Assembly: GCA_022813865.1 (NCBI GenBank)
Contig: JALDZX010000016.1
Span: 186,001-250,000 of the forward strand
DNA from: Xylographa opegraphella
Lineage: Eukaryota
Reading direction: 5' to 3'
DNA: 64,000 nucleotides
The position numbers were made by a program, and so were the translations under genes. Below the pieces are notes generated by a model. It ran no database searches and was not told the DNA's origin. It saw nothing but the letters and a program-made list of their open reading frames with translations. Below are positions 1 to 64,000 of this stretch, one piece after another (within the stretch, counting starts at the first letter, position 1; every line of letters starts with the position of its first letter).

Positions 1-3000
1 GCTTTCTTGGTTCCAGGAAGGTCGGACGATCTACCAGTCTGGGGTAGAAGCGGTGCCGGCTCAAACTGCTTGACTGGAGCCGACCTCACAGGCGTAGGCT
101 TTGAAGACGTTGTACCGCCCGGTGGTAAGAGCATGTTCAGAAGCTTACGCGGAATGCACTGAAATTTCAGACCGCCAACGACACCAACAATAGTGTTACC
201 ATCGAATATGAAAACATCACCCTGTTTGACTCCTGCTTCCTTTGCATCTTGCATCTTTACATACGCACGATAGGTCTTGCTGGCAGAAATGCTACTGAGA
301 CGCATAGATCGCCACCCATGAGATATGTATACCGAGTCATTGGAGTCGGTCGCGTCACTGGCATTCACTATGAAGCCAGATAGGTGAGCCAAGCTGTCAA
401 TCCACCGTGGGTTCAGAAAATATGTTCCGTCGGTGCTTGCGCCGCATTTGAAAGTGACTTTGGAAACCGCCTCGAAGTTGGCACTGTCGAGGATAACTTC
501 GTCCATGCCGCGATATTTGTCATCGTAGTCGACCAGAGCTTTGAAAAGCTTGTAAGCCAGTCCTCGCCCAATTTGGTGGACCCCTCTGCCACCTTTGACA
601 TCGTTCTCGAGACTCTGTACGCGACTTTCAATAAGATAGCGGCTTTGATTCCACTTAGCAAGCCACTTGTCGACGCTGCCGTATTTGACAAGGCACTTGG
701 CATGATCAAGCAGTTTCTTACCCTGTTCTGAAACACTGAAGAATTCCAGCTGAACACATTTATTGTCAGCTATGGCGGAGATTTGCAGTAGCTGAGGCTT
801 TGCAGTTTCGCTGGCTAGAATCAGTGGCTTGCTGACCTCCATCGAGCAAACATCCATGTTAGCGGGACCAGAACCGGGTCGCATTTGCTGATTCAGGTAA
901 TCCGCGATGACCAGAGCAGCATCGGCATATATCGACGAGGGACAAAGTCCAACACCATTTACCAAGTGTCCTTGAATGGCAGCTCGGAGGCTCGGCTCAG
1001 AAAGACTCGATTGGGTGAGAAGTGTTGCGGATGTTGGCGAGATCTCCTCTTTTAGTATTTGTTGTACTGTAGTGGTCGATAACTTCGGCTTGGCCGGTTC
1101 AGCTTCTACCGTAACAGTTGTTGGCAGCACAACATCTCCTTTAGTAAGACACCAATTATTCTTGTAGTCAATCCAGTACTTCTTCAGGTCAAAACTGTAC
1201 GAAGGAAGCGTCAGGAGTCGATGTGAATCATTGTAATCAATATGAAATTCGCTCCATTTGATTGATACGCCCTGGCAGCAAAGGTTTGCCGCACTCTCGG
1301 ATAGGGTCTTCCAAGGGTCTTCATTCCTACGGAGGGAAGGGGCTGTAATCGTCTTGTAGCCCAGAGTAGACTTAATCATTCCGAGACAAACAGGGTGAGA
1401 GCCAATCTCAATCCAGACACTTTCTTCAGTGACTATCTTCTCTTTCTGAGCTACAGTGATGGCTGCAAGGAAATCAACTTTCTCGCGAGAGTGGCGGCGA
1501 AGGTAACTTGCGTTGAACTCTGCATTAGTTATGACCTTCCCAAGAAGTGGCGATATCACTGGTATTGTTGGCTTTGCAAAAACAGCAGACCTCGCTTCGA
1601 TCTCGAAGGCATCCAGAATCGGGTCAACTTGGGAGGTATGAAAAGCAAATGGAACATGCAATTTGATGGCTTTCAAGCCTTCTCTGGCTAGACAACTAGC
1701 TATTTCATCAATAGCTGACTGGGTACCGCCAAGCACGAGCTCTTCCGATCCGTTGATACAAGCAATCTCGAAGTCCTTACCGTTCAGGGCTTTGGTGACG
1801 GTAGAGGCTGACGACTTGACGGCAAGCATCGCGTGGGAGCCGAAGACACAAGCTTCTTGTAGAACCTTGGCACGACTTCCAACAAGATAGATTGTATCGC
1901 TGATGGAAAGCACTCCAGCAATATGAAGAGCGGCAAATTCTCCAAGGCTGTGCCCGATGACAGCAGCAGGTTGAATGCCCCAAGAGATCCACAGCCTAGC
2001 CAAAGCGATCTGAACACATGTGAGGCCGACCTGGACGAGCTGTGGGCTGAGGGTGTCGACATCGGAGACACTGCCATCGATCAACGGTCGAAATGACTCA
2101 AAGCCATGTAACTGTACGATCTTCTCGAAGCGTAGCAGATCATCTCTGAAATGAGCTGAGGTCTCGAACAAGCTCTTTCCGAGAGAACAGTAGGCGGAAC
2201 CCTGCCCAGTAAAAGCAAAGATCGCTTGTGGGTGACTCCCGGGAATAGAAGTGAATTGGTTGTCTATCGATGAAAGTAGCAAGTCTTTTGCAGCAACGAC
2301 GTCCTGGACCGCGAACGCAACTCGGTAGTCAAACAGCTGACGTCGTACTGTGGTAGTATACGAAAGATCGGCCAAAGCTGTGGTAGGGTTATCATCCAGA
2401 TAAGCGGCAAGGTTCCTGATGTTTCTCTGCAACGATGTAATAGATTTCCCCGATACAGCGACGACCATCGTGGAGCGGGGATCCTGGGTCTCGACTGGAT
2501 GCGTAATTGGACCTTCCTCGAGCAGCATGGCAGTGTTTCCGCCTGCTGCGCTGAAATTGTTGAGAAATGCCAGGCGCCGCTTGCCATCTTTATGAGGCAA
2601 CCAAGTCGTGGGTGCAAATGGTATGTGTACATTTCGTGCTTGAAGGTTATTGGGGAAACTTTCGTTCAAGATGCCACTTTTGATACCCACATGTGGAGGA
2701 ATGGCATTGTGCTTTAACATCATCAGAACTTTCATTAATGCCATCACACCAGCTGCAGCCTCTCCATGGCCGACATTTGCCTTCACAGAGCCCACGTAAA
2801 GAGGATTCGTTCTTCGCTTTCCATGTTCTGACGCGAAGACGTCTGTTACTGATAGCATCTCGTTGTAGTCGCCAGCCTGCGTCCCAGTCCCATGCATCTC
2901 GACATATTCCACCTCATGCGGATCAATTCCTGTTTCGTCGACAACCATCTGATAGAGGGCCCCTTGCTGATCTGCATTCGGGTGGGTGATCGATACGGCA

Positions 3001-5215
3001 TCAGCAGAATGATTTGTTTTCACATTAAGAATAACCCCGAAGATGTTATCCTTGTCCATCACAGCGTCTTCAAGTCGTTTCAGTACGAAACTGCCAACAG
3101 CATCAGCTCGACAGTATCCGTCGGCCTCATTATCAAATGTCTTGCACCCTCCGGTTTTGGAAAGGAATTGGCCGCGACTGAGTCCAGCAAAGATATCAGG
3201 ATTAGTCAGAACGTTCACTCCACCAGTCACAGCCGTATCGCAATCACCAGCCCACAGCGAATTGCACGCAGCATTCATCGCAGCAAAGCTTGAACTGCAG
3301 GCTGTGTCGATACTATAGCTGGGTCCGCCAAACTTGAACTAGAAGCCCCCAGAGTCAGCATCGCTGTATTTTGACGATTAAGAAATTCTCTACGATCAGA
3401 GACTGGTCATCGGCTCGGTTTCTTGTGCAAGCGATGTCCTCCGTCGATTACGCAATAACGATTTGGATAAGGTCACTTACGAAATAGTTCACCCGCCCGG
3501 GTGTAAAAGCGCGAATGCCACATGGTATGAAATATGTATCGATATCTTGAGATGCGTTTACCTCCCTCCAATCATCGCTTGCTTGACCATAGAAAGTTCC
3601 AATCCGATGAGATTTCGTGGCTTGCGTTCTGTTTTTCACCCAGCCCGACATTTCCAGAGCCTCGTATGCAGTGATCAAGGCAAGACGTTGCATAGGATCA
3701 AGATTCTTTGCTTCACGAGGTGACATATTGAAGAACCTTGGATCAAACAATCCAGCTTCGTCGATAAAACAACCATAAGGTGTAAGAGTCGTGTTTTTGG
3801 TCTTTCCACTGGGATCAAAATGTGCCTTGATATCAAACCGATCTGGAGTGACCTCTCTATGCACGTCCAGTCCCTTTTGAAGCAGTTCCCACAATATTTC
3901 TGAGTCTGCAGCGCTCGGAAACCTACCAGCAAGGCCAACAATAGCAATTTTGGAGTTTGAGCTTTTCGATTCGCGCGACGTTTTCTCGGTCTTATTTGGT
4001 GAGATATCTTTGAATATGAGCTCGTGAGCATTGTCTGATAAGTTTATCGATGATAGAATCTCATCAACTGTGCTGGTGGAACCCAGAGTAAACAACGATT
4101 GTTCATTTCGGGATAATTCTGCAAGAATAGCATTACAAGCGTTGGAAAAGTTGATTGGCTTGGTGAGTATCTCTAGCAAACATTGCTGAAGTAGTTCATT
4201 AGTGGTTGGAGCGAAGAAACGCTCACCATCCGCCGTGGAGAACATCGGTATTCTCGGCGATTGAGTTCGCATATGTTCACAAATTCTACTGCCATGCATG
4301 ATTTTGCGGACAACTTCGATGTCGTACAGATGAGGTGCACTGACCATACCAATAGAGCTAGGCTGGATGATTGGAGGATCGACCTCTCCAAACATCTCTT
4401 TCAGACTCTTCAGTGTTGCCGGTGGTCCACTGACCACGGTGTCGCTGGACCAAATTGCGCTGACGTATGCCTCACTTGAGGTTGGTAGTCTCTAGTTAGG
4501 TTTAGTTTGTCTCCAATCTATGTCACTGGGGGAGGTATGTTAACTTGAGATTGATGAAATTCATAAATTGTCTTTTGCGCTCTATCGACATCAACCCCTT
4601 TCATTGTCATAGACCAACAACATTCTCCAGAGCCTGCGAGTGCAGACCGAGGTACGACTAACTCAGACATGTACGAAACTTCAAGGCCAGTTCGAAAAGC
4701 GATAGCCACCATCTCCGCACCGATGGAAGGAAGGTCAGCAACACCATGAGCACATGAAACAACGACAGCGGCCAAGAGTCCGCTCCCGAGGCCATATATC
4801 CTGGTAATGCCTTTCTCGTTTGATATCCAGGGATTTTGGGAGAAGTACCTAATTTAGCGTAAGCGAAGCACAAAACTCCGCATTCTTGGGAGTATGGTAA
4901 TTCTAAGAAAAGAAAATCTTACCATATGAGTGCACCAATCTGATAGATGCAGGAAAGTGAATACTCAACTGCTGGAACTATAGATGCTGTATCATCTTGA
5001 GACTTTTCCACAAGTTCGAAAAGGGCTGAAAAGTCGGGAATTTGATCTTGAACGGACTGTGGTTGTCGACTGATCTCTTCACGTAAGAGTAGATTGGCCT
5101 GCTCAAAGAAGGACGCAAGGAGAGTGTTGCCTCTATAATGAACTATGGATTTCAAGGCTAAGATGTGAGATCGACTATAATCTTCCAACAACAATGCAAT
5201 CGCTCTAGTTTTCAT
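1..5215 (-). CDS. Iterative non-reducing polyketide synthase (SAT-KS-MAT-PT; ACP and any TE lie beyond the left edge), melanin/naphthopyrone-clade-like (group II/III) PT domain; partial
   Basis: Exons 5215-4923, 4848-4545, 4491-3481, then 3338-<1, which I translated by hand and found open. KS motifs: DTACSSS (3308-3288), EMHGTGT, KANVGHGE. MAT motifs: FTGQG, GHSLGE (1955-1938), VPFAFH. PT motifs: GHLVNGVGLCPSSIYAD (His 968-966), WIDSLAHLSGF, YISHGW. Ends in a Pro/Ser/Thr-rich linker at the window edge. Confidence 0.97.
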
Positions 5216-5978
5216 GTTGAATACACTCGAAAACAAAGTTGAAAGACACACGTGATCGAGGAAAAGGGGCGTCGACTATACAGACGATATTCACGAATTA
5301 GGGCTGGCGTGATATAACGATGGTCCGGTTATGAGTCGGTTGTCGCTTTGCATTCCATGATGACAAGAGCAAGAATAACACTATGGGCCGAAATCACCAA
5401 GCTGTATCCGCAACACGGAGCCGCGGAAAATAAAACATGACCATCATGCCGTTCACCGACATGTAAGCAATCGCTGAACGGATTCACGAGAGATAAGACA
5501 CGACAACAAGCAGCCAGAAGATACCATTGCAACTAGTGTCACCATGGTCTCCTGCTTGAAGATACAGGTCTCAGAACATCCTGGCCAAGGTCCGTAACGA
5601 GGTCGAGATTCTCTGCAGTTGTTTGACGGAGTACACTAAGCGTCGATCACATCGGTCTGCGGTCTCTTGGTCGCTTTGTTCCATCAACTCAGCGGTGACC
5701 ATGGTCTATGCCGGTCCGGTCTATACGATAGAGATCACTTGGAACAGCCAGCATAGAGGATCCTCGGAAGCCAGGTATCTTACCCTTGCCGCTTTGGTAT
5801 TGCATGTCTGTATGCCGGAGCTTGTATGTCTTGCGACGCTAGATCGGATAGAAGCCTAACATAGATATCTCTTACTTTGTTCTGCATGTACTTCACTAGT
5901 AGTCAGGGATGCAAACGCCACAGTAAGCTACCCCCACACTACAATGCATCGGACCTCAGCTGTATAATCAGGTTATTC

Positions 5979-6013
5979 TCGATCACCGAAGATTCATTTG
6001 TGTCGAATATCGA
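5979..6013. promoter_or_regulatory. Two AflR-type TCG-N5-CGA sites in the divergent PKS/SDR promoter
   Basis: TCGATCACCGA at 5979-5989 and TCGAATATCGA at 6003-6013. Looser TCG-N5-CGG matches at 5471-5481 and 5652-5662. Confidence 0.65.
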
Positions 6014-6205
6014 AGCGGCAGGGATTTGGCAAGATGAGGCACAGGAAATATTCTGTTTCGAATTTAGTAAGGCCTGTCATGCGGTCGAACTGTGCCGATT
6101 TGGGGTGATAATCTGCAGCTTTTGGGTGAACCCGGAACGACAGACTCGCAAAGCTTTCATTTTAACAACAATCAAATCCTGGTTGATTTACCTCAAGAGA
6201 ACATC

Positions 6206-7049
6206 ATGTCGACCTCACAATTGGCAGGAAAGATTGCTATTGTGACAGGAGCTTCCCGCGGTATAGGAAAAGGAATTGCGCTGGACCTCGGGGCTCGCGG
6301 AGCTTCAGTTGTGGTCAATTACAACAGTAGTGCTTCTGGGGCAAAGGCTGTTGTCGAAGAGATTGAGAAGCTTGGATCCAAAGCAGTAGCCATTAAAGCC
6401 GATGTTTCATCCTTTCCCGATATCGAGAAGCTCTTCACTGAAGCTCTTGCACACTTTGGCAAGATCGACATCGTTGTCTCGAATTCTGGCGTCGAACACT
6501 TCGAGACCATTGAGAAGGTCACCCCGGAGCAATTCGACCACATCTTTAGCATCAACACCCGAGGTCAATTCTTTGTAGCACAGCAAGGCTACAAGCACAT
6601 CTCTCATGGAGGCCGCATTGTTATGATGTCGTCCATTGCGGCCAACATACGAGGTCTCGCTGACCACGCGATCTACTCTGCCAGCAAAGCAGCGATCGAA
6701 GCCATGGTCCGCTCTCTACCGAGCGATTTCTCTCCCAAACGAGTCACGGTCAATGCGGTGGCGCCGGGCGGGATTGAATCAGACATGGCGAAAGACAACG
6801 GTTGGAGATATATTCCCGGCGGAGATCCTTCGATGAGCCTGGATGTCGTTGCGGCAGCATTAGCCGAGAATTGCCCACTCAAGAGATTTGGAGTTCCTCA
6901 AGATGTAGCTCGAGTTGTCTCCTTCCTTGTCAGCGAGGAAGGCGGTTGGATCAATGGTACGTAGTCAGAATTCGCCACCATCTATCTCAGCTAACATTGT
7001 CAACCTCCCAGGCCAAACGATTACTATCTCCGGGGGATCTGGGAAGTGA
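6206..7049 (+). CDS. Short-chain dehydrogenase/reductase, 1,3,6,8-tetrahydroxynaphthalene reductase (T4HNR/Arp2)-like
   Basis: Exons 6206-6956 and 7012-7049. Motifs: TGASRGIG, VVVNY, NSGVE, NTRGQFFVAQQG, SSIAA, catalytic YSASK, NGWRYIPGG, WINGQ. The pattern is closest to fungal hydroxynaphthalene reductases. Confidence 0.92.
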
Positions 7050-9260
7050 ATCAATATTGGACGACAAAAGGCCATAGGAAAGAGGGTATGCAGCGGTGGA
7101 GAACACAGCACATAGAGGAAGTTGACGTGTGGTGCGCGGCCATGCGGATGCTTGACAATCGTCAGACACGCTAATGGGCGGGCTTGGTTCGCCCGAAGCA
7201 GGTAGCTTAGACCATCGAATAGAAATGTACCTTAGTACTGTTCGTCAACCTTCGGATAGCGTGAAGCAGTCTTCCGGTGCAGATCCCGGAAGCTGGAGGT
7301 GCACCTTGGAGTGGGCTTGGGGCCCGTTTACAGCCTCACAAATTTTCTTACATGAGTAGACGCGCTAGGTGTATATTCCGTACCGTGTATTGTTGCCGCG
7401 TAACGCAACTTAGTCTGGCGGGGTACAACGACTGACAACCGTCCGTGTGTATTGTATTACTGAGCCGTGATCCAACCTCGGCATTTATGTATTCGAAACG
7501 GATAGAGACGCAGGACGAAGGGAAATTGGCGGTGACACTTACGTAGCACCCGGCTCCATACTGTGATGACAGCGGGCGCTGTCTATAATTGTGTCCCCAC
7601 ATAAAAAAGGCCCATCTAAGGCTATAGTGTGGTCAGCCGAAGGCCACATGTCCCGTCAAGAGCCTTGAACAGGTTGGAAGCAAGGGTCTCGACCGAACCG
7701 CACTCGATAGCAGCAGCACGCTACGTCGTGGGACGAATAGCGTAGGAGCGGTCACTCAAAAACGTGTTGAAATCAGCGACGATCTTCTGTTTCCTTGGAG
7801 ATTCATACGCATGTAGGCTCTTTCAGCCCCCCATCCGCTGCAGTTGTGGGAACAAGGATACTGATAGCGAGCATGGACTGGGACGCAGTTGCAGAGTTCG
7901 TGATGCATGTGAGATGTACCACGTTCGACCATAGTAGGCATTAGTCAAGGAGCACTTCGTTCAGGGTCGTCGTCAGCAGGATTCTAGCTAATAGTGGTTC
8001 TCTTGGTGACCCCCAAATCGAATGGTCAGAAGCGGTCTCCGCATCCCGCATTCGACAGCCGCACCGACGAAGGAGCGCATCGTCAAGCACACCCACCCAT
8101 GGCCATGCAGCGGAGCCATCTGCGTGTTGCGTGTTCGAGACGATCCTGTCCAGTGCAGTCAGCCAGCAGCAGCCACTGCCTCTTGGAAGCAGGAAGGTGG
8201 AGTGATGTAACAGTGCGCAAGAACACGAGGGCCGTGCCTTGCCGGCCTATAGATGGACACCTCGTTGCTGCTATCGAACCAGCCTGCCTTTGAACGTGGC
8301 AGGAAGAGTGGTGGACGAGCAGGCCACCACCTGGTGCACGGTAGACGGTGGAGTTTGGGTTGCGAGCTTGCTTGCAGCTCACCCTGGCTCCGAAGCCGTA
8401 AGACGTAGCCTGATCTAACGGCGGAAGCGAAGCAAGGGGCTGCAATCTCTCCGATTCTTGGCGTGCTAAACGGGTCTCTAGGTCAGATACGGTAAGCGTC
8501 TCGTCTCGGCCGAAGCGAGAGGCTGGGATTAGACTAACAAATACTACTATGGTAAGTACCGTACTTCGTTACTTACCATACCAACTCCCTTATTTAGACC
8601 AGTGCGGGCCGACGCCGAACGCCTCCGCCATCTGCCCGCAAGCGTGCCGTCGCTGTGACGAAGGTGAGGTAGGGTAATAATGAATGTCAGTGGTGAGGAC
8701 TCTGAGGAGTCGGTGAGCTAAATCATGCGCTGTAACATGATCTTTTAGCTTTAGGGTCCATGGGCCGGTGGGCGGCCACTCCGTCTCGATTCGACGCTGA
8801 ATTATCCTTGATTCCCGTGGCGTTATCTGGCATGCAGATGACACCGATTGATCACTGGAAAGCACTGAGAATGGCATCCAAGGTAGGACAAGATGATAGA
8901 CTCGTTCACCACCTCATGTAGCATTGTAGCTTGGCCTTTACAAGCCTAGTCGCTACCTACCTTATCCTCCGAGAGGCCCCCTGTCGAGCCCTGACGGGCG
9001 AGTCTGTATAGTTTAGTATGACTGATGTTCTGACGGGGGTTCCCGTCTTCGTCGTTGGCTGATAGGACGTTCTGCTTTCTTATCAAACAGTGCCATTGCT
9101 ATAGGAATTAGCGTGTCGGCCACTGGCTTGATGACAGGATGCGCCGCTACAACACGCCTTCGTAGTTTCACTTCGGTCTTCGCTGGCACTGGAAGATCTA
9201 GGACTACTATTAGTACCCGTTCCTACTGAACTTCACACTAGAATACTGACCAGCTCAAAG

Positions 9261-10842
9261 ATGACCGACGCCCCCATCCGAACTCGAAATGGCACTGGGA
9301 AAACACCGAAGTATCGTGCATCATGCGATTCGTGCTACGAGGCCAAAGTCCGCTGCTCCCAGGCGAGGCCCAATTGTGCTCGATGTCTCAAACAGGGCTT
9401 CGAGTGCATCTATGGCATTTCACTACGGGCCGGCAAGCACCGTGCGGAGAGCTTCAGGAACAGCGCCTCTGTCTCGTCGGATAGAACAACGCCGGTTAGG
9501 ACAACGCCGGTGACGGCCACTACCACGAGTCCCGTGGATTCGACAGTGGCACTGCTCCCACCAACACAGTCTCCGCTCGAAGACACTGAGATCCCCGATT
9601 ATTGGCAGCAACAACTTAAGGACTGGGTCGTCGAGAGCTTCGGCGTACCAGGTGCACCCAACGCCGTTCCGACACACCACTTTGATCCTCATCATCAGTT
9701 CTTGCCAGGGCCTGAAAACACCCACGGGTTGCACTCGATGGGACCGGAGTCTCTGTCGTTCTCCGATATTCGAAATGTTGAATTTCCTGATATCCTCGAT
9801 GAAGTACGTTACCCCAGATCTTCGATTAAACCTTATTTCAAGCGTACATTACTGCCAAAAGTCTTGCCAGCGTTCACCGATTGTCCTCTGTCGTCATTCA
9901 CAACAGAAATCTCTGAAAGAATTTTGTTGAAAATTTCGAGTTCGAGTTATTTCCATAATCTTCTATCAATTTGATAAAAATCGAAAAACTTGATACTCTT
10001 ACTGTCCTACCACGATACTGTTGCATTTGAGTGCTCTAAAAGATCACAAAAATTCATAACATGCTACGGTGACGCAGATATTAACTATTCTGCTAATTAG
10101 CCCTTCCCAGCACAAATCAACCACATTTCGCAAGACCCAGGAGCTCGGTTCGGCCTCCACCCCTAACTATTGCCCGACATCTAATACTCTCAGCGATGGC
10201 TACCTCTCGTGCTCGAAGCCTCACAGTGACCCAGGCTCCCCAACATCCCAACAGAGGCGACACCGACCCAACCCCTCGCAAGAGTCGACCACCTGCCACT
10301 GTTTCGAACTCATCTTCACCCAGTTCCCCCTGTTCCAGTCCGCCAACCGCCCATTCGACATCGAGCTCGCGCAGGCTAAGGAAGCCATGTCGCTTTGCGC
10401 CCGTGTTCTCTCCTGCTCTTGCAAGCGAAAAGACTACGTGTGCGTCCTCACCGTCAGTCTCCTCCTCGCCTGCATCGTCTCCGTGTTCGAACGCGAGTTC
10501 ACCTCGACCTACAACGTCTCCGACCCGCCCACCTCGGCTTCCAACGACGATTTCATGCAAGTAGACGGGTCACCGACCCCTCTTGAAACGACGCCGCGGT
10601 TCTCCTTTGGCAAATTCCAACTGGACGTCGAGGATGAGTGGAAATTGAAGAAAGAGGTCGTGTGGCTGCAGATCCAGAGGGTGGAGGGGCTCGTCGACTC
10701 CTTCCGGGAGATGATCCGGCGCGGCGGTGTCGCCAGGGAGAACTGGGCGGGCCAAGGCAATGCGTGGGAGGGCTTGGCGGAGGTGCTGGCCCAGAAGGTG
10801 GAGCGACTGCGGATGGATTGGGGGGCGCTCCGTCGAGCATGA
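9261..10842 (+). CDS. Zn(II)2Cys6 pathway-specific transcription factor, AflR-like
   Basis: Exons 9261-9803 and 10111-10842 (424 aa). Binuclear cluster CDSCYEAKVRCSQARPNCARCLKQGFECIY. The C-terminal region (CARVLSCSC...LLACIVSVF...FSFGKFQLD...VVWLQIQRVEGLV) resembles the AflR-family domain. Confidence 0.9.
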
Positions 10843-12210
10843 GCGATAGACCATGCGCCATAGACAGCTATACACTATAGACAATCCATAGAGTATACGG
10901 GGGCGGATACAATAACGAATTCATGAACCCCCTTTCATCGAGCACACCACAAACCTTGGCTTTTCCATGAACACTAAGGTAGGCCGACCCCCAATTGCTC
11001 GAGAAACAGCAACCTTTGATTTCGCACGCCCCAAGATCTTGCAATCACTCCCCCGTCCCCAGAATCCCTCACGCAACCGGCTCCCGCGAAAAGGATCGGT
11101 ATCCGGTCCCGGAACGGAATCTTGTGCACCCGTCCGGCCGAGACCGAACAACGCGCGAGCAGTACGGCAACCGTGCTTACCGTTACCCCGTCCCGGAGGC
11201 ATGAGTGAGTAAATTGTAATCCCAAACAACCCGCAGCAAAAACATCCTTCATGCGCCCCGCCGCGCGAACCTGAGAGCTCGGACGCCCCGCAGCTCCACC
11301 TCGTCGAAAGTGGGGACCGACCTCTGGGATATCAGCCACCAAAAAAAAAATCCTACGAAGCCCCCTATACCCACTCGGAACGCAGCAGCCCTCGTAGCGG
11401 AAAGGAAATGGTATGGCGGGGTGGGGAAAGGCCAAGAACGTCAGCAAGACCGCCCCCATTCTACGCGCAGCCCAGAGGCCTTCATATCGAAGGCCAAGCG
11501 ACTACGATATCGATGCCGAAAGGGCGGTCACGTCGTCGCGAGGCAGCAATGCCAGAGAAGCACGCCGTGTCAGACGGCCAGGCAGTGGATGATCCTGCGA
11601 TCCTTTGGCACCACGCTTATCGCTGGGCTGGGAGCGCCGGTAGCGCTGACACTGGCGCGGCTCCGCTGTGCCGTCGAGAGCTTCTCCTGCTTTCTTATGA
11701 TACAAGAATTGCTTTTTCTTGCGACGACGATGAGGAGAGCGGGACGTTGCAGCTATGCAGCGCGGGCGACGGGTTGTCAGCGCTGACGCGGAAACGGTTT
11801 CTTGCGGTGTGGAGGTCGTAGCTCGCTTAGCTAGCCATGGGATCTGCGGAGGCTAGTGTTTCGCTCTGAAAGAAGGTGTGTGTAACCTCAATCCCCTTTA
11901 TCGGGCCTTTACATCTTATGCTAACTTTCTCGGCATAATAGTACGCAGAATTTGATTTTCGTTATTCATGGAATTACAAAGCTTCCACGGAAGTGATTAT
12001 TTGTATATCGAAATGAATGACAAAGGATCTGTTTCCAGACCCTTGAATACCAAATGCCTGTTTCGGTACAATTACCTTGGCGCTAGAATACGGTTGACGA
12101 AGCGAATCGCAAACACCACATCACAACACGCCCTCCAAATGCAGAACAGCCGAGAACTTCACCAAACTTTCCACCGCTGTGCAATGGCGTCTGCAAAGTT
12201 ACTATATTCT

Positions 12211-14250
12211 TTAACCTCCACCCTCCATCTTCATAAACAACTTCTCCCTCTTCAAGAAAACACTCCCAACTAAGCCCACCGCCCCAGCCACGACAACCAA
12301 GTAGTAAATTCTCGATATCGTAGTGACAATTGCATCCAGCGCCACGACCTGCAGATCCGCTGGCAAAGTCGCAAATACATTGCTGCCTGCGCCCGTCACG
12401 ATATCATGCAGTTGAGCAGAAGTGTATCCGTGGCCCGCCAATCCCTGAGTCAGGAGATCGTAAGCCAAATTCTGGTAGATGGTCCCCGAGACGGTAAGTG
12501 CTATAACAATGGCGCCGATTTGCGCGATGTTGATGAATGCGATAGCTGCCGGAATGTGTTGCGGAGAAGTCATGCCGATCTTTGCGGGCGCGATGGAGTA
12601 AGCGGCTTGCGAGGTGGAGCCGCCACCTATGGCAATGAGGACGGAGTATCCGTAAACGGCGGAAATGGACGTCGAGGACGTGACGGTCGTCATGAGCGCC
12701 CCGCCGATAAGGGTAAAGACGCCCGCAAAAACAAACCAGGGCATGTAGTACCCAAATGCCGGCATAGCACCGCCGTTAAGCAGTATAAAGAAGACGAGGA
12801 GGAAGATAAATGGTAGAAGACGAACGGCGGCCTGCAGTGCGGAGTCCCCGCGGGCGAACTGAAAGTATATGGGAATATAATATATGGGAACAAAGATTGC
12901 GGCGCCGCTGCAGGCGGTGAGGATGTAAAGAAGAATCATGCTGCGGGAATGGAGCAGAAACGTTGGGAATATGCGATTCGCTTTGGGAGAGAATGGGGGA
13001 AATGCTTGAGAGATGATGAAAGCGATAAGGGTAACGCCGAAGAAGACGAGGCAGATGATTGTGCGGTAGTCGTTCCACAGCCAGATCGGGCCGCCAAAGG
13101 TAAGGGCCAAGAGAAGCGTGGTGTAAGCGGCAGTATAGAGGAGGATTCCGAGCCAGTCGAAGGTTTTGAGCTTTTGCAGGCGTGGAACGTCGGGTTGAGG
13201 TTGAAAGCCCTTGATGAGGAAGAAGTAAACTGGGGTGAAGAGAGCTCCAATAACGAGGTTAATGTAGAAAGACTTTTTGGAGTTAGCTTTTGGCTGCCTA
13301 CTTGGTTGTTGGTGAGAATGAATGCGTACCCATCGCCATGTAGCACTACTATCCGCAAAGCTACCTCCTATGACAGGTCCCAAAATTGTGCCTAGACATG
13401 CGCTTCAGTATATACTGGAGAGGTAATCCTTGATGACATACCAGCTCCCCATACGACACCATTCAAAGCCATGTATAGAGGCCGCTCGCGAATTGTAGTG
13501 TAGATTGCTAGAAGATTAAGTCCTCTTTCGGTTATCATTAGCAGATTCTTTCAGGAATCTTTGTACCCAGATACGTACCCCAGATACATTCCTGCACCAC
13601 CAGCACCAGCGATGACTCGTCCAATAACCAGAGCATTCATATTAGGGGCTCCTCCACAGAGCGCACTGCCGACTTCGAAAAGCAAAATGCTGCCTAGCCA
13701 TAGCCACTTCACGTCGAACATACCATATGCCATGCCACTGTAGCATGTTCAGCAACAAGAATCGTTATGAAACTTGATATACATACATTGGTAGTATCAA
13801 CACCACAGAGCCCAACGGAAAGCCCGAGCCGATCCATGCAAGCTTACCTGGCTCGTGAAAGCTTTCGACAACGGCAGCTTGAATATCGGCGACGATTGTA
13901 TTATCGAGGCCATATAGAAAGCTACCCGAATTGATTGCAATTGCAACTAGCACCCACTATAGCAATGCTCATATTAGCCGTACACCGCCCGTGCAGTGAG
14001 GCTAGATGATTACCTTCCAGCCCACAATTGCACGCTTGTTGTCCTCTTCGTTGGGGCTGGCAGCAGATGCGGGATTGCTAGTAGGTTCAGCCGTGCTTTC
14101 ATGCTCGTCAGCGCCATGGAGCAATTCGCTTTTTCTGACCTGAGCCAGAGAGCTATCTTGGTTGTCCACTGCTAGCTCCGGAAGGGCACTTGGGTGTTGG
14201 TATTCTTTCTCCGACATTGCTGCTGCTACATGTACTGATGGGTCTGACAT
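12211..14250 (-). CDS. MFS drug:H+ antiporter (DHA2/14-TM type) secondary-metabolite efflux pump
   Basis: Multi-exon (14250-14014, 13956-13787, 13737-13579, then further exons to 12211). Motifs: FLYGLDNTIVADIQ, LFEVGSALCGGAPNMNALVIGRVIAGAGGAG, LGPVIGGSFADSSATWRW, YYIPIYFQF. Many hydrophobic helices. Confidence 0.93.
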
Positions 14251-14369
14251 ACTGGTTGATGGCGATGAGACTTCGAAAGTATGAAGTTCGCCATTCTTCG
14301 AGGAGGCGCGCGCTAGTGATCTGCTACTTCGTTAATGTTTCTTGTGTAACGTCGCGCGACCTTAACTCC

Positions 14370-14674
14370 TCGCACGCCGATGCGTCCCTAAGTCCGAAAT
14401 CAGCATTCCATTAGCGGAGGGATGAAGCGCCGCATCTTACATGTTTAGCGTACAGTAAATGCGGACCCAGAACGAGATCTATTTTCGAGCTGGCCAGCAC
14501 CAGTTACTCCACTAGGAATAAATGGATCATGCATGGCTTGGGCCTCGTAAGTTGTCACAGCGTTCCGGCCAGCGAGTGGACTCTGAGATGTGGGTGCGGA
14601 GATAAAGGAACGGGCGCCTTTCCCTTTCTAGACCGAAGAAGACAACCCCTGCAAGGCAGTTTTTCGATAACCGA
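14370..14674. promoter_or_regulatory. AflR-type TCG-N5-CGA sites in the divergent MFS/FAD-oxidoreductase promoter
   Basis: TCGCACGCCGA at 14370-14380 and TCGATAACCGA at 14664-14674. Confidence 0.6.
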
Positions 14675-14861
14675 AGCCATACCACAAGGCTGAACGATAA
14701 CAATGGATGAAGCCAAGAATGAAGAACACGACTCATGCACGGGCAACCCATAAGCATACAAGGGGCCATTAATTCAGCATCAGGGAAACGACCAGCAGTG
14801 AAGCATTTCTCACATAATCGATTTGTGTGTTTTAGTGTTGCTGTTTACCTCTCAGCCTATC

Positions 14862-16397
14862 ATGCACTCCAACGGACACAACGCCATCAATTCTGCCATC
14901 GTGGAGCTGCAAGAGACCCTGCACGATTCAAAGGTGTTGACACCGGGGTCGATTGATTACGACAACTGCCTGAAAAGATGGGCGCTGCAAGCGCAGAAAC
15001 CAGCAGTATGTCGAGTCGCTCGATAGACCAGAAATTTGACTGAAGCTTATTAGGGTGCTGTTGTGAAAGCCACATCTGCAGAAGACGTGGCAATAGCCCT
15101 CAAGGTAGCACAAAAATATGGTATCCAAATGGCCGTTGGAGGGGGTGGTCACGGGACTAACGGTTCTTCGTCGACTGATGGGGGTATTCTGATTGACATC
15201 ACACCGATGAACAAAGTCACCGTCGACATAGAAAAGAAGACTGCAACTGCAGGTGGCGGAGCACGGTGGGAAGAGGTCGACGTTGGGCTTGGTGAGGTAG
15301 GCCTTGCTGCCGTCGGCGGTCGAGTCAACAACACTGGCATTGGCGGTCTCACGCTTGGTGGTGGCTATGGCTGGCTCTCAAGCAAGTATGGTCTGGTAGT
15401 CGACAACCTCTTGTCCACTGAGGTAGTCCTAGCAGATGGCCGAATTGTGACTGCCTCGAGCCGCAAGAATCCGGATCTTTTCTGGGCTATTCGTGGAGCC
15501 GGGCAATGTTTTGGGGTCACGACCCAGTTTCTTTATCAAGCCCACGATCTCGCTTACCCTGTTTGGGCTGGACAGCTGATTATCAAGCACGACAAATACA
15601 AGGCCGTGGTCGATTTCATCAACGAGTTCCTCGCGAAGGTCGACGGAGAGGCCTCTATGACTTGTGCTTGTGCAACAGCACCAATTTCAGGATTCATCTG
15701 CTCGCTCTTCTATAATGGTCCTCAGCATAAAGCGGAGCAATTCTATGCACCGTTGCTGGCATTGGAGCCTGTATCAAATACCACAAGGGTTATGCCCTAC
15801 TGCGAGGTCAACGCTATGACGAACAAGCAGGTGCCTTGGGGCTCCAATCGTATTCTTCGTGGAACCTCTTTCGTCCCTCCGCTCTCCGTAGAATTTATGG
15901 AGACCATGATGGACACCATAAAGAACTACAGAGCGAACCTGATCGATAACGAGACCTTGCCGCCAAGCACATTTATGTTCGAACTGTCTGATAACAGGGT
16001 GATACAGAAGGTGCCTCATGAAGCAATGTCTTTCGCCAATCGTGGGCCTCAATGCCATATCATGCTGTTCTTACAATGGGGCAGTCGAGAACAAGACGGC
16101 TACGTTCGTGAAACCGCGACTCGCATATCGCATATGTGTGAAGCTGAAGTAAAACGAACGGTGAAAATACATGGTAGTGCGTACGATTCAAGGGCCGTCG
16201 GACAATATGGAAACTATGATGGTAAGATCATCTCTTTAGCCACGATAAAGGGCTCTAACAGAAATGCAGGCCTATTAGCTCCGGCTATAGACATCTTTGG
16301 AGCAGAGAAATTGGAGAAGCTTTCCGTTCTTAAGGCGAAATTTGACCCTACCAATGTTTTCTGCACTTCTTATGCTATACCAGTTGCAAAGGCTTGA
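14862..16397 (+). CDS. FAD-linked oxidoreductase (VAO/BBE-like FAD_binding_4 family)
   Basis: Exons 14862-15005, 15054-16221, 16270-16397. Motifs: AVGGGGH (His in the position that binds FAD covalently in this family), TGIGGLTLGGGYGWLS, GLVVDNLLS, NPDLFWAIRGAG, and a BBE-like tail YGNY...LKAKFDPTNVF. No signal peptide seen. Confidence 0.92.
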
Positions 16398-16965
16398 CGA
16401 TGATTACCGTGGCTTACCTGCTAGACTGAACTTACACATTACTCGAATGTCTTTTATGCAGTACCCATGATACGTGACGCGAAGAGATCAGTTAAATAGT
16501 AGTGATAATATGGATTGTTTTGACAAAGTTTGATACGATTGGCAAACGTCAGAAGCGATGCGGGGTCAGCCTTACATTTTTCGAAGTGTCCTAACCGGAA
16601 TTGGTCAAGTAGTGCTTCAGGACTCTAGGAGGATGTCCTGCTAAGCATAGGTAAGGTAAGGTACCTCAAGGTAACTAAGGTACGGAGGTAACCAATATAG
16701 AGAATTATCCCAACCATTGCGGGCCGCTATTCTAGACGCTTCGGGCGGCTCCTGTGTGGAGCACCAATTACCTAATTTCTTGTCCTTCCAGACCATCGAG
16801 AGCCTACCACCCAGCGACGATGCAATTACAACTACCGCATCTTACAAAGATATAGTGTTTATAGAAGAGTAGGAGTTGGTTTCAGAGTGTGAGGAGATGA
16901 TCTTCAAGAAATCTACCGAAGCACATGATGACATACATATTCCTATTCTATACTCCATCGCACAC

Positions 16966-17721
16966 CTAAACCTCCGCCGCGATCTCCTTCGGATCCACCA
17001 ACGCCGCAACAGCCTGCTCCTCATGCGGGTGAAACTTGAAGACTTTATCAAAGTCATGCTCGTTCCATCTGATCAGCGTCGTGATCCCGCCCCACTTCCA
17101 GACGCCCTCTACCTGCCGGTACGTCAACGTGATCATCGCATACCCATGCCCTTTGACCTCCACCTCCTTCTTCTCTAGCGTTTTATATCGCTGGTGGGCC
17201 GCCCGAATCTGGTGTTGGGCTTCGATATGCGTGGAAGACAATTTGCGATACTTGGACCCGCCCATTAGATGCTGGGTGTCGATCAAAGGGTCACCGAGAA
17301 ATTTGGGGTCGGACATCATGGCGACGAAAGAAGAAGCTGGAAGAGCTTCATCTTTGAAGTCGTTGACCGAGGCGTAGTTGACCTGTGAGAGTGTAATATT
17401 CGTAAGCTACCCCGGCTGGTCTGGGGTGGAGACGAGAAGCAGACCTTTATTGTTGGAGCAAGGATACTGGCTAGACGGGTCCAATCCTGGCAGATATAAG
17501 AGCTGGACGAGTTTATTAAATTTTATGTGCAGAAATTACCTTAGAGTCATAGCTCTCGGCCCATTCGAAGGTAAGTTCTTGACAAGCAAGATATTCTGTT
17601 ACTCTGTATTAGACGATCTGGATGGAAAATCTCACAATACAGCAGGACAGGAGACTTGTGAAAGGAGTAAGAGGAATGAAGGTTATACACCTTTGAAAGT
17701 GAGCTCGGTGTCGTTAGTCAT
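16966..17721 (-). CDS. Scytalone dehydratase-like protein (NTF2-like fold)
   Basis: Exons 17721-17691, 17595-17540, 17486-17445, 17382-16966 (181 aa): MTNDTELTFKEYLACQELTFEWAESYDSKDWTRLASILAPTIKVNY...LGDPLIDTQHLMGG...HQIRAAHQRY...KGHG...GVWKWGGI...RWNEHDFDKVF. Confidence 0.93.
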
Positions 17722-18144
17722 TGTGCCCTGTTAAAACGTGAACAATAATTTGCGTGATAAATGTATTTATCTGGAGGTGCACAACCAGTCTATGGCAAGA
17801 TACAAATATATAGTCTCCTGTGATCTCGTTCTGTGCCTTGTGCAATAATAAATTCAATTTCGAGTAAGAGAAGTCAAGTTCTAATGGTATACTAATCCAT
17901 AGATTGCGAGGCTTGTAGAAGTGGATTGCATTCAACGCGAGCAAATGCGGCATAAGCTCTCGTAATCTGCCCGAAGTCGCCTGTTGACATTTTGGAATCC
18001 TAAAACATGCGTACTACTCCTCTCTCTCGCTGATCGTAAGGTAGGTATCATGGCCCAATAACGCGAAGCAGTGAAGAATGTTAGCGGCAATCCTGGTAAG
18101 CGAGTCATACTCTCAAATAGGCTAGTGCTCACCCCCTGCATTTC

Positions 18145-18175
18145 TCGATCACCGACTCAAGCCGTCGGTGATCGT
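18145..18175. promoter_or_regulatory. Inverted pair of AflR-type sites in the divergent dehydratase/O-methyltransferase promoter
   Basis: TCGATCACCGA (18145-18155) and TCGGTGATCGT (18165-18175). Together they form a perfect 11-bp inverted repeat CGATCACCGAC-N7-GTCGGTGATCG. Confidence 0.65.
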
Positions 18176-18370
18176 AACCATGAATAATCGATAGTCGCTT
18201 CACTTTCCCGCACAGCTGGTGGTATTTGCTTCATGCGTGCCAAGCCTACACCTGGGTGAGTACGAAGGCTGCTCCGATATTTCATGGATATCACATAGGG
18301 GTTAGTTCTAGGGCATGAGTGGTAGAGACCGAGAACGTCGCCTCAGTGTACTGCCTGCTAACCTGTCATT

Positions 18371-20039
18371 ATGACCATCTATACTAATGGACAGACGAAG
18401 TCACCATCGGTTGCAATCGATGCCCAGATCAAAGAACTCTTGAAGGCAACCGAGATTCTGAATACTGCCGTCAAGACAATAGCTGAAGAATGGACCACAG
18501 CTGGGGGCGACGGCACCTTGATTGGGGATACCCGGATGGTACTGCCAAGTTCTTCGGGGTATAATGCCCAGAAGACGATACTGGGCGCTATGGGCAAGAT
18601 CCAAGAGCTCGTTGCTATCCCTCAGATGAAACTGATCGAGATGTCCGAACAATTTTATGAGAGTAGGGCGTTACACATCGCTGCTGAACACCGAATTGCC
18701 GACCTGCTCTCAGGACACGACGACGAAGGTGTACCAATCAGTGAACTGGCGAAATCAACCGGCCTTGACTGTGACAAATTATGTCAGTATACAAGGTTTG
18801 TTTGACAACGGGTAGAACACTTACTGTATGCAATAGGCCGTATCCTGCGTGTGTTGTGCTCCAGTGGCATATTCAAGGAAACGACACCACAGACTTTTGC
18901 AAACAACAGAATATCGGCTGTGTTGGCTCACAATGAGAGCTTCCGCTCCTACATCCTTGTGTTGTAAGTGTATAGAGAGCCTTCACCATTCGTCTTATTT
19001 AATTACTTATCTTGTCGAAACGGAACACATAGCGAAAGTACCATTTTCTATATCTGACATTTTCATGATCGTAGTTCTATCTGTCATTATCAAGTTGCCG
19101 GAGCGTTACCGAAAGCCATGAGAGACACGATAAAAGGCCACTCATCGAAAGTGAACGAGACAGCGTTCAACATCTCCCATCAAACAACAGACTCCTTTTT
19201 CGAATGGATGGAAACCAAGGTACCTTCAGAGGACGGTAAATCGCTGGTCGGACGGCCCGAACTACCATATTTTTCATCAGCCATGGTCGGTGTTGGCAGA
19301 GTCAGCAGCACGGCGCTCATCTACGACTATCCATGGTCTTCCCTGGGCAAAGGGACAGTCGTTGATGTGGGCGGAGGAGTCGGTCCGCTTTCAGAGATCT
19401 GGTTCCCTAAGTACGAAGCTAACTTATTCGCAGGAGGTTTTGCTCTGGAGCTTGCCAAGCAATACCCAGATCTTCAGTTTGTCGTTCAAGACCGTGCGGA
19501 GGTCATTGCGAAGGGCGTTACGCTCTGGACCAAAGAAATGCCAGACGCTCTGAGCTCTCATCGGGCAAAACTAATGGCGGAAGACTTTTTCAAAGTCAAC
19601 CCGGTCAAAGGCGCAGAAGTATATTTCATGCGTGGCATAATGTAAGCAGTATCAAGTGCTGCTCATGCTATCAGGCCTGGTAAGATGCTGACATGTTCGT
19701 CCTTGTAGGCATGACTGGCCGAACGCCGAAAGTATTAAGATTCTCAAAGGCATCGTTCCTGCCATGACGGCTAAGTCGCGTGTTGTTATTGCTGAATTCA
19801 TCGTCAATAATACACTTGGTGATCCAGAGCTTCAACGGGCGCCATGGCCGTTGCCTGCCAACTATGGGATATATCCGCGTTATACATACCAACGTGATCT
19901 CGTTATGATGTCTCTATTCAATAGCATGGAGCGAACGCTGGATCAGTTTCGTGAAATCATACGTGGCGCGGGATTGGTGATTGAACGAGTCTGGGAATGT
20001 AGGAGCCAGACAAGCTTGATCGAGTGTAGATTACCGTGA
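18371..20039 (+). CDS. SAM-dependent O-methyltransferase (Methyltransf_2, fungal secondary-metabolism type)
   Basis: Five exons from 18371 to 20039. Dimerisation region ESRALHIAAEHRIADLL...RILRVLCSSGIFKE...FANNRIS. SAM-binding VVDVGGGVG, then VVQDR, DFF, and catalytic MHDW spanning the last splice junction, then DLVMM...ERT. Confidence 0.93.
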
Positions 20040-21123
20040 TCACGGTCCTAATCCGACGCATTCAACCTTGCTCGATAAAATTGACCAGCGTACAATATTA
20101 GTCTGTTTATATAATTCTCACTGAAAATATGATCCGACGGAGCATAGCTCACAAACATTTCTTGTTCGTCCTGATGCACGCTTAATAGCATCCGACGCTT
20201 CTTGTAAATGTGTACGGCCAGGAGAAACGCAGGCTACTCCGCTCAGTCAACAATAATAGTTTTATGATGGAACAATCATATTATTTGCGCTTTTCTCCAC
20301 GGACGTTGAAGAGATCGTGACCGGGAACCACGAGCGTAAAGATTCTGAGCATTTTGGCTGAATTACGTTGTAAGTCTCGACCATTAAAATTTCGAGATTG
20401 ACATCGTGGACAACTCCCCTCTTGGGCAGCGTTGTGATCGCCCCCTTGAAGTCTTCGTGATAATTGGTAAATAGATCGCTGCTTGCTGTGCCCGTATTAT
20501 TGCGTGCTGCTACACCAAGAACAGCTAGAACCTAGTCCTGATACAGTAGAGCGTCCAAATCCGGAGCGGAACAATGTGTATCCCGGATCTCTTTCCAAAC
20601 AGCTTTCGAGCCTCGTATGTAAAAAGCAGCAAGTTGCAATGAAGCAACAGAAACAGAAGTGGGACTTTATTCTTACAGATCTATGAAGTTTCAGAATAGA
20701 ACAAGAAATGACCAACGTCTTGAAAGTATATCTGCTGGCCCAAAGCTTTATAACCAGTTCCGTAGACTAGGATTGTTGTTGAGACCACCCCACATTTTTA
20801 ATATTGTGACCAAGTTGCATTACATCTACAACAGTGCTATACATCGCAAGCATGAAATGCACCCGTTTGTTGTCGGTCGTTTGTGACGGGGAGCCTCAGG
20901 CTGTCATCAATCAAACTTTACTCGTGGTTGATATACCATCCGCTCTGACACCCTTCTAACCATTTCGAGGTTTGTAGTCTGGAGCACCTTACGGACGAAC
21001 GTAATGTGAAGGCAATACCAGACAGCTTAGCTGAATGAAATAGGTGCGGCTAGTCTAGGTCCCTGGCTCAATCATTCATCTTGGAAACACTCCAACCGCG
21101 GGCTCACGTCGGGGACTTTAGTC

Positions 21124-24100
21124 ATGAAACTGACATTGCAAGACCGTTTACTGCGCCGTGAGACCGGATATCAAACGCCTTACTCCGGTATCAAAGGTAT
21201 CTACGGTGATAGCAAGTGGATCACAGATTTAGATATTGTCAATGAACTTGGGGGCCATTCAGGATGCGTCAACGCACTCAGGTAAGTCTGTGCCAATGAT
21301 AACCTGTAAGAACCTACGAACCATACTGACTGTAAGGTCACAGTTGGTCGAGATCAGGTAGACTCCTTGCCTCAGGCTCGGATGACCAACATCTGAACAT
21401 ACACTCCTATCAGCCCGATGCCTCCATTGCGCCATTTACCCTGAATACCACAGTCGGTACAGGTCATTCTGCAAATATATTCTCGGTGAAATTTATGCCG
21501 CACTCCAACGACCAGACTCTCGTAACCTGTGCAGGAGATGGAGAGGTTAGGGTATTCGATATCGAGTATTCTGGACGATCCACACTCCCTTCAGCAGCGA
21601 CGAATAGAACGGTGGTCTATCAAAGCAGCAGAAGAAGGTTCAACAATGTCTACCAAGGTGTTCGGTATCTCAGTGACGGTGATACAAATGCAAGGGTTTA
21701 CAGGTCGCACTCGGATCGGGTTAAGCGAATCGTAACGGAGTCCTCCCCATATCTGTTTCTGTCCTGCTCGGAAGATGGCGAAGTACGCCAGTGGGATCTA
21801 AGGTTGCCATCATCGGCTTATCCACCGCCTCGGACTCGGTATGACAACTCCAATGTGCCACCACCCTTGATTTCTTACAAGCGGTTTCAACTGGATCTCA
21901 ACACAATATCATGCTCCGCAACTCAACCTCACTATATTGTCCTCGGCGGTACACATCTTCATTGCTTTCTTCATGATCGGCGAATGATAGGAAGGGATCT
22001 TCGGGTCGAAAGGGGTGTCCCCGGAACTGTAACGCGTGCGAGCGAGTTGTCCGAACATGAAGACAATCTGATGGGCGAAGCCACCAGATGCGTTCGTCGG
22101 TTCGCTCCTAATGGACAAAAGAAGATGAGGAGGACAGACAATGGACATGTTACAGCTTGCAAGATCAGTGACGCGAATCCTAATGAGATGATTGCTAGCT
22201 GGTCTGGAGACCACATCTACAGCTTTGACCTGGTGAAAAGTTGGGATGCAAGAGACGTGAAGATCACTAAGGAGGAACGTCCCGACGCTCGCTTTTCAAA
22301 CAACAAGGTTAAACAATCAAAGTCTCGTGGGCGTGAAAGAAGGCATACAGGCTCTTCTACTTCGGCTGAGGGTCGGAGAAGAGGGCTACCTCAGCCCAGG
22401 CTGTCGAGTGATCTTGCCCTAAGAATTAGATATGAAAATGGCCAAAGTGAGGATATTCCCATTGAGACGCCTGCACCGAATCCTGTACTGGAATCGTTGG
22501 AGTATGGACGTGAATCTGTCTTGAGTGAATCGCAGAAAACAAGCCTACAAATTGCACGGAGTGTGGTTAAAATACGGAAGCTCTTGTTCTCATTAGATAT
22601 CTCAACAGCTGCAGGATTAGAACCCGTTTTAGGCGACCTAGGCAAATATAAGCCCACTCTCACCTCTGCCTTGGGCTTTGCCGCTAGTTGTTTTACTCTC
22701 ATGAACGAAGTAATCAGAGGCTGGAGATATCCTGTTGAGCCTACTCAGTCTGACGTTGCCTTTCAGAACACGCTCCGCCGCAATCGTGACTCTGGTCGAC
22801 GATTTATACAAGCTGCTGGAACGCTGGCCCGAGTTTTAGGCGGAAGTCTCAGGACTGCTAGCAGAGGCAGTAGCCCTCTTTTGCACCATTTCCAATTTAT
22901 CAGACCGGCAGAAAATGAAGCACAATATCAGGATAGGGGCCAGATCTTTAGTTATGACTTTCTCAGAGCTATCCTACTCTGGCTAGACGGTGGCCCTCAG
23001 GCGTTATTGGATGGGTTCAAGAAGCCAGCAGACCAGCGAAACACGAGTACACGGTTTCCTGTCCCTATTGAGGCAGATATTTCTGGTATAGATGACTACT
23101 TAATACCCTATTTGCTCAGCATGGCTACGACACGTGCTATCGTCAATGTTGATGCCTCGAGATTTGAACGAGACGAGTACCGAAGAGCGTTCGATTCCGA
23201 AGCAGATGCCGTTATTGCATTCAGTCATGCAATTAGGATGCCAATCGAAGATCTGTCACGAGCTATAATGCCTGCATCGTCAAGTGCTGATGGTGGAGTT
23301 CCATCTGTAGCTTGTGTATCATCACAGGATAGGAATGTGGCGCTTAAGTACTGGGGATTCAAAATTGGTAGGGGTGTCTTGATGAATGCAGGAGAAGGAA
23401 TCAACTTTGCCTTTCTTGATCGAGCCTTCGGTGGAATTGGCTATTCGAATGGTGAGGACGAAGGAAGGACTCAGGATGACATCGACCCTGATGAGCAAGA
23501 TGAACCGATACGTACACTGGAAGTCATTCCAACCGTTGCGGGCACTGAAGATGACACCGTAATGAAGGAATATTTTGATGATGAGCAAACCACTGAAGAT
23601 ACCCACGATTTGGCTCTTATTACGCCGCCATCGATACTTGATGAGAGCGCCGACCATGCAGATTCCGAATCTGTCGTTCTGGTGGATGATTTGCACAACG
23701 AACTTGCCGAGCACATGGGATACGACGACGAAAATGGTTCTGGGAGCAGTGCAGAAGACGCCAACGAGGACAATGACGATGGTGATATTGATGACGACGA
23801 GTTGATCGCTACTTCCGGTCGGTTCATGTGGCAGCAGGCTTCCGAGAGAGGAAAATTGCGGCAATCGGTCCAGTCGCATGTACCTTGTGTCTCTCATACA
23901 CGCACATATCGAGGCCACTGCAACGTCAAGACGGTAAAGGATGTCAACTTTTTCGGATTGCAGGACGAGTATGTAATGAGTGGGAGTGATTCGGGTCATC
24001 TTTTTATTTGGGACAAGAAGACGTCTCAACTAGTTAATATTTTGGAAGGTGATGGAGAGGTAGTCAATGTAATGCAAGGTAATTCTCCATCCACGAATTG

Positions 24101-25032
24101 CTTTCTCGCTCGCGCTGTTATTCCAGCTTCTGTGAACTTTTCTAGGCGTTCGCCTCATTCTTATATACCTCGTCCAACTTTCCTTCATTTCGGCTTACCA
24201 CTGACAGGTCACCCATACGAACCACTTATTGCCGTCTCAGGCATCGACCACACCATTAAGATATTCTCCCCTGATCGGCAGTCTCAACAAGACGCTCGTG
24301 CTGGGTTGAATCTTGGTACAACTGCGAACGGTTCGATAGGGCATTCTTCAATCCTCAGGCGGAACGCCCCTATGCGACGCTCCCAACGGACCCCTACAGA
24401 TGCTAGTACCGAAATTGCAGCCGATGCCCCAAATGGAAGTGTGACGACTGAAGACCGCAACGCCAGCTTTAATAGTGACGACTACGAAGCTACTAATGGC
24501 GGTCTAGCTTCTCGCAAACGAATACACGACAGCTACAGTATCGTGAGCCAGAACGACGTAGAGCGACAGGGAGGGATGCAAGATGCATTCATCACGGTAC
24601 GTGGGCCATCTTCCCCTTTCAGGACTTCTCCGATAAAATTCACTGCTTGGCTACGCCTTTGGGCGCGGAGAGTATGACTACCTAGGGTTCGAGGAGATAA
24701 TGCTTCGTAACCCAAAGAAGGTGTGAAGAAAAGGGAGACGTAAAAGTACTTGAATTCGGCACAGATCTATTTTGCGTCATCCCAGAACTCCACATGCCTA
24801 CTCGACCATGTGCTATATTTGACAGCGCCACGAGATTGTACTAATTCGCTTCAATAATATAGAGAAGTGTCCTAGCTCGGCTGGCCGCCCGCTTAACTGC
24901 AACGAGAGCAGAAGGCGGGGACGGAGACGGTGCTGGTGAAGGGTTCGTTACAATTGACGAGAATTGCCTGGTGAGCACGTCTTCAATACCTTATGTAAAA
25001 GATACATACTGATAAAGTGTTAGGTTATGTGA
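21124..25032 (+). CDS. WD40-repeat DDB1/CUL4-associated factor (DCAF8/WDR42A/Iqw1-like) with C-terminal CaaX
   Basis: ATG 21124. Motifs: ELGGHSGCVNALSWSRSGRLLASGSDD, SHSDRVKRI, SCSEDGEVRQWDLR, an acidic tract, YRGHCNVKTVKDVNF, SGSDSGHLFIWDK, AVSGIDHTIKIF. Terminal exons 24863-24970 and 25024-25032 give ...DENCLVM-stop. Confidence 0.85.
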
Positions 25033-25792
25033 GCGCTGTGTCGCTTAGGAAGTCCGACGAACCCATCATGTGGGACAGACGGACATGTTTCTATGATATT
25101 GGCCAAATACGCATATGGCGGGCTGTGTTCACAGGCTCACATGGAAGAATGATGCATTCTTCCGATAGTATGTAGTCACACAAGGTAGTGAAATATAACG
25201 AGTATATAGCATAAGACACCTTGGCCTCTCGCCCAAGCCGCTTACTCGACGCACGACGATGTGAACTGTTCAGTGGCACAGTAGAATAGTGTGGCTGTTC
25301 ACCATTCACGTGGAGAAAGCTCCTGTGGCGCACCCAGTGGCGCCGATACGAGCTAACGCCTTTGATGGGCGCTATACCCTAAGCGCGTAGCTGGATCGCG
25401 GGGTCTACTGTGGTAGAGCGAGGCTGAGTTGTTTGTGCAACTCAACCGCGGAAGTACGCCTGAACGAAGCACATCACGACAGGCAGATTCTTGAGTGGTC
25501 TGTCATGGACGAAATTGCACTTGCCTATATATTCCTGATCAAAGCCGTGTGTGCACGATTCTGATCGTCATTCGAGGTCCAATTGGGTTTGAGGGACGAA
25601 GGCTAGTTGTGTGTCCAGCGCTCAGCTACTGCCGTGTCCCAAGCTGTGCAAGGACTCAACTGGGCAAGTGATAGCTTCCAAGGATCTGAACCGCCCAAGA
25701 AGAATTCAAGGCCCCAACGCAAGCTACCAGCCTCGGCACACCTATCGAGAGGCCACAACGGCAGGCGCGAGCCGTCAAAGGCAGCCGCAGAG

Positions 25793-27447
25793 ATGAATCG
25801 TGCGTTTGTATTTTTCCTACCTCAAAGGGCCCAGATATCATTCCTATTACGTGTCTTTGAGGCAGAGCCTTCACTTATTCATACATCTATCCCTTATCAT
25901 CCATATCATGAGCCACCGCCCGAGAGTCGTCAGGAAGAAATCTAGTGGTGCTCGTGAACCCTCCCTTTCCTAGTATAGCAGCACGATGCCTGAAGCGTTA
26001 TCTATCTACAAAATCGTGCAGACCAGAGTTCTGGGTCTGTCTGAGTCACGATTAAAGATACCTTGCTGACTTTAGTAATTGTCGCAGTCGCCGGTATGCT
26101 CAATAAGCTTCAAGGCCAGCCTGGCAGCTATGACAAGAAGTACGGCTTTGAATACCCGACTCTACATGATTTACCGCTGCTGATAACATCTGTCATAGAG
26201 GACAGTATAAATTTGGTCGGACGCTTGGTGCAGGTACATACGGGATTGTGAGGGAAGCAGACCAAAACGGGGAGAAATTTGCCATAAAGATCATTCTGAA
26301 GAAGAATGTCAAGGGAAATGAGAAGATGGTGTACGATGAGCTGGAAATGCTTCAGAGAATGAAGCACCCCAACATCGTCCGCTTCCACGATTGGTTTGAG
26401 TCGAGGGTGAGCTGAGTCCTGAGTCCATGCATAAACCAGGCTGAACCCAAGCAGGACAAGTATTATATTGTTACGGGGCTAGCTACTGGTGGCGAGCTTT
26501 TCGATCGAATCTGCGAGTACGGCAAGTTCACCGAGAAAGACGCTTCCCATACTATCCGACAAGTTCTAGACGCCGTGGACTACCTGCATTACAACAACGT
26601 GGTGCATCGAGGTCAGCAACCTTCCCAACTTAAAGGTAACATGCTAAATGTGCCTCCAGACTTGAAACCGGAGAACCTTATCTACTTAACTCGTGACACC
26701 GATTCCCAATTGGTCCTGGCCGATTTCGGGATCGCCAAAATGCTCGATACCTCCGACGAAGTCCTCACCACGATGGCCGGCTCCTTTGGTTACGCCGCTC
26801 CAGAAGTAATGCTCAAGCATGGCCACGGCAAGCCTGTGGACATGTGGTCTCTCGGCGTGATAACTTATACCCTGTTATGCGGGTACTCACCCTTCCGGTC
26901 CGAGAACCTCCCCGACCTGATTGACGAGTGTCGCGCGGGACGCATCGTCTTCCACGAGCGCTACTGGAAGGAAGTCAGCCAAGAAGCCAAGACTTTCATC
27001 CTCCGCCTCCTGCAAGCCGACCCCAGTAAGCGCGCCACCAGCGAAGAGGCCCTCCAGGACATCTGGATCACGGGCGATACCGCCACTGACCACAACATCC
27101 TGCCCGAGATCTGTGCATACATGGCCAAGGCGCGGTTGCGCCGCGGCATCGAAATCGTCAAGCTTGCAAACCGGATCGAGGCCCTCAAGATGCAGGAGGA
27201 CGAGGACGAAGACGTCCCCGGCGAGGGTGACGTGCCCGCGAACGCCAAGGAAGCGGCCGGCCAGGCGCTGGCAGCCCACAGTGGCGGGTCGGGCTTGGCG
27301 ACGAGCGAGATGCCGCAGAAACGAGGACTTAGCCGCATGGCCAGGGGGGCGATCTTTCGGGAAGTGGTGCTGGCGAAGGTGCGCGAGATGAAGGAGCAAC
27401 GAGCGGAGGAGGCGGCGAAGCGGTCCAGCTCCTCGTCCAAGACGTGA
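25793..27447 (+). CDS. cmkA: Calcium/calmodulin-dependent protein kinase I
   Basis: [47 protein letters not shown] (spliced), [12 protein letters not shown], and a CaM-binding region [20 protein letters not shown]. The first exon is uncertain (25793 or 25908). Confidence 0.92.
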
Positions 27448-27965
27448 CCGACGAGCTGGGGGACTGTGTGTGGGCTATGGATCTCGGAAAGCGGTCAGTG
27501 GAAAGAGGTTTCTTTGTTGACGACGGGGTTGTATGCTTGTTAGACTTGACATGGTGTCCGGGGACGGATAGTGCGACTGAGTAAGCCGCAACGGGCATCG
27601 GGTTTGGTTCGTGATACCTAGTTGGAGTGGGCGGAGAGGGGCTACAGGGGATATCATTTATTATTCTAGAAGCGAGAGCTGCTATGACTATACACGTGAA
27701 TGACATGAACGGCTGGAAGGAACGACTTATTGTGTGCAACTGTGCCTGGTTCCAAGCTGTATATCGGTTTTGTTTGCGCTTGGGACGCTTCGTGCAATCA
27801 AAGTTTTTCGGCCATACAGGATCTGTCGTGAAGATACAACGGGGTGGCAATAGTGACAGATGGCGAGCACCGAGAGCCCGTGTCACGCAAGCACCGATGA
27901 CACTCAACGGAAACCAGCTCATCTTTAAATAAAGCCACCGCAATACTCGCCAGCGGGCCAGTCCA

Positions 27966-30900
27966 CTACGCCACATCCACAAAAGCCCGTTTCCTCCTCC
28001 CCTTCCCCCCCTCCTCCTCCTCCCTCTCCCACGCCTCCTCATCCACATACTCCCTCGCACCCCTCTCCCTCACACGGTCGCCCACAAACCTCAGCGCCGC
28101 GAGATTGAAGCCCATGTCGTCCTTCTGGCGCTGCAGCGCGGCGCGCAGGCGGGCGCGGATGGCGTCCAGCATGGGCCGCATGGTCTTGCTGGCGACGATC
28201 TGGCGGTGGTGGGTTTTGAGCATGAAGAAGAGCACGCGGCACGTCAGCGGCAGGTTCCAGCGACGCTCGGCCCAAAGGTGAAGGAAGGTGAAGAGGGCGG
28301 TGACTTTCTCGAAGGGGAGCACCAGCAGCGCGTCCTGCAGCGCGGCGGCGTGGATCTTCTGCACCACGGCGAGGACGTGCGCTTCGGCGGAGAGGTTGCC
28401 GTACGCGACGAAGAGGGGGTTGCGCGGTGGGGGGGCGGCGGTGGGGTGGGTTTCGCGGATGGCGCGCCACTCGTCCATGAGCTGGAGGTCGGCCATGCCG
28501 AGCTCGAGGGCCTCGGCGATCTTCTCGCCCGCCATCAGCGTCTCGGCGGTCTGTTTGCCAGCGGCCACGGCCTCGCTCTTCTCCTCTCCGTTCTCGAGTT
28601 CGGGTTCGAGCGACGTGGTCAGGGTGCCCTCGTACAGCTCCTCGAGCTCTTTCTCCCGCTCTTCTTCGAGGAAGATCTGCTCGTCGGTCTGCTGCCAGAC
28701 GCGTATACTCTTGTCGTGGCTAGCGCTGACGACGAATTCGCCGGTGCGGCTGACGGCGATGGCCCATATCTCTCCGTGGTGGCCTTCGAGCCGTTGGATT
28801 TGCTCGAACTTGTCGCCGTCCCAGTATTTGACCATGCGGTCTTTGCTGGCGCTGAAGAAGTGGTGGCCGTTGCCGTCTTGGTTGTGGGGGACGAAGGCCA
28901 CTTGCATGATGCTATCTTGGTGGGCAAAGAATGCTTTGTGGCAGTCCCCGAAATCGAGGCCCCAAAGGCGTACGTTTTTGTCCGCAGAGCAGGTGACGAT
29001 GAGCTTGCTGTCATAGGATATGTCCATGTTGAGAACTGGGAGTTTGTGCCCGTAGAGGTTAAGGAAGAGCTTTAGAGAGTCCACGAAGAAGACCTTGACA
29101 GTATTGTCGAGGAGAGCAACAGCAAGGAGGCGGGAGTCGGGAGAAAAGCGGAGGCTTAGTATGTCATCCGCAACTTTCAGAGTCCTCGTATGATTGAGTC
29201 GCAAGCGAGGCGTTGTCCTTTTGGTTCCTGGAATCTCCTCTTGCACGATCTCGAAATTCCAGAATTTGGCGGACTTGTCAGCACTTCCTGTCACTATCGA
29301 CCTTCCATCAGGATGTACATGTAACGTCCATACCGGCCCGTCATGAGCTTTGATTGTGTCAATCAGCGTTGACGATGCTATGTCGAACAATTCAAGCTCG
29401 CCACTTCTGTTACCAACCACGACTATCTTGTCACCCGGAAGGAAGGAAGCGCAAAGTGCATATCCGCATTCGAGTGTTCGTATACAGTTTTGCGTTCTTA
29501 CATTCCAGATCTTTAAATTGCCATTCGATGCAGAAGCCAACATCCTATCATCCGAACTTAATGCTAAAGACCGAACATCTGTACGATGTCCAGGCATGTC
29601 GACGGAAAATATACGATCGTAATCGGGAGGCTCTGAAGACTTGGACTTCTTCTCTTTCCGCTTTACCGGAATGTCGTAGACCTCTAACTGATTATTCGTG
29701 GTTGCTGCAAGTACTTGGAGAGATTTCCCTATTCGTGTAGCAGCCCAGTCCATTGAACGGACCTTGCCACTAGTTCGGACAATCACATAAGGTACGATGA
29801 ATTCGGAGATGTCTGTTTCACCTTCGCCTCCATCTTCCTCAGCAGAGTGCTTCTCTCCATCAAGATCCATTTGCTTAGGAACGCTAGCTAATAACCTTTC
29901 TTTTTCTTTTTCTTTCCGTCGTCTCCGCTTTCGCGCGAGAGACTTCTGTACCTCCGCAGGAGATCGAATTGCCCACAGTTCGATAGCTTTTTCAGAGCCA
30001 TGAACTGCCACGTAGCTACCGCTGGGATGAAACGTAACGCCAAGGGTTCTGTCTTTACCGTGTCTGTTCAGCGTACCTCTTTCATTAAGGTACCTTCGCT
30101 CCAAGTCCTCGGTCACATGCGCTGCAAGACTGCTCAAACCCTTGATATCGATAGCCCATACCCGGAGCTCTCCATCGTTCCCGGCAGTCATACATATAGA
30201 TTGATCGAGCATAATTCCCATTGACCAGCACTCTCCATTTGTCTGTGCAACATGAGTTTCCATACAATGTTGAGAGCCGAGATCCCAGAGCTTAATGAGC
30301 GCATCTTTGCTGGCTGTGAGAAGGAATCCAGCATGGTCATCACTAGCAGACGAATGGCCATTGGGCGCCCCAAGCTCGTTGTCGCCTTCTTCATCAGCCA
30401 CATTTGCCAAACTGTCCTCGGGGTGTAGAAAGCTGAGACCAGTGATCTGGTTCTTGTGGCCGCGCAACTTGAACAAGCCAACCTCCGCAACCAAATCCCA
30501 TACCACAATATCTGTGTCCTGCGCGCCACTGGCCAATCTCACCCCAGACTTGTCGAAGGCCAGAGCAGTGATGCCAGAACGATGTCCGTTGAAACTGATA
30601 ATAACTGTGGCTATTCGAGAGTCCCAGACTCGGATGCTGCCATCTCCATACCTGCAATAGTATTTCATATTAGCTCGCCCTCAAAATACAATTTAATGGA
30701 TATTACAAACCCAACAGCATACACATCCGGATCCGTCTTGCTCTGCACAATCGCAGTGACTTCCGCACTACACCCACTATCTTTCCATCTTCCCAGGAGC
30801 TCTCCCTTCTTCACATCCCAGCACAGCACCTCTTCGTCTGCGCCCACAACTGCTCTGCCCCCGCCTGTAGATCGAGAGCTAGCATTCGGCGCATTGTCAT

Positions 30901-31039
30901 CGGCGCTCCAAACCGCGTTGGAAGTGGCCGAAGTGATGAGCCCGAATGTCTTCGAGTGTTCATACTTGCTGTGATCATCAGCATAGTTCAAATTCTCAGA
31001 CGCACCGGTGAGACACACTTACAGATACGAATGAACCAT
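27966..31039 (-). CDS. DIP2: U3 snoRNA-associated WD-repeat protein Utp12/Dip2
   Basis: Starts MVHSYL (ATG 31039), with two introns. Many WD repeats (GHRTDVRSLALSSDDRMLAS, LYGHKLPVL, HHGEIWA), EQIFLEEERE, and a C-terminal Utp12 domain (LQDALLVLPF...GFNLAAL). Confidence 0.95.
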
Positions 31040-31276
31040 ATTTATTGGCAGTATCGAAGCCGACGAAACTTTTTTAGACAGCCCACTGTTAGCGCAAGCG
31101 AGCTCCTAGGTCCTAGCCCTATGAACTACACTCCGCCGGTCACGCCTATTGATATACCCAGGTTGTGGGCATTGTACTTCTATGAAGCTGAGGACCACCG
31201 TCCCAGATATATGGACAGACTCGACTTTACTATTCCCTGACATGAGCGACTAATAACAAAACAAATTCGACCCAAC

Positions 31277-32559
31277 ATGCTTCTCCTCGACTACCAAAAC
31301 GTCCTCATCCAATCCCTCCTAACTGAGCGCTTTTCTGGGTAACCCCCCCTCCCCCCTTATACATACCTTCATCAGGCGACTAACCAACCCCAGAGCCCCT
31401 CTCATCTCCATCGACCAAGTCGTCTCCGACTTCGACGGCGTAACCTTCCACCTCTCCACCCCGGAATCCAAGTCCAAGATCCTCATCTCCCTCTCCGTCA
31501 AATGCTACGAGGAGCTCCTGCGCTACGGCGCGGAACAGGTGCTCGAGAGAGAATATGGCCAGTACATCGTCAGTCCCGAAGTGGGCTACGATTTCTCAAT
31601 AGTGGTGGATCTCGAGAACTTACCTGCCGAGCAAGGTCCGAAACGAAATGCCAATACACATACCTCTTAATACTAACCATACCTTTTATAGAATCTAAAG
31701 ACGACCTCATCCGGCGTATCTCGCTCCTGAAACGAAACGCCATGGCCGCGCCGTTCGAGCGCGCGTTTGACGAGTTTTATAAACTGCAAGAAGAGGCTTC
31801 GAAGTACACCCGCGAATCGGCGCCGGAAGGTATAGCGGAGGGTGGGGAAGTGATGGCTATCCACTACCGCGAGGAAGAGGCAATATATATCAAAGCAAGT
31901 CATGACAGGGTCACTGTGATTTTCAGTACAATATTCCGTGAAGAGACGGATAGGATTTTCGGGAAGGTGTTCTTGCAGGTATGTATGTTTGTGGGCAAAC
32001 AGTAGCAGGAAATGTCACTGATAATGTGATAGGAGTTCGTCGATGCTCGAAGGCGGGCGATCCAAAACGCACCGCAAGTGCTGTTCCGCAACGAGCCTCC
32101 GTTAGAGCTGCAGAACGTGCCAGGCCTGAGCGACTCGAGTAAGGGTGAAGTAGGATATGTCACTTTCGGTATGGTCGTCCCCATAGTATGGACCGCTACA
32201 ACTCTAATAGCCCGTAGTTCTATTTGCTCGACACCTTACCGCCCAGCGGCGGGAAGAGAGCATCTCACACATTCAGACCTTCCGGGACTATTTCCACTAT
32301 CATATCAAAGCTTCGAAAGTAAGGCCGAACGTTCCTGTTCGTCCATCGTTCATACGAAGGCTGACCAATGGCTTTCCACAGGCATACATCCACTCTAGAA
32401 TGAGGCGGCGGACTGCAGACTTTCTGCAAGGTGAGTTTCCTCTGGAATGATGTGTAGATCAAGGGGCTGACTGCGATAGTACTAAACCGGGCGCGACCAG
32501 AAAATGAGGAGAAGGAACGCAAAACGGCTAGCGGGAGAACGTTTAGGGTTCAAGGCTGA
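31277..32559 (+). CDS. ARC35: Arp2/3 complex 34 kDa subunit (ARPC2)
   Basis: [105 protein letters not shown]. Multiple short introns. Confidence 0.95.
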
Positions 32560-32984
32560 GCGCGGGGAATGATGAAACGCTATCATCGAGGCAATGACGG
32601 GCCGGAGGTTAAGTAATAACATGCATCTGTAGTCGATAGTACAACTGGTCAAGACCTAAAAGACCAAGAGTGTATCGTCCAAGAATAAGTCGTAAATGTT
32701 GTGAGCCAAAACGTTGTGCGATTGCGAGACAGCTGGTAAAAGATGGTAACAAAGCTATTTATTTATGAGGAAAACGTCAAGGAACAGCAGTAAAAATTCA
32801 AAACAGTAGCCGTCCGAAGACCAGCAGTTCGAATAGTCCATAAGCATCATTTAACAACCCTGATATCGAGAACTAAAAGCCAAGAAGTAACGACACTCCA
32901 CCGACCAATACTAGCAAACTCTAGTACCACCCGGATCAACATTTCCCCAAGCAGAGGCCCAGTAGCCGAGGGCCCCAAGCGGAG

Positions 32985-33972
32985 TCACTCGATGTAGGAA
33001 AGACTCTCATCCAGGAAACTAAAGTAAATAAGTCAGCAACACCAGCGGCCCCAAACTCAGCGACCATGATCCTCACTTCTGGAGATGGATCTCAATCTGA
33101 TAGCCGTCGATCTCGCTCGCAGCCCGGAGAAGCCTCAACGCTTTCTGGTAATAGGCCTCGTTCCTCAGCGGATGCGAGACATTGCCAAAGCTGATAAAAG
33201 CTTCCGCAGCCTGGAAATTCATTAGCACATTGGCTTGGTGTTACAGATTGGTGAAGCGACACACCAGAGTCAATAAATCCCCGCTGGCGCCTCCTTGAGC
33301 GTTGGCGCCTGCCAGAGCACGGTCGAAGGACTCGAGGGCCGGCCGAAGCGCATCTCGTGCTTCGACGTAGTCCTGCGAGTCGACGCGACTCGCATCTCTG
33401 GTGGCTTGTCCAGGGCTACGTATGTGATGGTGTGGCATAGAAGTGGTACTGCTTGAGCTTGATGGGCTGCCTTCTTCCCGATAGATACGCGCGAGGGGTT
33501 TCTGGCTCTTCAGTAACCAGGCATGGCCGAGACCTTGAAGTGTCAGTTGGGAGAAAGGGCGTCATATAGATAAAGAATCGCAGAATTCACCTTGAAGAGC
33601 GCTGACGCTGTTGGGGTACCTCTGGACTTCAGTAGCCCACTGCCGCTCGCACCAGAGAGCAATATCGGTTTCGCCTCCGCTATCCGGATCTTGATATGCA
33701 AGTTCCTGCAGGACTTGGATGAGCTTTATCCATGGAACAGAGCCAAGTTGATTTCGGAGCTGAGGCGTGCGCTCGACGGCGATGATTGTCGATCGAGCGA
33801 ACTGAAGAGAGGAAAACCACTTCTGTGGATTACTTCCGGGCATATTAGGGTTCTCTCTGAGATCCACTTCCAGGGATACAATCTGGGTTCGCAGTTCTTG
33901 TGCCATGGTAAGCGAAGCGTCGATGTGGTCAAATGAGGCTTGTAGGGTATCAGAGGTCTGGAACAGCAATAC
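32985..33972 (-). CDS. Uncharacterised alpha-helical protein; 5' exon(s) not resolved
   Basis: Four exons joined by canonical splice sites give a continuous frame: ...LQASFDHI...LQELAYQDPDSGGETDIALWCERQW...ALQGLGHAWLLKSQ...DYVEARDALRPA...AAEAFISFGNVS...HLQNFLDESLSYIE-stop (32985). Confidence 0.7.
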
Positions 33973-35492
33973 CTATGGAGTTTGCAACAAACAGGAAGTA
34001 GTTTCTACAGAAGATTGCAAGCCCGGTCTTTGATCCTTCTCCGTAAATCAGTGCAATAGACTGACGGGGTGAGGTAAGCTCTTATCAATGTGCAATTCCT
34101 ATTACTTCCCGGTGAAGGAGAAGAACTGCCGGGCGAATGGAGACTATCAATGAACGATCGATGTGTCAACCAGGAGGCAGACATCGGTAGACAGGAAGTC
34201 AATTTGCGTATGATATACTTACAAGAACGGCCTCCCCTAGCCTGCGTCTCTTCCGAGTTATTGTGATTGGCCATGAGGGGGCGTCTTGACAAGGATTTAC
34301 ATGATGTGACTGGTGAATATAGTGCCAGTGCTTCTCGGGGAGTCGGCCACTTGACGCCTCTAGGGGATTTTTTCTCGATAGGCATACCGCCGGAGAGGCA
34401 AATAACCAATGAAAGGACAACGCATTTGAGTGGTATGTTGAGAGACAGATGGTTCACGAAGTAACGAGAGTAGTACAGTTCATACTAGTAACATTGCAAC
34501 CATCAAGCTAGAGATGAAGTGAGGTCAATCCACAAGCCACGAGCATCACTGATGTCTTTGAAAAGAAGACAAGAGTGTAGCGTAGATTTGAGAACCAAGA
34601 GCGTCAACAGTCACGAAAGCGGAAGCATTTGGATTTATCAGCCATGACGAAGTTATCCCCAAAGAGAGTCGAAAGATGTGACAGCGGTGATCTTCAGGCA
34701 AGATGCACGATCTCGAGCATTTCGGAGATGTGATAGGTGCACAAGGCTAAGAATGATAGCTGGTGGGTGAACCTAAGCACAGATGGTGGTTCTCAACTTG
34801 TCATCCGTGGGTTGGGAGAAGAGGAGGATTACTGTACACGGCGGTGTGGCCGTTGTGATGATCACGTAAGGGAAGCGTCCCGAGTGCCAAGTCCACGGAG
34901 ATCGGGATAAGTCCGGGGGCGGGATAACATAAGCAATTTCCTACCCGATGCCCTGCAAGGCGAGGGCGCCAAGCCCGCAGGCGCCACATCCAGCCACGAA
35001 CAGGAGGACTGCGTAAAAGGGTCAACTTTCCATCGGAGAGGGAAGGATAGAAGTTGCGTCAAAGGTACTACAGTCGGTCCGCTCTGGGCTCTGAGGATGT
35101 AGCAATTAATGTACTGCAACGTCGCGAGACGAAACGTGCGCTTACAAGTGACCTGTGCAGTCCAGACTCGCAGCCAGGGTTCATCGTGGCTCGCCCTAGG
35201 CCTATATTTAGCCGCCTTCATATTAGCCAATTTAACGACTGCACGTGCTTTGGCGATGCTACTGCTCCTGCTGCGAACCCGGTTTTTGGCACGGTGCCAT
35301 CTCAAAGGGGCATTCCACTTCCTTCTTCACAGCGTCACATCGAGGATGCGACTGTGGCAGAGCTCACTGTAACTTGACTATTTGGCGACCGAATCCTCGT
35401 GCGTCGAGACGCGCAACGTTCTATACACCCTTACGCCGTGTTTGAGCTCCAGATGACCAACACCATGTGAGAGAACGCGCCCGCTTCACAAG

Positions 35493-37516
35493 ATGGAAAG
35501 CGTCATTTTCCATAAATCGCCGCTCGCCGACTACCTTGAAGGTATGGTCTCCTTGCGACTTCGGGTATGCTGCTGTTGGCGCTCTTCCTAAAGTTGTCTG
35601 CAGGAGAAGGTGAAGCCGACCATGAGTGGACAGCCTCACAGACTGCCCATGCGCCCATCATCGCAGACTCTCCGTCCTTCGCTCCGCGCGGTCCACCTAC
35701 CACATACTCCAAATTTCGAAGGAAACTCCCCACCGCCCTCAAGCTGGATGTTTCACGGTCCACGAGTGCGGTGGCTCGTATTCATGATACTTGCTCGGTA
35801 CGAATGTATTTCCTACGACTCGCCTTCATACTCGGAGCGCTAACATTCCTGGTTCTGCTAGAGCGCTCTGAATTCTCGACTTGGTCGCACGGACAACGCC
35901 CAATTCCTAGAACAGTTCCGATATACCATCATTGCATCTCAGCTTTTTAGCGATCATCCAAAGACAACAGTGCACAATTCTTATAGTACCGGCCCCGAGG
36001 TAGTCGCTGAGCAGGATCTCCAGGCCAACTTCACATGGGAAGGAATATACCTGACAGCAGGGATCGCATTCGCTTTTGTTTTAGCAATTCACTGTACTCG
36101 AAACATTATTCGAACATACTCGAGCGGCTGGAGACTGTTCCTTGTGACTGTCATCTTTGCGCTTGTCGCTATCGCACTTAATACATTCTACAGGAGGCAG
36201 TATCTATTGTATGTACGCAATCAGGCTATTAGCAGCGCGAGTTCTCTGGTCGAGAATGCGCATAGTCTCGATGCTACCACATCCGCCGCAATCACACTCA
36301 TTCAGGAAGTCGAACTAGTCTCTCGTGGTTACCGAATGTGAGTCTTGTTGTTCTATTTGTATGAAAACTACTAAATGTTTGTAGAAGCAGTCCTCTGCCA
36401 CCAATATCGCGCCTCGATGAACAAAGTCAAACAAGAAGATGCGCACGATTGAGACGGACCCTGAGAACATCTCTGAACTCGTTGCTGCTTCCCTACGCTG
36501 AGTCATACAGAACTATGAGGCCGTTGGCAAACGAACTGGACCTCGAAAAGTACCATGACATCTATGAAATCACACGAAGTGACATTCAGGAAATCAAAGA
36601 ACTTGCACTGGGTAATGAGATCGAAGTCGAAGATTCTGAAAACCTGAAATTGCTCAAGATCGACCTTCACAAGCTCCATGTCGCACGCAAACTCTTTCTA
36701 TGCAGTCTTCTTGCTTTGAGTGCCGATGACGGCAAGCCAGACTTTCCACGTTGGGCTCTCGCAACCTCGAAAATGCAAACTCTTTCAGCAGCCTCCGCTA
36801 GCGCCGCTTACAGTCTTTCCCACATCTTGAGTGAAGAGGAGCGCTTTTCGACACCTCCGACTCCTAAACTCCCCTTGACCCCGAATCACGCGCGTGTACG
36901 AGCTCAACTCCGCAAGGTGGGCTCTCTTTCCCACGGCATCCGAGCGCTCCAAGCCAAGATGCACATCCTTCGTGAAGAGTCCGACCACGCGCTTTCCACA
37001 TCCTCCGAAGACGTTTCAGAACTTGGCGTCAGCCTCTTGTCTCAGTACGACTCGATCGGCGCAGATCTCAAATGCCTCACCCAAGAATGGGAGGACGGCC
37101 GTGCCGCTCTAGCCATCAATATCGACCGCAATGACCGCCGTATCTCCTCCGCTTCCACCGCATGCTTAGCCCTTTCGCGCTCGGCGACCCCCAATAGTCT
37201 TGGCGGCCTGACCGCTGTGGGTGGAAGCAGTCCCAACGACGCACTGAAGATTTTGAACGGAGACGCCAAGTCAAGATCCAGCAGTGTGGAAGCAACAAGC
37301 AGCGACGAAGAAGTCTTCGAAGCGATCGCACTGCCACGCCAGCTGAGCACGCTGACAAGAGAGGAGCGCCTGGCGAAGATGCGGGAGGAAAGGGTCCGAC
37401 AAGCGATGGCAAGGGAGAAGGCGGAAGCGAGTGGCGGTATGCTGAAGGAGCTGGAGACCGTGATCAAGCTGCGGCCGAGGGGAAGAACGACTGGCAGGGT
37501 CGGCGGTATGAGCTGA
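35493..37516 (+). CDS. vezA: Vezatin-family protein (fungal VezA; myosin-binding/vezatin domain)
   Basis: MESVIFHKSPLADYLEG, two hydrophobic TM segments near 36050-36200, LIQEVELVSRGYR, LPPISRLDE, ARKLFLCSLLAL, GIRALQAKMH, QYDSIGADL, EVFEAIA, LTREERLAKMREER, MLKELETVI. Confidence 0.85.
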
Positions 37517-40416
37517 GGCTCGGCCAAAAGCTATTATGTGGAGTAAACTTATTTTTGGGGGTTTCAGGGGATTATAGAGCGAGGATGTACGACACAAAAA
37601 GGGAAAGAATATGTACTATATGGGCCCCGCGGGACACGAGGTATGAGGCATGAGCATATGATGGCACGGCACTTGGCGATGATACCCGGACGATGATGGT
37701 GGTAGCATTTTGGCCTCTATGTAATTATCTATTCTTTGCAATCATATACAACTATCACCTGCCTTCTCTACGAGGCAGGAATGCTTTGACGGCTTTGTGA
37801 CTTGTGACAGTCCTTGCATTCGATGTATGCTACCTATCTCAAACAGCCATCGCCCAGGTTCACATTTTGTCCCATGTCACGTGTGCTTACTCATGTCGCA
37901 TCGCAACCTCCTGCGGCAGCCCTGACCTCATGCGCACGGCAACATCTGCTCTCTCTTCATCCAATATGCAACTGGCAAGATAGATATGTACAACAGACCT
38001 GCCATCGGGCTCCACAAGCTCTCCGTCTCTTAGAAAGGACCCTGATCGCAGCTGACATGCTGAAAACGACCTTCAATATCCGTCGGATGACCATTCATAC
38101 ACATCGATCGAGAATCGGAGCTCCTGAACTCTGCGCCGAGGCTCCTGCTTCCTCGGATCCAGGGTCTCATGCTTCGAGGGGCTCTGGTTTCGTGTGGTTG
38201 GAGGCTTGGCCAGGGAATGGAGTCTTCGTTGTGGAGAATATGGGTGCGACGGCGAGTTGGTCTGGCAGGTTACTTTTCCTTGTTATCGTTAGAGAACTCG
38301 TTCTGCAGAAACATACATCCGCAGGGGAAATAAATTCTGTTTCAAATATGCTCAGATATTTCATTTGTAACAAATTTATGCTTGCTTGAGTGCTGCTACA
38401 TAAAATGCGCCCCCGCGATATTAATGGCAGTGGCAGTGCCCTCACCTGTTCACGATATTTACCATCTAACCCCAAGGAAAAGCAAAGGGAATGAACACTA
38501 GCCAGCCAACGTACTACATCTCCAGCGCAACCCCAAAAAAAAAAAATCCTTCTAGACAAGACCAGGACTCGAACCCGCAACACGAACCAGCAGCACGATC
38601 CCCCCCAAAAAAAAACTTCGAGCAGCAGTCAGTGATTGACATCCCGACCAATCACCATGAAAAGGCCCTATATGTTTTCGTACTGGAGCGGCCTGTGTTG
38701 CTGTCTCACTGGGATGAACTGTGGGCATATGCAGTGGCGTTACTGTATCCCGGATCACTGCACTCGCTGCAGAGTAGGAGGCTGAACCACCAAGGCGCGC
38801 GTACGACTGCACCATCCGATATATTTAGCGACGCTGAATTAAAAACTATATTGTTATTTCCGTGGGCTGGGACTCAGCCTTATGGCCCCCCCGCCTTTAT
38901 CGATGCCCACTTCTTGCTTTTTTGCTTGTGGATGTTTCGATGGGGAGGTTGAGTGTTCTCTACGCTTTTAGCTATGTGTGGATTGATGTTGAGATGCGAG
39001 CTTGTGTTTCTCATAACTTTTTACTACTGGCCCAGAGGCTGCGCATTAGGTACCTATTTCGCAGATGCTATACATGTATATGCTCTATATACCTTCATCC
39101 CCACCCACACATACCCAACTGCCCACTTTCATACGCTCACAAGATTTTCTTCTCGACAACCAACCCCAACGGACAAAATCATCAATTCCTCAGCAGCCAG
39201 CAGCCAGCCAACACACAACAAGCCAACCCACGGGTATGACCACCTGCCTACCTCCTACTCAACTATACAAGATACGGATGCGATAGACCACACAGTACCC
39301 CCTTTCCGACGACACTGGCAGTACCTCCTTCCTATCCAGAAACAGACCTTCTTCCCTCACCACGTCCCATTCTGCCCACGCTTCCCCCTTTCCCGAGGAA
39401 AGCTAGCACCCAGGCCGTCGCTGACACGCACACGGCTCACTCCGCACCCCCCCCCTCCCCGGCAGTTCTAGGACGAGGCTGCGCTCCATCACCGTCGATA
39501 CCCAAAGGCGTAGCGACTGCCGCTCTAAGCCGAGTGCGCGATGGGCTTGCTGCTTCGGGACGAAAGGGGGCTGCTATACACCTATACCACTCCACCGGCC
39601 AAACGTGACCGGTATCGAGAGCGGGAGTTGTATACGCACCAAGACGAGCAAGGGCGCTGGCAGGAAATACATAAGGGTAGAGAGGCCTCAGCTCGAGGGC
39701 TGTGGGCGTTGATCGTGAAAGCTAAAGGACGGCCAGGGTGGATATGCAGTAAGGCGGGGAGGGAGAGAGGGAGGTGCTTAGACGGGACATAATAGCGCCG
39801 CGACCGAGCCCTGAGTTTCCCTCGCGGGGAATGATGGCGGTTTGGGGGTGGATACCGGGAGGAGTAGCAAACGGAGAAGAGTCAGGGTTGGTGTGGACTT
39901 GGCCTTTATATGGGCGCTACACGGACTTATCCATGCAGGCACGACAGCGCGAAGGAGAGGTTTGGAGGAAATCAAGCCGTCCGTTAAGACGGATTATCAA
40001 TTCAATTTTTATTTTTTGCATACGCGAGCCGGAACGAGGCCGGCTGGAGAGCGGCGGCGCGCTCCTGGTGACCGAGTATGTACTGCGAATTGATATCCGC
40101 TGCTGGGATTCCCGAGGCAGTGTCCACTCCCTCGCAGGCGGTGCGCAGCATCCCCCATCATCAAGACACCAGGATCGCAACCCCGTCACCCTGTATCCTT
40201 TCTCATCGCGTCATGACCGGAGAAGCTGGTGGGGGGGCACGTCCAGCGAAGCACTGACGACCAATGCAAGCCCGCACCAACTTACACGTATGTGAATGCT
40301 CAATGATCCATATCTACAAATGTTGCTCCCCCACATGATCCCGCATTATCCCCAACCACATTACCGCTTAACAGCCAAGACCCATACCCATATACACACT
40401 CAACATCAGCCATGAA

Positions 40417-41698
40417 TCATCGCCTATAATACGTCGGGCCGATGGAGTCCCAGTGCTGCTCGTGGCCTCCCATCTCCACCGGACTGGTCATGCCCATCGC
40501 CGGGCTGCGACCTCCCCGAGGGCTCTCCATCTCGGCGACCGTGGGGCCGTAGGACACCGTCGAGGCGTGCTTGGGCTCGATGGGCTGGCTGTATACGGGC
40601 GCGGGCTGGTACGGCGTAGTTTGCGCCGTGGATTTGCGCCGGCGGAGGTAGTAGACGACGAGCCCGATCAGGAGAATCAGGGCGGCAACTGCGCCGATGA
40701 CGATGCCTGCGATGGCGCCTCCACTCAGGCTGCTGGCGCTTGAGGTAGAGGCGACGGCGGCGGCGGAGGTTGTTTGAGCGCCCGCCGTACCCGTGGTCGT
40801 ACTGGCGAGTGCGGTCGATGTGGGCGTGAAAGCTGCAGAAGTAGCGGTTGAGGTCTGGCTAGACGCAGAACCGGATTGGACGCCGTTGGCAGTGAGGTTT
40901 GCATAAGCGGCGCAATCGGGGTTGGGCTCGGCCAGGGGGCAGTTGTCCGCTTGACACAGAGATAGGAGCTGAGGGCCTTGGGCTGGATTCGTGGTTATGG
41001 GTGGAGCGCAGCGGACGTTGTACATGCTGTTTAGGTTTGTGTCCAGAGTCTGGCTGTCTTGATCAGAGAAGCCGAAATGCAGGGTAGCCAGGCTGAGTTG
41101 ATTGATAAAGTGGCCGAGATCCGTATAATTGAGATTCATATACTTGTGAACATAGGCCAGACTCAGTGGTGGCCCATTGGATGGCGGAGAAGGGGGAGGC
41201 TCCGAGCAGCCGAATATGTGAGCAAAAGAAAGGAAAAAGTGTTGGAACAGACGACTGTGTAGATAAGTATTAGTATGAGTTGTGCGGGCTAAAGGCCAGA
41301 ACATACTACTGATTGCTCGTGTTTGTCAAAACAACACTTGATGTCAAGCCATTTAAGTAGCCGTACAAAGGATCCAAGCCTCCATCATCAAGCCAGTCAA
41401 TCCCAACTGGCTGATTATTGAGGTTTGTAGAATCAATGACACCATTGAACCACGGCTGGAGATCCACATCGAGACCTTGAAAGGTGCCCGGATTTAGGAT
41501 ACCGGTGATATCGGAAGACACATTTGTCAAGTTGGATCCGCCACTGAAAGCCAGTGCGACGATACTTTGAATGAGCTGGAACTGCGTCGCACTAGAGTTC
41601 ATGCCATACAGACTTTCGGCATAATAATCGCATATCGACGCATTGCTTGGACGTTGAGCCAGACTCACTCCGAAGAGAAGCGCAAGAACGAAAATCAT
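40417..41698 (-). CDS. Single-pass cell-surface protein: signal peptide, Cys-containing globin-like ectodomain, Ser/Thr stalk, TM helix, cytoplasmic tail
   Basis: Exons 41698-41307 and 41254-40417 (409 aa). Signal MIFVLALLFGVSLA, then SICDYY...WLDDGG...SNQYRLFQHF...FGCS...SLAYVHKYMNL...RCAPP...LCQADNCPLA, an S/T/A-rich stalk, TM GAIAGIVIGAVAALILLIGLVVYYL, then RRRK. Confidence 0.85.
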
Positions 41699-42700
41699 CT
41701 TGGAGACTCAGAGACTCTCTTTTTGCTTCATGGATTGGGTGAAACAATCCGACGCCGAACTTTGGATGTACTTGTGGGGACTTCAAGGGTATTGGCATCG
41801 GACCCCGGCCATCAGCCTCGAGCCCATGCTGACCAGTCCATGATTGTTGGCATGTTGACCAACATTCTGATTGGTTTCTCTGTCGAGCTAAGCGCTGGGG
41901 ATGCGTGCTGCCGGCTTGCATTTCAACAGAACGATCATTCACAATTCCGCCTACCTACCTTAGGCAATTGATATGCAGACACCACGTAGCAAGTGGTTCT
42001 TGCGGTAGCGAGTCCCGGAAAGAGGCCAGTGATCTGGTGGCGATCAGCTTACTGCAGAAAATCAGGCACGGCGAAACCGGTAGCAGTCTCCTTTCCAAGG
42101 CCTGGTGATGAGGAGCATGCGAAGACGTAGACCTGAAGGTAAGGACTATATCATCAAGGTGAGCTCAGCAGTTGTTCTCAATAGACGCAACATCAGGGAT
42201 GAAATTGTGCCTTCGTTCGTACTCCGTACCTTGGTCAGGCTGAGATCGCTTGCAGCGTGCTGACATAGTGCAAGGCTACGCCGCTATCGAAGTTGTTTTG
42301 TTGTCTAAGATATCCAGTAATATTCTAGCTTGTACGCCACGAACAAGCATCACACGGTTGAATTGCGATCGCTCCGGCGCTTCGGGCGAGCCTTCCATGA
42401 GAGGTGTCTTGCCGCGGCAGGCAAGCTGTGCTTATCGCAGTTCTCACCCCATGTGCAGCAGGCGGAGTAATCCACAACAGTTCTGGAAATTAGCCTCGAA
42501 CGCTGCTCTCGCTGCTCAGACCAGTCTCGTATACATGCAGCACGCTAGAAATGCAAATCGGAGTTCAAGTCCTACAAAGAGCAAACAACGAGTGAAGAAG
42601 TATGGCAACAGTCTTCAATGTTGCACGATGCGGAGTTCCCGGCGGATCCGGACGGGCTAGGGCGGCCGACTGCCGACAGCTTCTGCGCACAGAAGAACGC

Positions 42701-44599
42701 TCAATCTAGGATGATTTCCTCAAGGCTCCCTTCGTCATATCCTTGGAGTGCTTGTCCGTCCATCAGGCCGTGAACATAGCACTCTCCCACAAAGAGATAA
42801 TGCCCATTTTTCTTGGGTCGGATGAGATACGGGACTTGACCTCCAAGCACAACGCACACGACATCGCCTTCCTCCGCTGCTTCAGGAGCCAGTCCAATGT
42901 ACCCGCCTCGGGTTATGAAGAAGATTCGTTCTTTCATTGCAAACTTGAACTCCTTCTTCATCTCACCAGTCTCCCAGTTGATTGGCTCGAATGCCACGTT
43001 TTCTCCTGTACTTAGTCTTACATGTTGTGCTGACTTCATGGGATCCGGATTTGAGATCCATTTGACATCGGCGCACAAGGTTTTGTCGAATGCGCTTTTC
43101 AGATCATCGTTTGCATGCAAGTACCGTATCTGGGTAAGACTCTCATAGCTCAGGTCTAAATTTCCACGATCCCATTCTCTACCATAGGTTACTATCAGCT
43201 CTTTCCAATGCGCTAAAGTGGGTCCTAAGGTAACATTTATTTCAGAAGGAGATCGTCCACTGGCCAAAAATTGCTTCTTGTACATGGCGTCAACCACATT
43301 TCGTGGATTCACGAACTCCCACTTCGTGCCGGCGGCTGCAATCGTATCGGGGTAACAACCAACCAAGGTCAGGGTCTTCGAGTCGTCAGAAAAAGAAAAC
43401 TTCGCGGGCTTTCCTCGACTGGCATTGTAGAGACGGACACTTCCATCTCGCTCACCGTTCTTTTCGAGAGTATGCCCGTATATCTTACGGCTGTAATTTG
43501 GCGCCCAGGACACTATGTCGTCAGCAGTTAGGCTACATTCTTCCAGGAGGTCGAGGGTATTATGCTCCTCAATATACTGCCGAGCAAAAGACCTATAGAC
43601 TTCCCCGACCGAAAGACTATAGTCTGGAACAATAGCAGAGCCCCCTTTCACAAGCCCAAGGGCAGCATATATCTTATCCCGAGCATTAGTAGCGTCTAGT
43701 CTTCGAATAAAAAATAGGGCGTCTCTCAAGTCAACTGCGGGAGCATCGTGAGATGTGTCTCCATACGCTCTCCATAGACTTAACAATGACATCGCATTCT
43801 CCAGAACCCATGCCTGATTAATTATCACATTGCCCGTGATGTAGGAAGCGTTATCGGCTTGTTCAGTGGCCATGTCTGACATTAACATAAGGGTTTCCAT
43901 AACATCGCATATCGACGCCGCATCAAACCCACAAAGTAGGACCGCGTGGGAAGAGACGACCGCCTCTTGGAACACCCAAGCGCGGCTCCACCAGCAACAC
44001 GAGAGAACCTGGCGTATAGCTAACCAGCACTGGGAGTCAGTGCCAACAGCCTCAATAATGGAAACCAGGCCTGCCATGCGATCCTTTGCGAGCAAATCAA
44101 AGAACCGCTCCCGTCGAGCATTGGCGACCTCCTCAATCTTGTAGAGCGCAAGCTTGCTCCCTTCCTGAGCCGGACCGAGCCAGATTATAGTGTAGGAACC
44201 CCCTTCGTATATCTGCCTCATCAGTAGAACTTGAGAATTGCGCTCCGGTATATTCATTTGATCTATGCAGATTGCATCGATCCACAATGGCACATCGTTC
44301 TTTTTTACACCACGAATATGGCGTAATGCAGACTCCAGGTTCAGCCGTATCTGGAAGCTCTTGCCATTGAGACTCACTGTCCTTGTCTGTTTGGGGTCGT
44401 CCCAGTCCGGAGGAAGTCCGAGGTATGGTGTTCCCCATGTATACGACAGTGGTACGTATGGCTCGTGGTTCAGATCGCTGAGAGATATCCGGAATAGTTC
44501 CAGCTCGATATCATCGGTGAACACATCTGTGAGACAGAGTCTCACGAGTCGAATCTCTGACAGTTTCTCATCGAGCTCTTCGTATTCAAAAGCTGCCAT
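42701..44599 (-). CDS. Heterokaryon-incompatibility (HET-domain, HET-6-like) protein
   Basis: Intronless 632 aa. Motifs: EIRLVRL, YVPLSYTWG, LWIDAICIDQ...ERNSQVLLMRQIY, IIWLG, WWSRAWVFQE, RDKIYAALGL, and a HET-6-type tail FFITRGGYIGLAP...GDVVCVVLGGQVPYLIRP...VGECYVHGLMDGQ. Confidence 0.93.
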   Translation of the reverse strand: MAAFEYEELDEKLSEIRLVRLCLTDVFTDDIELELFRISLSDLNHEPYVPLSYTWGTPYLGLPPDWDDPKQTRTVSLNGKSFQIRLNLESALRHIRGVKKNDVPLWIDAICIDQMNIPERNSQVLLMRQIYEGGSYTIIWLGPAQEGSKLALYKIEEVANARRERFFDLLAKDRMAGLVSIIEAVGTDSQCWLAIRQVLSCCWWSRAWVFQEAVVSSHAVLLCGFDAASICDVMETLMLMSDMATEQADNASYITGNVIINQAWVLENAMSLLSLWRAYGDTSHDAPAVDLRDALFFIRRLDATNARDKIYAALGLVKGGSAIVPDYSLSVGEVYRSFARQYIEEHNTLDLLEECSLTADDIVSWAPNYSRKIYGHTLEKNGERDGSVRLYNASRGKPAKFSFSDDSKTLTLVGCYPDTIAAAGTKWEFVNPRNVVDAMYKKQFLASGRSPSEINVTLGPTLAHWKELIVTYGREWDRGNLDLSYESLTQIRYLHANDDLKSAFDKTLCADVKWISNPDPMKSAQHVRLSTGENVAFEPINWETGEMKKEFKFAMKERIFFITRGGYIGLAPEAAEEGDVVCVVLGGQVPYLIRPKKNGHYLFVGECYVHGLMDGQALQGYDEGSLEEIILD

Positions 44600-45839
44600 T
44601 GTAGTGTATCTATAGTTTTTGCTGATAGACTCATCCTCTCCGGCTTAGATAATTCGAGTGAGGATGTAGCTGCAAGCCATCTTTCGGAATCAGATGGAAA
44701 CGGATAGTTCGTATAGATCCACATCATATGTTCTCCGTGTTCATATTATCGTAAAGGCTCACATCTTTGCATTGTCTTCATTCGATGAAATGAAGTCGCA
44801 ACTACGGAGTGTAAAGTGGGCATTAGGCTGCAACTCATAGCGGCAGCACATGTCTGAGTTAACCGAAAACTACCATTACAATCCTGGCCGAGCGGGCGTA
44901 TGGGATATGAAGGGCTTATCACCAGTATCAATGCTATGAAACTTGTCTTATAGAGTATTGCCAACCCGGTCAAGCTTGAGTCAGCACGGCTTGTAAAACA
45001 ACTCGCAATCATTGCTAATAGTCCCCCGAATATCCTAAATCACGAAGAGTGAGCCCCATCCCGCTATATAGAGGTCGTGCTGGAGGACACTGGCACACCC
45101 CTCTCCTCAGAGCGGAAAGGATGATTCGTGTCCCAGAGCGAGCCTGCAGATACTGTCTTGCAGTATTCGTTACTTATTCTTGCCTCGCCGCTGACACCTC
45201 GGCTTCCCCAAGCCCTGCAGCGAGGGCCTGGTAACCTCGGTGCTTTAGCCTGTCATATGAATAGTGGTGCTGAAAGATCTAAAGCACAGGCAGACCAAAG
45301 CGGAGCATTTCGAATGGATTCTGGAGCTTTATTAGTTGAATGCAGTAAGTCATTGTAAGTGATGACGACCAGCAGGACTAGCGATAAAGCAGTGAAGGAA
45401 AAGAGCATCGATATTGACCGGAAGTGTTCACTGGTCCTTCAGAGGTAAGAACGGACTGAGTCTTTGCTTGCGCGGCATCCGTAGATACATCAAGATCGAA
45501 AAGAGAAACATGTCGGTAAAAGTAACGAGACTTTGTGGCTTAGAAGAAGCAAAATTATCCGAAGATACTCAAATAACAGAGGGTCAAACAGGAGATTATA
45601 GAGTGCTGCATGAACGTGGCGGGACACAGCATTTCATAAGTAGCCACGGCGCAGCGCATCAAAGTGCCTCGCCACGTTGTTATAACTATTGTTCGCAGTC
45701 GTTGATAGACTATTTTGTTTCTTTGAAGCTGATGTGCTTAAGGGGAGTTCGAGCCATGCCTAAGCCATTGGGACTATGATCCACAGCTGTAAGCATCAAA
45801 AATGGAGAGAACAGAAACATGGCCGTGCAAGAAAGGCAC

Positions 45840-46957
45840 TCATGATGATTGTCGAAAAGAGCTGCTAAGCTTCTGTTGCGGAACAGGACCTACTATCGCG
45901 ATCGCACATACTACTGATGGGCACATTGGTGGCTGAAACGACTCAGTCTTCCACATTCGCCCCAGATTATACAACCTCAAGAAACGCGGCAAGTAGCTCT
46001 CATCCATCGTGATCGAATAGCACCGATGAAAAATTGAAGTGTTGCAAGGCGATACAAAAGGAAGAAGGTTGAAGTTTTCTTGTCGAAGAAGCTGCGTGGA
46101 TCGAGACCAAAATTTCCGTAACAATCAATCGCTAATTGCTGTCATTCACGTGTCCCATGGCCAGCCACACACGCAGAATGATAAGTTAAAGACGATGGGA
46201 GAAAATTGGAATTCTCAGCTTCCCTAGCATACAACGCCCCTTCCTGGGACTTGTCCTTTTGCTCCGCGAATGTCGCTATGATTGTAGTGAAGATCACGCT
46301 CGTTGAGCGAAGCGAAGAACACATCAGTTTCGCAACCCATAAAGATGCTTACGAGCACGAGATTAGATGTCGTGGACTGCAGCTTCTTGGTCAGACTCCG
46401 TATACATCATGAGCGAAAAGATCGTGCTCGGCAAGATAGACTTCGCTGTAAAAGGGGACGAAGTCCTGACGCTTTGGGACAGCAATTTTGGAAGCGGCGA
46501 GCTTGTTGTCAGTGGGTTTGGCGGCAGCCTTGCTGTCGATTGTCTTCACGACAGCTAGTCGTAGGTTTGGCATCAGCCGTGCCATCATTGACTTTACGTC
46601 CGTCTCGGGCTTTGCGTCCACTTTCTCGGTATCGCAGCCTATTGCAGTATTATTTTGGCTCCTGACTGCTCTCCTGGCTTGTTGTCAGCTTCAGAAGGAG
46701 GCTTGATGTCTTTGGCATTTTGTAGTCTCATGGAATCCTTGGGTCTCGTGGTATCCTCTCTAAAGACACCCGTTCAGCTTTTTCAGCATCTTACTTCGTC
46801 TGCTTCAACTTATCGCTGTCGAATTTGACTTTTTAGTGGCTCTGAATTTGTTTTCCCTGCTAACTGGAGCAGCTGCCTTCTGGCCAGCTTGCACATCTGC
46901 CTTCCTGGTCCGTGCTTGAGCTACCCGTTGTTATCCTTAAGTATTCGTGTTTTCCAT
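45840..46957 (-). pseudogene. Possible decayed gene of unknown function
   Basis: A run of protein-like segments in shifting frames, broken by stops (QRVAQARTRKADVQAGQKAAAPV; DIKPPSEADNKPGE; QDFVPFYSEVYLAEHDLF; LVLVSIFMGCETDVFFASLNERDLHY; YLPRFLRLYNLGRMW). No family recognised. Confidence 0.3.
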
Positions 46958-47737
46958 CTTTGCCAAGATGATATGGTAGATAGAAGAGGTAATACAGATA
47001 TATAGTAACTATCATGGTCGTATACAATGGCCAGAGCAGATGACTACGCCAGCTCGGCGGCAGTAGGATGATGAACATGAAAGAAATATCACGATCATGT
47101 CACGCCGCCACAATTGGCATTGTTTCTGGGCAGAAATGTTGGTATGATACCTAAGTGGCTCAAATGAAGTAGTAACGATGAAGAATGCTGTCTTACTTAG
47201 ATCGTATTGCGATGAAAAGGAAATTGCCAAAGGAGGTACAAACGAGGTAAAAAGTACTGCGACCAACGCAGCCACTAAGTCCTGCTAGAAATCTTCCGTC
47301 CAAAATCTTCTCGGCACATGAGACAGTTTTTTCAAGAAAGGTGAAGGTGTTGCATGGTCTTCGGATCAACGCAATTGCAGAACACGAGCATAACTAGAGA
47401 TCACGAACGAATGCCTTGCCAATTAATAAGCTGGCACTGCCGAGTCCGGATAAGGTGATACTATCAGCTTTGAGGTCGTGGGAGAAAAATCTACTTGGGT
47501 TGTTCTCGCGAGCCTCGTAACCAGTAATCGGCAGTTACGGTGGAGCTCGTAAGCGTAAAGCAATCGCTTATGATTCTCACCGTTATACTGAATTTTGACG
47601 TTGTGCTAAGCCGGTCCTGAGATGATGTTGAGATTGCCTGATGTATCGTGGATAGGAGCAAGAAATATTGCTAAAATGTCACAATATCCTGGTCTTAAGC
47701 TAGTCCCAAAGGATCGACAAAATCAATTTACACGCCA

Positions 47738-47753
47738 GCGCGTGAGAACGCGT
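47738..47753. promoter_or_regulatory. MCB (MluI cell-cycle box) elements upstream of PCNA
   Basis: ACGCGT at 47748-47753 plus GCGCGT at 47738-47743, about 200 bp upstream of the PCNA start. MBF/MCB control of PCNA is established in yeasts. Confidence 0.5.
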
Positions 47754-47945
47754 TCCATCCCTACATTGCGAACCGCTGCGAGTTTTGCTCTTAGAGTGCC
47801 ATTCTTTGTTTGCTCATTCTTGCTCAGCGGGACTAAAGTTCTCTGTCATCTTTGAGTACACAAGGGTTTCTGCAAACACCGCTACAATTGAAGTCTTGCG
47901 CCTCTCCGACTCTCGCATCCTGCTTCAACTGCTCCTCATATAAAC

Positions 47946-48976
47946 AGTACGTCACTCTTGTTACCACGAAGTCACAAGGATAATCGACTAACTACATCTC
48001 GGTATATAGTGCTTGAGGCACGGTTAGAGCAGGCCAATCTGCTTAAGAAGGTCTGCAAACCAGAGCTACAATACCAAGAACTGGCTAACTTTTGGGATAG
48101 GTCGTAGAAGCGATTAAAGACCTAGTACAAGACTGTAATTTCGACTGCAATGATTCTGGAATCGCTCTTCAGGCCATGGACAACTCCCATGTGGCGCTGG
48201 TCTCAATGATGCTCAAAGCCGAGGCGTTCTCCCCTTTCCGATGTGATCGAAACATCGCACTTGGTATCAACCTCACATCCTTGACCAAGGTTCTACGATG
48301 TGCACAGAACGAGGATATCTTGACACTGAAGGCCGAGGATGCGCCGGATGTGGTGAATCTGGTTTTCGAAAGTTCAGACAGCGATAGGCTGAGCGAGTAC
48401 GATATCAAGCTCATGGACATAGACCAGGAGCATCTTGGAATACCCGAAACAGAATATGCTGCGACTATCACAATGCCATCGGCTGAGTTCCAAAAAATCT
48501 GCAGGGACTTGATGGCACTGTCCGAGTCAGGTATAACAATTCAACAATCTACATGAGCTTGATTAGGCTCTTTATCCTGATAACTCTGTTAACCTCGTCT
48601 TAGTTGCGATCGAAGCCACAAAGGAAGGTGTCAAATTCGCATGCCAAGGAGATATTGGCAATGGTTCAGTTACACTTCGAAGCCACACCAATGTTGACAA
48701 GCCTGATCAGAATGTTGAGATTGAGCTCACCGAGCCGGTGGCTCTCACTTTCTCGCTGAAATATCTCGTCAACTTTTGCAAGGCCAGCGGTCTATCCTCT
48801 TCGGTCAAATTATGTCTATCCAATGAGGTCCCTCTATTGGTTCAATACGAGCTTTCTTCGAACAGCTACCTTCGGTTTTATTTGGCACCAAAGGTATGGG
48901 AGTCTCGTCGTATTTCGTCGTATTTGAAGAACAAGGGATAGCGACTAACGTTCAATAGATTGGGGATGAAGAATAG
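47946..48976 (+). CDS. POL30: Proliferating cell nuclear antigen (PCNA)
   Basis: The start codon is split as A(47946)|intron|TG(48010). [77 protein letters not shown]. Confidence 0.97.
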
Positions 48977-49298
48977 AGGTTGTGTAGAAAATTGGGCGGT
49001 GAGCGTCAAGTTTTTATCAGCTGCAGAGTTGCCTAAAACCATGGGAGTCCCACGATTAGAAGATGCGTCTGAGCAAATCAGGATAGCAGTATTTATGAAT
49101 CTATTACAGCGTCATTTAGCCAAAAGTGTGCCTACAATGTGTTCCAATGGAAATGATAACCGATCTCCTTAAGCGAGACTAGACTAGCCTTGTCGGATGT
49201 CAAAGACGACCCAGGACATATGCAGATAGCAACCACGCCGAACCTTTCCCCTATCCTACCTATATCTTATGAAGAATGGAAGGACTAAATAGTTATCC

Positions 49299-50694
49299 AT
49301 GATGTCTTCAGATCCGCCAGTGCCCGAAACACGGGTTCTGGCAATTGCCAGTCACGTAGGAAGCTCTGTTCCCACAATGCCTGGAGAGCGTCCTACTGAC
49401 TGATCTGAAGGTCGTGTATGGGTAAGTTCCGCCCAATCTTAGCAGCTGCAATATAAAAAAGCCGCGTCACCATCAGGACGCCTGACTTGTTGTAGATATG
49501 TCGGAAATACCATGGCGGCCTTTGTCATGCAAGTGCTAGGCTGTGAGGTTGCGGCCCTCAATACGGTGCAATTCAGTATGCTTTCTATGCATTATTGCTC
49601 TTTTCCGCCCATTCTTCAATTACTGAGATATACTGCGTCAGGCAATCATACCGGGTATAGGCAGTTCAAAGGCACCAGAGCCTCTGCCGAGGAGATCCGC
49701 GATGTCTATGAAGGTCTCAAGCAAAGCAATCTTACGGACTTCGACGTCATGCTATCTGGTTACGCGCCGAGTGCCGAAGCCGTAGAGACTATCGGGTCCA
49801 TTGCACGAGATCTCAGGTTCAAGTCGTCCATGAGACCTGGCTCTTTCTTCTGGGGTGCGTTCTGCTCCAAGCATAAACGATAAATAGCCATTAATACTTA
49901 AGCAGTACTTGACCCAGTGATGGGAGATCAAGGCAAGTTATACGTCAATGAAAATGTAGTGCCAGTCTATAAGAAGCTTCTACGGGAAGCCGACCTCATT
50001 CTTCCCAACCAGTTCGAAGTGGAGTCAGTACAAGGCGGAGACGAGGGCCTGTTTTCAAATTCGCTAAATGTGCTTCAGAGTCCTTTCGGACGTCAAAGTA
50101 ACATCGCTTTCGACTCTAAGGGAAGCCATAACCAAGCTACACCAGCAGCATCGCATCCCACACATCATAGTCACCTCCGTCTCATTTGATGACTCCAAGG
50201 AGCTTTGCGTGGTAGGATCCACTAGGCGTACAGATGGTACCCCGCGCTTCTTTTGTATCAACGTGCCCCGGATCGACTGCTTCTTCAGCGGTACAGGCGA
50301 CATGTTCGCTGCCCTGACCGTCGTCCGCCTTCGCGAAGCCGTCTCCTCCACAAAGATAAATGACACACAAGAGCTATCATCTGTATCTTCATGGATTTCC
50401 CCAGACGATGTGTATGCGCTTGACCTACCACTAGCGAAGGCAGCAGAGAAGGTCCTGGCCAGCATGCACACAATTCTTGGAAAAACAAAAAAAGCTGGCG
50501 ATGAAGCACTGGCAGGCCAGGAAGGCGGGGCGCTGGGTATAGAAGGAAGCATTGAGAAATCGTTGTATCTCCGGCAAACGAAAGCTGCTGAGGTCAGGCT
50601 GGTGCGCAATCTGGATGATCTAAGGCACCCCGTGGTGCGGTACAAGGCGGAAGCCTTGTGGGAACCCACAGAACCATTCAACAGGGACTCCTGA
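49299..50694 (+). CDS. BUD16: Pyridoxal kinase (ribokinase family)
   Basis: PETRVLAIASHVVYGYVGN (includes an 11-nt micro-exon 49411-49421), NTVQFSNHTGY, LDPVMGDQGKLYV, LPNQFE, FSGTGDMFAAL. Confidence 0.93.
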
Positions 50695-50772
50695 AGATCC
50701 TTTCTACCTGTGTTTGGTCAAGAGAACGATATAGACCAATGGTTTCCAATTATTGAACAATGTTATCACTTT

Positions 50773-51685
50773 TTACCCCGTACTTCCAAAGCCGCCCGCT
50801 CCTCTGACACTCGCTTCCAACTCCTCCACGACCTCTATCTCGGGCGTGTAGATCTGTATAGCATCAGCTAAATCCCCATGGTCCAGACTACCACCACAAG
50901 CCACCTACCCTCTCCAACACAAGCTGCGCAATCCGATCCCCCACCTTGACTGTACACCAATCAGTCCCTCGCACCACACACATTTCTCACCGTCCCCCAA
51001 ACTCCATCCCTTTACCCCCAGAAGAGCGGCACTCACCCTCAAAATCCTTCTCCGCATGATTGAACAGCAGCACCTTGACCTCCCCCCTATAATCCGCATC
51101 GATGACCCCAGCCCCGGTATCAATAAAATTCTTCACCGCAAGCCCACTCCGAGGCGCGATCCTGCCATCTGTAAACATCCCCCATTAGCCTCTTCTATCC
51201 CACTCGGTCCTCACACATTCCCTTCCCATGTTCCCATCCATCTTGGCTTCCCTTCCCAAAAGGTAGAACTCACACGTCCCCGCCGGCACGGCGACACTCA
51301 GCATCGTGCTCACGAGCGCCTTTCCCCGCGAGGGTATCACGGTGTCGTGCGCGCTGTAGATGTCGTACCCGGCGGCGAATTCGCTACCGCGCGTGGGGAC
51401 GCGGGCGGTCTTGTCGAGGAGCTTGATGAGGAGGGGTGGGGCGGCGGAGAGTTGCGTGACGGGCGGGGCGGCGGACTGAGCGGCGGCGGTGGAGGTCGAG
51501 GCGGAGGCTTTGGCGGGAGAGACCATTGTGGGTTTGGGGCGCTTGGCAAGGGGGGAGGCCGCTGGTGATGGAGAGGGGTGGGAGAGCGGAGGTGGGGTCG
51601 AGGGGCGGGAGGGCATGTTGTGGACGGAAGGAGAGAGGGGACGCGCGCCCGTCGTGGGGATTGTGGAAAGTGGTTGTGCAAACAT
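50773..51685 (-). CDS. DUT1: dUTP pyrophosphatase (dUTPase)
   Basis: All five dUTPase motifs across four exons: [42 protein letters not shown]. In-frame ATGs at 51685, 51616 and 51526; the true start is uncertain. Confidence 0.95.
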
Positions 51686-52345
51686 GCCAAGAGTTGTCTA
51701 ATATTTGGTACATTTAATTCCGAGAATGTCTGACCAATAAGAAGCTTCCAAAGTCTTAAAATCCCCTGTGGGTGTTCGGGATTGTTATTGGCCATAAATC
51801 TTCTATATGGTTTACACATAATTGGCTCGAATGACGTGGTGAGCTTGTTGCAGAACGAGAGCTTCAGGGGTAAAGTACTTGATAGCGTCTTGATAAGAAA
51901 TTGTAGGTAAATTATTACCCATATGTACTCCATATAGGCATTTTGTTGAATCCTACCACGTTGTTGGTTCAGATTTTGACCAGTGTAATCCTGATCCGCA
52001 TCACATCATACTCTCAAGACCGAGAAGCCACTCATAAGGCTCCGAGTTCGGATTAGTCAAAGTTCGAGAATCAACCTGTTATGTGCCATGGACAAAACAG
52101 TCGTCTTGGACACTGAATTTTGGTATCACATAGAAGTCAAGATAGTCCAGATCACATCTGATGCCATCTGAGACAGGGTGTCCAAAGTATCGGAAGAGTT
52201 CAATTGATAGTGCGGAATGATGGAATAGTGGCCTGTCTGACCATACAGAAGTTCCAAATAATGACATTGATACAGATTTAGACTTTTGAGAGCAGGATCA
52301 GACACCGTAAGAGACCACTTCGCCTGAGCTATCGTTGTCAAAAGA

Positions 52346-54052
52346 CTAGCAATGTACACTTGCAATTTCCGTATTCGATGTCACTGCAAGGTATTTGTTT
52401 AGTGCTAGCTGGACTTCACCGTTTGTTAGCGCTGCTTTCTCGTCCTCGGTCATTGTGTCCTGTCTGTCTTTATCAAGTAATGCAAAATCCCCCTGAATGA
52501 ATTCTGCGACTTGCTCGGGTGCACGACCAACAAAAGTCTTTGGATCTAGGAGCTGCTCAAGCTGCCCAACAATGGGTTTGAAGAAGTCCGTTTTCCGTAT
52601 CCTATCTAAAAGGTCATTATCCCCTCCGTCGACTTTGACGTTACAGGCGGCTTGGTGAGACAAGACGCGGATTTCCTCGTGAGCGTCTTGTCTCGAGATA
52701 CCTTTGGCTGTAAGAGCCATTATAATGTTTTCTCTGTGATGATCTAGTCAGTGTTGATGTTGTGGGCAAGTATGAATGCGAGGGACGTACGTGACCATAA
52801 ATGGTAGCTCTTGATCGATTCGTCGTTGTATTATTGCAGGATATAGAACGAAGCCAGAACATATCTACGCTCATATCAGGATTGATGCCCGAATTCGGCA
52901 ATAACACTTACATTGTCCAGAAGTATCAAACAAGCGTCAGCGCAAAGATATGCTTCCGGTATACAAATACGTCTTACAGCACTATCATCAAGCGTTCTTT
53001 CGAACCATTGCCCTGCATATGTCTCAACTGCATTCTTAGGTAGATTAGTGAGATATCGTCCGAGAGAGCACAGTCGTTCTGAACGCATGGGATTTCGTTT
53101 GTAGGCCATCGCCGAACTTCCGATCTGACCCGCTTCGAATGGTTCCTCCATTTCCTTAAGCATTGCTAGATGTCGTATGTCTGCCCCTATACGCTGGCAA
53201 GTCGCGCCAAACGAGCCTAGAGAGCTAAGCACATCGATGTCGATCTTACGAGAATAGGTCTGACTGGTGATCTGATATGCAGGGTGGGCTGTATCGAACT
53301 CGGCTTTTTTGGTGACGAGCCTATCTAGATTCTTTACCTTTTGGTGATCCCCAGCGAACAGTGCTAGGAAGCTTGCCTGAGTGCCCGTCGTGCCTTTGAC
53401 ACCGCGGAACCGCAGGTCATCACGTGCACGCTCTATGTTACGGAGATCCATGAGCAGATCCTGGATCCAAAGGCAAGTTCTTTTCCCGACAGTGACCAGT
53501 TGAGCTGGCTGCCCATGAGTGTAACCGAGGCAGGGCAGGTCCTTGTGTTCTAGTGCAAAGTCCTTGAGCTTCCGTATCACCGTAGCAAGCTTAGGCAGTA
53601 GTAAATTCAGCCCGTCTCGTAAGAATATTAGATCTGTTAAAACTGGTTAGCAAGAGAAGTGGGTAGATGAACTAGGAGCTTGAATCGAAAGGACTCGAAC
53701 CTGCATTGTCAGTAACATAGCACGATGTGGCACCAAGATGTATTATGCCTGCAGCTTCTGGAGAGACTAATCCAAAGGCATGGACATGAGCCATAACGTC
53801 GTGTCGTTGACGCTTTTCCTCCGCCGCCACCACAGCAAATTCCTCGTCCTTGATATCGACATGATCTCGCATCTGTTTGATTGCATCGTCAGAGATGCCT
53901 TTCAAATCCAGCTCCATTTCTGCTTCTGCCAGCCAGAGCCAAAGCTTCCTCCATGTCGAGAATCGATTCCGAGGGGAGAAGAGATACTTCATCTCAGAGC
54001 TGCAATACCGCGAGTTAAATGGCGTCTGATATATGTCGTAATTCTCGGCCAT
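52346..54052 (-). CDS. ADE13: Adenylosuccinate lyase
   Basis: [54 protein letters not shown], fumarase/ASL signature [40 protein letters not shown]. Confidence 0.97.
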
Positions 54053-54509
54053 GATGTATAGTACCTTCGAAGTAGAACAACTGGTCCTGCGTAGTAGGAA
54101 ATTTTCCGAGCTTTGCTTTAGAAAACAGAAACAGCCTCGTATTGAAACCTCAGACGAACGAACAGATCGTGTGTGGTCTGAAGAAATTTTTTGTGGATCT
54201 TAGGGTTGTGACTTAGGGTTGTGGGAAATACAACAAAGGCCCACCGATGATCTCGAAATCAAACACGAAACGCTGGTTCACTATTGAAGAAGGGCGAGCA
54301 CATTCTACTTATTACAGTATCATGCCCAGCAGCATACTCAAGCGACTGTTACACATATTCTCTATCTCGTCACTCGTCCCCGGGTAATCAATTACCAACG
54401 TCCGAATGCCTCGGCTCCCCACGTTTGGTCAGCGCCATCCTAGCTACCACTGAATACCTGTACTCTATGTCTTCAACAAATTTATAAGAGGTTGACGCCG
54501 AGAATAATT

Positions 54510-55898
54510 ATGGCAGGCCCCGTGCGTCAACCTGTCAACATCGAATGCCTGTCCAGCTATCTTGAACAGAACATCCCTGAAATAAGGTTGCCCATAAGTA
54601 TCAAGCAGGTCAACTCCATCTTGAATATATCTCAGCATAGATATAAATCTGTCTAATACAATTCACAGTTTGGATTCGGACAGTCTAATCCGACTTACCA
54701 ATTGACCGCGGCCGATGACGTCAAGTACGTTCTGCGCAAGAAGCCACCAGGCAAGCTACTCTCCAAAACAGCACATCAAGTCGAGCGAGAATACAGAATA
54801 ATACATGCGCTTGGAAAGACAAATGTACCGGTACCGAAGACCTACGGGCTTTGCGAGGATGCAAGTGTAGTAGGAACGCCATTCTACATCATGGAATTCT
54901 TGGATGGAAGGATATTCGAAGATGCTAGTTTTCCTGGTGTTACCGCGGCCGAGAGAAGGGAGATGTACGTCTTTCTTCTTCTTAGATCTCGTCTTCCAGA
55001 ATTCTTGGCAGAGATAGTACACATCTCCTAATCTAGGTTTGTCACAGGTGGCGGTCCGCTCTTCTCACTCTTTCTTCCCTTCACTGTACCTCACCGGCGT
55101 CTGCATCGCTCTCATCCTTTGGCAAGCCGTCTGGCTTCTACAACCGTCAGCTCAAAACCCTCGGTACAATCTCTATCCAACAAGCTCAAGCTATCGATAT
55201 CGAAACCGGCGTACAGGTCGGAAAGATTCCACATTTCGACGACATGGTAGCCTTCTTCCGAGATCCAGAAACGCAGCCCCGGGATATGGGTACACTCATA
55301 CATGGGGACTACAAGATAGATAATCTTGTGTACCACAAGACGGAGCCAAGAGTGATAGGCATACTAGAGTAAGTACGATACCTTTCCATACTCATCCTTG
55401 GAGGCATCTAAGAACTTACCCTGACCTTGTGCTCATAGTTGGGAGATGTCCACGATTGGCCATCCTCTGTCCGACCTTGCGAACATCCTAGGGCCCTATA
55501 CTCTTGCACAGCCCCAGCCTCAACTCAATACCTCTGCTAAAAATCCCTTTCGCCCTCTTATCGAATCTCGAACCAATCCTGCTTTCCTTCCCAATGCCAA
55601 TGTACCTGGTCTCCCAAGCCGCGATGAATGCATAGCAATATACGCCGAGGCAGCAGGATGGGATCCGCGCCCAAAACGCAAAAACGACACAGATGAGAGC
55701 TTATGGGGTGACGCCTTCGGTGTGTTCAGGAATAGTGTTATAATGCAAGGAATCGCAGCGCGGTATGCTCTCCGGCAAGCGAGCAGTGCACAAGCCCAGG
55801 AGATAGGAGCACTGATGAGGCCATTTGGGGAGGCTGCTTGGGCGCTGGTAGACATTTGTAAGGGCGGGACTTCGAACAGATATAAAGCAAGATTGTAA
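54510..55898 (+). CDS. Stand-alone APH-family phosphotransferase (ACAD10/11 N-terminal kinase-like), predicted peroxisomal
   Basis: [90 protein letters not shown]-terminus KARL. Confidence 0.9.
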
Positions 55899-56952
55899 TA
55901 TCCATGCCACAGAACAAACGTATTCATACTTTGGCCATCGTCGGACTTGAGCCGCTGTTATAGTCTTAGCGGTCCGTCAGTCCCCAGAACTCAATTCTAC
56001 GCGCCGCTAAGATACCACAATGTTCTACTCCGTACTGACAAGCGAAGGCGCGAATGAACGATGAGCAACGACAAGATAGTCTGTACAGTGTGCAATTTCT
56101 AGAATAGACCTGAGATGGCCAGCTGCATCATTACCAACGACTAAGCTCCCAATGAGTGGCTGTTACCTCCGACTATGGCCCGCGACTCCAACGAGTCAGC
56201 CATCGGATTCACGGAGCAGAGTATCAAGACCCAAAAATTGGGCTATCCGATGGCAATCTTCTGGTACACACTGAAGCATGGCCCGAACGGATATGATTAT
56301 CATGGCTGTGCACAAATCTAGCTTCATAACAGGATTTGGACATAATCACTGTTGGTTACACAGCAAGCGAACGGGTTAGAGAAACGGAGATTATTACTCG
56401 GAGCGCCAATCGCTAAAGAACATTGGACAGCTGTCGGTCTTTTGAAGTTGACACAGAATTTGTATCTTGCAAATCAATAAGCTTTTTCAATGTGAATCGA
56501 GAATGGCGCGGGGCATCCTGCGCCACGACCTCCAGGGGGACCTAAGTACTTCGACTCGAAGTCAGCGAATGGTACGAGCAGAAGATTTTTATGATGGGCG
56601 GAGGTTGTAGAGCGTCATGAAAAAATTAGAGTGTATGTTGTTGCTTTTTTTAATTCTTCAGTGAAGATCAGGGTTAAAAAAGATTAATCTTGCGCCGCGA
56701 GTGGAGTTCAGTAGCTGACAGGGGGTTTTACCTGTATGCACAAAAGAAAACCCCAAATGAAGATGGTAGCACCCTATTCAATCTGATGTATCGTAAGTTA
56801 TTTGAATCGAGTCACGTGGTTAGTAGCCATTGGGGTAGTTATCAGTGTAGAATCGTGTTTGATGTTGCGTTTTGAACATACGTCAGTACATTCTTCGTGG
56901 CCGAGCACAACTACGACATTACAAGGCAGCTAAGAACATGATTTCGCATGAT

Positions 56953-58080
56953 CTAATCAAACAGGCCGCCGAACCCTAAGATTTGTGTTAGCTACGATGC
57001 CAGTATGAACATCATTGCAGGAGAGCTGACCTTCGTCACCACTCTCTTCAGCCGGCTCTTCCTCCGCTGGCGCTGCTTCAGCCACAGCGGCAGGTTTATC
57101 CTCTTCCACCGCTGCTGCAGGTGCTGTAGATGCGTATGCGTCTGGATTAGCAATACGGTCTTTGAGCTCGTCAATGCCGGGCCAGCTGTAATCCGTTTCG
57201 ATTGCAACAGCGAGCACCTTCTTATAACCATTGACTAGTGTATGGATGATGGAAGGCAGAGTAGGATAGTTGGCTGCGAGTGAAATAGTCGTGATAGTCT
57301 TGATTGCCGAGTTGAGCGCGTCGAAAAGTTGCTTCTCCTCAATGTCCAATACAGCTGGAGCGAAGGTTTGACCTTGATCGTAGATCTGGGATATGCCCAT
57401 TCCATAAGTAAACGGAGAGATGTTTAGCATATTGAGTAGTGTAGCCTCTGAGGCTCCGACCTTGTTTCCTGCTTCAACGAGCTTGAGATCTGCCGTGATT
57501 TCGATAGTTCCACGAGCAATCTTTGTAGGCACACCAAGTGCCTGGAAGAACGAGGTTTTCCCAGGTTCCATACCAGTATTACCGGCAGGAACAAAGACAT
57601 CAGCTGGGGCTACAGCACCGGCACGAGCAGGTGCTGCGACTTTCTCGGCAAGAATAACATCACGAGTTTTGTTGAGATCAGCGTTCGTGAAAATGAAGCC
57701 GACATTTCCTATGTCGTGTTAGCTATGATGCACATGCTACTTCTATGATGCTATACCTTTAACATGAGGTAGAAGGCGCTCGTACTCTGGGAAGTCGCTG
57801 ATGAAGCCCTTGATGGCCCGTCGAACCTATCAAAATAAACGTAAGTCCATTTTGCATGACCTTGAAATATGTATCTGCTTGTATGCACATAACAATTATA
57901 ACATACCATAGTATTCTTGCCCATCAAAACAACCCCTTCTCCTCTCAAGCTCTTCCTTATCTTGTGCATCTGCTGGGAGCTGACATTGTCAACCGTCACA
58001 ATGAAGATCGAGTTGTATTCTTCAAGCAAACCCTTGAGCTTGTCGAAATAGCCCGCCTTGTTTGCTGACCTGCCCCCCAT
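56953..58080 (-). CDS. RPP0: 60S acidic ribosomal protein P0 (uL10)
   Basis: [67 protein letters not shown], and an acidic tail EESGDEGFGGLFD after the last intron. Confidence 0.97.
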
Positions 58081-58386
58081 GTCTTCTTGTGATTGAAGAT
58101 AGGATATTTAAGGGTCGGGTGAAGTTGTAAGAATGATTTGCGGCCAATTGACGCTGTGTGGATCGCTGGTGATATCCGCAAACCCTCGATACGAAATTAG
58201 GACATTGTGCGATTAGCTCGCTCGATAGGGCTGGGGCTAGTACTACACTAATTACCTTGTCGGCCAATAACACATACCTTAGTCAAATCAACAGTACAGA
58301 TTTTTGCTAACGATCCCTATTGAGCTTTTGCCATTACAACCACATTTCTGTTTTGGCCAGCGTCAGTATCGTCCATAGCTCATGTC

Positions 58387-60078
58387 ATGATGTTGCCGTT
58401 TCATCGTATTCTCTATTGTAATAGACAGGGAACTTCGAGTCTCATAATTGCTGCAACAGGCAATTGTATTCATTCTTTCTCGGCCTTGACAGGAACTCTA
58501 TTATCATCTTGGTCTCAAAACTATGCAGCAGGACCTGCTGATCCAGATCCTACTCCCTCTGATCGTCCGATGAAACGGCGTAGACTGTCTGGATCAGCAG
58601 AGATGTCCGACAGCACGTCAGCAGAAATCGTCATAGACAATGACAACAAAAAGCCTCGTAAACGGAAGGCAAATATAACGCCAGTATCGGCTGTGACCAA
58701 TATCATGGTTAATTCCACTGGCAAATACATAGTCGCCGTCACTGGTGAGGACAAATGCATAAGAGTTCTCGAACTGCTAGTCGACAACACGCTGCTCCAG
58801 ATCAGCGAGAGGTAGGCACTGATTTTCCAATATCAGGTCAATCTGATAGGAAAGACAGGCATATGCCTAAGCGGCCATGTTCTGTGGCATTCACAACTGA
58901 TGAATCTACCATTTTGTGTGCTGATAAATTTGGCGATGTCTACGCTCTGCCCCTTTTCGACCCGCTTAAAAATAAAAACGAGGTAGTCAACGAGAAAATT
59001 AGGACGCTTAATCGGTCAACTAACGAGGCGAAGCCCAAGCTCTTCGTCCCTGCTGCGACTGCGCTTACCGTGCACACCAAGAGCAATCAGCAGGCTCTCA
59101 AGAATCAGCAAACTCTACCACACAGGTCTTCAGAGAAGAGGAGCCTTGACTTCACTCACCAACTGCTTCTAGGACATGTCTCACTTTTGACAGATCTTGT
59201 ATACGTCACCGTGCCTGCAGCTGGGTCTGGTCCCTCCACAAGGAGCTACCTACTGACTTCTGACCGTGATGAGCACATTCGAATATCACGAGGCCTGCCG
59301 CAGGCCCATATTATAGAAGGTTACTGTCTCGGCCACACCGAATTCGTAAGTAGATTATGCGTTCCACCTTGGGATCGCAATTACCTGATATCCGGAGGTG
59401 GAGATGATCATCTCCTTGTGTGGAAATGGCTCTCTTCCGAAATAAAGCAAAGAGTTGAGCTGAAGTCTCTGGTGGCTGGACTTGGGGACAAGATTTCCAA
59501 AGAATCACAGCGGAGCTTCAAGCATTCGACCATTGCAACCGGTACTGGTAGTGTTGCTGTCTCTGGAATATGGGCACTTCAGAAACCAAACGGCAACAAG
59601 GAGAAGTATGATGGATATGTCATAGTGGCATGCGAAAGGTAAATGTCTCGCTCATCTATACATGTAAAGGGGTCACTAATCTGGACCTAGAGTTCCTGCT
59701 TTGTTTATTTATTCTTGGCATGAGAGCGGGCAGGTCGAGCATCATAAGACGCTAGAATTGGAAGGCAATATACTTGACGTCGCTGTAGTACCAAAGCAGA
59801 TGTCTATTGTCTACACAATAGACAATCTAGAGGATTACTCGTCAACAACAGATAACAAGCTTCGTTGCCGTTTGCCAAGCTTTGGATCTTGCTGCTATTC
59901 GAGTACTCTCAACTGTTGGGCTAAAAGTTCGCCACTACAAGAGGTAGTTAGTCGCGTCAATTCATGGGCAGCCACGCAGGAAAGCACTGTACAAGACATT
60001 GAATTTCGAAGTAATGTTATGAGTGATTATCTATATGGGACAGAGAAATTGCGAAAGCGAGACCAGGATGAGGATTAA
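58387..60078 (+). CDS. TRM82: tRNA (guanine-N7)-methyltransferase non-catalytic WD subunit
   Basis: AVTGEDKCIRV, MPKRP, ADKFGDVY, LLGHVSLLTD, DRDEHIRISR, GYCLGHTEFVS, SGGGDD, EKLRKR. Two introns. Confidence 0.92.
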
Positions 60079-60300
60079 CAAAATCGTTATTCAAAATTAC
60101 ATAGTACAATGCGGACATGCGCTTAGACTGAGAGTGCGAGACTGAGGGACCTAGGTAATCAACATGTCAGCCTCGCTTAGAAGTAAAAGTAGGGATACAA
60201 GTAGCTTATACTAAGCGAGACACTAGCAATATTGATGATGATTGGATAGCTTCTCTATGAACTGTTTGTCAGAGATATTCACGAAATCCAGCGCAGAATA

Positions 60301-61555
60301 ATGCCCACCTTTGCACCTCTTAAGAATGATCTGATACTACGTGTTGCGAAAGGTGTATCTCGAGTCGATTGCCACTGTAATGACAGTCGCTGAACCTGTG
60401 CAGGGGAGAAAGTTGAACGAGCGCCGGTATGGGTGATGCGTCAAGGCAAGCTTACAGAGCTCATTTAGGCACAGCACACTGCTGACACTTCTGCAGCTGG
60501 TCGCTATTTGAAAGAGTACAAGCTGAGGAAGGGAACCCGCGACTTTTTTGAATGCTGCCGCTCCCCTGAGATTGCATCTGACCTTACCCTTCAGCCTATT
60601 GATGTCTTTGATGGGCTCATCGATGCAGCCATTATCTTTTCCGATATTCTCGTTGTTCCACAGGCTCTTGGTATGACAGTTGAGATTCTGGACAAACAAG
60701 GCCCTCACTTCCCAAATCCATTGGAGAGTCCTCATGATGGACAGTACTCTCAAATCATGGGAAAAGAAGTTGACGTGCAGAAGGAACTCGATTATGTTTT
60801 CAAGGCTATCACTATGACAAAGCACAAACTGGACGGAAGGGTTCCCCTCTTTGGGTTTTGCGGAGCCCCCTGGACTTTATTCTGCTACATGGTTGAAGGA
60901 GGCGGGAGCAAGATATTCCAACAAGTAAAGACCTGGATCTACAAATTTCCCACTGAGAGCTTGGCTTTGCTACAAAAAACCGCCGAAGTATGCGTGGAGT
61001 ATCTGGCTTTGCAAGTAGAGGCCGGTGCAGATATTGTGCAAGTCTTTGACTCTTGGGCTGGTGAATTGTCACCCTCATCTTTCAAACGGTTCTCTTTACC
61101 CTATCTACGTTATATCTCGGAAAAACTACCACTACGACTGAAGGATCTCAATCTACAGCCAGTACCAATGGTTGTCTTCGCCAAAGGTGCTTGGTATGCT
61201 TTAGATGCGCTATGCGACTCAGGTTACAATGTTGTTGGTCTTGATTGGCTTCACGATCCCGCGGAAGCGGTCAGAATAGCAAATGGACGAGTGATTCTCC
61301 AAGGCAACGCAGACCCAGGCATCTTGTATGGTAGCAGAGATAGTATCACAGCTCTTGTGGAGGAAATGGTAGCAGGTTTTGGTGGCGGAAAGGAAGGATG
61401 GATAGTGAACCTTGGTCATGGTTTGTGAGTCTCATCCATTCTCGACTCCGTTTAACAAATCCACAGGTATTACTCTCAATGTCAACCAAGAAGACCTCAG
61501 ATTCTTTCTCCAAGAGATTCATAGGGTCACGGGCACGAGCTTGAAGGAGAGTTGA
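60301..61555 (+). CDS. HEM12: Uroporphyrinogen decarboxylase
   Basis: [21 protein letters not shown] (across a GC-AG intron 60446-60496), [48 protein letters not shown]. Confidence 0.97.
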
Positions 61556-61682
61556 ATTTATTAGTAGCTTGATAGCTTCTAATATTAGTTCTTTACATGT
61601 AATTGAGTTGGCGTCCAAGAGTGTAGCTGGTACCAAACATCACTAGATGTTCTTTATCCATATTTCAGCACAGACGGCCGGT

Positions 61683-62248
61683 TTATACTCCTATATCCTC
61701 GTTCCTGTATCGTAGTGCATCAGCCTCGAAAGGTATTTTTCTGCCTGGGTCTGGGAGGTACGAACCAAGTGGCAGAGTTCTCCTTGATGAATTTGGCCAT
61801 GAGCGTTTTACATTCTGCATTCTGTAGAACAACTACCTCAATCCCTCTTTCCTTAAGGTATGCCTCACCTCCTACGAAGTTTTCGTTCTCCCCAATTACT
61901 ACTCGACCGACCTTATAGAGCACGCAGGCACCGGTACACATATCACATGGAGATAATGTAGTATACATAGTAGCTCCTTGGTATGCGGAGGCAGGAAGGC
62001 GCCCCGTATTCTCCAGCGTTGATATCTCCGCCTGAGTTGGAATGCTGTCAGACGTCCGTCGCCGAAGCGGTCAATCGACGACTGCCTACATGTAAAGTCG
62101 CACTGCCCCTTTGCACTCTCAGATTATGTCCACGCCCCAAGATTTTGCCATCCTTGGACACAAGACAAGCTCCAATGGGGACGCCACCCTCCTTTGCACT
62201 AATATTGGCTTCATCTATGGCCGCGAGGAGTCCGGGCTCATTGTCCAT
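61683..62248 (-). CDS. FCY1: Cytosine deaminase
   Basis: EGGVPIGACL, GRGHNLRVQRGSATLHAE (Zn-binding HAE across an intron), MYTTLSPCDMCTGAC, RVVIGEN, WNEDIGV-stop. Confidence 0.95.
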
Positions 62249-63129
62249 TGCCAAAGACTGATGTGCAACCGATGCCGTGGATGAATTTGAATATAAATGC
62301 AAGAGTCTGCTACTATAAATCTGGTAATAATTTACGGGTGAAATCTTACTCTCGTACTAAGGCATGAATGGTCACCTAAGCGAGTCCGTCATGGGATTCC
62401 AATCGACACTCGTTGTTGGGCAATCTTTTCGAGTCCTTGAATTGTTAGACGATATGGATCCTAGGGTTTGAACTCGAGCTGCTTCCACTATATCAACGAC
62501 TGAAGCTCCGGATCGGATTGGTCATCGGAGTTTGATTATATCTACCATAGGCTGTGGGACATGATCATTTCAGTGCCGAGCTCAATGGATGCTGCAAGGC
62601 GAAGCACACTGACACAATAGGCACCATCGTACGAGTAAAGTGAACATTGATTAATTAATTGTGAGCCTGAACACATACTGCGTATTACACGTGAATTGCC
62701 AGTGATGGAATTCGATATTGAACAACGAATCGTGCTCCCGAGTAGTACTAGTCCCTGTGGTGCAACGTCCTGGGCGGTGGATGACGATGGTGGTAAAGGT
62801 TCTAGCCGCTATCTCAGCCGCAGAAATGCGTAGAAGCACGGCGAATCGTCTTGGTTACCGAATGGGGGTAAGCGTGATTGCCTTCCACAAGCCAAGGCTA
62901 ACTGGGCTCTGACTTTCAACAACTTTGATGATTTTTCCTGAAGTGAAGATCCTAACAATACTGATTCACTTCGGCCACTGCCTGTCAAGTCACCGAGCAC
63001 CTCCACTGGGATTTATCTTTCCCCACCTATCTTCGCCGCCTCGGACGCAACTTATCGTCACAGAATAATCCTATACCACTTCTTTCTTAACATCTATCTC
63101 CGGTCACAAACTTGGGAAATCGTGTCAAG

Positions 63130-64000
63130 ATGGTGAAAGAGACGAGGTTTTACGACCTATTAGAGGTAGGATTGCTTTGCAAATGCTCCAGAGGATCTTA
63201 AGTTGGTAGCTTAAGTTGATTCGCGCTCACAGGTCCCGCCAACGGCGTCAGACGCTCAGCTGAAGACTGCTTACAAAAAGGGCGCTTTGCGGCATCATCC
63301 GGGTGGGTTCTACTTTCTCGAAGGTTAACCGAGTTTAACTAATACTATACACGGCAGACAAGAATCGTGACAATCCAGCTGCAGCAGAAAAATTCAAGGA
63401 CATCTCCAAAGCCTATGAAGTCCTTGCAGATCCTCAGAAGCGTCAGGTCTATGATCAGTATGGCGAGGCCGGTCTTTCAGAACAAAGCGGTCCGGGTGGC
63501 ATGAATGCAGAAGACTTATTCTCACAATTCTTTGGTGGTGGAGGCCTAGGCGGTATGTTCGGAGGTCAGATGCGCGAGCAAGGACCCAAGAAAGCTAGGA
63601 CTATTCATCACATCCACAAGGTCACACTGGAGGATATCTACAATGGAAAGACTTCGAAGTTGGCTCTACAGAGGTCGATCATTTGTCCAGATTGCAACGG
63701 TCGAGGAGGAAAAGCTGGTGCGGTCAAAACGTGTACGGGCTGTCATGGTCAAGGCATGAAAACGATGATGCGACAGATGGGACCCATGATTCAGCGCTTT
63801 CAGACAGTATGCCCAGATTGCCAAGGTGAAGGTGAGATGATCAGGGACAAGGATCGATGTCGGCGCTGCAAGGGCAAGAAAACTGATGTGGAGCGCGAGC
63901 TGCTCTATATACATGTTGACAAAGGCGTACCGAATGGTTACAAGATTGATCTTAACGGCCGGGGAGATCAGATGCCTGGTCATGACAATGGTGACGTGCA
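63130..64000 (+). CDS. YDJ1: Type I Hsp40/DnaJ co-chaperone (Ydj1/Mas5-like); partial, runs off the right edge
   Basis: MVKETRFYDLLEV, HPDKN across an intron, AYEVLADPQKRQVYDQYG, a G/F region, and four CxxCxGxG-type zinc-finger repeats (CPDCNGRGG, CTGCHGQG, CPDCQGEG, CRRCKGKK). Confidence 0.93.

What the first reader, a model, noticed from the sequence alone, without database searches (positions are those of the whole stretch)
1..20039. Melanin-like enzymes packaged as a regulated, exported NR-PKS cluster with O-methyltransferase and FAD oxidase
Seen: seven contiguous intact genes (NR-PKS, T4HNR-like SDR, AflR-like TF, DHA2 MFS, FAD oxidoreductase, scytalone-dehydratase-like, O-MT), ending sharply before housekeeping genes at 21.1 kb. 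Known: an SDR plus scytalone-dehydratase pair removes an aromatic hydroxyl, both in DHN melanin and via MdpC/MdpB in anthraquinone pathways. Canonical DHN-melanin loci use a Cmr1/Pig1-type regulator and typically lack an O-MT and efflux pump. Mdp-type clusters use group V PKSs, whereas this PT reads like group II/III (GHLVNG-LCPSSIYAD, YKNNWCLTKG). Inference: the product is a diffusible, deoxygenated, O-methylated naphthalene, naphthoquinone or naphthopyrone-type compound. I cannot match this gene set to a characterised cluster from memory.
Basis: partly seen in the sequence, partly recalled or inferred. Interest (0 to 1): 0.8.

Follow-up and report, generated by a model that had tools for sequence, protein, structure and literature searches.

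The report
Uncharacterised naphthalene-type fungal polyketide cluster
Seven intact neighbouring genes in a likely lichen-forming fungus form a polyketide cluster, separate from the genome's melanin-like genes and with core genes also clustered in several Penicillium and Aspergillus species, that is predicted to make an exported, methylated naphthalene-type compound.

Summary
All seven genes are intact, and the PKS is complete (SAT-KS-AT-PT-ACP-ACP-TE, 2,145 aa), ending 1.6 kb left of the window.

It is probably not the melanin locus. Contig C180 holds a second PKS with dehydratase, reductase, regulator and two multicopper oxidases. All three divergent promoters of the cluster share one TCG-N5-CGA site, which points to co-regulation.

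Orthologous PKS and dehydratase genes lie together in 8 of 12 named fungi; 4 of these also have the O-methyltransferase there.

The PKS forms its own clade, sister to group V plus stand-ins for group XI, and shares their cysteine-less SAT. Its PT carries the C2-C7 cyclisation signature.

It has the same enzyme types, but a separate PKS clade, an aldo-keto reductase and acyltransferase absent here, and no listed transporter.

Likely product: a deoxygenated, O-methylated derivative of acetyl-tetrahydroxynaphthalene; untested. Verdict: new variant of a known kind, testable in culturable moulds.

The parts
1..5215 (-). NR-PKS, SAT-KS-AT-PT in the window; ACP-ACP-TE continue to G000:C68:184,411; 2,145 aa, 5 exons; SAT motif reads GLGSG (no Cys)
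5977..5989 (+). shared promoter site (TCG-N5-CGA type) in the PKS/SDR divergent promoter
6003..6013 (+). second TCG-N5-CGA site in the PKS/SDR promoter (not the extended consensus)
6206..7049 (+). hydroxynaphthalene-reductase-like SDR, 262 aa, Ser/Tyr/Lys triad kept
   Evidence: (best PDB hit T4HN reductase 1ja9, E 9e-82)
9261..10842 (+). Zn2Cys6 transcription factor, 424 aa, weak AflR-type C-terminal domain
   Evidence: E 4e-9; AflR E 0.023
12211..14250 (-). MFS transporter, 590 aa, MFS_1/TRI12-like
14370..14380 (+). TCG-N5-CGA site in the MFS/FAD promoter (not the extended consensus)
14662..14674 (+). shared promoter site in the MFS/FAD divergent promoter
14862..16397 (+). FAD-binding BBE-type oxidoreductase, 479 aa
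   Evidence: (best PDB hit EncM, E 4e-45)
16966..17721 (-). scytalone-dehydratase-like protein, 181 aa; Tyr and two His catalytic residues kept
18143..18155 (+). shared promoter site in the SCD/O-MT divergent promoter
18165..18177 (-). inverted second copy of the site, one mismatch
18371..20039 (+). O-methyltransferase, 461 aa, of the GedA (emodin O-methyltransferase) family
   Evidence: (its P. malachiteum orthologue vs GedA, E 5e-100)

Best explanation
This is a seven-gene non-reducing polyketide cluster, likely co-regulated by its own zinc-cluster factor and separate from the genome's melanin-like locus, that is predicted to make and export a deoxygenated, O-methylated naphthalene-type compound. 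Inferred steps: (1) The PKS primes itself from malonyl-CoA, since its SAT lacks the cysteine, closes the first ring C2-C7 in the PT and the second in the TE, and releases 2-acetyl-1,3,6,8-tetrahydroxynaphthalene (AT4HN), as group XI Apr1 does. (2) The SDR and dehydratase remove one ring hydroxyl. (3) The GedA-family enzyme methylates a phenol. (4) The FAD enzyme oxidises the ring to a naphthalenone or naphthoquinone. (5) The MFS exports the product. The cluster has no aldo-keto reductase, so the acetyl side chain would probably not be reduced to ethyl as it is in asparvenone. Shown: genes, domains, motifs, promoter site, linkage in relatives, tree position. Not shown: expression, product, order of steps.
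For: Intact genes. Second PKS-TF-SCD-reductase-oxidase locus on C180 and an Ayg1-like hydrolase on C172; the window PKS is 45-50% identical to the C180 PKS. Five TCG-N5-CGA sites in the three divergent promoters against a mean of 0.62 in shuffles, reached by 0 of 2000 shuffles and ranked first of 832 spaced palindromes. PKS and SCD orthologues co-located in 8 of 12 named species, 4 of them with the O-MT as well. PT residues match the C2-C7 type defined in PMC5386248. The neighbouring characterised groups II and XI release AT4HN or T4HN (PMC9239057; PMC10289310).
Against: No product or expression data. The PT signature does not fix chain length: it is identical in a TerA-like PKS of G000 and nearly so in a wA-like PKS. 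The O-MT's nearest solved relative acts on an anthraquinone, and the sister clade includes the anthraquinone-making group V. In Penicillium the PKS and O-MT span five locus tags, not seven genes, so the full set is not conserved. SDR, TF, MFS and FAD orthologues in relatives were not tested. In 2 of 12 species PKS and SCD lie on different short contigs, and in 2 no SCD was listed. The TF's AflR domain is below cut-off, and the AflR site sequence is recalled.
Confidence: 0.6

Rival explanations
1. It is simply a rearranged group XI (apr) naphthalenone cluster making asparvenone-type compounds.
For: Five enzyme types plus a TF are shared with the apr table (PKS with the same domain order, T4HN reductase, SCD, O-MT, PF01565+PF08031 oxidase). 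The SAT is cysteine-less in both, and the window clade and group XI stand-ins lie on one side of a 99.9/100 branch.
Against: AU test rejects window clade plus XI stand-ins to the exclusion of group V (p 0.003) and window clade plus the Lobaria pair (p 0.002). The group XI PT-entry motif seen in the paper's alignment is absent. No aldo-keto reductase, acyltransferase or NmrA gene lies here. The FAD gene is not head-to-head with the PKS, nor SCD with the reductase, as described for group XI. None of the species listed in the paper's Table S1 is among the 12 named species of the window clade. Caveat: group XI was represented by stand-ins and group V by one long-branched sequence.
Confidence: 0.15
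2. The PKS makes a longer backbone, a heptaketide naphthopyrone or an octaketide anthraquinone released by its own TE, and the SDR/SCD pair acts as MdpC/MdpB do.
For: Sister to the clade that holds group V. GedA-family O-MT. The SDR also scores highly against versicolorin reductase (E 6e-78).
Against: The PT has Pro where group V has Thr, and Pro where group V has Gly, and keeps bulky residues at the finger-region positions, which argues against C6-C11 or C4-C9 closure. No metallo-beta-lactamase TE, anthrone oxidase or anthraquinone reductase gene is present, and PMC9890505 says the anthraquinone must first be reduced. A heptaketide cannot be excluded.
Confidence: 0.15
3. It is a second, tissue-specific melanin or wall-pigment system, like the PKS13/PKS15 pair in Cladonia, both of which carry SCD and T4HN reductase.
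For: PMC10289310 reports two such lichen clusters and the BcPKS12/BcPKS13 division of labour. The window and C180 hold the genome's only two SCD genes and only two close reductases.
Against: The PKS falls outside the group II set. The cluster has no multicopper oxidase but has an O-MT and a transporter. Methylating a phenol would hinder oxidative polymerisation (inference).
Confidence: 0.1

Closest known systems
Group XI apr naphthalenone cluster, Aspergillus parvulus (Mosunova et al. 2022, PMC9239057)
   Same: SAT-KS-AT-PT-ACP-ACP-TE PKS with a cysteine-less SAT, T4HN reductase, scytalone dehydratase, O-MT, PF01565+PF08031 oxidase and Zn2Cys6 TF; present in both lichens and Aspergillus.
   Different: PKS in a separate clade. 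No aldo-keto reductase, O-acyltransferase, NmrA or second FAD oxidase here. An MFS is present here and not in the apr table. Different head-to-head gene pairs.
Oidiodendron maius 'unique' reductase/dehydratase locus (proteins 39552 and 116220, beside nrPKS Oidma1_51005), uncharacterised, noted in PMC9239057 as outgroup to group XI
   Same: By eye, the window SDR and SCD share distinctive stretches with this pair rather than with Apr6/Apr5. This was not computed.
   Different: That locus is described with a P450; O-MT, MFS and FAD genes are not mentioned. Its PKS could not be compared.
DHN-melanin cluster of the Aspergillus fumigatus type (alb1, arp1, arp2, ayg1, abr1, abr2; abr genes recalled)
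   Same: NR-PKS with TE, hydroxynaphthalene reductase and scytalone dehydratase.
   Different: No multicopper oxidase or Ayg1 in the window. In G000 this description fits C180 plus C172.
Cristazarin (crz) cluster, Cladonia metacorallifera (PMC10289310)
   Same: Lichen NR-PKS of the same domain order with O-MT, T4HN-reductase-like gene, TF and FAD oxidase; proposed AT4HN route.
   Different: No scytalone dehydratase or MFS in its table; its FAD enzyme is of the COG0654 type; Crz7 is placed near group IIa. Crz7 itself was not in my trees.
Group V emodin/chrysophanol clusters (mdp, cla, ged)
   Same: Reductase plus dehydratase deoxygenation; GedA-family O-MT; cysteine-less SAT.
   Different: The window PKS has its own TE and a C2-C7-type PT; no separate lactamase-type TE, anthrone oxidase or anthraquinone reductase.

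Membership tests
Group XI nrPKS / apr cluster | PKS falls inside the group XI clade | tested here: not met
   Own clade 99.6/100, sister to V plus XI stand-ins; AU p 0.003 and 0.002. Stand-ins were two Lobaria immixta paralogues, an Agyrium rufum protein and one unnamed protein, picked by motifs from the paper's alignment, not Apr1 itself.
Group XI nrPKS / apr cluster | FAD oxidoreductase gene upstream of the PKS on a shared promoter | tested here: not met
   The SDR holds that position; the FAD gene pairs with the MFS.
Group XI nrPKS / apr cluster | SCD and T4HN reductase present | tested here: met
   but they are 10 kb apart, not head-to-head
Group XI nrPKS / apr cluster | Aldo-keto reductase, O-acyltransferase and NmrA in most members | tested here: not met
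   None among the seven genes or the flanking ORFs scanned. Not searched elsewhere in G000.
Group XI nrPKS / apr cluster | PKS releases AT4HN | not testable with these tools
   needs expression
DHN-melanin locus (group II or III PKS) | PKS in group II or III | tested here: not met
   AU p 0.024 (II set), 9e-8 (III set), 0.0003 (C180 PKS). Group labels rest on source names and recalled sequence features. The group II rejection is the weakest.
DHN-melanin locus (group II or III PKS) | Multicopper oxidases or Ayg1 linked, or sole PKS/SCD/reductase set of the genome | tested here: not met
   These lie at C180 and C172.
DHN-melanin locus (group II or III PKS) | Knockout gives an albino | not testable with these tools
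   needs genetics
Group V (emodin family) | No TE domain; separate lactamase-type TE | tested here: not met
   TE present
Group V (emodin family) | PT with C6-C11 signature (Thr and Gly at the diagnostic sites) | tested here: not met
   Pro and Pro in the window; Thr and Gly in the one group V-like row
Group IV (aflatoxin/cercosporin type) | PT finger region G1491/M1495/M1498/A1499 and T1354 | tested here: not met
   A/F/L/V and Pro. No verified group IV member was in the trees.
Any MIBiG entry | Gene-for-gene match | not testable with these tools

The most novel reading that the evidence does not exclude
The PKS defines an unnamed group of aromatic PKSs, sister to groups V and XI. It keeps a built-in thioesterase and C2-C7 cyclisation but has already lost the SAT cysteine, so it would show the state from which the anthraquinone synthases arose. 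Its cluster, shared by lichen fungi and culturable Penicillium and Aspergillus, makes an acetyl-bearing methoxynaphthalene or naphthoquinone class that has not been linked to genes.
Probability: 0.4. Interest if true: 0.68.

Novelty: new variant of a known kind. Interest (0 to 1): 0.5.

Why it matters
Very few lichen clusters have been linked to a molecule by experiment (two in 2022-2023, per PMC9239057 and PMC10289310). This one has orthologous core genes clustered in culturable moulds, and it has a candidate regulator and binding site, so it can be switched on and its product identified directly. If the tree holds, it adds a branch at the base of the group V and XI synthases and shows another re-use of the melanin reductase/dehydratase pair. 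The chemical logic itself is already known from the apr cluster, which limits the surprise.

Tried and rejected
1. Changed SCD pocket as a sign of a methylated substrate. The window SCD has Ala and Ile where the solved enzyme has Ser and Asn. The Asn change is also in the C180 SCD, and both changes occur in Cladonia and Umbilicaria SCDs of other clades. Rejected as not diagnostic.

2. Both occur in a TerA-like PKS. Rejected.

3. Satellite genes under the same promoter site. G000 has 8 exact matches, 3 in the cluster, and the reversed control gives 2. Of the other 5, 4 lie inside long ORFs and 1 (C90) is intergenic. Treated as chance.

4. Metagenome scan with the SCD alignment: 6 loci from 140 candidates, 38-50% identity, none with a PKS match. 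No genomic context for true orthologues was obtained.

5. Expression: no RNA holder listed.

6. Earlier findings of this scan: none listed.

7. Atlas search of the PT gave only generic PS-DH clusters.

8. The SCD tree (106 columns) separates the window family from the C180 SCD, but its deeper branches are weak (49.9/62 to 88.2/84), so it is not used as firm evidence.

9. I recalled naphthyl compounds from A. californicus as a candidate product. Searches gave no support: one search listed 0 papers, and one search listed 1, not read. Only the PKS of that species was seen.

10. P0280 was first labelled aflatoxin-type in a tree; it is Metarhizium PKS1.

Full report
PLACE AND GENES. The window is G000:C68:186,001-250,000, in a 24.7-Mb assembly of 241 contigs. 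The nearest named homologue of the PKS is from the lichen fungus Xylographa soralifera (91% over the PT region; 93% over KS-AT-PT), so the organism is likely a related lichen former. The PKS runs leftward from 5215 and ends 1.6 kb outside the window. It has 2,145 aa, four GT-AG introns and domains SAT-KS-AT-PT-ACP-ACP-TE. The KS Cys and two His, the AT GHSLG, the PT His/Asp, both ACP serines and the TE Ser/Asp/His are visible in the translation. SDR (262 aa), TF (424), MFS (590), FAD oxidoreductase (479) and O-MT (461) are open with GT-AG introns; the SCD (181 aa) maps in four pieces. Housekeeping genes flank both sides. Six of the seven genes form three head-to-head pairs: PKS/SDR, MFS/FAD and SCD/O-MT.

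ENZYME IDENTITIES. The SDR's best solved match is T4HN reductase (E 9e-82), then versicolorin reductase (6e-78) and T3HN reductase (1e-75). The SCD matches scytalone dehydratase (E 2e-30) and keeps the Tyr and both His residues in the aligned part. The FAD enzyme's best match is EncM (E 4e-45). The O-MT orthologue from P. malachiteum matches GedA at E 5e-100, the next hit at 2e-42, and a window exon also picks GedA first. GedA/TpcA methylates emodin to questin (PMC9890505, passages). The TF is a clear Zn2Cys6 protein, but its AflR domain is below cut-off.

A SEPARATE MELANIN-LIKE LOCUS. G000 has two SCD genes (2 matches from 3 candidates). It has two close hydroxynaphthalene reductases, the window's and one on C180 at 53%; the next-best of 35 matches is 38% identical with E 1e-22. 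C180:53-73 kb holds an NR-PKS, a Zn2Cys6/AflR-domain TF, the SCD, the reductase and two multicopper oxidases. A PF06500 hydrolase on C172 resembles Ayg1 (the name is recalled). This is the A. fumigatus-type melanin set, so the window genes are not the genome's only melanin-type genes. A third related PKS on C170 groups with a TerA-like protein at 100/100. That C180 makes melanin is inferred, not shown.

CO-REGULATION. I tested the AflR-type palindrome TCG-N5-CGA, chosen from recall. It occurs 11 times in the first 21 kb and 13 times in the remaining 43 kb. Five sites lie in the three divergent promoters (2,250 bp) against a shuffled mean of 0.62. None of 2,000 shuffles reached five, and 8 of 2,000 had a site in all three. 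Of 832 spaced palindromes, those with four or more sites were scored, and this one ranked first. One site in each promoter extends to a 13-base consensus, with an inverted one-mismatch copy in the SCD/O-MT promoter and no other match in the 64 kb. That second count is circular, because the consensus was drawn from these sites. Genome-wide there are 8 exact matches, 3 of them here. Binding by the cluster TF is inferred.

CONSERVATION. The PT-region search gave 1,078 hits among 7,950 candidates and listed 120. The O-MT search gave 21 of 1,978 and the SCD search 20 of 28, with cluster members. Twelve named species carry a PKS of this type; A. filifer and A. venezuelensis were assigned by rank or 90% cluster and were not in a tree. 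PKS and SCD lie within 2-3 locus tags or accession numbers in P. malachiteum (3 strains), P. cf. griseofulvum (3 strains), A. stella-maris and A. venezuelensis. They lie on contigs of identical length in A. oleicola, A. navahoensis, A. filifer and Sclerophora amabilis. That makes 8 of 12. The O-MT is there too in 4 (P. malachiteum _006945/_006942/_006941; P. cf. griseofulvum _011103 and _011107; A. oleicola; A. navahoensis), at 56-58% identity to the window O-MT. Against: A. thermomutatus and Pleopsidium flavum have PKS and SCD on different short contigs, and no SCD was listed for X. soralifera or A. californicus. In Penicillium the PKS-to-O-MT span is five tags, so the seven-gene set is not fixed. 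I did not see the DNA of any of these loci.

PHYLOGENY. FastTree on 63 sequences and IQ-TREE LG+F+G4 on 30 sequences and 1,049 columns of KS-C/AT/PT agree. The window PKS, Pleopsidium, Sclerophora, the Eurotiales proteins and one unnamed protein form a clade (SH-aLRT/bootstrap 99.6/100). It is sister to a clade of one TE-less group V-like PKS and four group XI stand-ins (99.2/100), and the joint branch has 99.9/100. The V+XI sisterhood matches the published tree (PMC9239057, PMC10289310). AU tests on 20 of these sequences, with fast searches, reject joining the window clade to XI alone (p 0.003), to the Lobaria pair (0.002), to the group II set (0.024), to group III (9e-8) and to the C180 PKS (0.0003). 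The SAT, which was outside the tree region, agrees. The cysteine of the GxCxG motif (recalled) is lost in all 8 window-clade rows, all 4 XI stand-ins and the group V row. It is kept in 11 of the other 12 rows and in C180 and C170; Xylona is the exception. Limits: group XI is represented by stand-ins picked by motif, two of them Lobaria paralogues like the two in the paper. Group V is one long branch, no verified group IV member is included, group labels come from names and recall, and no mixture model was used.

CYCLISATION AND PRODUCT. PMC5386248 (passages) lists PT positions that separate ring-closure modes. Aligned to the PksA PT, the window has Pro at 1354, Pro at 1397, A/F/L/V at 1491/1495/1498/1499 and Phe at 1622: the C2-C7 type with no finger region. 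Group XI Apr1 releases AT4HN as main product (PMC9239057), and most group II enzymes give AT4HN or T4HN (PMC10289310), so AT4HN is the simplest guess. The signature does not fix chain length. The tailoring steps follow the logic proposed for the apr cluster, minus side-chain reduction and acylation. All of this is inference.

COMPARISON WITH WHAT IS KNOWN. It works like the apr naphthalenone cluster but fails the membership tests for it: tree position, gene pairing and three missing genes. The same paper notes an O. maius reductase/dehydratase pair beside another nrPKS as an outgroup to group XI and 'a different biosynthetic pathway'. By eye the window SDR and SCD resemble that pair more than Apr6/Apr5, so this family may have been glimpsed there. 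I found no paper describing this gene set in searches. The library lacks most subscription journals, where fungal biosynthesis is often published, and MIBiG could not be searched.

WHAT I READ. PMC9239057: main text parts 1-4 of 7, Table S1 part 1 of 2, alignment file parts 33-34 of 39, supplement searches, and a truncated tree file; figures were not seen. PMC10289310, PMC13062703, PMC9146135, PMC11877519, PMC5386248, PMC12470490 and PMC9890505: found passages only, plus one supplement row of PMC13062703. The PKS family tables of the 100-lichen-genome study (PMC13062703) were not among the held supplements and may already give this PKS a family number.

VERDICT. A real, intact and probably co-regulated cluster of an uncharacterised family. 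New variant of a known kind; interest 0.5.

Noticed in passing
G000:C180:53,000-73,100 (L042, L044, L045): Melanin-like locus of the A. fumigatus type: NR-PKS, AflR-domain TF, SCD, reductase with a long N-terminal extension, and two multicopper oxidases. Only this one close reductase exists outside the window, so no separate T3HN reductase was seen.
   Followed up: partly
G000:C170:53,000-83,000 (L047-L049): TerA-like NR-PKS head-to-head with what reads as a reducing PKS, with flavin monooxygenase-like, halogenase-like and TF-like ORFs nearby; resembles a terrein/6-hydroxymellein cluster (neighbour labels from reading the translations and from recall).
   Followed up: partly
G000:C172:68,030-68,407 (L061): Ayg1-like hydrolase unlinked to either PKS locus; it could deacetylate AT4HN from either.
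   Followed up: partly
window 18371-24677: A database gene call (P0121, 1,650 aa) is identical to the O-MT over its first 449 residues and also carries WD40 domains: probably a false fusion with the downstream WD40 gene.
   Followed up: partly
window 1-5215: A database call of the PKS (P0001, 1,963 aa) starts inside the SAT and lacks the last exon, so public models understate the protein.
   Followed up: partly
window 7050-9260 and 10843-12210: Two long gaps (2.2 and 1.4 kb) hold only ORFs without Pfam hits; splice-like signals near 8490-8670 are unexplained.
   Followed up: partly
G000:C90:144,545 (L063): The only non-coding copy of the promoter consensus outside the cluster lies between a bZIP-like ORF and an ORF that reads like an isocyanide-synthase-type gene (labels recalled, not scanned).
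   Followed up: no
G000:C178:84,000-100,300 (L066, L067): Another PKS region with P450-like, SDR and FAD-oxidase-like ORFs.
   Followed up: no
P0173, P0174, P0123: Penicillium herquei has the SCD orthologue, and Bisporella sp. PMI_857 has an O-MT 56% identical to the window's; neither showed a PKS among the listed hits, so the family may be wider.
   Followed up: no
L056, L057: Two metagenome contigs carry a head-to-head reductase/dehydratase pair with no PKS match within 10 kb.
   Followed up: no
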